A stretch of DNA of 28,044 nt from a bacterium (lineage in GTDB: Bacteria; SAR324; NAC60-12): positions 1 through 28,044 of the forward strand of contig CBDDTI010000077.1 in NCBI GenBank assembly GCA_965233585.1, in the 5' to 3' direction. The position numbers and the translations under genes were made by a program. Below, in pieces: positions 1 through 28,044 of this stretch (positions are counted from its first letter, which is position 1; every line of letters begins with the position of its first letter). The notes beneath the pieces are model-generated. The model had not been told where the DNA came from and did not search any database. It was given only the letters and a program-made list of their open reading frames with translations.

Positions 1-46
1 GTAGAAGCTGATGCTTTTCGAGATAGACCACATCCTTGGGGGGGTA

Positions 47-172
47 GTTGTTTTGAAGGTAGGTCCGGGTTTAGGGATACCGTGAGGGGCATGCCACCCA
101 GATCCCTACCCCCTCAAGCCCCCACCTATGCCCTCATGGTATCCCTAAACCCGGACCTACCTTCAAAACAAC
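47..172. repeat. Long hairpin / MITE-like inverted repeat in host DNA
   Basis: Arms 47-92 and 128-172 are near-perfect reverse complements around a 35 bp loop. Confidence 0.8.
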
Positions 173-1824
173 CAATCTTAAATCAGCAGGACCCCAATAT
201 AGGCTTACTTTTTACCCAAAATTTTGGGCTAAAAAGTTTTGTGCAAATAGTGAGCCTATAATAGAGTCATTATTTGCACAAAACTTTTTCTTTAGGTAGT
301 TATATTGATAAAAGCTGGTATTGAGGGGAAGTCATCGCTTTAAAAATTTATTTAACAATAAGAGGTTATGTGACAACTTACTTATTTTTTCCTATTGGCA
401 CCAAAGAGGGTGTTGACAAAAATATATAGAAAGGCATCATCATTTCTAAGGAAGTTGTAGAAAAGATTTTTGTACCGAAAAAAAATGTGTTTCCCATCTC
501 ACTCAACCAGTAAAAAAAAAGAGGAAGGTAATTCAAATAGAAATTTGACACCCAAAACTTCAAATATTGCCCTTGTCATCCTGCCAAAGATCATTTCTGT
601 TTGCACCCCTAGCCCTCTAACATAAAAAATCAAAGCTGTTGGACTTAAAGGTGGGAACAAAGTTGTTTGTGTTTCTTCTTAGAGGGAGAGGGATGGGAAT
701 AGAAGTAGCTTTGGGGAGGCTGACAAGGGAAAAAATTTTAAGATTTGGGGGCTTATATTTTTCACTTACCTCTGCCATCTTTTTGGTTACCTTACCTTGC
801 TTTAAGAGAGAGCTCCTGATCTTTTTTATCTGGCTTTTTCTACCACTGATTCACTTACTCACTGTTTCTCTATTTTCTGGAGCCTACTTGGGTGACAAAT
901 GGCCGTCAAAACCTGGGGGACTATAGCCTGAGAATTATTTGTCTCAAAACGTAGCTCCAACAGGAGAAAATTTATTAATTATACATTTATTTAGTGGTGA
1001 GATGGTTCATGCGACAATTTCAAGTACTGAAGCCATAGAGATTGTTTTTCTCTTCCGAGAGAGGTAGTTCATAGGACAAAAAAAGGTGGAAAAATTGAAA
1101 GAATTTTACTTGAATAAAAAAAATCTTTGTTTCTTGTGGCCACCTTTCCCTGTTTTGGCATTTGCAATTAGAGCATAATGACACATAAAATTTTAATTTT
1201 AGGGGGCCTTACCTCACCAATGTTGTATTTTTAGACCTACCAATCGAGTTCACTTGAAAATTTTTGACTGAAGCTACGGCAGTCAGGGAATCCAAAGATT
1301 TTCAAGCAATCACAGATTGCTAGATTTTGGAACAGAAATAGGAAGGGTATGCTGAATAAAGGGTAATAGAGGTTATGTGTTTCTTACACAGGACACAGAG
1401 ACCACTAATATGAGTAAAATACTGGATATTTAAGGGACATTCCTTTGGTCTTTCTACCATTTCTTTTTTTACATGAAATTGTCCTGGCCCTCTCAGAACA
1501 ACAAAATCAATCTCCTTGGTGCCACTTGACTTTGGCCTTAGTATTTAGTGGGGTCAAAAAAAAAAATTAAAGCGACAACTTCCCCACTATATCGGCTTTT
1601 ATATTGATCACTGGGATATTCCCTCGAGCGAGCTCCAAAGGTGCTCATGGCTCTCAGAGCGATGACAGCACATATCTGGCTTGGATATGTGTTGTAGTCT
1701 TTACTTCACCCTAGACCAGCAGGTTGTTTTCTCAGTTGCAAGAATTACAGGAGTTGCCAACCTCCCCCCTAAGGATGTGGTCTAGGCTCAAAAAGAGCAT
1801 CAGCTTCCACTTACCTGGGCCCCT

Positions 1825-1894
1825 GGACCAGGAGTTGAACCCGGGTCCAGGGGGCACGAAGCTGATGCTCTACCACTGAACTATCGACACATCC
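1825..1894 (-). mobile_element. tRNA-derived SINE-like head or tRNA pseudogene
   Basis: Minus strand shows A-box-like TAGTTCAGTGGTAGAGC and B-box-like GGTTCAACTCC. Related partial copies lie at 1773-1830 (+) and 1-37 (-). Confidence 0.6.
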
Positions 1895-1944
1895 ATTTCT
1901 TTAGGTAGTCTTTACCCAAACTTTGTGTGGATGTGAAATGCAAA

Positions 1945-2500
1945 TGTTGTTGTTGTTGTTGTTGTTGTATTGATCGCTGGGGGAACTCCATGAAAAGGTC
2001 GAACCCCGCTCGAGCGAGCACCAGACGGGGTGCTCATGGCTCTCTGAGCGATGTGAGTTTAATACAACATCAGAGATTACCCCGGCTGACCAGGGCGAGT
2101 CTCAGGATGTTCTGACCTATCATGGTCCAGTAGCTCAGCAATTGTTGGCTCCCTGAGGAACCTGCTGAGCTGACATATTGACCATTTGATAGGACCCCTA
2201 GCAGGTTCCCCTCCCCCCAGGTCCCGTGTTGTGGGAACACTCGGTCCATAAGTGAAGGGCATCCTCTTTACTCTCCCCACACAATCTGCACATATCACTT
2301 CCCCCCCAGCAAGTTTGCACCTGTGTCTGAGAAGGTTGTTGTGCCCAGTGGTGAAGTGGATAACATGGCTCAAATCGTAGCGATCGAGCCTTCTAACAAA
2401 ATGTACTGGCACATTTTTAACTGCAGGGAACCAGACCTTTGTCTGTTGACAAGTTGCCAACTTCGCCCACCTAAGCTGCCATTTGTTGCTCCCCCATTGC
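1945..2500 (-). mobile_element. 3' end of a non-LTR retrotransposon ORF2 (LOA-like), frameshifted, cut at the Maverick junction
   Basis: Frame reads W..KW..RW...CQQTKVWFP...LSHVIHFTTGHNNLLRH. After a frameshift in a G7 run it gives CRLCGESKEDALHLWTEC (C-terminal CCHC knuckle). Ends in a (CAA)n tail at 1945-1968. Confidence 0.8.
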
Positions 2501-3039
2501 GGGTAATGTCCCTACATCACTCTCATTCGAGCTTGTTACGCTCTCAAAACACCTTAAAACGTTCTCAAAACACCTTAAAACAGGCTGAAACCGTCTTTCA
2601 ACCATCCGTTTACCGATAAAAACCATCTTGATGCGCTCTCAAAACACCTTCCTGGCATCTACATTGAGCCTGTTTCAACCTGAAATCGGCTTGTAATCGT
2701 CTGCAACCGGCTTGTTTTCGTCTGCAATCGGCTTGCAACAACCTCAATCGAGCCTGCAACCGGCTTGTTTTCGTCTGCAATCGGCTTGCAACAACCTCAA
2801 TCGAGCCTGTAATCGGCTTGTTTTCGTCTGCAATCGGCTTGCAACAGGCTCAATCGAGCCTGTAATCGGCTTGTTTTCGTCTGCAATCGGCTTGCAACAG
2901 GCTCAATCGAGCCTGTAATCGGCTTGTTTTCGTCTGCAATCGGCCTGTTGCAAGCCGATTGCAAGCCGTTTGCAACCTCAATTTTTTCACTTTCCACGTC
3001 TTGAATCAGTTCGGGGGCGCGAAGAAAGGTTCTGAGAAC
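2501..3039 (+). repeat. Left terminal inverted repeat
   Basis: Reverse complement of 24810-25350 with only a few mismatches/indels; contains a 53 bp tandem array. Confidence 0.96.
2705..2945. repeat. 53 bp tandem repeat array inside the left TIR (about 4.5 copies; mirrored at ~24905-25146)
   Basis: Unit AATCGGCTTGTTTTCGTCTGCAATCGGCTTGCAACAGGCTCAATCGAGCCTGT begins at 2811, 2864, 2917, with variant copies upstream. Confidence 0.92.
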
Positions 3040-3455
3040 GTCAATGTTTAAATTTCCGTTCTCCGAAACAAACACAAATTAAAGCGCGACTCGTTTTGCA
3101 TCAACAAATTATAATTCGCGCCAAAACTATTGTCATAAACAATAATTTCCGCTCGATAATTTTATCAAAAATAAACACATGTTCAACTTTTCAACAGTTA
3201 TTGTTTATCGGTGTTTACAAAAAGATTCTCAACCCAACCAAATGTCGCAATTATTTATTGACAGAAAAAATCACGTTTGATTTTGTTTTGATTTTATGGA
3301 TGATTTTTTGCTACTGTGTCTAATTTTTAGTAGCAAACTATTATCCTTAATTTTAAAATAAAAGAGCGCGCTTAATTTTAAATTTATTATTTTTATGTTA
3401 TAAACTATTTCAGTAATACATCACACGTCTTTGTATAAACATTTGCTGCAACTTC

Positions 3456-3800
3456 ATGGTCATCAACAACAATCTCACGTATCGACATTTTAAAAATTCC
3501 CACGCTTTGTTGCGAAATATCTCAATTCTTCTCAACAGGATCAACAAAATCCTAAAGTCGTTGGATCAACAAGTATTTGCGTATCGTAAAAACGTTAAAG
3601 ACCGCACGTGTTTCTTTTATATTCCAACATATGATTCCGAAACACGCGCGCGAATCATTTTTGCCATTCAAAGAGAATTACAAGTGTACCATTATTATAA
3701 AAAAATAACCATCAAGTTTTTGTCTAATACGTTTTGTTCGAAAAACAACGACATTTTTAATAATGTGGAGCCACGACTCGCCTCCCGCCAATCGCCGTAA
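3456..3800 (+). CDS. Hypothetical protein (114 aa)
   Basis: ATG-initiated ORF with a TATA-like TGTATAAA just upstream; no recognisable motif. Confidence 0.35.
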   Translation: MVINNNLTYRHFKNSHALLRNISILLNRINKILKSLDQQVFAYRKNVKDRTCFFYIPTYDSETRARIIFAIQRELQVYHYYKKITIKFLSNTFCSKNNDIFNNVEPRLASRQSP

Positions 3801-4017
3801 TTGTGTCCGGAGAAATAGAGATGGAGAAGATCCTTTTAAATATATTTATTTTGTAAAAGACACCATTTCTCCTTGGCTTTTAGTTTTTCTTTGGTCTTTT
3901 TTAATGCTGCTCGGTCTATACGTTTTATTTGAACATGAATACAAATTATGGAAGAATATAAATGTTAACAACAAAACTGTAGATTTTTCTATCCCTCAAA
4001 ATACAAATGTGTTGTAA
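3763..4017 (+). CDS. Small putative single-pass membrane protein (84 aa)
   Basis: ATG ORF with hydrophobic segment WLLVFLWSFLMLLGLYVLF. Confidence 0.45.
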   Translation: MWSHDSPPANRRNCVRRNRDGEDPFKYIYFVKDTISPWLLVFLWSFLMLLGLYVLFEHEYKLWKNINVNNKTVDFSIPQNTNVL

Positions 4018-4328
4018 GCGCGGTGTGTTTTACATTCTCAGCGTGAGTTTTCTCGTTTCTTTGCGTAAATTTCGCTCAACCCTCCCCTTGCGAAGTGTTT
4101 TTCATAAAGAATCTTTCAAAGCATTTTATTGTACGAAAAAGTTCTTATTATTTAATTTAGACAACAACTTCTAACTTTATTTATAATAAATGTACAAATG
4201 TTCGCGTGTTTGACCGCCCGCTTTTATTATAGAAAATAAATAATTTCAAGTTTGCGATTCAAATACTTCACTTCATTTTCAATTCTTGGACATTTCAAAG
4301 TTCAAAGTAAATTTTTAAATCTGACACA

Positions 4329-5351
4329 ATGAACTTCAACATTATTATCGTCTTTTTCATTGGGGTCTTTTATTTGGCTTCGTGCGAGGAAGACATCATT
4401 TTATTAAAAAGTCTCCTCGCTAAAATTGTTGGTTTTTCCAATTCTTCTGAAACAACCATTACGCCTACGATTGACTTTGCATCAACCAGTTCTTCCACTT
4501 CAAGCACCACGTCCACTTCAAGCACCACGTCCACTTCAAGCACCACAACTTCTACCAGTACTACCACTGTCCTGCCTACTACCGTTGCTACCACTGTCAC
4601 GAGCTCTACTCCTTCAACTACGACTTCACCCGTGCCTGTGTCGGAAACAAGCACCGGTTCTGCCACCACTTTCAATCCGCCGATCTTTTCTGCTTCACCT
4701 AATGTGTCAACCACAGATAATAGTTTCTCCTTCGCCGGTTTTGACTTTGCAATTTTTGACAGTAAGTATTGATTATTTTCTTTCCAGTCAACATTTTATA
4801 CAAAATCTTATTATTTTCAGATGTCTTCAAGATATTTGTCGGATTGGTGTTCGTCTTCATTTTTGTGACGTTCGCCATAATTATGTATAAATTAAGAAGA
4901 CTGGACCATCATCACCAACAGCCGTCTAATGTCGAAGTATGATTATTACATTTTATAAAATATTTTGTCTATTCTATATTTTTTTTAGCCTATTGAAATG
5001 ATTTCAATACAAGCTGCCGCAGATTCATCGACAAACGGAGAGGCTGTAGAAGAATCAAACGTCGAAATTTTGCCGGTTGAGTCAACCGCATCGGCGTTGC
5101 CGACCAACGCAACTCCCGAAAAAGTAGATCAAGCGACTAACACGGAGTATACGGTAGGAAATTTATTATTATTTTTAAATCACTTATTAAATATAATTTA
5201 TTTTTAGGTTTATCATAGACGACCGTATTTTTCAAGCATGATTCCTCCGTTATTTAACATGCCTCGGACGGAACCTGCGGCGGCTTCTTCAATAAACAAT
5301 GACCCTTCTCCTCCTCTTTGTGCCAGGCAAAATCTTTCTACTCCCGTATAA
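4329..5351 (+). CDS. Spliced type I membrane mucin-like glycoprotein, 285 aa; exons 4329-4761, 4821-4936, 4989-5153, 5208-5351
   Basis: Three GT-AG introns of 52-59 bp keep the frame. Signal peptide, Ser/Thr-rich ectodomain, TM IFVGLVFVFIFVTFAIIMY, basic KLRR, cytosolic tail ending STPV; AATAAA at 5384. Confidence 0.85.
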
Positions 5352-5457
5352 TATATATATAATCTAGTTTTTATTTTTATTTGAATAAAATAAATGCGCA
5401 TTTCATTTTATTTCTCAAAATACATTCATGCCTATGTACATTTTTGGTCGTTTTATT

Positions 5458-6668
5458 TTATTGTTGGATATGAGGCAGTTTTTTCTTGATGCCAAAACAC
5501 AATTCCATGAAGGCTTTTGTTATTTCCTCCAGCCCTCTTAGCGGTACTTGAATCTTCATAATCTTGGTCGAATACTGTTGGTTGTTTTCGTTATACTGAA
5601 AAAATGCCTTTTTAGATAAGATTTTTCACGCTATTTGACGTACTTACGTGTTCCTTTTTCACATAAATCACCGGCCAGGCTGATAGTCCTCCGGCCTTTT
5701 GAATATGCCTTAACCCGGTGATTCCAACGGTCACTTGCGGATTAAGGTATACTACCTTGTACATCGGCTTGATTGGAAGGCTGATGCTTTTCTCATCCAC
5801 TTTTTTTGTCTTGATCAGCTCAATAAATTTTTTGAGCGTGGCTGGATTTATGTACATATACTAAAAAAAAAATTAAAATTATTTTAATTCATCAAATTAA
5901 GTTAATATAGACTTACATTGTCTGGACCAAAAAAGTAGGCTTCTCTTGTTGAATGTTCTTTTTGCCATTCAGCAAAATCGATATCCCTTGTCTCGCATAT
6001 TTTTTCGGTAGTCCAATTTCGAAAATATTGCTTTTGCTCATCTTCGTCCATTAAAATTTGATACGACATCAATGACGCACCTTCATAGACCGCATGATTG
6101 TTAATTTCATTGTCCACCAACAATCCTTTTTTATTTGACCTTTTTCTTTTCTTTCCTAAAATGTCTTGAGTCTGCTCATTAAGATCTTCGTCATCATCAT
6201 CATCATCGTCATCATCATCGTCATTGTCATCATTTTCTGAACTTTCAACGCTCAACTCCTCCGCATCGGTTGAAACATCATCATCAGATTGAACAGTCGA
6301 AATTTCTGACTCTGATTCTTCTTCCGTTTCTTCATTCACAGACTCCGGTTCTGATGACGAAATGTCGTGGTTTCTTTTTTGTTTTTTTCCTTTAATTATA
6401 AAATCTTTAATTAATTGTAAAGCGTGTAAAAAACCGACTTAAAATTAAAATTACCTGATTTTAATTTATGTTTTTTATTTGTATTCTTCTTGGATTTTCC
6501 ATTACCAATCTTCTTTTTATTAGTCTTTTTATTTTTCTTTTCCGCCTCTGACGTATTTTCAGCCTTTTTTTTCTTCTCATCATCAATGGCTTTATTATCA
6601 ATCTCTTGCGATTTGCCATTTTTATTGACTGTGTTAGGCTTTTTCTTTTTTGCTGGTGATTTCTTCAT
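5458..6668 (-). CDS. Spliced 345 aa Lys-rich/Asp-rich protein with globular C-terminus (possibly PC4-like ssDNA binder); exons 6668-6455, 6389-5917, 5860-5648, 5595-5458
   Basis: Three GT-AG introns of 52-65 bp join three listed ORFs plus a final exon in one frame; AATAAA follows the stop. Confidence 0.75.
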
Positions 6669-7271
6669 CTTATTGCTTTAAATGCGGGTGATTTATTCTG
6701 ACAATAAATCTGTACTGACGTTTGTCATCGAATGTAGGTTCTTTTTAAACTTTCTTGAGTTTAAGGGAGTGTCAGTATGGCAATGTTCTAAGGGGCTCTC
6801 AATTCCACATGCGCGGGCAAGTAGCTGATAAGTTTCATCAATTTTGATTGGTTACACAGCATAAATAAGCTATGGCGCTGATGGTTGTAAATTTTAACGA
6901 TGCTGAACGCGTTTGAGGTCAATTCTTATTAATGTTTTTGGTTCATTCTAAATTATAACGCGTCAAGTCGTTAACAGACAATGCCCTAAGGAAATTATGG
7001 ATAATTTTTGTTTTTTGAACATGTTAAATTGTGAATTAAACAATGGTTCAAGAAAATTACGGAAAATGAGTGCTTTTTGTGTGCGTGTATTTTCCATTAA
7101 TTTTTCACATTCGACTAGTTAATATTTGTAACAAATTATATTTGTCAAAACTCGATCAAATCACCATTAATTTTTCTAAGTACTTAATGTTTCTCATGCT
7201 CAAGATTTGTAATTTGCTGTGGATATCCTTAATTTTTTGTGCTCAATTTGTCATTAATTTTTTCTCATGCA

Positions 7272-7320
7272 ATTGGCTCGTAAATGCGCCAAACTATTTC
7301 CCACCAAAAATTGTATAAAA
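7272..7320 (+). promoter_or_regulatory. Putative Pol II promoter: inverted CCAAT, E2F-like site, TATA box
   Basis: ATTGG 7272-7276, GCGCCAAA 7286-7293 and TATAAAA 7314-7320, about 90 bp upstream of ATG 7410. Confidence 0.5.
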
Positions 7321-7409
7321 ACGCGTTCATATTTTCAAATTCATCCATTATAAGTTTGAACATTCGTTGAAAGAAGATCTTCTGCCGTTCGCTATCAAAG
7401 GTAATTAAA

Positions 7410-8237
7410 ATGTCTAATTCACCAAATGATTCAAACAACCCTCGCCAAGTTTTTCTTGGCCCTGCAGGGTTAAGAATAAGATTTCATCTAAGAAACGCTG
7501 ATGATTTAACATCACCGCCATCTCCGCCGGTTGTGCCAATTGGACGAGGTCGAGGAGATTTAAGGTCAAATGATGGCCCAAGTTCCTCTCTTCCTGCTCG
7601 CGGTGTTGGTCGAGGCCAGACAACATCTTCCTCGTTTAATCAACGGGGTCGAGTATCTGAACCGATAGTTGTAAACCCCGAAGGATTTGGAGTTATGGTT
7701 CAAATCAATAACAATCCAGTCGATGATTTAACATCGACCAATAACTCCGCCGATGATTTAACATCGCCATCATCAAACAACGCTGTCGATGATTCAACAT
7801 CGAACCCCATGTCTCAAAGAATTTTTGCTGAGCGCAACACCTCAAACACTTCGGTCGTTGGTCGTGGTGTTGGTCGGGGACAAAATATTTATCGCCCCTT
7901 CAATCAAACGACTTCACCCTCGATTGGGCGAGAGGTCAGACGTGGTGTTGGTAGGGCCGGAAGATATTCTTCTCCTTATCAACGTCCAAATCGATCAGCA
8001 GAAGAAATAGAAGAGGAAAATTATTTCCCCGCACCCTCAAATTTAGAAAGATCGAGTGACGGTCGTTTAGCCTCTTTCATTCTCGATTTAATCGATGCTG
8101 AAGGCGGCTCACCTTATGATTTGTTCAATCGTTATGCTGAGTACGTATTGCGTCAACGCATTCAAATGCTTGAGCGTGAACGCGAACGCTTACGTGCTCA
8201 ATATCAAAGATTGTTGCGTCATTTTAGACAAGAATGA
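7410..8237 (+). CDS. Disordered RG-repeat protein with C-terminal coiled coil (275 aa)
   Basis: Long ATG ORF with repeated RGVGR(G/A) and DDLTS motifs; C-terminal LRQRIQMLERERERLRAQYQRLL. Confidence 0.75.
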   Translation: MSNSPNDSNNPRQVFLGPAGLRIRFHLRNADDLTSPPSPPVVPIGRGRGDLRSNDGPSSSLPARGVGRGQTTSSSFNQRGRVSEPIVVNPEGFGVMVQINNNPVDDLTSTNNSADDLTSPSSNNAVDDSTSNPMSQRIFAERNTSNTSVVGRGVGRGQNIYRPFNQTTSPSIGREVRRGVGRAGRYSSPYQRPNRSAEEIEEENYFPAPSNLERSSDGRLASFILDLIDAEGGSPYDLFNRYAEYVLRQRIQMLERERERLRAQYQRLLRHFRQE

Positions 8238-8352
8238 TTTGTATTAAGTAATTTGTTTATATTTTGTCTGAGCTATATAGTTTTAATGTGTTTGTATATA
8301 TTATTTCCAAAATTCATGCGCCAATAAATTTTGTTTCAGAATTTTAACAGAA

Positions 8353-9108
8353 ATGCCAAAATCCTACGTCTGCCGTGAATGTCAAAAATCGTTTGCTAGA
8401 AAATCTTCCCGAGACAAACATGAATCGTTTCGTCATCGTGAAACATCGTCAAAATTCCAAAATCGGACTCCGTTAAATCAATCGCTTCAGTGTCCGTTTT
8501 GTAAGAATGAATTAAGTTCCTTTAAATCAAGAAAAGATTTGGTTTCTCACATTGATTCCTCTCATTTAGAAGATTTAAATTATTCTCTTTTTAAATCTGC
8601 TTTGAACGGTAAAATTAAAATTTTTCGGAAACATATATTTTCTACAGAAACGCTTCACGCCTTTGTTGTTAATAGAGCAAATAGACAAGAAATTGTTGAT
8701 GTTATTCGTCATGAATTGAGTAAAACCTTTACAGTAAAAGTTGCTTTAATTTTATCAGCGGCGTATCAAATTCCTGATTTAAATTCAGCTACAAAAGACA
8801 CTGAGACGGAAACCGCTGTTGATAATACTTCAACACAGCCTCAAACGGTTGTTAGCAACATTGATAATTCAACTGAAAAAAGTCTTGATCAGTCGTCACA
8901 TGAATTAATGCCTAGCGATCGAGATGTCTTTGCTTTAAGAACCGGCTATATTCAATTTACGTCTTTTGATTCTTCTCGCTCGTTAAAAGGTAAAGTTCAA
9001 AAATTATTAAACAATTTAATAAGTCGAGAAGAGGATTTGTTGATGAGAGGTTCCGGATGGAGATTTGAATCTCTGTCTTTTAGTGACATCCAAATTACCA
9101 ATATTTGA
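8353..9108 (+). CDS. C2H2 zinc-finger protein carrying the terminal-protein-like region normally at the N-terminus of Maverick pPolB
   Basis: Fingers CRECQKSFARKSSRDKHESFRH and CPFC...LVSHIDSSH; C-terminal RGSGWRFESL...IQI matches the GSGW motif of the pPolB N-terminal region. Confidence 0.75.
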   Translation: MPKSYVCRECQKSFARKSSRDKHESFRHRETSSKFQNRTPLNQSLQCPFCKNELSSFKSRKDLVSHIDSSHLEDLNYSLFKSALNGKIKIFRKHIFSTETLHAFVVNRANRQEIVDVIRHELSKTFTVKVALILSAAYQIPDLNSATKDTETETAVDNTSTQPQTVVSNIDNSTEKSLDQSSHELMPSDRDVFALRTGYIQFTSFDSSRSLKGKVQKLLNNLISREEDLLMRGSGWRFESLSFSDIQITNI

Positions 9109-9158
9109 TTTAAAGGACTTATTTTGTTGTATATAAAAAATTCAAGTAAGCTTTGGAA

Positions 9159-12100
9159 ATGGATTTTATAGAAATTCCGCGAAATTTAAAAAGATCTAAC
9201 TGCTTGGAATGGAATACTCGATATGATAAATTCAACTTTCTTTATCTGTACATTAGACATCTTTTTCCAGAAACTGCTTCCATTACAGATTTTCGTCAAA
9301 TGCCAGTAAAATATCTTAAAAAATTTAACATAAAAGGTTTTACGTTTCCTCTTCAATTTTGTGACATAAAAAAATTTTTGTATAGAAATCGTCATTTACC
9401 AATTTCAATTTCCGTACTTTATGAGAGTGAAGGCCACGTTTCAAAGTTAGGGTTTATTACTAACAAAAACAACGATAGGAGAGAAAATACTCTCCATTTG
9501 TTAATGATAAAACACGATCCTAAAATCTCTTCCGATAAAATTTCTAGTAATTCCCGCCCCAAAAAATCGAGTTTTCCTTCCAAGTTTCCTAAAAAAATCA
9601 AAGATTTAAATCAACAGCATCATTTCTTTAAAATTACAAAACTCCAAGGTTTTTTGAATAATCGGGCCGGACTGTTGTCGTTTAACAAAGCGGGTCAACA
9701 GAAGTACATTCACTGTGAAAAATGTCTGCTGCGTTTCCGATCAAAATCCAAGAAAGAAAAGCATGAGCGGATTTGCTACGATAAGCAACGCACCATTTAT
9801 CCCGGCAAAAATGCTGCTATAAGTTTTTCTAACCACAAACATAAGTTTAAAGCGCCTGTTGTGGGATTTTGTGATTTTGAAAGTGTACTTCAAAGAAACA
9901 AGGAACGATCTAAATGTCGACTTTGTTCTAAATTGGAATGCTTATGTGCTTTTCCCACAAGTGACGATATAAATGTGCATAGACCGGTAGGCTACAGCCT
10001 GATTTTTGTGGACTCCGAAAATGAAGTATTTTTTCAAGAAGAATATTTAGGAGAGGATGCGGCTAAACGTTTTTTGGATCGGATACCTCTCTACGAAAAA
10101 GTTGTTGAAGAAAGAAAACAAAAATTTAGAGATGTTCTCAAAACTCAAGCCACCCAGGAGGAATGGCAAATGTTTCGAAAAGCAACCGTTTGTCACATAT
10201 GCGGTCTTCGATTTGCTACCCATCCTAAAAAGTATAGAAAGGTTTTGGATCACGATCATGTCACAGGAAAAATAATGGGTGCGGCTCATTCGCTGTGCAA
10301 TTTGACAAGATCCGGACCCTATCATACGCCAATTTTTTTTCACAACGCTCAAGGGTAAAATTTTTTATTTATTTTATTTTTTCCAATCAATTTTACAAAT
10401 TAAACGTTTCAGATACGATTTGCATCTGATCATAGAAGAGTTAAACATTCGCCGATTCAAGAGAATGCCGGAAGTCTTGGCTAGAAACAGCGAGAAATTC
10501 CGCACTCTTACATTAGGCAGATTCAAAATTCAGGATTCATTAGAGCACATATCTGCCAGCTTAGACGCTCTTGTCCAAGATTTAAATCAAACTTCAAACT
10601 TTTCTTTCCCTATTTTACAACAGATGGAAAGATTCAAAAAAATTCCTATCCGTCAAAAATCAAAAGCTTTTAAACTTTTAAAAAGAAAAGGCATTTTTTG
10701 TTACGAGCATTTTCAATCATTACAAGAAATGAAAAAGAGTCGAAACCTTCCAACCAAAGATGCTTTTTATTCTGAATTAAATGAAGAACACATCTCAGAA
10801 ACGGATTATTCTCATGCGCAAGAAGTCTTCAAACTGTTCAAGTGCAAGAATGTGGCGGATTACATGATGCTTTATTGTTCTTTGGATGTTATCCTGCTAT
10901 GTGAAGCGTTTCTTCAATACCGAAAAATGGTTATGGAACATTTTCAATTGGATCCAATCTATTACTTAGGTAAATTTCTTTTCTGTTGCTTGTCATATAA
11001 AGTTTAAATATGAAATTTATTTCGTTTAATTTAGGAATTCCTGGACTAAGTTTTGATGTTATGCTTATGTTCTATCAAAACTCTGAACGAGCTACAACAA
11101 CAAAAGATAACCTCGCGGGTGAATCTTCCAAACCTCTAGGATCTCTGGATATCTATTCCGATCCTGAAATGGAGCACTTTTTCACAAAGGGTATCAGAGG
11201 CGGACAAAGCTTTATCTCTCAACGTTATGCAAAAGGAAACAGCAATCCGAGAAAAAGTGGCGATCATTTACTTTACATTGACGGTAATTTTATACTGCAT
11301 CGTTTGATTAATCTATTTATTTTAAATCGGTGACTTTTTAGCAAACAACTTGTACGGGAGCATGGAAACTTTAAAATTGCCAGTTTCTAATTTCGAGTGG
11401 GTTGCAAAAAAAGATCTTGAAAAATGGACTGCCAAAGATATTATCAAGATTCCTTCTCAAGACGAGACCGGCTACGCATTTGAAGTTGATTTGCATTATC
11501 CTCCTCATCTTCACCCGGTAAATCTGATCTTTTTAACACGTTTTGCATTTTGATAAACGGTAAAATATTTACAGACACATGATCAATTTCCGCTGGCTCC
11601 GTATACAGACACGGTTTCTTACAAACATCTGTCTCCTTATAATCGTCGTTTACTAAAACATCTTAACCCTCGAGATTATAAGAACAAAAGATACCGAAGC
11701 AAGAAACTGTTGAGCACTTTTTATGATCGAAAAAAGTACGTGGTGCATCTGGAAAATCTACAATATTATTTGAAAAAAGGCATGAAACTGTTGAGGATAA
11801 GAAGAGCCGTGAAGTTTCGGCAAAAAGCTTTTTTAAAAGAGTTTATTGAAAAGGTCACGATGCTACGATCAAACGCTCGCAACGATTTTGAACTTCGGCT
11901 TTTTAAGCTTTTTGCCAACTCTACTTTTGGAAAGTTTATCGGTAAGTAAATACTCAGATTTAAGATCTTTTTTGTATTTTTATATTTGCACAAGCGTGTG
12001 GTGGTACTGCCAATATTTAGTGCAAAATGTATTGGCAGTACACACCACACGCTCATCCGCATCTTCAATGTCGTTGTCGGGGGGCGCGTGAATCTCAGCC

Positions 12101-14086
12101 TCCACGGTGATGACCTCCCCGTCAAAATCCGCCATCCGGTTTTCCGCCGCCCGGATTTTGGCCAGACGGACAATCTCCGTTGCCCGACGTCTGGCGGCAA
12201 AAGATCTGTCGTCAGCGGGGATTCTGATGGGGATGGGGGCCTCGATGGGGTTGTCAGCGGGAATCTCGATGGGAAACTCGATAAACGCCTCGGTGGGCGC
12301 CTCGGTGGGGACGTTGGAGGAAATTTCGTTGGTGGGGGCCTCGATGAGCATCTCGATGGGGGACTCGGTGGGAGCTTCGATGAGCGCCTCGGTGGGGACG
12401 GGGACCTCAATTAGCACCTCGGTGGGGATGTTGGAGGAAATTTCGTTGGTGGGGGCCTCGATGAGCATTTCGATGGGGGATTCGGTGGGAGCTTCGATAA
12501 GCGCCTCGGTGAGAACGTTAGAGGGAATTTCGGTGGTGGGGACCTCGATGAGCATTTCGATGAGGGATTCGGTGGGAGCTTCGATAAGCGCCTCGGTGGG
12601 AACGTTAGAGGGAATTTCGGTGGTGGGGACCTCGATGAGCATTTCGATGGGGGATTCGGTGGGAGCTTCGATAAGCGCCTCGGTGGGAACGTTAGAGGGA
12701 ATTTCGGCGGTGGGGACCTCGATGAGCGTCTCGATGGGGGACTCTGTGGGGACGTTGGTGGGGAGATCGACAAGAATGTCGGTGGGGACGTCAAATTCAA
12801 TAAAATTTTCGTTTTGAAGGCCTCGGACAGCGCGACCGCTGCCGCCACCGCCAGCGCCAGCGTCGCTGCCCTCTCTGTTGACGGCAAGCACAGCAACGCC
12901 AACAGAGAGGGCAACGGCAGCGGCGCTGGCGGTGGCGGAGGCGGCAGCAGACGGCGGAGCATCAAAAATGTCGGCCACGGCCGACCGGATCCGCCGGATC
13001 AGGCCCGGTTTCCGGTTCTTTTTCTCCTCCTTCTCCCCCTTCAGCAGCCACTGCTCATCGTCATCCTCCTCATCCTTCAACCTCATATATTCCCTCTTCA
13101 TCTTCATCATCATCATCATCATCACTGTCCTCTTTCTTCTTTTTTGTTGTGAAAGTTTGTTTTGAAAATTGCCACATGGTTTTAGGAAGTTTTTAAAAAA
13201 TAAATCTCCAAACTCCTACACACTTTATAATGAATTTTTATATAAAATGTTGTATTCTTTATAAAATATTTATTTAATTTTATATTTTTCAGAAAATGTT
13301 CGAAATTACATCGAAGTGGTCCTTTGTGGAGATGAAAAAAGTCTGAGGAAAGCCAGTCTTGGTCAACACATCAACAATTTTCAAATCATTAATGAGAATT
13401 TGGTGGCTGTCAACAAGAAGCCGGCAATGATAGAACTTAGAAAGCCTTTAGCCGTCGGATTTTCCATTCTAGAGTTGTCCAAGTTGTTTATGTACAGATC
13501 ATACTATGACACCATTCAAAAACATTTTGGCAAAAACAATGTATCTTTGTGTTTTTCGGACACGGATTCTTTTCTTTTAAAAGTAAAATGCAACAATTTG
13601 GAAAGGGAAATGGAGAGATTGAAACACATGTTTGATTTTTCAAAGTACCCTAAAGAACATCCACTTTTTGACGACAGTAAAGCCAATCAACTTTTTTATT
13701 TCAAAGATGAATTAAAAGGTAGAGCGGCTATTACTGATTTTATAGGCTTACGTCCAAAATGTTATTCTATGAAAATAGTTGATTTTTTGGACAAAAACAA
13801 AATTGATGAGAAAAAAGTATGCAAAGGTTTAAAAAAATCTAGCATAAAAAAGCAATTAACTTATGCAGATTACAAAAAGTGCTTAAAACAAACTGTTGTA
13901 ATTTACAAATCTTTTAAAAATTTAAGATCAAAGAATCACAAAATCCGAACGTGTTTTCAAAGAAAAATTGCGTTGTCGGCAATGGATTCAAAAAGATATG
14001 TTTTAAATTGTGGATGTCACACTTTATCGCTAGGAAATTGCCTTATTGTTAACAACAAAATGTCTAAATGCCGAATTTGTAAATAA
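9159..14086 (+). CDS. polB: Protein-primed family B DNA polymerase, 1112 aa; exons 9159-10354, 10413-10969, 11035-11283, 11342-11517, 11575-11941, 13293-14086
   Basis: Splicing five GT-AG introns restores ExoII HNAQGYD, PGLSFD, motif A YIDANNLYG, HDQFPLAP and motif B KLFANSTFGKFIENVR. ExoI CDFES, ExoIII YCSLDV, motif C SDTDS and an Endo VII/HNH-like insert (CHIC...DHDHVTG...AHSLCN) are also present. Confidence 0.95.
11980..13122 (-). CDS. Nested antisense gene in polB intron 5: putative type II membrane protein with acidic Pro/Thr/Glu repeat stalk (start Met uncertain)
   Basis: About 380-codon ORF filling most of the 1351 bp intron. Hydrophobic AAAVALSVGVAVLAV segment, 29 aa repeats, TATA-like TATATAAAAA on the minus strand near 13235-13244. 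Confidence 0.65.
   Translation of the reverse strand: MMMMMMKMKREYMRLKDEEDDDEQWLLKGEKEEKKNRKPGLIRRIRSAVADIFDAPPSAAASATASAAAVALSVGVAVLAVNREGSDAGAGGGGSGRAVRGLQNENFIEFDVPTDILVDLPTNVPTESPIETLIEVPTAEIPSNVPTEALIEAPTESPIEMLIEVPTTEIPSNVPTEALIEAPTESLIEMLIEVPTTEIPSNVLTEALIEAPTESPIEMLIEAPTNEISSNIPTEVLIEVPVPTEALIEAPTESPIEMLIEAPTNEISSNVPTEAPTEAFIEFPIEIPADNPIEAPIPIRIPADDRSFAARRRATEIVRLAKIRAAENRMADFDGEVITVEAEIHAPPDNDIEDADERVVCTANTFCTKYWQYHHTLVQI
12270..12790. repeat. 87 bp tandem repeat (29 aa unit PTEALIEAPTESPIEMLIEVPTTEIPSNV on the minus strand)
   Basis: CCTCGATGAGC(A/G)T recurs at ~12456, 12543, 12630 and 12717, with degenerate copies on each side. Confidence 0.9.
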
Positions 14087-14144
14087 AAATCATTACTTTT
14101 ATTTAAAAGAAAATTTTGTAGTTTCTTTTTTAAAATTAAAAAAA

Positions 14145-14840
14145 ATGAACGGTTTTGATTTGAGGTTTAATATTCCGTCTAACATGTTGGTTGTCGGTCC
14201 AACATCAAGCGGAAAAACAACGTGGTTAAAACATTTAGTGCTTCGTCGACACGAGTATTTTGCAACTCCGCCTGAAACAATGTTGTTGTTTTACAAGGAG
14301 CCGCAAAAAGCATATCAGTACATGGAAGATGACATGAACGAGGGCAAAGGTTCTGACACGCAATTTCCGTCTTTTCGTAAATTCAAAAATATTCCAAATT
14401 CAATCGAAGAGTTGAAAGATATTTTAGAATTATATCCGAGAAAAATGCCCAAATTGATTGTTTTTGACGATTATTTAGACGATGTTGGGCAAATATTAAA
14501 ACATTTTTTTACGGTTTTGACTCATCATTACAATTGTTTCACCGTTTTTCTTTGTCAAAATTTATTTGACAAAAAAGGTGATTTACGGACATTGAGCATA
14601 AATACGCAATACATGATCCTTTTTAACAATCCACGGGACAGAAGCGCCATCACACATTTGGCAAAACAAATTTTTCCCGGTCGTGTTGGAATTTTAAATA
14701 AGGCATATAGAGAAGCAGTTAACGGCCGAAGTCACGGATATCTTCTTCTAGATTTCCATCAACAGCAAGACGATAAAGTCAGAATTCGAAGTAACATCTT
14801 TTCTTATGAAGGATTAATGAAAGCCTACGTTACTGTTTAA
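14145..14840 (+). CDS. Genome-packaging ATPase (FtsK-HerA/A32-like)
   Basis: Walker A GPTSSGKT, Walker B LIVFDD, THHYN, CQNLF, NNPRD, GYLLLD; first ATG at 14145. Confidence 0.95.
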   Translation: MNGFDLRFNIPSNMLVVGPTSSGKTTWLKHLVLRRHEYFATPPETMLLFYKEPQKAYQYMEDDMNEGKGSDTQFPSFRKFKNIPNSIEELKDILELYPRKMPKLIVFDDYLDDVGQILKHFFTVLTHHYNCFTVFLCQNLFDKKGDLRTLSINTQYMILFNNPRDRSAITHLAKQIFPGRVGILNKAYREAVNGRSHGYLLLDFHQQQDDKVRIRSNIFSYEGLMKAYVTV

Positions 14841-14885
14841 AATTTCATATCTATTTAAGAAAAATTAAAAACAATTACTGTTAAA

Positions 14886-15260
14886 ATGTCAAAAAAATTA
14901 GAAAAAGCTAGTTCGCTTTTTAATGCAATAAAAAAATTAAAACATCAAGATTGCGCAAATTTTTTAAATTATTTGGACGATCGCGGCGTTGAATTGCTTT
15001 GTCGTATTTTACATTACGTTTTGAACGGTGAATTGCCCTTACATGGCGAAGTGCGAACACGACTTCAGAAAAAAATAAGAGCTCATTTAGGGGAGTTTAG
15101 ACGTCTTGCCACGCCGCCTCGTCGCTCTTCCGACATTTCAAAAAAAAGAACAATACTACAAAGGGGCGGAATTTTAGGAACTTTATCAACAATTGCCAGC
15201 ATTATCGTCCCTATTTTAGCTCAAATTATTGCAAAAAAGAGCTTGCAACGTCGTCGTTAA
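14886..15260 (+). CDS. Conserved small Maverick virion protein with putative protease site and C-terminal amphipathic peptide
   Basis: LQRGG followed by ILGTLSTIASIIVPILAQIIAKK; lies directly downstream of the ATPase. Confidence 0.75.
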   Translation: MSKKLEKASSLFNAIKKLKHQDCANFLNYLDDRGVELLCRILHYVLNGELPLHGEVRTRLQKKIRAHLGEFRRLATPPRRSSDISKKRTILQRGGILGTLSTIASIIVPILAQIIAKKSLQRRR

Positions 15261-15263
15261 AGG

Positions 15264-16109
15264 ATGAGTTCAGGCGTGAAAAGAAAAACAAATGACGAAA
15301 TATACTCAATGTTTTTAGTCCCTAAAAGACTATATCATTCTTTAATAAAAAATATAGAAGATAATGAAACAAAAAAAGAACTTATTTCTATGAATGAAAA
15401 ACCAAATACAACCAATTACATTGAAAATGCCATTAATTTTAAAAATTTACAAGACAGGCAAAAAATGAATCAAAGCGGCGATAAATTGTATCGTTTTGGT
15501 TCTGATAATATATCGAATGTTATGCCGCCAGTACAAATCGATAGCAGTGCAGGTCGCACGTACCAATCTATTTCAAGATCAACAACCGCTCAAACTCCCC
15601 AACAAAAAGAAAATACCGCTCAGTTTTCACCCACTACTCCCGTTATGGAAAGAGAACCCGATCCAGACTTGTTTTATACTGCTTCAAAACCAAAAAGCAA
15701 GGACGATACTTCAACTCCTGACGTGCCAGAATGGCGAAATTCGCCTGTTATAAAGGCATTGACACAAAAAAATTCAGACGGCAAAATAGTTTGTCCCTTT
15801 AGCGCATGCGGGAAGCAGTATGTTGACGATGCGCAATTCGGCAAACACCTTGTAAGAGATCATATGAAAGAATTGTCTATATTTGACACAGAAAAAATCG
15901 GTAAAGATATAGCCTCGGTCTCTTCACAAGCATCAAAGTCCCCTTCGGCTTCAATATCATCCCTCAAAACAGGATCAGGAGGTGCAAAAAAGAAAACTTT
16001 TACTATTTCTCCTGTACAAACTAGATCTAAATCAAAAAAACTTTCAAAAACTGATGCAGATGCTGTTAAAAAAAAATTACTTTTTCCGGGAAAATACCCA
16101 AAATTATAA
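15264..16109 (+). CDS. Hypothetical protein with one C2H2 zinc finger and basic tail (281 aa)
   Basis: N-terminal MFLVPK; finger CPFSACGKQY...FGKHLVRDH; tightly packed after the previous ORF. Confidence 0.75.
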   Translation: MSSGVKRKTNDEIYSMFLVPKRLYHSLIKNIEDNETKKELISMNEKPNTTNYIENAINFKNLQDRQKMNQSGDKLYRFGSDNISNVMPPVQIDSSAGRTYQSISRSTTAQTPQQKENTAQFSPTTPVMEREPDPDLFYTASKPKSKDDTSTPDVPEWRNSPVIKALTQKNSDGKIVCPFSACGKQYVDDAQFGKHLVRDHMKELSIFDTEKIGKDIASVSSQASKSPSASISSLKTGSGGAKKKTFTISPVQTRSKSKKLSKTDADAVKKKLLFPGKYPKL

Positions 16110-16126
16110 TAAAAGTAAAATATATA

Positions 16127-16609
16127 TCATCGTTTATTTTCAAGTTTTTTTATAAAATGAGTTACAATTTCATCATTTTTTATTTTGGGTTTTTTTACAA
16201 ATATTTTAACAAATTGTTGAGGAGACATTAAATTGTTGCCCACGGATAAACAAAAAGCGGTCACGTACCAGCCGCAAAACAATGAATGAAAATCCTGAAT
16301 GGAGTAAGACAGAATTGTTTTGAATGAGTTTTTTTCTATCCAAGGTCGTAAAAACTTCATTAAAGATCGATTCCATATCGGCGGTAAAAAACCGAATGAA
16401 TCAAAATAATAGAGTTGATTTTTTCCGTTAATATACATCGCTATGAAATGTGATCCTTTTTGATTTTTTTTGGATAAGTTAGTGATTAAGCAACAAGGCA
16501 ACTTAAGCGAATTAGACGGCAAATTATCGCTTGAAAAAACCCCGATGAAATATTTACATCTTGGTTGAATATAATTGGATAAAAAGATATTTGATAATCC
16601 GTTTTCCAT
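16127..16609 (-). CDS. Adenain-like cysteine maturation protease
   Basis: GVFSSD, GSHFIAMY (His), YFDSFG (Asp), IQDFHSLFCGWY (Gln, Cys). Confidence 0.95.
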   Translation of the reverse strand: MENGLSNIFLSNYIQPRCKYFIGVFSSDNLPSNSLKLPCCLITNLSKKNQKGSHFIAMYINGKNQLYYFDSFGFLPPIWNRSLMKFLRPWIEKNSFKTILSYSIQDFHSLFCGWYVTAFCLSVGNNLMSPQQFVKIFVKKPKIKNDEIVTHFIKKLENKR

Positions 16610-16612
16610 GAT

Positions 16613-17956
16613 TTAATTTGTTCCTTTTATAACTTGTTGGAATTGATCTATTTTGATGCCGGAGTTGAAAACAGAAAAAGCCAGAACGTATATAGGATGA
16701 GGAGTTATTACGGAAAAAGCCAATTCTAAATCTAAATTTCCGTAATTTTCTGGATGCACGTGGAACGAATTACATTGATCCGGTGTTAAATCGGCCGCTA
16801 GAAAAAATCTTCCTTTTAAATATTGTTCATACGTTAAACCGATGGATTGATTGCCGTGCGAAATGCCAATACTGTCGTATAAATGCCGATACAAGTCAAT
16901 GGCATCCCCCTCGTTTATATTAGGTTGAAATGGTCTGGGAAATACGCATTGACCGTTCTTTTTTAAATTAAAAGTAGACAGATTAAAATGTTGAAAGTTG
17001 AAAGGGTTTTTGTCCGGGGCGTGTGACATGGCTTGATTGTGAACCATCACAAAAAACACTTGTTTCGGTAAAGTACCATTAGCGATATTAGCGATGTTGA
17101 AGGACGACACACCTTGAGGAATAACATAATGTCTTAAACGTGTAGCGCTAAAAGGTAGGTAGCACGGTTCTTTTAAAAGTTTGTTTTTAAAACTTTCTCG
17201 CAGCAATAATGTGGGCAACACTTTTCTCATATGTAGTTTAACATCTTTTAAAACAATTTTAAAAGGTTTTTCTGCCGCAGCATCTTGAAGCAAACCAAAC
17301 TTTTCAGCGGATCTAACCAGCTTGATTTTGATATCCACATTTGGGGGTAAAAATCTGTCGGTGTCAAACAGATCAACGGCTAAGCGCGTATTAAAATACA
17401 CTTTTTTACCGTCCATAATTAACTGCTTTCTTTTATTCAAAGAAGGTGTGGCGGCTGTAAGATTTATGGTATCAACTTCGTCAGCATTTTCGGGATAATA
17501 CCCTTCAGCAGCCAGATAAGTTTTTTTCACCTCTGAATTGTAACTTAAAAATGATTGTATGAACATTCTCCAAGGATAAGTGACCGCTGAACTTAAATCA
17601 GCTACTTGGACCCCGTTTAAATATACTTCTACTTGGCTGAATAAACAAGCGGCAAAATGATTAGCCAGTGTGACTTTAGTATCATTTTTTACCTGTTCGC
17701 CATCGTCATTTGTCACTACAAAATAGCCGCTAAGTCTGGTTTGATTCAGTATAAAAGAGCATTCGTTATCGCGAGGAACAAGAAATTCGACCGGTCCGGT
17801 ATTGGTGATAGAAGCCACGCTATTGTAAATAACGTGAGCTCCATCTAATAAACCCGTTTCTACTTCTAACGGTGAGTGAAGCGCTAAACCACTTTCGGTG
17901 CCGTCGTTTTGTTCAACGGCCAATCCGGCAATTCCACTTTTTTCAGGTACGCCCAT
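16613..17956 (-). CDS. Major capsid protein (double jelly-roll, Maverick PY), 447 aa
   Basis: GPVEF, LFSQVEVYLNG, RFLPPNVDIKIKLVR, LPKQVFFVMV, NPFNFQHFNL, YRHLY and DLTPD motifs. Likely start is MGVPEK at 17956; the upstream extension overlaps the TBP-like gene. Confidence 0.92.
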   Translation of the reverse strand: MGVPEKSGIAGLAVEQNDGTESGLALHSPLEVETGLLDGAHVIYNSVASITNTGPVEFLVPRDNECSFILNQTRLSGYFVVTNDDGEQVKNDTKVTLANHFAACLFSQVEVYLNGVQVADLSSAVTYPWRMFIQSFLSYNSEVKKTYLAAEGYYPENADEVDTINLTAATPSLNKRKQLIMDGKKVYFNTRLAVDLFDTDRFLPPNVDIKIKLVRSAEKFGLLQDAAAEKPFKIVLKDVKLHMRKVLPTLLLRESFKNKLLKEPCYLPFSATRLRHYVIPQGVSSFNIANIANGTLPKQVFFVMVHNQAMSHAPDKNPFNFQHFNLSTFNLKKNGQCVFPRPFQPNINEGDAIDLYRHLYDSIGISHGNQSIGLTYEQYLKGRFFLAADLTPDQCNSFHVHPENYGNLDLELAFSVITPHPIYVLAFSVFNSGIKIDQFQQVIKGTN

Positions 17957-17962
17957 AACAAA

Positions 17963-18505
17963 ATGGAAGTGTTGGTCAGCAATGTAAAAATTAGTTGTAA
18001 AGTTCATCTTATCAACAGCGACGAAATCTCTTTTAATACTGATAATACAATAAAACGTTATAATAATTTTGTTGTAATAAGAAAAAAATATTCCTTTATT
18101 ATATTTACCAAAACAAAGCAAAATCGTCATTTTCACGTAAACATTACAAAAATCCCCTCTACAGAACACATTGCGAAAGCATTAGACGAACTAAAATTTA
18201 TTATAAGTAACGAATTTGTTGTTGAAATATTTAAAGTAGAAAACATGACTTGTTTGTATCAATCAAAAGAAGAGATTAAATTATTAAAATTATACAACCA
18301 TTTAAAATCGAATAAAGATTTTGAAATTATTCTTAAGAGATATGATCCAGAAAAATTCCCAGGCGTATTTTTAAAAATAAAAAAATGTTCAGCTTTAATA
18401 TTTTCGTCAGGAAAAATAGTTATAATTGGAGCCTCCAGCGAAGAAGATGCTAAACAAGGAATAAAAATTATTATTAAATTATTAAAAAAATATAAAATTG
18501 AATGA
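17963..18505 (+). CDS. TBP: TATA-binding-protein-like factor (180 aa)
   Basis: Two-repeat architecture: VSNVK...NNFVVIR...FIIF and VENMT...YDPEKFPGVFLK...ALIFSSGKIVIIGA. Confidence 0.9.
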   Translation: MEVLVSNVKISCKVHLINSDEISFNTDNTIKRYNNFVVIRKKYSFIIFTKTKQNRHFHVNITKIPSTEHIAKALDELKFIISNEFVVEIFKVENMTCLYQSKEEIKLLKLYNHLKSNKDFEIILKRYDPEKFPGVFLKIKKCSALIFSSGKIVIIGASSEEDAKQGIKIIIKLLKKYKIE

Positions 18506-18561
18506 TGTGAATAATGTTTATTTAGTCGAGTTTTGATATCTATACAATAAACATTGAAATC

Positions 18562-19320
18562 ATGCACGAGAAAGTAGATTATACTAAAATATGCAATCAT
18601 CAATATCCAGTAGAAGACACCAGGCAAGGAGACGTGGTGTGTACCGAGTGTGGATTAGTTATTGATAAAATATATTGTCATAATTTAACAAAATCAAATT
18701 TGGAAACAGAATGGGACAAAATAAAAACATTTGATAAAGAAATTAAACAAAAAAACCAGCATTTAGAGAAAGAAAAAAATATTTTAAAAATTTTATGTAA
18801 TAAATTACATTTAAATAATGATGTTACAAATGTTATTTTAAATCTATGGTCGGATATAGCAGCGTGGCATTATCAAAAAGGCGGAAAAATTAAAATGGAT
18901 GTTAAAGGATTGGTGGTAATGACGTTGTATCAGGGGTTAATAAAAGAAAAAATTCCCCGCCCGATAAGTCATTTGTGTCAAGAAGTCGGCATTAATCCAA
19001 AGATAGTGTGGCGTTGGATGAAATTATACAGACGGGATTTGACTGACATGAATAAATTAGACAATTACATAAAGGCAAAAGATATGAAAGAATATTTTTT
19101 ACAGCCGCTGCAGTTAAATTATCAAGAAATGACGTCCGTTGAACAAATATTAAAAAAAAATGAAAATAGTTCTTTTGCTCCAAGAACTTTATTAGCTGCA
19201 TGCGCTTATGCCTTTTTAAAAGAATCCAAATTGAGGTATTTAAGCGTCAAAAATATGGCTCACATTTTAGGCGTCAGTGTTATGTCGTTGTACAGATGTC
19301 GTAAAAGTCTAAATCAATAA
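18562..19320 (+). CDS. TFIIB: TFIIB-like transcription initiation factor (252 aa)
   Basis: Zn ribbon CNH...VEDTRQGDVVCTECGLVID. Two cyclin-like repeats (LCNKLHL...TLYQGLIKEKIPR; APRTLLAACAY...VKNMAHILGVSVMSL). Confidence 0.9.
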   Translation: MHEKVDYTKICNHQYPVEDTRQGDVVCTECGLVIDKIYCHNLTKSNLETEWDKIKTFDKEIKQKNQHLEKEKNILKILCNKLHLNNDVTNVILNLWSDIAAWHYQKGGKIKMDVKGLVVMTLYQGLIKEKIPRPISHLCQEVGINPKIVWRWMKLYRRDLTDMNKLDNYIKAKDMKEYFLQPLQLNYQEMTSVEQILKKNENSSFAPRTLLAACAYAFLKESKLRYLSVKNMAHILGVSVMSLYRCRKSLNQ

Positions 19321-19329
19321 AGTACATAT

Positions 19330-19731
19330 ATGAATTACCACAGCGGTTTACATTGGCAACGAGGTTCGGGAATTGGATCGCTTTTTTCCGGAATTTTTCG
19401 CGGATTAATGCCGGTAGCGAAATCAACGATAAAAACTATTGGACGTGTAGCTAAAAGCGCCCCGATAAAATCTGTAGGAAAAGCTTTAAAGAAAGAAGCG
19501 ACAAGAGCGGCTGTAGAAACGGCGATAGAAGCTTTGGAGGGTCAACCGGTGGGCAGAAAAGCAAAACAACGTTTGAAATCCGCTACGCGAGGTATTTTGC
19601 TTAACGCTGCCCGACAAGCCGATAGCAACGACGATTATCGAACTCAAAATTCAAACAAAAAAAGGAAATCCTCGTCAATCACGCAATCTAGGAAAAAAAG
19701 GCGCAAAATTTCTAAAGAACCTCTGTTTTAA
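19330..19731 (+). CDS. Basic core/DNA-condensing-like virion protein with N-terminal protease site
   Basis: QRGSGIGSLFSGIFRGLMP motif typical of Maverick core proteins; Lys/Arg-rich C-terminus. Confidence 0.8.
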   Translation: MNYHSGLHWQRGSGIGSLFSGIFRGLMPVAKSTIKTIGRVAKSAPIKSVGKALKKEATRAAVETAIEALEGQPVGRKAKQRLKSATRGILLNAARQADSNDDYRTQNSNKKRKSSSITQSRKKRRKISKEPLF

Positions 19732-20820
19732 ATGTCGATAACAACGAAAGAGACTTTTTTAAAAGAATACGCGAAACCGGGTTCACCAATAGCTTTTGCG
19801 TCTCCCGCGCTAATTTATCATTATTATGAGAAAAAAATCCCTCTGACGTTAATCGAGGAGTGGCTAAAAGGAACAGACTCTTACACATTACACAAACAGG
19901 CTAAATTTCCCAGACCGAGAAATCCAACATTTGCTTATCGGAAACGGTATCAGTTTCAAATTGACCTTATAGATTTAGGAAATTTGGCTGAACAAAATGA
20001 TTCTAATAGATACCTTTTGACAGCCATCGATATTTTTACACGATTCGCCTTTGTAGAACCACTTATTAATAAAACGGCAAAAACATTTATGGAAGGGTTT
20101 GAATCTATTATGAAAAGAGCAAAACAATTTCCGCGTAGAATTTTAGCCGATAAAGGAGCGGAAATTAAGAATAAATTATTTCAAGCCTACTGCAAAAACA
20201 ATAACATTCTTTTGTTACACAGCAATAATTTTGTGCACGCCCCCTTTGTGGAAAGATTTAACCGAACTTTAAAAAACCTGTTGTTCAAATACATGACTCA
20301 CGAAAATACTGACAGGTACATTGACGCGTTACCATTTCTTGTCCATACCTACAACAATCGTAAACATCGCATGATTGGAATGACACCCGCTGAAGCAGAA
20401 CTCCCCGGAAAAACCTATCAAATTAGAAGAAAACAAGAATTGGTTTATTCAAAGATTAAAAGAATGAAACCAAAATACAAAATCGGCCAAACCGTGCGTA
20501 TTAGCATTATGAAGGGAAAATTTGACAGAGGATTTACACCACAATTCAAAGAAGAAATTTTTAAAATAAAATCAATTTCTACACGTTTGCCAAAACCCAC
20601 TTATGAGTTGGAGACTTTAGAACAGGATGAAACTTTAGAAGGAAATTTTTATGAGAGTGAACTTACACCCGTAGATGAGCCAGAAGTATTTGCCATCGAA
20701 AAAATTCTTCGGACAAAAAAAGATAAAAAAACCGGAGAAAAAATGGCTTTAATAAAATGGAAAGGGTATAAAAACCCTAGTTGGACATACGAAAAAGACA
20801 TAGTTGATATGCCACAATAA
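19732..20820 (+). CDS. int: Retroviral-like DDE integrase with C-terminal chromodomain
   Basis: QIDLID, IDIFTRF, ADKGAE, VERFNRTLK, YNNRKH; chromodomain IEKIL...LIKWKGY...SW. Confidence 0.96.
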   Translation: MSITTKETFLKEYAKPGSPIAFASPALIYHYYEKKIPLTLIEEWLKGTDSYTLHKQAKFPRPRNPTFAYRKRYQFQIDLIDLGNLAEQNDSNRYLLTAIDIFTRFAFVEPLINKTAKTFMEGFESIMKRAKQFPRRILADKGAEIKNKLFQAYCKNNNILLLHSNNFVHAPFVERFNRTLKNLLFKYMTHENTDRYIDALPFLVHTYNNRKHRMIGMTPAEAELPGKTYQIRRKQELVYSKIKRMKPKYKIGQTVRISIMKGKFDRGFTPQFKEEIFKIKSISTRLPKPTYELETLEQDETLEGNFYESELTPVDEPEVFAIEKILRTKKDKKTGEKMALIKWKGYKNPSWTYEKDIVDMPQ

Positions 20821-20826
20821 TACGGA

Positions 20827-22566
20827 ATGGATTATAATATTTATTGCGTGTCAAACGCTAGTTCCGATACGGATGACAAAAATACTTTAAATTCTTTTAC
20901 CAATTTATTTCCACAAAGTTTAGACTTGAAAAATAGAGAATGGGAAATTGGGGTAGTGTCTATTGGATTACATTACAACTACAACCAATTGACTTTGTCA
21001 AAAGGCCAACCTTGTTTCATCACGCTAAAAAACGAATTAACATCTATACATTCTTCGGAAGAAGACATAAGGTCCGAAATTTTAGACCAGACAAAATCCA
21101 TTTGGGTTTTGCCTAATTTAGATGAAGAGGATTTGACAGTGCATAGACTGATGCAAAATTTGATGCAATATATTTACAAGGAAGGAATGAGATTGTATAA
21201 TTTTGAACCCAAATCAGGGGGTAAAGATGAAAAAGCTTACGTAATAGATGAAAACCCGAAAAAAGAAATGGAAAATGAAAATTACAATTATAATAGATAT
21301 TTTTTAATACATAAACATTTTATAAAAATTTTAAATTTAAAATACTACCAAAACGGTTTTGTATCCTCCCAAGCAAAATCAATCAAGTTTTTTGACAACG
21401 AATATGTGTATTTTTCTGTAAAGAAAAATTTTGCGCTTTTAACTACAGCAATTAAAGCGTATTCCGTTTTAAAACCCGGTCTGGTTCAAATAAAATCAAA
21501 TATTATTTCTGACGTTCCCAGCGGAAATAGTTATTCCACAATTATGTTTACAACGACTTTGCCAAATCAAATGGAAGGTCATTATTTTTACCATAATGTA
21601 AAAAATATTAGATATTATCAAGTGCGACAATCTAATATTGAAACGATAAACACTCAATTTATAGATTCTTTTGGGAATCTTTTAAGTTTAAACGAAGGTC
21701 AGCCGTCTATAGTGCATTTTCATTTAAAAGAAAAAGATAAAAATATGGATTACGAATTAACGCACGTACGAATCGATTCACAAGTAGATACCAAATTGAA
21801 CTACGAAAATACAAATAGTAGTTTTTGGGCACACTTAAAACATCCGATAAGTTTGAATCAAAACGCGAAAATAGCCTTGATGGATATATCTTTTCCCAAC
21901 ACCATATGTAGCATTCCAGAATCAATTGGAAGGAATCCGTTTATCTTTAATGTGTTGATGAACCAAAACGAAACAAAAAAACACGTCGTGGAAATACCAA
22001 ACCTTTATTTCTGCAACTCTGATGATCTAACAACATCAATAAACCGTCTGTTATCCGAAGAACTAAAGGAAATTTTACATTTTGAGAACTTTAATGGATT
22101 CTTTAGGATTGTGGCTAAAACAGATAAACCTTTTTCAATAAGCATTCCCAAAAACTTTTGCCCGTTTTTAGGAATGTACGATTACTCGGAGAAAGAATTT
22201 GCAAGAATTGAGGAACGAGGTGATTACGTCACGCTTGCAGTGACTAAGGAAAGATTTTTTGAAGCGCCAAAACCAATGGATGTTTACAAATTATATCCCG
22301 GTGTTATGATATGTTATGCAAATTTTGTTCAACATTCCATTATTGGAGACAAATTTTACCCAATATTTAGAGTTATACCAACAATCGGTCAATCCACACA
22401 AAATGACTACTGTTCTATCCATTTCGAACATTTAGAATTTATAAGATGCAATGTTGATTATTTAGACGACATAAAGATCGAACTCAGGAGATTAGACGGA
22501 AATTTGATTGAATTTAACGACGATCGAAGAGTAATTTTAAACATTGTAATTAAAAATCCAATTTAA
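20827..22566 (+). CDS. Minor capsid (penton-like) protein made of two tandem units (579 aa)
   Basis: Unit 1 (aa 1-306): SNAS...NTLNSFTN...WEIGVVSI...DSFGNLL. Unit 2 (from 21745): NTNSSFW.HL..PISL...IALMDISFP...SIIGD...FRVIP...IKIELRRLDGNLI. Confidence 0.85.
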   Translation: MDYNIYCVSNASSDTDDKNTLNSFTNLFPQSLDLKNREWEIGVVSIGLHYNYNQLTLSKGQPCFITLKNELTSIHSSEEDIRSEILDQTKSIWVLPNLDEEDLTVHRLMQNLMQYIYKEGMRLYNFEPKSGGKDEKAYVIDENPKKEMENENYNYNRYFLIHKHFIKILNLKYYQNGFVSSQAKSIKFFDNEYVYFSVKKNFALLTTAIKAYSVLKPGLVQIKSNIISDVPSGNSYSTIMFTTTLPNQMEGHYFYHNVKNIRYYQVRQSNIETINTQFIDSFGNLLSLNEGQPSIVHFHLKEKDKNMDYELTHVRIDSQVDTKLNYENTNSSFWAHLKHPISLNQNAKIALMDISFPNTICSIPESIGRNPFIFNVLMNQNETKKHVVEIPNLYFCNSDDLTTSINRLLSEELKEILHFENFNGFFRIVAKTDKPFSISIPKNFCPFLGMYDYSEKEFARIEERGDYVTLAVTKERFFEAPKPMDVYKLYPGVMICYANFVQHSIIGDKFYPIFRVIPTIGQSTQNDYCSIHFEHLEFIRCNVDYLDDIKIELRRLDGNLIEFNDDRRVILNIVIKNPI

Positions 22567-22574
22567 ATTATATT

Positions 22575-22880
22575 TCAATAAAACAATTTATTTGAAAATA
22601 ACGAATTATTGGTGAGATTTAATAAAGAAATATCTACTAAAGTCTGATTTGCAAGATTAAGCGCCTTTAAACCGTTATAAGTCAGTCCGTACATTAACCA
22701 AAGAAAAACGGAAGTAATCACAAAAATTGATAAAAACATCGCGCACACGCTACAGCAATCGTTTCTTGGACAGAGATTAGGAGATTGCAAATTTTGATGA
22801 AACGTATCTTGGTCTACTTCTTCGAAACGAGATTTTTTATCTCGGTCAGAGCTTGTCGTTTGGCGCAAAGAGACGCTCAT
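22575..22880 (-). CDS. Small putative membrane protein (101 aa)
   Basis: ATG ORF with Cys cluster followed by AMFLSIFVITSVFLWLMYGL and N-x-S/T sequons; ATGA overlap with the upstream ORF. Confidence 0.6.
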   Translation of the reverse strand: MSVSLRQTTSSDRDKKSRFEEVDQDTFHQNLQSPNLCPRNDCCSVCAMFLSIFVITSVFLWLMYGLTYNGLKALNLANQTLVDISLLNLTNNSLFSNKLFY

Positions 22881-23287
22881 ACTTCTACTACTTCTTCACG
22901 AATTGGATAATGTTCTAAACAGAAATCTTTACACAACAATTTCATGCAAAATGACGCATAAAAATGAAACACTTTCATTTCATTTGAAATTTCACGATGC
23001 CACCACAATTTGGTATCGGAGTCGCGTGAATTATTGAGTTTGCCAAGAAGTTTGTCTTTGATGCAAGCCCTGTACTGCACTAATTCGCTGTCCAAAGATT
23101 CCAATGCTTCGTTGATTTTACGAAGATGCGCGCACATACGACGCAAAGAATGATGCACAACGCGGTTCGGGTCTGAAGTATCATAAATACCGGTAACATC
23201 AGGACCGGTATATTCGTCTCCCCAGTCGGAATTGTGCGACGATGATGATTTTGACTGCTTGTTGTCTTGACCACTCATGATGCACAA
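22877..23287 (-). CDS. Hypothetical protein (about 133-136 aa) with predicted helical/coiled-coil core
   Basis: ORF whose stop overlaps the next ATG; likely start at MSGQD. Confidence 0.6.
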   Translation of the reverse strand: MCIMSGQDNKQSKSSSSHNSDWGDEYTGPDVTGIYDTSDPNRVVHHSLRRMCAHLRKINEALESLDSELVQYRACIKDKLLGKLNNSRDSDTKLWWHREISNEMKVFHFYASFCMKLLCKDFCLEHYPIREEVVEV

Positions 23288-23474
23288 CTGAAACGATATG
23301 TTACACAGACATTTCTAATAAATATTAAAAGCGCGCTCGAAGTTCCGACGTGGTTGTCACAATTTTCAAATTCTTGCACGTGACTTGATAAATTAAAATC
23401 GAGCCGTCGTACAGGAATTTAAAAAGCATGACCAATGTTCTTGTCAATGAAGTCTTGCGCTTGAATGTGCTTCC

Positions 23475-24035
23475 GACGATGTAGATTGCTTCCAATCTTA
23501 AGGCATTTGTAGGGCTCAAATTATTTTAAAAAATTTGAGCTGTACAATTACCAAAAGAACGAGAAGCCGATGTTCACAATTAATGATGAAAACAATCACA
23601 AACGCATTTGCTAATATTAACACATATTCGGTGAAGTATTCGAAGTAACTTCTCATGGTTTATAAACCGTAGAGTATTTGCTTGATAAAATAAAATTTAA
23701 GCAAATAATCGACGGCGAAAAAACCTGAGAGAATAATCTTCTTAATGACGATGTGGCGGATTATTTACAATCTTAAGGCGTTTGTGAAACGCAAATAATT
23801 TATGGAAAAAATTTGAGCTTCACATACTGCCAAAAGAGTGTAAAAAACGGTATTCTTGATGGATGATGAAAAACCACTCACAAATTAAATCGACATGTCA
23901 CATTTTATAAAATTTTATTCGGTGGAGTATTTGAAGTGCCTTCTCATGATTTATCGGCCCTTGGGTAGAGCTTAATAAAATAATTTAGCAGCTACACAAA
24001 GGTCAAAAAAGCGTGAGAGAAAATGTTCTTGACAA
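23475..24035. repeat. Degenerate direct repeat, period about 275-290 bp
   Basis: CAATCTTAAGGC.TTTGT, AAAAATTTGAGCT and ATTCGGTG.AGTATT.GAAGT..CTTCTCATG each occur twice in the same order. Confidence 0.75.
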
Positions 24036-24809
24036 TTAGGATGAAGATATTCCGTTGTTTATGATTTTCTGGTTTTTTGCGTACAAAATAGACTGAGAAA
24101 TTCCAAACTCATTCTAAAATGTACACAAAGACCAAAAAAATCGTGAATAACAATCTTGGCAACAGAAAAATAATGATTTTGAAATTAAAACAAAATTGTA
24201 GATTGTTTGACGTTTTAAAGTGATTATGAAAAATCTAAATAAATTTGTTAAACATTTAAACCCTTCATATTCACTAAAAAACATGAAACGTTGTGATTTT
24301 TTCTGGCTTGAGGATGTGTGTTTAGATGGGATGATGGTTGATCATAATTTTATCGTTTGTTGGAGATCCGAATTATTTTTTGGGGAATTTCAGACCACGC
24401 AGCCAAACAATAAAAGCATGAAACCTAACAGTTTTTTCTTTTATCACTTTTAAAATATTCGGTTGTTGCTTGCTCACAATGTTGTGGCATTCGTGAAAAT
24501 CCAAAATAAATTAAAAATTTGGAAATTCTCAGGATTGCCACGAAATTGTAAGGTAAGTGCCGAATTTCTTGATACGTGTTGAATTTTGGATTGATCAAAA
24601 TTGACTGTGAAATCAGTTACATCAATGTTGAGGAAAAGCATTTGGACACCCCTTCCCCTAACGTGATTAAAATTTGAGCCTAAATCTTTGCTTACGGCGC
24701 GAATTGAAATTTAAAACGCGTTGGCGCGCGAGTTGGTTTGATTTTAAAGACATAAAGTTTGGACATGAAAGGATATTTGAGTCAAACCGCACGGAAAAAG
24801 ACGTTTTTT

Positions 24810-25350
24810 GTTCTCAGAACCTTTCTTCGCGCCCCCGAACTGATTCAAAACGTGGAAAGTGGGGAAAAATTGAGGTTGCAAACGGCTTGCAATCGGCTTG
24901 CAACAGGCCGATTGCAGACGAAAACAAGCCGATTACAGGCTCGATTGAGCCTGTTGCAAGCCGATTGCAGACGAAAACAAGCCGATTACAGGCTCGATTG
25001 AGCCTGTTGCAAGCCGATTGCAGACGAAAACAAGCCGATTACAGGCTCGATTGAGGTTGTTGCAAGCCGATTGCAGACGAAAACAAGCCGATTGCAGGCT
25101 CGATTGAGGTTGTTGCAAGCCGATTGCAGACGAAAACAAGCCGGTTGCAGACGATTACAAGCCGATTTCAGGTTGAAACAGGCTCAATGTAGATGCCATC
25201 AAGGTGTTTTGAGAGCGCATCAAGATGGTTTTTATCGGTAAACGGATGGTTGAAAGACGGTTTCAGCCTGTTTTAAGGTGTTTTGAGAACGTTTTAAGGT
25301 GTTTTGAGAGCGTAACAAGCTCGAATGAGAGTGATGTAGGGACATTACCC
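24810..25350 (-). repeat. Right terminal inverted repeat
   Basis: Reverse complement of 2501-3039. Confidence 0.96.
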
Positions 25351-26462
25351 TTCCCCCGTGGGCGATCTCGTGGGACTTCAGGTTTCCCACTAGCCGTTTC
25401 CGGTTCCCCAACCGATGCACTATCACCTGACTGTTGACCTCGCTCTGCCTCTTTTCCACCAGCCCCTCCATAGCCCGAGCGATGGCATCCTCTCTTCGAA
25501 CTGCACTGAGACTGCCGCCCCCTTTCCGGCGAAGGTGTCAGAGTTCGAGCCCTGCTTGCACTAACCCCCGGTAAACGATCTTCCTGTTCTCGATCCCTCT
25601 TAGGCCCACGCTTTTTCCCTTTCAGGACTGGCATGTCCCACCGTATGAATGGGGGACCCTGGTGACGTCCACCCGCCTGTCTGTGGGCCTCCTCTTTCCA
25701 AAGCCCTAAGAAATCCCGCCGTCGAGGAGGCGGAGAGGCTGTCTGATGATTGCAAATCTCCCTGTCTGAGGTCTTCAGACGAGCAAACTTCTTGCGGTCA
25801 CGATCCATATCATCCGGATCCAATCCTATCCTGTCGTTCACTCTCCTAATCTTTTCTAAAGCGAACGGTTTGAGGATCGAGGTCCTTAAGGAATCCGGTA
25901 CCTGCTGCATTGACACATGTTCCGGAATCACATGCTCACTTCCAATCAAAGTCACAAAACTGAGAGATTCCTCCCAGTGAGCCCAATCTCTAATCTCCTT
26001 GGGTCTTCTCTTGAGGATCAACTGATCGTGGTATTCAGGCACATCGTAAATATACGGACACTTACATATTCACCCTAATGGTTCTGAAACCGCCTGTTCC
26101 AGGTGACTCCATCTTACCACCTTGCGTCTCTCCAGCAACCTTGAGCTCCTCATGGCCCCCTCTCCGGATCCATCATCCTCCGTTTCGGTTCCATCTATGC
26201 GAAGGTTCCCGATGACCAGCAACTCTGGAGGCTCCAACAATCCCTCATGTTCGGCCGCAACTACTAGACTTCCCAGCTTGTCTAACGCCCCCATCTCTTC
26301 TGGATCTAAAGACGGCACAATTCCATCCAATGACATGAAGGCCATCCAGTTGGAAAGAGCAAACACTAACCGGGCCTGTTCCGGTGTTACCTTTTCTCCC
26401 GTCTTTGCTGCTTGCGCCGTGTTCCACCCGTAGGTTACATTGCCCCTAAATGGCGCAATCAA
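25351..26462 (-). pseudogene. Disrupted ~370-codon host-side ORF (possibly retroelement ORF1), truncated by the Maverick
   Basis: ORFs 26462-26070 and 26042-25351 share a frame and are separated by one TGA; GC-richer than surroundings; no recognised domain. Confidence 0.4.
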
Positions 26463-27014
26463 CCTAGTATACGATATATATCACTCTATTCTCACTCTAA
26501 CCTCTTTGGTTCCAGCCAGCCAGCACAGACGGAACATTTTCAAAACCAAGCCTTGCAACCTATTTTTTTAACTTTAACCTTTTTTGACTTTATTTCTGTA
26601 GGAATTTGTCATATTTTTTTATTATACGATAAAAAAATATTTGGGGAATAAACTTTAACAGTACCAAAAATGCCAAAAAGTTAATGCTTTTAGTAGAAAT
26701 GGGAGGTTCAAAAAAAAAGCCTTAGTAGGGTTGCAGGCCAGCCAGCAGGCGAGATACGCGTCCTTCCTGCATGAGTCCCCCCTCAAGAAGGGGGTTTAAC
26801 CAACTCAATATTCTGTATGGAAATGCAAATTCCCTGGGAGTTGGAATAAATTCTGATCTCCCGCCGGAAAGTAATCTCCCCATATTATGAAGCAATCTTC
26901 CATTTTCCAGTTCCCTAGTGGATAGAAAATTACTGCATAGGTGGCGAAAGATTATTTTGGCAAACAAGACAACTAAATCAAAGACAAACACAATATTTTT
27001 TTTTGTTAAAAGAC

Positions 27015-27295
27015 TTAGCAAGAGAAGGGATTTGAGCCAGGGACCCTTGGATCTACAGCCTGACACTCTATCAACTGAGCTATCAGGGCTAGACAGAAAT
27101 TCATGTCAATCTCTTGAAATTGATCTTTCAACAGAGAAAAATCAAAGATAATAAAAATTATTAGTGATAACATTTAGCAAGACACGGGATTTAAACCTGG
27201 GACCCTTGGCTCTGCAGCCAGACACTCTACCAACTGAGCGATCAGGGCTGGGCAGAATTTTGTGCAAATCCATGGGAATTTGTGTTTCCATAACG
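27015..27295 (-). mobile_element. Two tandem tRNA(Tyr-like)-derived SINE heads or tRNA pseudogenes, 159 bp period
   Basis: Minus strand GATAGCTCAGTTGATAGAGTGTCAGGCTGTAGATCCAAGGGTCCCTGGCTCAAATCC (to 27089) and a diverged copy ending at 27248. Confidence 0.65.
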
Positions 27296-27307
27296 GAAAA
27301 TATCGTC

Positions 27308-27455
27308 CCACACGGCCGGCATTTTCTTCCCTCGGAAAAATTTCCATCCTTGGGGAATCGTATTTCCCTCGGGCAAGTTTTGAATTGCCCTCTGGAAATA
27401 CGATTCCCCTCTGGTGGAAATTTTTTCAATAGGAAAGAAAACGCCGGCCGTGTGG
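27308..27455. repeat. Long imperfect hairpin (MITE-like)
   Basis: CCACACGGCCGGC / GCCGGCCGTGTGG outer arms and GGGGAATCGTATTTCC / GGAAATACGATTCCCC inner arms. Confidence 0.75.
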
Positions 27456-27664
27456 TAAATGTATATTTCCAAGGGATTTTCTTTGCCCAAGTGAAACAAG
27501 GTCTAAGAGAAAATACCCGTGGAAAAGACTTCTTCCCAAAAGCTGGAAAATTAGCAACCCTGGCGGAAAATCAAACCCATGTCAGGTGTAGTTTTCTGTT
27601 ACAGAACATACTTTCCTAAGTCTGCTAATACTAAGGGCCTTTTCAAGTTGAGGGAAAAAAATAT

Positions 27665-27920
27665 GGAGTTCGGCCAATTTTTGGGAGTTTGCCCAATATT
27701 TTGGGAGTCTGGCCAATTTTTTGGAGTTTGCCCAATATTTTGGGACTGGCCAATTTTTTGGCAGTTTGCCCAATATTTTGGGAGTTTACCCAATATTTTG
27801 GGAGTTTGGCCAATTTTTGGGAGTTTGCCTAATATTTTGGACCTTGGCCAATATTTTGAGAGTTTGCCCAATATTTTGGGAGGTTGCCAAATATTTTGGA
27901 ACTTTGGCTAATTTTTGGGA
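27665..27920. repeat. Minisatellite, ~18-19 bp unit CCAAT(A)TTTTGGGAGTTTG
   Basis: More than ten degenerate tandem copies. Confidence 0.9.
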
Positions 27921-28044
27921 TCTCTTGATCTAGACCTTGGACAAGATTCCTAATCCATTATTTTGCTTGCCAAGGCTGTATTTAGAGAAATCCAGATACC
28001 TTTCCCCAGAGGTTTAGTCGCTACAGAAAAAATATATTGACGTT

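Follow-up and report, generated by a model that had tools for sequence, protein, structure and literature searches.

The Maverick/Polinton element in the window (the whole stretch of DNA analysed here, 28,044 nt of contig CBDDTI010000077.1, assembly GCA_965233585.1) carries its terminal protein (TP) and its pPolB polymerase as separate genes, and the polymerase begins with a vOTU domain in which Asn replaces the catalytic Cys. As the original prediction stated, the ORF containing GSGW (ORF1) stops at 9108 and the polymerase (ORF2) restarts in another frame at ATG 9159. The ORF2 frame is closed upstream by a TAA at 9147-9149, 9 nt before the ATG. These features are probably the outcome of a gene fission in the replication module that produced a free TP gene and an inactivated vOTU on pPolB. 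In relatives, a single polypeptide comprises two zinc fingers, the TP, a vOTU protease and pPolB, and the protease is thought to release the TP, consistent with the proposal that the vOTU of polinton polymerases cuts it off (Krupovic et al. 2024, PMC11161782). Fission would have left the zinc fingers and TP in ORF1, with the polymerase gene beginning where the protease domain begins.

The split lies within an integrated, virus-like element of 22.8 kb at 2501-25350 (Table 1). The Maverick/Polinton features seen are the terminal inverted repeats (TIRs), whose outer ends fall exactly at 2501 and 25350, an rve (retrovirus-type) integrase and chromodomain identified with Pfam, and pPolB, recognised through relatives that match PF03175: the exon at 10420-11004 aligns with the stretch 574-756 of the fused protein P0197 (E 2e-34), within its PF03175 match. 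No clear target-site duplication was found at the element ends. Mavericks also typically encode a packaging ATPase, an adenain-like protease and capsid proteins. Pfam matches to an ATPase and to Peptidase_C5 were weak and below cut-off; Pfam gave no family match for the presumed capsid genes, which are named by position alone, and nothing for the later polymerase exons or the ORF at 20827-22566.

Table 1. Coordinates of the element's repeats, the split replication genes and their predicted functional sites in the window.
Feature	Position	Strand	Details
Left terminal inverted repeat	2501..3039	.	98.7% inverted match to 24810-25350
ORF1, stand-alone terminal-protein gene	8353..9108	+	251 aa, TGA stop at 9106-9108
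Two C2H2-type zinc fingers, ORF1 residues 1-75	8353..8577	+	conserved Cys/His columns
TP (little-finger/PAD-like) domain, ORF1 residues 76-251	8578..9105	+	AlphaFold model, fold matches, hhalign
Ser234 of GSGW, predicted DNA-linking (priming) residue	9052..9054	+	conservation and loop position
Spacer, ORF1 stop to ORF2 ATG	9109..9158	+	50 nt
Inactivated vOTU-like domain, ORF2 residues 1-165	9159..9653	+	model, OTU fold matches
Asn26 at catalytic-Cys position	9234..9236	+	codon AAC; start of helix 26-35
His155, retained catalytic-His position	9621..9623	+	strand 153-159; invariant in 72-row alignment
pPolB exon 1	9159..10354	+	pseudo-vOTU, C2H2/endonuclease-VII-like zinc motifs, start of exonuclease domain
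First pPolB intron, GTAAAA...TTTCAG	10355..10412	+	donor G|GTAAAA at 10355; reference for host splice signals
Remaining pPolB exons and introns	10413..14086	+	includes large intron ~11941-13292
Right terminal inverted repeat	24810..25350	.	pairs with 2501-3039

Conservation of the break

The conservation of the split far exceeds chance. The host assembly contains 38 full-length copies of ORF1, which form at least five families at about 24-100% identity; all are intact, and 37 of the 38 are followed within 2-79 nt by an ORF2 that starts with ATG. Outside the host, we found ~13 stand-alone full-length ORF1 homologues (210-325 aa) and 26 ORF2 clusters, all of which start at the same place as the ORF2 of the window. 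The stop ending ORF1 and the ATG at the head of ORF2 are present in all families, and sibling copies share both of these as well as the loss of the Cys (Asn in 38/38 host copies), so that the refuting sibling copies named with the original prediction were not seen. Both parts are under purifying selection (dN/dS 0.09-0.41 overall; ORF1, 0.105-0.196 in seven pairs; vOTU-like domain, 0.105-0.408). A pseudogene was ruled out by these dN/dS values together with the 38 intact copies of ORF1.

The spacer between the two genes varies: it measures from 2 to 79 nt depending on the copy, and the relative frame of the two ORFs changes too, with close copies differing by a nucleotide or two (spacers of 2/3, 18/20, 49/50 and 52/53 nt), as expected for separate cistrons. 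The original prediction saw no convincing intron across the gap, and we reached the same result in nine representatives, where none of the 38 in-frame GT..AG pairs near the junction resembled the donors and acceptors of the gene's four clear introns; the sole candidate donor close to the ORF1 stop, GTGACA, reads GC in siblings. The same junction sequence occurs in contigs of four DNA-like public runs (for example, pieces 8885-9254, 9043-9178 and 9034-9165), and no joint at 9080-9170 was found in them. These contigs represent DNA, because they are unspliced through the known pPolB intron at 10355..10412.

ORF2 would be expressed as a gene of its own from ATG 9159. The motif TATATAAA, noted earlier at 9130 upstream of this ATG, does lie there (9130-9137), but a role as a TATA promoter was rejected, as the motif is no better than chance and not conserved: the window contains three matches against 2.02 expected, at least three appeared in 37 of 100 shuffles, and of the 11 closest copies 7 have the motif, which the other families lack.

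Folds and active-site residues of the two products

Alignment of both ORFs to fused pPolB N-termini and structure prediction of both parts, the checks proposed with the original prediction, bore out its assignment of ORF1 as the TP region and of the ORF2 N-terminus as a vOTU with Asn in place of Cys. The AlphaFold model of the ORF1 TP domain (pLDDT 83.1, and >90 through most of the domain) contains strands 88-97, 127-140, 189-196 and 237-250 (plus 78-83), helices 101-122 and 208-231, and a disordered acidic loop at residues 145-188. The model has the little-finger/PAD-like fold reported for PRD1-like terminal proteins, in which the TP/pPolB D1 domain is a four-stranded sheet, at times with an extra strand, and two helices (Krupovic et al. 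2024, PMC11161782). Little fingers of Y-family polymerases account for 10 of its 12 best solved matches (Z 8.3-6.2), and the little-finger matches include 4IR1, which Krupovic et al. (2024, PMC11161782) used in their Fig. 4. Bidna-like 'densovirus' polymerases are fold matches of ORF1 as well (probability 0.98-1.0).

Sequence comparison links this domain to the fused proteins. With the zinc fingers removed, ORF1 matched 40 fused proteins in hhalign with 93.2% probability (E 3e-7) over 136 collinear columns, corresponding to positions 72-208 of the fused proteins, and matched the single sequence P0028 with a probability of only 28.9%; BLASTP of ORF1 against P0028 gave E 2e-6. These comparisons identify ORF1 as a homologue of the N-terminal region of fused pPolBs. 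One PDB sequence search returned zinc-finger proteins only, another with the finger-less domain gave a single chance match, and the ESM Atlas gave no usable match. The two C2H2 fingers that the original prediction saw on the freed TP are present, with Cys and His columns invariant or nearly so in a 60-sequence alignment (zf-C2H2 and zf-Di19 Pfam matches were weak, all below cut-off), but they are not special to the freed protein: fused relatives also bear them.

In the model, the RGSGW motif (ORF1 residues 232-236) lies in the loop that joins helix 208-231 to the final strand, 237-250. Section 6 of PMC11161782 locates the linking residue, a Ser or Tyr neighboured by Gly or Pro, in this loop, after helix 2 and ahead of the last strand. 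Gly233 and Ser234 are invariant (60/60 rows), and Gly-Ser occurs in 108/108 fused proteins. Ser234 is the probable priming residue and would accept the first nucleotide.

The modelled ORF2 N-terminus (pLDDT 85.6) has an OTU fold. Among 48,161 solved chains, 36 matched it with Z of at least 2, of which 26 are titled OTU or OTUB and 8 further ones we take to be OTU-type; ranks 1-31 are OTU-type, and the best OTU match aligned 106 residues (Z 5.8, rmsd 3.8). The Z scores are middling (5.8 at most), and the case for the fold is that nearly all listed matches are OTUs. OTUs also lead the list of Foldseek matches in the PDB, but every E is at least 0.39. By sequence, the domain matches P0028 with 98.4% probability in hhalign (E 1e-14), and the segments noted originally (FIEIPRNLK, YDKFNFLY, GFTFP, IKKF, ISISV and HHFFKI) are all present in the ORF2 translation.

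The domain has the OTU fold and the catalytic His in strand 4 (His155; His154/His155 are encoded at 9618-9623), but no catalytic Cys where helix 1 begins. Asn26 is aligned with that Cys, a placement based on its helix position in the model and on a single alignment column that reads DEKC/DxKC in fused forms versus DKFN/DEKN in split forms. Every split form seen has the Asn: it occupies this column in 34 of 35 aligned ORF2 rows (9 host representatives and the 26 outside clusters), and the 35th, P0008, is gapped there but reads YNEKNFLY. Both Cys and His are kept in 108/108 aligned fused relatives. No Cys is common to the whole split clade: Leu takes the place of the helix's second Cys (NFLYC) in the window's own family, and a different family has Ser for Cys15.

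Origin of the split and competing readings

The fused family was reached through a search with the ORF2 domain (P0028) and then extended. It includes A0A7D4VFN9, a 560-aa protein of Drosophila-associated adintovirus 2, which is a fused form because the ORF1 and ORF2 models both match it (E 5.3e-8 and 5.9e-4). An exhaustive profile search with full-length ORF1 gave 11,380 matches, mostly multi-zinc-finger proteins; among the best 150, only short stand-alone proteins cover the whole ORF1 profile, and a search so swamped may have missed distant forms, fused or split. A word-based search for larger proteins that include the domain without fingers found none. In a quick LG+G4 tree (467 columns, Cys column kept in, every second fused protein, long outgroup branches), the 32 split rows group as a single clade (SH-aLRT 100) with the 54 fused rows as sister (99), and both outgroup rows are fused with Cys. 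The association of Cys with fused and Asn with split forms is therefore one evolutionary event on this tree, not 140 independent observations.

The position of the break suggests what the event replaced. Fused forms hold a short segment with an invariant Gly, (R/K)-P-(I/L)-x-x-G, at that position, and in the alignment ORF1 stops immediately short of it and ORF2 begins right behind it. With its likeness to a ubiquitin-like cleavage site, the segment is the likely self-cleavage site of the fused forms, and the two gene products would mimic the two products of cleavage. Self-cleavage would no longer be needed once the genes were separate, leaving a protease with Asn for its catalytic Cys. Since the vOTU-like domain is under purifying selection, its role is now presumably structural. 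Possibly, it might hold the free TP on the polymerase; a co-fold prediction of ORF1 76-251 with ORF2 1-180 (score 0.00) gave no verdict either way.

Alternatively, the split may exist in DNA only, with one TP-vOTU-pPolB protein still made through an unrecognised intron, read-through, frameshifting or transcript slippage. The gene does have several real introns, in copies C382, C608 and C593 the two ORFs share a frame and just one stop separates them (spacers of 3 and 18 nt), and the family with the 2-nt spacer has a T6A5 run at the junction. However, near-identical copies differ in frame relation, the ORF2 frame of the window is closed just before its ATG, the ORF1 stop and ORF2 ATG are invariant in all families, and with a 2-nt spacer any intron must cut out conserved coding sequence. 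Together with the lack of gene-like splice signals and the loss of the catalytic Cys, consistent with a protein no longer in need of cleavage, these observations make a single protein very unlikely; at the level of sequence, splicing or another route to a fused product appears to be ruled out.

Either product could also have taken on a different function. ORF1 might no longer be a primer and instead serve as a zinc-finger DNA-binding or regulatory protein, with priming done otherwise: it has two C2H2 fingers, the little-finger fold itself binds DNA and, to our knowledge, priming is biochemically evidenced in no polinton. Such a change is very unlikely, given that in fused relatives these fingers are part of the polymerase polypeptide, that split and fused forms alike have an invariant Gly-Ser in the loop where priming is expected, that ORF1 immediately precedes the polymerase gene in all copies, and that the TP domain is under purifying selection. 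Least probable of these readings is an OTU-like domain that remains an active protease or deubiquitinase with another nucleophile, for example against host defence. Although His155 and the fold are retained under selection, and viral OTUs can act as deubiquitinases too (Krupovic et al. 2024, section 8, PMC11161782), the split clade has no conserved Cys at all, and the catalytic position is a conserved Asn, neither Ser nor Thr.

Relation to other systems

In layout, the window's element is close to the adenoviruses, in which the TP gene likewise precedes the polymerase gene along the direction of transcription. In Adenoviridae, pTP has its own gene and the vOTU at the polymerase N-terminus is inactivated (Krupovic, Kuhn, Fischer and Koonin, PNAS 2024, PMC11161782); as in the window, the stand-alone TP has the PRD1-like little-finger fold and the polymerase retains an OTU-fold domain without a catalytic residue. 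Unlike adenoviruses, the window's element is integrated in a chromosome, with TIRs, an rve integrase and a chromodomain; its TP has two N-terminal C2H2 fingers and lacks the large helical insertion; and only the Cys of its vOTU is replaced, the His being kept. The element thus shares the adenovirus arrangement (separate TP, inactive vOTU), which is not membership; a weak fold match to an adenovirus polymerase (E 0.16) is the sole trace of a link. The fission was presumably independent of that in adenoviruses, whose sequences were left out of the tree.

The fused adintovirus-like polintons (P0028, P0179-P0285 and A0A7D4VFN9) share with the window the domains and their order, the zinc fingers, the GS(N/G)W loop, the DxK(C/N)FLY helix, the HF strand, and the endonuclease-VII-like and exonuclease motifs, at 16-31% identity to ORF1 and the ORF2 N-domain. 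They differ in having one open frame, intact Cys and His (108/108) and the invariant-Gly linker, which in the window is replaced by stop, spacer and ATG, with Cys changed to Asn. Classical polinton pPolBs (C. briggsae Polinton-1 type), with copies on C304, C492, C315 and C657 of the same host assembly, have the TP followed in order by the motifs (Y/F)I(P/E)L(P/A), D..CF and HY, a layout that FIEIP...DKFNF...HHFF of the window matches by eye; unlike the window, they are fused and Cys-bearing, and P(L/T)R(G/A)(G/S) immediately precedes their YIxLP. PRD1 (Tectivirus) has a stand-alone TP of the same fold and no vOTU, while in Bidnaviridae the vOTU is inactivated and the TP still fused. Among the systems compared, as far as they are described in PMC11161782, split TP and dead vOTU are combined only in adenovirids and the window's clade. 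In the literature searched, with the supplementary tables of PMC11161782 outside its scope, we came across no polinton described as having a stand-alone TP.

The catalytic vOTU residues have been stated to be conserved in polintons (Krupovic et al. 2024, PMC11161782), and the window's clade shows that this is not universal. In the same article, vOTU decay in adenoviruses is proposed to follow from the TP becoming a separate gene, an argument based there on one lineage; the window's clade is a second case of split TP and Cys loss, with close, Cys-bearing fused relatives in the same data set and even the same host genome. Such a case strengthens the functional hypothesis and indicates a candidate cleavage site, and the clade supplies matched fused and split proteins for direct biochemical comparison. 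A joint reading, which we regard as improbable, is that an animal Maverick clade independently reached, or preceded, the adenovirus state, and that the break marks the natural vOTU cleavage site after an invariant Gly, (R/K)P(I/L)xxG or P(L/T)R(G/A)(G/S) before YIxLP. In its boldest form, the clade would be, of all integrated elements, the one most closely related to the adenovirus replication module, and if that were true, the adenovirus arrangement would have arisen in chromosomal elements before the integrase was lost.

The element and its host assembly

The window is a complete contig of 28,044 bases. The mobile element is bounded by 540-bp terminal inverted repeats (98.7% identity) and encodes a protein-primed B-family polymerase and a chromodomain-bearing rve integrase, together with weak matches to an FtsK/A32-like ATPase and an adenain-like protease; by this gene set it is a Maverick/Polinton. 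No clear target-site duplication was seen beside the exact repeat ends (2491-2500 and 25351-25360; flanks ...CCCCCATTGC and TTCCCCCGTG...). Sibling copies occur elsewhere in the assembly: roughly ten share 92-100% identity and roughly fifteen about 82%. The polymerase gene contains clear spliceosomal introns (donors GTAAAA, GTAAAT and GTAAGT; acceptors TTTCAG, TTTAG and TTACAG), which marks the host as a eukaryote whose introns are short. The record classes the assembly (12 Mb, 747 contigs) as prokaryotic, yet many of its small contigs carry eukaryote-type genes or intron-bearing eukaryotic elements; one relative with a fused polymerase, the database protein P0194, is labelled "Nanoarchaeota archaeon DNA polymerase" by its source. 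Both the filing and the name look like mis-binning of eukaryotic virus-like DNA. We handled the element as an animal provirus and restricted comparisons to natural copies.

Positions of features in the window
Feature	Position	Description
Mobile element	2501-25350	
ORF directly upstream of ORF1	7410-8237	275 aa
ORF1, terminal protein (TP)	8353-9108	251 aa; ends in TGA
TATATAAA	9130	
ORF2, polymerase (pPolB), start	ATG 9159	50-nt spacer after ORF1, different frame; own frame closed by TAA nine bases upstream
Endonuclease VII-like zinc motif	10152-10307	ORF2 residues 332-383; PF02945, E 1.1e-5, above cut-off
Largest polymerase intron	11941-13292	
Open frame in this intron	11980-13215	minus strand; 411 aa
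Adjoining gene pair, first	17909-18505	
Adjoining gene pair, second	18562-19320	

Several neighboring features deserve mention. The ORF upstream of ORF1, which had no family match, has many RG/GRG repeats and also repeated DDLTS units. The endonuclease VII-like motif lies in polymerase exon 1 and is also present in fused relatives. Within the largest polymerase intron lies a repeat-containing stretch of ~60% GC in which both strands have long open frames, exemplified by a frame with repeated PTEALIEAPTES-like units; at this position the 82% family differs in both sequence and length. The adjoining gene pair, in a stretch covered by about 24 sibling copies, resembles basal transcription factors: one gene is TBP-like (PF00352, E 5.9e-19, above cut-off), and in the second a match to the TFIIB zinc ribbon (PF08271) scores 28.8 bits, just under the cut-off of 29. 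It would be unusual for a Maverick to encode TBP and TFIIB of its own.

A separate terminal protein and an OTU domain lacking its cysteine

The original prediction described a TP gene split from the polymerase, and that observation is confirmed; every motif string it quoted is present. All 38 full-length ORF1 copies in the assembly are intact (210-253 aa) and represent at least five families with identities to the window ORF1 down to about 24%. An ATG-started ORF2 follows 37 of them 2-79 nt downstream at the same homologous place, and Asn replaces the catalytic Cys of the vOTU-like domain in 38 of 38; the stop, the ATG and the substitution are thus common to sibling copies. Beyond the assembly, 26 clusters of ORF2 exon 1 homologues share one start point, and about 13 full-length stand-alone ORF1 homologues (210-325 aa) were found. 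Across seven pairs (an eighth was saturated), dN/dS was 0.105-0.196 for ORF1 and, over the first 170 ORF2 codons, 0.105-0.408: both are under purifying selection.

ORF1 begins with two C2H2-type fingers (residues 1-75). The remainder, modelled from a 60-row alignment (mean pLDDT 83.1, mostly >90 in the domain), runs strand, strand, helix, strand, disordered acidic loop (145-188), strand, helix (208-231), RGSGW loop and last strand (237-250). In a comparison with 48,161 solved chains, Y-family DNA polymerases made up 10 of the 12 best matches, aligned over their little-finger domains (Z 8.3-6.2; for 4IR1, an entry of E. coli Pol IV, Z was 8.1 and rmsd 2.6 over 95 residues), the same result as described for PRD1-like terminal proteins and the polinton polymerase D1 domain (Krupovic et al. 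2024, PMC11161782). According to these authors, the Ser or Tyr that links to DNA sits beside Gly or Pro in the loop joining helix 2 to the last strand; the corresponding loop of ORF1 contains Gly233-Ser234, invariant in 60/60 aligned sequences and 108/108 fused relatives. Furthermore, the finger-less domain aligned collinearly with a 40-sequence fused-polymerase profile (positions 72-208, probability 93.2%, E 3e-7; only 28.9% against a single fused sequence), and among the viral models with matching folds are bidna-like and MELD-virus polymerases, in their N-terminal parts (probability 0.91-1.0). ORF1 has a little-finger TP fold and is homologous to the N-terminal part of fused polymerases.

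The vOTU domain was predicted to be inactivated, and the sequence comparison supports this. A model of ORF2 residues 1-180 (72 rows; pLDDT 85.6) reached Z of at least 2 with only 36 of 48,161 chains; ranks 1-31 were OTU-type, the best Z (5.8) being middling. OTU or OTUB appears in the titles of 26 of the 36, and we take eight more to be OTU-type (DUBA, A20, VCPIP1, Ceg23, 3VON, the tymovirus and marafivirus proteases and PRRSV PLP2). A Foldseek search with this model gave no significant E value; the OTU assignment follows from almost all listed matches being OTU and from homology, at sequence level, to relatives whose active site is intact. Among split forms, Asn occupies the catalytic Cys column in 34 of 35 aligned rows (the other, database protein P0008, is gapped there and reads YNEKNFLY), compared with Cys in 108/108 fused proteins, and the split clade has no further conserved Cys. 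Of the 35 rows, 33 retain His; the remaining Lys and gap are probably alignment slips. The model puts Asn26 in the opening turn of helix 26-35, with His155 on strand 153-159; the same elements hold the catalytic pair of vOTUs (PMC11161782).

Probable expression as two genes

Could the two ORFs still be joined in expression? Their frame relation differs among near-identical copies (spacers of 2 or 3, 18 or 20, 49 or 50, and 52 or 53 nt), which speaks against read-through or frameshifting as a conserved route to fusion; in three copies they are in frame across one stop, by happenstance. As for splicing, none of 38 in-frame GT..AG pairs in nine representatives (donor in the last 75 nt of ORF1, acceptor up to 45 nt into ORF2) had a donor or acceptor resembling the gene's own introns, so the earlier view that no convincing intron bridges the gap appears sound at sequence level. 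The only window donor close to the stop (GTGACA) is GC in siblings, and with a 2-nt spacer (TAAAAATG) any intron would cut into conserved coding sequence. Public runs containing the sequence behave as DNA.

One family (contigs C58, C193 and relatives; TAAAAATG / TAATAATG) has the ORF1 stop and ORF2 start 2 nt apart, which poses the question of how a eukaryote translates the second gene; candidate routes are trans-splicing, an internal promoter or a bicistronic message. The TATA box ahead of the ORF2 start, TATATAAA, was not counted as a promoter: its frequency is no higher than chance (3 matches versus 2.02 expected; 3 reached in 37 of 100 shuffles), and it occurs in 7 of the 11 closest copies but is absent from other families.

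Probable origin from a fused, active ancestor

The ORF2 search matched P0028, a single 822-aa database protein comprising two fingers, a TP-like part with GSNW, a linker, DEKCFLY, NHFLLI and polymerase. The two fingers on the TP are therefore not new to the freed protein. The first 360 residues of P0028 retrieved 113 proteins, of which 108 were aligned, all with both catalytic Cys and His (of the five weakest, omitted, P0288 and P0290 also read DEKCF). A 560-aa Drosophila-associated adintovirus protein matches both the ORF1-domain and ORF2 N-domain models, and classical fused polinton polymerases with intact Cys occur in the host assembly itself (contigs C304, C492, C315 and C657). Those of C304 and C492 have a SAP-like N-terminus; another classical fused copy, on C493, has an internal stop.

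Proteins of the fused family carry, after the last TP strand, the segment (R/K)-P-(I/L/V)-x-x-G (Gly 108/108, Pro 97/108) and then a linker of varying length, with 22-68 residues from Gly to catalytic Cys. By alignment columns, the window ORF1 ends just before this segment and ORF2 begins just after it. Classical polintons of the same genome carry P(L/T)R(G/A)(G/S) directly before (Y/F)I(P/E)L(P/A), also read as YIxLP, to which the ORF2 start MDFIEIP corresponds by eye. Since a Gly-rich end after Arg resembles the ubiquitin C-terminus cut by OTU enzymes, we infer that the segment is a putative self-cleavage site and that the two genes may encode the former two cleavage products; where Krupovic et al. 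(PMC11161782) treat cleavage, they place it between TP and vOTU, no finer.

A quick IQ-TREE analysis (vOTU to end of exon 1; 88 rows, 467 columns, LG+G4) used alternate fused proteins and omitted P0004 and P0007, which fall in the same clusters as the window's families, as well as C98, whose exon is truncated. The 32 split rows grouped as a single clade (SH-aLRT 100), its long stem measuring 1.16 changes per column, sister to 54 fused rows (99), with two distant fused Cys-bearing proteins as outgroup. This is most simply read as a single fission and a single change from Cys to Asn in an ancestor that was fused and active, so the perfect association of split and Asn counts as one event, not many. 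We infer that this fission was independent of the adenovirid one; the tree itself is made up of the split forms and fused proteins described here. We found no report of a polinton with a stand-alone TP in the literature searched.

The original interpretation is thus supported, with the TATA box and zinc fingers corrected. ORF1 would be made as a free protein that associates with the polymerase, its Ser234 accepting the first nucleotide at the element ends. By analogy, the dead OTU domain may be retained for a structural role, perhaps as a docking site, as suggested for the inactive domain of adenovirids (PMC11161782). The weight of the split/Asn association lies in its repeating what is described for adenovirids.

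Follow-up and report, generated by a model that had tools for sequence, protein, structure and literature searches.

A Maverick/Polinton clade carrying a conserved, linked pair of TBP-like and TFIIB-like genes

Two adjacent genes, one for a TBP-like and one for a TFIIB-like protein, are real, selected genes of one Maverick/Polinton clade. They were studied in a 28,044-nucleotide stretch of DNA (contig CBDDTI010000077.1, positions 1 to 28,044), hereafter the window, in which a complete Maverick/Polinton of 22.9 kb spans positions 2501–25350. We consider it probable that the two proteins act in the nucleus as an element-encoded core-promoter recognition pair that brings host Pol II to the genes of the element. 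In this proposal we infer the mutual binding of the two proteins, their binding to DNA, Pol II as the recruited enzyme and the promoters served.

Results

The gene pair lies in a complete Maverick/Polinton

Judged by its ends and gene content, the element is a Maverick/Polinton, with TIRs, genes for a protein-primed PolB and an rve-chromo integrase, and putative genes for a packaging ATPase, an adenain-like protease and a double-jelly-roll capsid protein (Table 1). The TIRs pair in two segments, 2501–2986 with 24865–25350 at 99% and 2988–3039 with 24810–24861 at 98%, for a total of ~540 bp. These ends are confirmed by a second full copy (C30:1000–23887), which aligns to positions 2500–25351 at 97.9%. 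No target-site duplication was seen in the one copy examined, in which the six bases flanking each end differ.

Table 1. Positions, strands and supporting evidence for the features of the element
Feature	Position in window	Strand	Evidence and remarks
Left TIR with internal ~53-bp tandem units	2501–3039		inverted repeat pairs and second full copy
C2H2 zinc-finger protein, 251 aa	8353–9108	+	weak Pfam zf-C2H2 and zf-Di19 matches; immediately 5' of PolB
Protein-primed PolB, intron-bearing	9159–14086	+	exo and polymerase motifs; GT...AG junctions
Putative packaging ATPase (A32/FtsK-like), 231 aa	14145–14840	+	sub-cut-off Pfam matches: ATPase_2 E = 2.9e-4, Pox_A32 E = 2.9e-3, FtsK_SpoIIIE
281-aa ORF	15264–16109	+	no significant match in Pfam or PHROG; conserved in lineages A and B
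Putative adenain-like cysteine protease, 160 aa	16127–16609	-	Peptidase_C5 E = 0.024, sub-cut-off
Putative major capsid protein, 447 aa from Met59	16613–17956	-	ORF extends to 18130; relatives 446–450 aa
TBP-like protein, 180 aa	17963–18505	+	derived repeat 1 (residues 1–84), canonical repeat 2 (residues 85–180)
TFIIB-like protein, 252 aa	18562–19320	+	zinc ribbon 10–38, variable linker 39–68, two cyclin folds 69–252
Small basic protein, 133 aa	19330–19731	+	3' of TFIIB in 39 of 40 copies
Retrovirus-type integrase with C-terminal chromodomain, 362 aa	19732–20820	+	rve and Chromo Pfam matches
579-aa ORF	20827–22566	+	unmatched in Pfam, PHROG and PDB sequence searches; conserved in all three lineages
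Right TIR	24810–25350		inverted repeat pairs and second full copy

The Exo I/II and polymerase A/B/C motifs of PolB were legible across exons, and the GT...AG junctions restored these motifs. At least five GT-AG introns interrupt the PolB gene, including a large one (about 11946–13290) that contains a GC-rich tandem repeat. The match of PolB to PF03175 was weak in the window (E = 0.076; weak DNA_pol_B_2 match) but in sister copies 14 of 21 matches exceeded the cut-off. PolB also carries an HNH/EndoVII-like insert (Pfam Endonuclease_7, E = 1.1e-5), and this endonuclease VII was the sole match when the element proteins were searched against PHROGs. The integrase matched rve (PF00665) with 35.4 bits against a cut-off of 32.6 (E = 1.3e-8) and Chromo with E = 7.6e-5. 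Relatives of the packaging ATPase were found on 44 contigs of the assembly, and those of the C2H2 zinc-finger protein on 35 (tblastn). The top PDB sequence match of the protease was adenovirus proteinase, at a non-significant E = 0.47. The capsid protein of the window had no direct Pfam or PDB sequence match; its assignment is supported via the distant relatives P0359 and P0362, which match the double jelly roll-like domain PF21738. The position of the 281-aa ORF suggests that it encodes a candidate minor capsid protein.

The preliminary description of this DNA had placed the pair inside the capsid module and had reported that the element lacks an RNA polymerase. The first statement was loose, as the pair lies at the edge of the module, between the capsid gene and the gene for the small basic protein, which is followed by the integrase gene. 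The capsid and TBP genes are arranged head to head, with start codons 6 bp apart. The second statement was upheld within the reach of Pfam, where none of the 75 ORFs of ≥70 aa overlapping the element matched an RNA polymerase family at E ≤ 0.001.

The TBP-like protein combines a derived and a canonical repeat

The two ORFs are adjacent, intact and co-oriented as first described; their coordinates were exact, both are on the + strand and the spacer between them is 56 bp. Both are also intronless, with one open frame each that spans the entire fold. This state is not element-wide, since the PolB gene has GT-AG introns.

The TBP-like protein matched Pfam PF00352 with E = 3.4e-19 and 68.9 bits (cut-off 22.9) over residues 90–177, that is, in repeat 2 only. 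Against PDB sequences it reached E = 7e-19 in phmmer, and the family profile matched PDB TBPs with E = 2.5e-22. The AF2 model (pLDDT 92, pTM 0.83) consists of two strand-rich halves. When this model was searched with Foldseek, ranks 1–44 were all TBP chains, with TM 0.57–0.75 and ~195 aligned columns; alignments of this length cover both repeats. The fold assignment of the preliminary description thus withstood structure prediction for both proteins, as TBP chains and TFIIB chains headed the respective Foldseek lists. According to its predicted structure, the product of the first gene is a TBP with two tandem repeats in one saddle.

Most of the functional residues named beforehand were recovered at the positions expected from canonical TBPs. 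Both asparagines, N7 and N94, aligned with those of canonical TBPs, as did the acidic TFIIB-binding stirrup YDPE (Y127-D-P-E130). Of the four claimed intercalating phenylalanines, three (F48, F132 and F147) were confirmed; the residue aligned with the fourth is Y33, not F36 of the motif NNF. An aromatic residue occupies position 33 in 38 of 39 copies, the exception being His; this residue is Phe in 14 of the 15 lineage-C copies. All 39 copies retain N7, F36, F48, N94, E130, F132 and F147. The strong divergence of the first repeat was likewise borne out: no sequence match was obtained for repeat 1, which lacks helix H1 and in which the S3-S4 hairpin is longer. Within the family, repeat 1 is conserved on a par with repeat 2 (0.74 vs 0.68). 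Invariant columns are enriched in the saddle beta strands, which hold 28 of these 49 columns and 73 of all 180 residues (odds ratio 2.5, Fisher p = 0.007). The TBP family profile scored archaeal TBPs at 79–82 bits and eukaryotic TBPs at 52–59 bits, a separation of ~20 bits, and this preference for archaeal TBPs makes the protein unlike a recent copy of a host gene.

The TFIIB-like protein combines a zinc ribbon, two cyclin folds and a degenerate B-reader

The TFIIB zinc ribbon was found as predicted, in the form C-x-H...C-x2-C, with the ligands C11, H13, C27 and C30 kept in 39 of 39 copies. The ribbon scored 28.8 bits against Zn_Ribbon_TF (PF08271), 0.2 under the cut-off of 29. Human TFIIB was matched with E = 1.4e-4 by the single sequence and with E = 1.3e-7 by the family profile, in the ribbon. 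The cyclin-repeat model PF00382 gave no Pfam match at E ≤ 1. The two cyclin folds were borne out by the fold of the AF2 model (core pLDDT about 80–90) in both Foldseek and VIA-align. In Foldseek, TFIIB chains occupied ranks 1–14 (E = 9e-9 to 4e-7), followed by TFB, Brf and cyclins. VIA-align over residues 59–252 gave Z 11.4–12.8, with TFIIB, Brf1, Brf2 and archaeal TFB tied at 11.6–12.8, and cyclins scored 10–10.6. Because of this tie, the fold alone does not settle which polymerase is served.

Each cyclin fold ends in a conserved helix-turn-helix-like segment (residues 134–156 and 226–248). Conservation was highest in these two segments (0.81 and 0.76) and in the ribbon (0.73), and lowest in the linker. 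The B-reader is indeed degenerate: residues 39–68 are variable (conservation 0.34), and residues 36–65 have pLDDT <50. In place of a conserved B-reader/B-linker there are ~30 aa that vary in length and sequence. In cellular TFIIB, the B-reader and B-linker help to open the DNA and to set the start site. As these parts are unrecognisable here, the TFIIB-like protein may not support canonical initiation.

The two genes are linked and under purifying selection

A search for the linked pair in other Mavericks and an estimate of dN/dS had been proposed at the outset; both were carried out within the 12-Mb assembly to which the window belongs, where copies were counted. TFIIB lies 511–779 bp (about 600) downstream of TBP, on the same strand, in 40 of 40 TBP copies, and the gene order is constant: capsid<, TBP>, TFIIB>, basic ORF>, integrase>. 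The copies of the pair form three lineages, with identities down to ~40% for TBP and ~30% for TFIIB. The pair flanks 38 of 40 integrase copies, the remaining two being only 35–41% identical, and 39 of 42 protease copies, the remaining three lying at contig ends. The pair is missing from more distant Maverick families of the same assembly. Beyond the assembly, a hint of the same linkage comes from equal "longest contig" lengths among the matches.

Among 42 TBP matches and 43 TFIIB matches, 39 each were open over the full length. Between lineages A and B, dN/dS was 0.19 for TBP (dS 0.71) and 0.25 for TFIIB (dS 0.55); within lineages, the values for the pair were 0.15–0.22. For comparison, dN/dS was 0.135 for the protease, 0.17 for the basic ORF (A vs B) and near 0.07 for the integrase and the ATPase. 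The TBP and TFIIB genes are therefore under purifying selection. For contigs of four public runs, which come from two samples and two studies, the variants listed across positions 17800–19400 included just two indels, at 17962 and 19321, both just outside the ORFs.

The pair was not found in the collections and literature searched

In IMG/VR, no TBP family member was present among 283 pattern matches, and the TFIIB search gave one giant-virus contig with a ribbon match only. Among 31 pattern matches in GTDB genomes, there was no TFIIB of this family. A metagenome scan with patterns from the canonical TBP repeat 2 yielded archaeal-type TBPs only, with no family member among the best 80 of 505. 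The TBP-TFIIB pair was also not found in the text of the Maverick/Polinton literature searched. The claim that the pair stands outside the standard Maverick gene set held in this respect, with one qualification: the Figure 5 legend of Starrett 2021 (PMC8502044) labels a gene "TBP" in a MELD virus with an adintovirus-like PolB. As a pair, TBP and TFIIB are new for Mavericks.

Upstream sequences and host compartment

Upstream regions were inspected visually and with regular expressions, without statistics. TATA-like boxes were located 30–45 nt 5' of the start codons of PolB, the ATPase and orf14886 in lineages A and B, and all 8 representative copies had a TATAWAW or TATAAA box within 100 nt 5' of the start codon of TFIIB. 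These boxes hint at promoters, in DNA that is AT-rich, with some boxes inside coding sequence and with lineages A and B too close for strong phylogenetic footprinting. The stretch was present in six public runs from two studies, none of which is listed as an RNA run. The GT-AG introns of PolB and the chromodomain of the integrase suggest that the element is expressed in the nucleus. The nearest named relative of the capsid protein is a lizard protein annotated "F54H12.2-like" (30% identity); together with the short GT-AG introns, this relative hints at a host that may be an animal or a close relative of animals.

Discussion

A proposed core-promoter recognition pair for a host polymerase

The retention of both genes in intact form in an element without a polymerase suggests that the element steers a host polymerase to its own genes. 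In the mechanism that we propose, TBP would bend a TATA-like element in the promoters of the element, and TFIIB would clamp the retained acidic C-terminal stirrup of TBP. The two conserved helix-turn-helix-like segments of TFIIB would read the flanking DNA, and its ribbon would dock host RNA polymerase II. Element genes could then be transcribed without dependence on host TBP/TFIID and TFIIB, or could escape the control exerted through these factors. A complex prediction for TBP with the TFIIB core (residues 66–252) gave a score of 0.00; as it was run without controls, it weighs neither way. We counted against the proposal that the nearest viral look-alikes of both proteins belong to giant viruses, which use a polymerase of their own.

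The pair could instead be a decoy or competitor that occupies host TATA boxes, or soaks up host TFIIB, TBP or Pol II, and so shuts down or rebalances host transcription. The degenerate B-reader/linker is what would be expected of a binder that is unable to complete initiation. The rewriting of TBP repeat 1 fits as well, since TFIIA and other regulators bind to this part of cellular TBP. However, a decoy would not require two genes that co-evolve, are always linked and contain conserved segments for reading DNA, the zinc ligands kept in 39 of 39 copies point to productive polymerase docking, and the element's own genes would still require transcription. We therefore regard a decoy role as unlikely.

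Somewhat less likely still is a virophage-like role, in which the pair would work with the polymerase of a giant virus infecting the same cell and would adapt the promoters of the element to that machinery. This reading draws on the relationship of Mavericks to virophages (PMC10328495) and on the Nucleocytoviricota labels of the nearest viral structures and Atlas clusters of both proteins. The ~20-bit preference of the TBP profile for archaeal TBPs, unlike a recent host copy, is compatible with it. Against it stand the GT-AG introns of PolB, which need the nuclear spliceosome, the integration of the element by a chromodomain integrase and its presence in dozens of genomic copies. Moreover, known virophages borrow the factors and promoters of the giant virus and are not known to bring their own.

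A further reading takes the TFIIB-like protein as Brf-like or Rrn7-like, so that the pair would bring in Pol III or Pol I of the host, for instance to produce a small non-coding RNA of the element. The structural comparison allows this, because VIA-align places Brf2 and Brf1 chains level with TFIIB (Z 11.7–12.8), but the sequence matches go to TFIIB itself. In addition, the second cyclin fold closes the protein at residue 252, so that there is no C-terminal Brf extension, and searches of the window found no tRNA and no Rfam family. We consider this reading improbable. That the genes are functionless, decaying passenger copies of cellular genes, as the general tendency of Mavericks to acquire host genes might alone suggest, is very improbable and contradicted by the dN/dS of 0.15–0.25, the intact copies (39/42 and 39/43 matches), the key residues kept across lineages that are only 30–40% identical, the constant gene order and the confinement of indels to positions outside the ORFs.

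The preferred reading, recruitment of host Pol II by the pair, can be taken further, although only tentatively, and we lean against rather than towards this extension. A polymerase-less nuclear element lineage with its own TBP-TFIIB pair, in which one half of TBP is rewritten and the DNA-reading helices of TFIIB are conserved, may possess a private core-promoter code with which it hijacks host Pol II. In addition, the pair may be a remainder of a transcription apparatus common to Maverick-like ancestors and giant viruses, dating from before or during the gain of a viral polymerase. Its greater resemblance to giant-virus and archaeal versions than to host TBP is what suggests such a shared ancestral remnant.

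Significance

As far as found, viruses that encode homologues of both TBP and TFIIB are giant viruses with their own polymerase, and for nuclear viruses without a polymerase nothing beyond the TBP mimic of herpesviruses was previously known. Among known genetic elements that encode their own core-promoter recognition pair, a 23-kb Maverick in which selection maintains both factors would be the smallest. It would offer a two-protein system for asking what is minimally needed to redirect Pol II, what TFIIB can do without a B-reader and how integrated virus-like elements evade host transcription control. The pair also bears on the debate on whether giant viruses arose from Maverick-like ancestors. 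Finally, the record in which it was found, a prokaryotic genome (a marine bacterial bin), contains megabases of eukaryotic mobile-element contigs.

Comparison with known systems

The element proteins share with eukaryotic TBP/TFIIB and archaeal TBP/TFB the two-repeat saddle, N7, N94, the aromatic wedges, the acidic stirrup of repeat 2, and the ribbon followed by two cyclin folds. Unlike cellular TBP, the element's protein has a repeat 1 without sequence match, without helix H1 and with an extended hairpin. Unlike cellular TFIIB, its partner is ~60–90 aa shorter and has no recognisable B-reader/linker.

Giant viruses (Nucleocytoviricota) likewise encode short, divergent TBP and TFIIB homologues, examples being the putative TBP of Heterosigma akashiwo virus 01 and the B263R homologue of asfar-like viruses. 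Among viral structures, giant-virus proteins matched the fold of the TBP model best (E from 2.5e-11 down), and they formed the nearest Atlas clusters of both proteins. In contrast to the 22.9-kb element, which has spliced genes and no polymerase gene, giant viruses own a multisubunit RNA polymerase and mostly use cytoplasmic factories.

The intermediate transcription factor VITF-3 of poxviruses is described as an atypical TBP/TFIIB heterodimer (PMC12917281). By this description it is, like the element's pair, a virus-encoded combination of a TBP-like and a TFIIB-like protein, and according to that source it acts as one promoter-recognition unit. VITF-3 differs in that it is stated there to need the viral polymerase for loading onto DNA, and the element has none.

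The "TBP" of Starrett 2021 (PMC8502044) resembles the element's gene in that it is TBP-like and belongs to a mid-size virus-like element whose PolB is of the Polinton type. In section 3.4 and the legends of that paper, it is a legend entry only; TFIIB is not mentioned there, and the linkage, conservation and function of the gene are not discussed.

The closest functional analogy is with the beta- and gamma-herpesviruses, which have no polymerase of their own and bring host Pol II to late promoters with a TBP mimic (KSHV ORF24, EBV BcRF1, HCMV UL87) within a late-gene pre-initiation complex (PMC7498053, PMC12529657, PMC4893493). The fold match of the TBP model to this mimic was weak (BcRF1, E about 1e-3). 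In herpesviruses, the TBP fold of the mimic is one domain of a large Pol II-binding protein that works with five other viral partners and no TFIIB homologue, whereas the element encodes a TBP together with a TFIIB-like protein.

Organization of the Maverick element

The TBP and TFIIB-like ORFs, whose positions in the preliminary description were exact, are separated by a 56-bp spacer and lie within a complete Maverick/Polinton element. Its terminal inverted repeats (TIRs, 540 bp) are 98–99% complementary, and a second full copy in the same assembly aligned with it end to end at 97.9%. No target-site duplication was found at the ends of this copy (2495–2500 compared with 25351–25356). The genetic code is standard, with both TAA and TGA acting as stops. 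Removal of the PolB introns restored the Exo II, motif A and motif B/C contexts. The N-terminal PolB exon includes an endonuclease VII/HNH-like segment (residues 332–383, Pfam E=1.1e-5) adjoining the Exo motifs. As had been claimed, the element lacks an RNA polymerase within the reach of Pfam: none of its 75 ORFs (≥70 aa, overlapping the element) matched such a family at E≤0.001. No tRNA or Rfam families were found within the window.

Features of the element in map order
Feature	Position	Strand	Remarks
Maverick/Polinton element	2501–25350
Tandem ~53-bp units	2701–2947, 24904–25150		four to five, in the TIRs
Left arm	3040–7400		poor in long ORFs
Ser/Thr-rich frame	4329–4772	+	hydrophobic start
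Very acidic frame	5902–6438	−
Lys-rich frame	6411–6677	−
C2H2 zinc-finger protein	8353–9108		directly 5′ of PolB; conserved on 35 contigs
Protein-primed PolB	9159–14086		interrupted by five or more GT-AG introns
PolB N-terminal exon	9159–10358		C2H2-type zinc ribbon beside Exo motifs
Largest PolB intron	11946–13290		GC-rich (~60%) tandem repeat, varies among copies
Open frame, 411 aa	11980–13215	−	crosses the intron repeat; repeated 'PTE...IE' units
Packaging ATPase, A32/FtsK-like	after PolB		Pfam matches below cut-off
Two small ORFs
Adenain-like protease		−	Pfam match below cut-off
Capsid		−	assigned via distant relatives with Pfam double jelly-roll-like domain
TBP	17963–18505	+	180 aa
TFIIB-like protein	18562–19320	+	252 aa
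Basic protein	downstream of TFIIB		133 aa
rve integrase	downstream of basic protein		with chromodomain
ORF	downstream of integrase		579 aa, no family assigned

The left arm may contain spliced genes that ORF lists miss, and the C2H2 zinc-finger protein could act as a second, sequence-specific regulator of the element's transcription. A long minus-strand ORF reaching 18130 covers TBP codons 1–56. Because the capsid relatives are 446–450 aa long, the capsid start was placed at Met59 (17956). The capsid and TBP start codons are thus head to head and only 6 bp apart (17956–17963), so the promoter of each gene must sit within the coding sequence of the other.

The first ORF encodes a TBP with a derived first repeat

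The identification of the first ORF as a TBP was confirmed by Pfam, PDB and structure searches. It matched PF00352 with E=3.4e-19 (68.9 bits, cut-off 22.9), and the single sequence matched 35 TBP sequences in the PDB (phmmer, best E=7e-19). The family profile improved the best match to E=2.5e-22 and scored archaeal TBPs at 79–82 bits, compared with 52–59 bits for eukaryotic TBPs. The AlphaFold2 model (27-sequence alignment, pLDDT 92, pTM 0.83) consisted of two strand-rich halves. In a Foldseek search of the PDB, ranks 1–44 were all TBP chains (aligned over ~195 columns, lowest E 8e-11, TM 0.57–0.75), followed by unrelated hits at E ~1e-3 or weaker.

Alignment with canonical TBPs identified the two conserved Asn (N7 and N94), three of the four DNA-kinking Phe (F48, F132 and F147) and, at Y127-D-P-E130, the stirrup, which is the TFIIB-binding site in cellular complexes. 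All of these had been named before. The fourth Phe, previously assigned to F36 (NNF), was misplaced: the alignment put the fourth wedge position at Y33, in agreement with the internal repeat register. This position is Phe in 14/15 copies of the most divergent lineage in the assembly (lineage C, see below). Each key residue was retained in at least 38 of the 39 copies. In the wider family, the saddle strands held 28 of 49 invariant columns (Fisher p=0.007).

The divergence noted for the first repeat was also evident, as the Pfam match was limited to residues 90–177 and the first half of the predicted structure lacked the short helix H1 and had a longer S3–S4 hairpin. Repeat 1 was as conserved as repeat 2 (0.74 vs 0.68) and represents a derived state rather than decay.

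The second ORF encodes a TFIIB-like factor

The TFIIB-family assignment of the second ORF likewise held. The protein scored 28.8 bits against the Pfam TFIIB zinc ribbon, 0.2 under the cut-off, and did not match the Pfam cyclin-repeat model PF00382. Its best PDB sequence match was human TFIIB, at E=1.4e-4 when the sequence was searched alone and at E=1.3e-7 when the family profile was used. The AlphaFold2 model had a mean pLDDT of 73, with ~80–90 for the core from residue 69 and <50 for residues 36–65. Foldseek ranked TFIIB chains 1–14 (E=9e-9 to 4e-7), followed by archaeal TFB, Brf1 and Brf2, and then by cyclins. In VIA-align (residues 59–252), TFIIB, TFB, Brf1 and Brf2 were level at Z 11.4–12.8, with cyclins at 10–10.6. 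The fold therefore defines a TFIIB-like factor and does not tell which polymerase it serves.

The zinc ligands C11-x-H13...C27-x2-C30 were retained in 39/39 copies. Conservation was highest in the ribbon (0.73) and in two helix-turn-helix-like segments (0.81 and 0.76), one closing each cyclin fold. It was lowest (0.34) in the ~30 residues at the place of the B-reader/B-linker, which vary in length and sequence; the B-reader is degenerate, as described earlier.

The pair is linked and under selection

The assembly (12 Mb, 747 contigs, 92% complete) contained 42 TBP matches in three lineages of pair-bearing copies, with 93–100% (A, including the window), 75–78% (B) and 37–42% (C) identity to the TBP of the window; the TFIIB of lineage C was 27–31% identical. 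For 40/40 TBP matches >100 residues, TFIIB was located 511–779 bp downstream on the same strand, and the order was constant: a capsid gene in the opposite orientation, then TBP, TFIIB, the basic ORF and integrase in the same direction. Lineage C contigs (C47, C58, C98, C401 and others) carry two tandem capsid-like genes upstream of TBP (52–57% and 38–42% identical to the window's capsid protein), whereas lineages A and B carry one.

Most copies were full length and open (39/42 TBP and 39/43 TFIIB matches); the remainder were truncated or stop-bearing. Between lineages A and B, dN/dS (Nei-Gojobori) was 0.19 for TBP (dS 0.71) and 0.25 for TFIIB (dS 0.55), with 0.15–0.22 within lineages; dS was saturated in comparisons with lineage C. 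The neighboring protease and basic ORF gave 0.135 and 0.17, and integrase and ATPase gave ~0.07 with lineages labeled by identity thresholds and A and B mixed. The linked pair, at 0.15–0.25, is thus not decaying neutrally. In contigs from four public runs (two samples, two studies), 30/30 bins of 17800–19400 were covered, and the only two indels listed there (17962 and 19321) fall just outside the ORFs.

Relatives of the element's genes were spread over 18–47 contigs. The record, which is treated as prokaryotic, includes eukaryotic Mavericks and other repeats on dozens of contigs, and eukaryotic contamination probably accounts for much of the bin.

Distribution of the pair

Word-based searches of 5.8 billion proteins yielded 36 TBP family members, 5 canonical-type TBPs and 48 TFIIB family members. 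ENA or Logan assemblies were the source of nearly all of them, and all were unnamed. TBP relatives at 49–60% identity represent at least one additional lineage, absent from this assembly. Searching 1.84 billion representatives with a profile gave 619 TFIIB-like proteins with E≤1e-3, of which 171 had E≤1e-10; among the 150 listed, most were 200–290 aa long. Among 20 clusters looked up, one member was named 'TFIIIB Brf1 subunit/TFIIB' and the others had no name; several were found on many contigs, up to ~20 kb. The longest contigs of capsid, TBP and TFIIB relatives were equal in size (8156, 11868, 5974, 5966, 21519, 11734, 10894, 6759 and 14469), which hints at linkage outside this assembly.

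The assembly also contains at least one more distant Maverick family (C322, C581, C315 and C304; PolB 24–38% and integrase 26–35% identical) with no TBP or TFIIB match. On contigs such as C322, C581 and C315, where PolB is 30–38% identical, PolB and integrase are present, but neither Pfam nor the family profile detected TBP or TFIIB. Hence the pair is an accessory of a single clade and not a feature of Mavericks in general. The initial observation stands: the pair is genuine, is maintained by selection and belongs specifically to this clade.

Proposed role of the pair

Nuclear expression is indicated by the PolB introns and by the chromodomain of the integrase, and the element has no polymerase gene. 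In the simplest reading, which we favor with some reserve, the private TBP–TFIIB pair would mark the promoters of the element, and the ribbon of the TFIIB-like protein would dock host Pol II. TBP would contribute the retained DNA-wedging residues and the stirrup, and the TFIIB-like protein the docking ribbon and, likely, DNA-reading segments. The rewritten repeat 1 is the side of TBP used by cellular regulators and TFIIA; the pair may therefore escape host control. In lineages A and B, TATA-like boxes preceded the start codons of PolB, ATPase and orf14886 by 30–45 nt. In 8/8 representatives, TATAWAW or TATAAA occurred in the 100 nt before the TFIIB start codon, whereas no box was seen upstream of TBP. 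In this AT-rich DNA, the boxes hint at promoter sites.

What most hampers a fully canonical mechanism is the missing B-reader/linker, which leaves room for three other readings. A decoy is unlikely in our judgment, a helper for a giant-virus polymerase slightly less likely still, and service to host Pol III or Pol I improbable.

Comparison with known systems

In the available portions of the Polinton/Maverick literature on TBP, TFIIB or TATA-binding, no such pair was described, and the matches concerned giant viruses. 'TATA', 'TBP' and 'TFIIB' were absent from the main texts of three recent surveys (PMC10120064, PMC10328495 and the preprint 10.64898/2026.06.19.733378). The sole precedent found was in Starrett et al. 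2021 (PMC8502044; also in the preprint of that paper), where the Figure 5 legend labels a 'TBP' gene for a MELD virus with an adintovirus-like PolB and mentions no TFIIB. To this extent, the pair lies outside the standard Maverick gene set, as had been proposed. It is a variant of virus-encoded basal transcription factors that is new for Mavericks, and its mechanism is inferred. Among its closest analogues are the TBP/TFIIB homologues of giant viruses and the poxvirus VITF-3 pair (PMC12917281). In function, the closest analogue is the TBP mimic with which herpesviruses recruit Pol II (PMC7498053, PMC12529657, PMC4893493).
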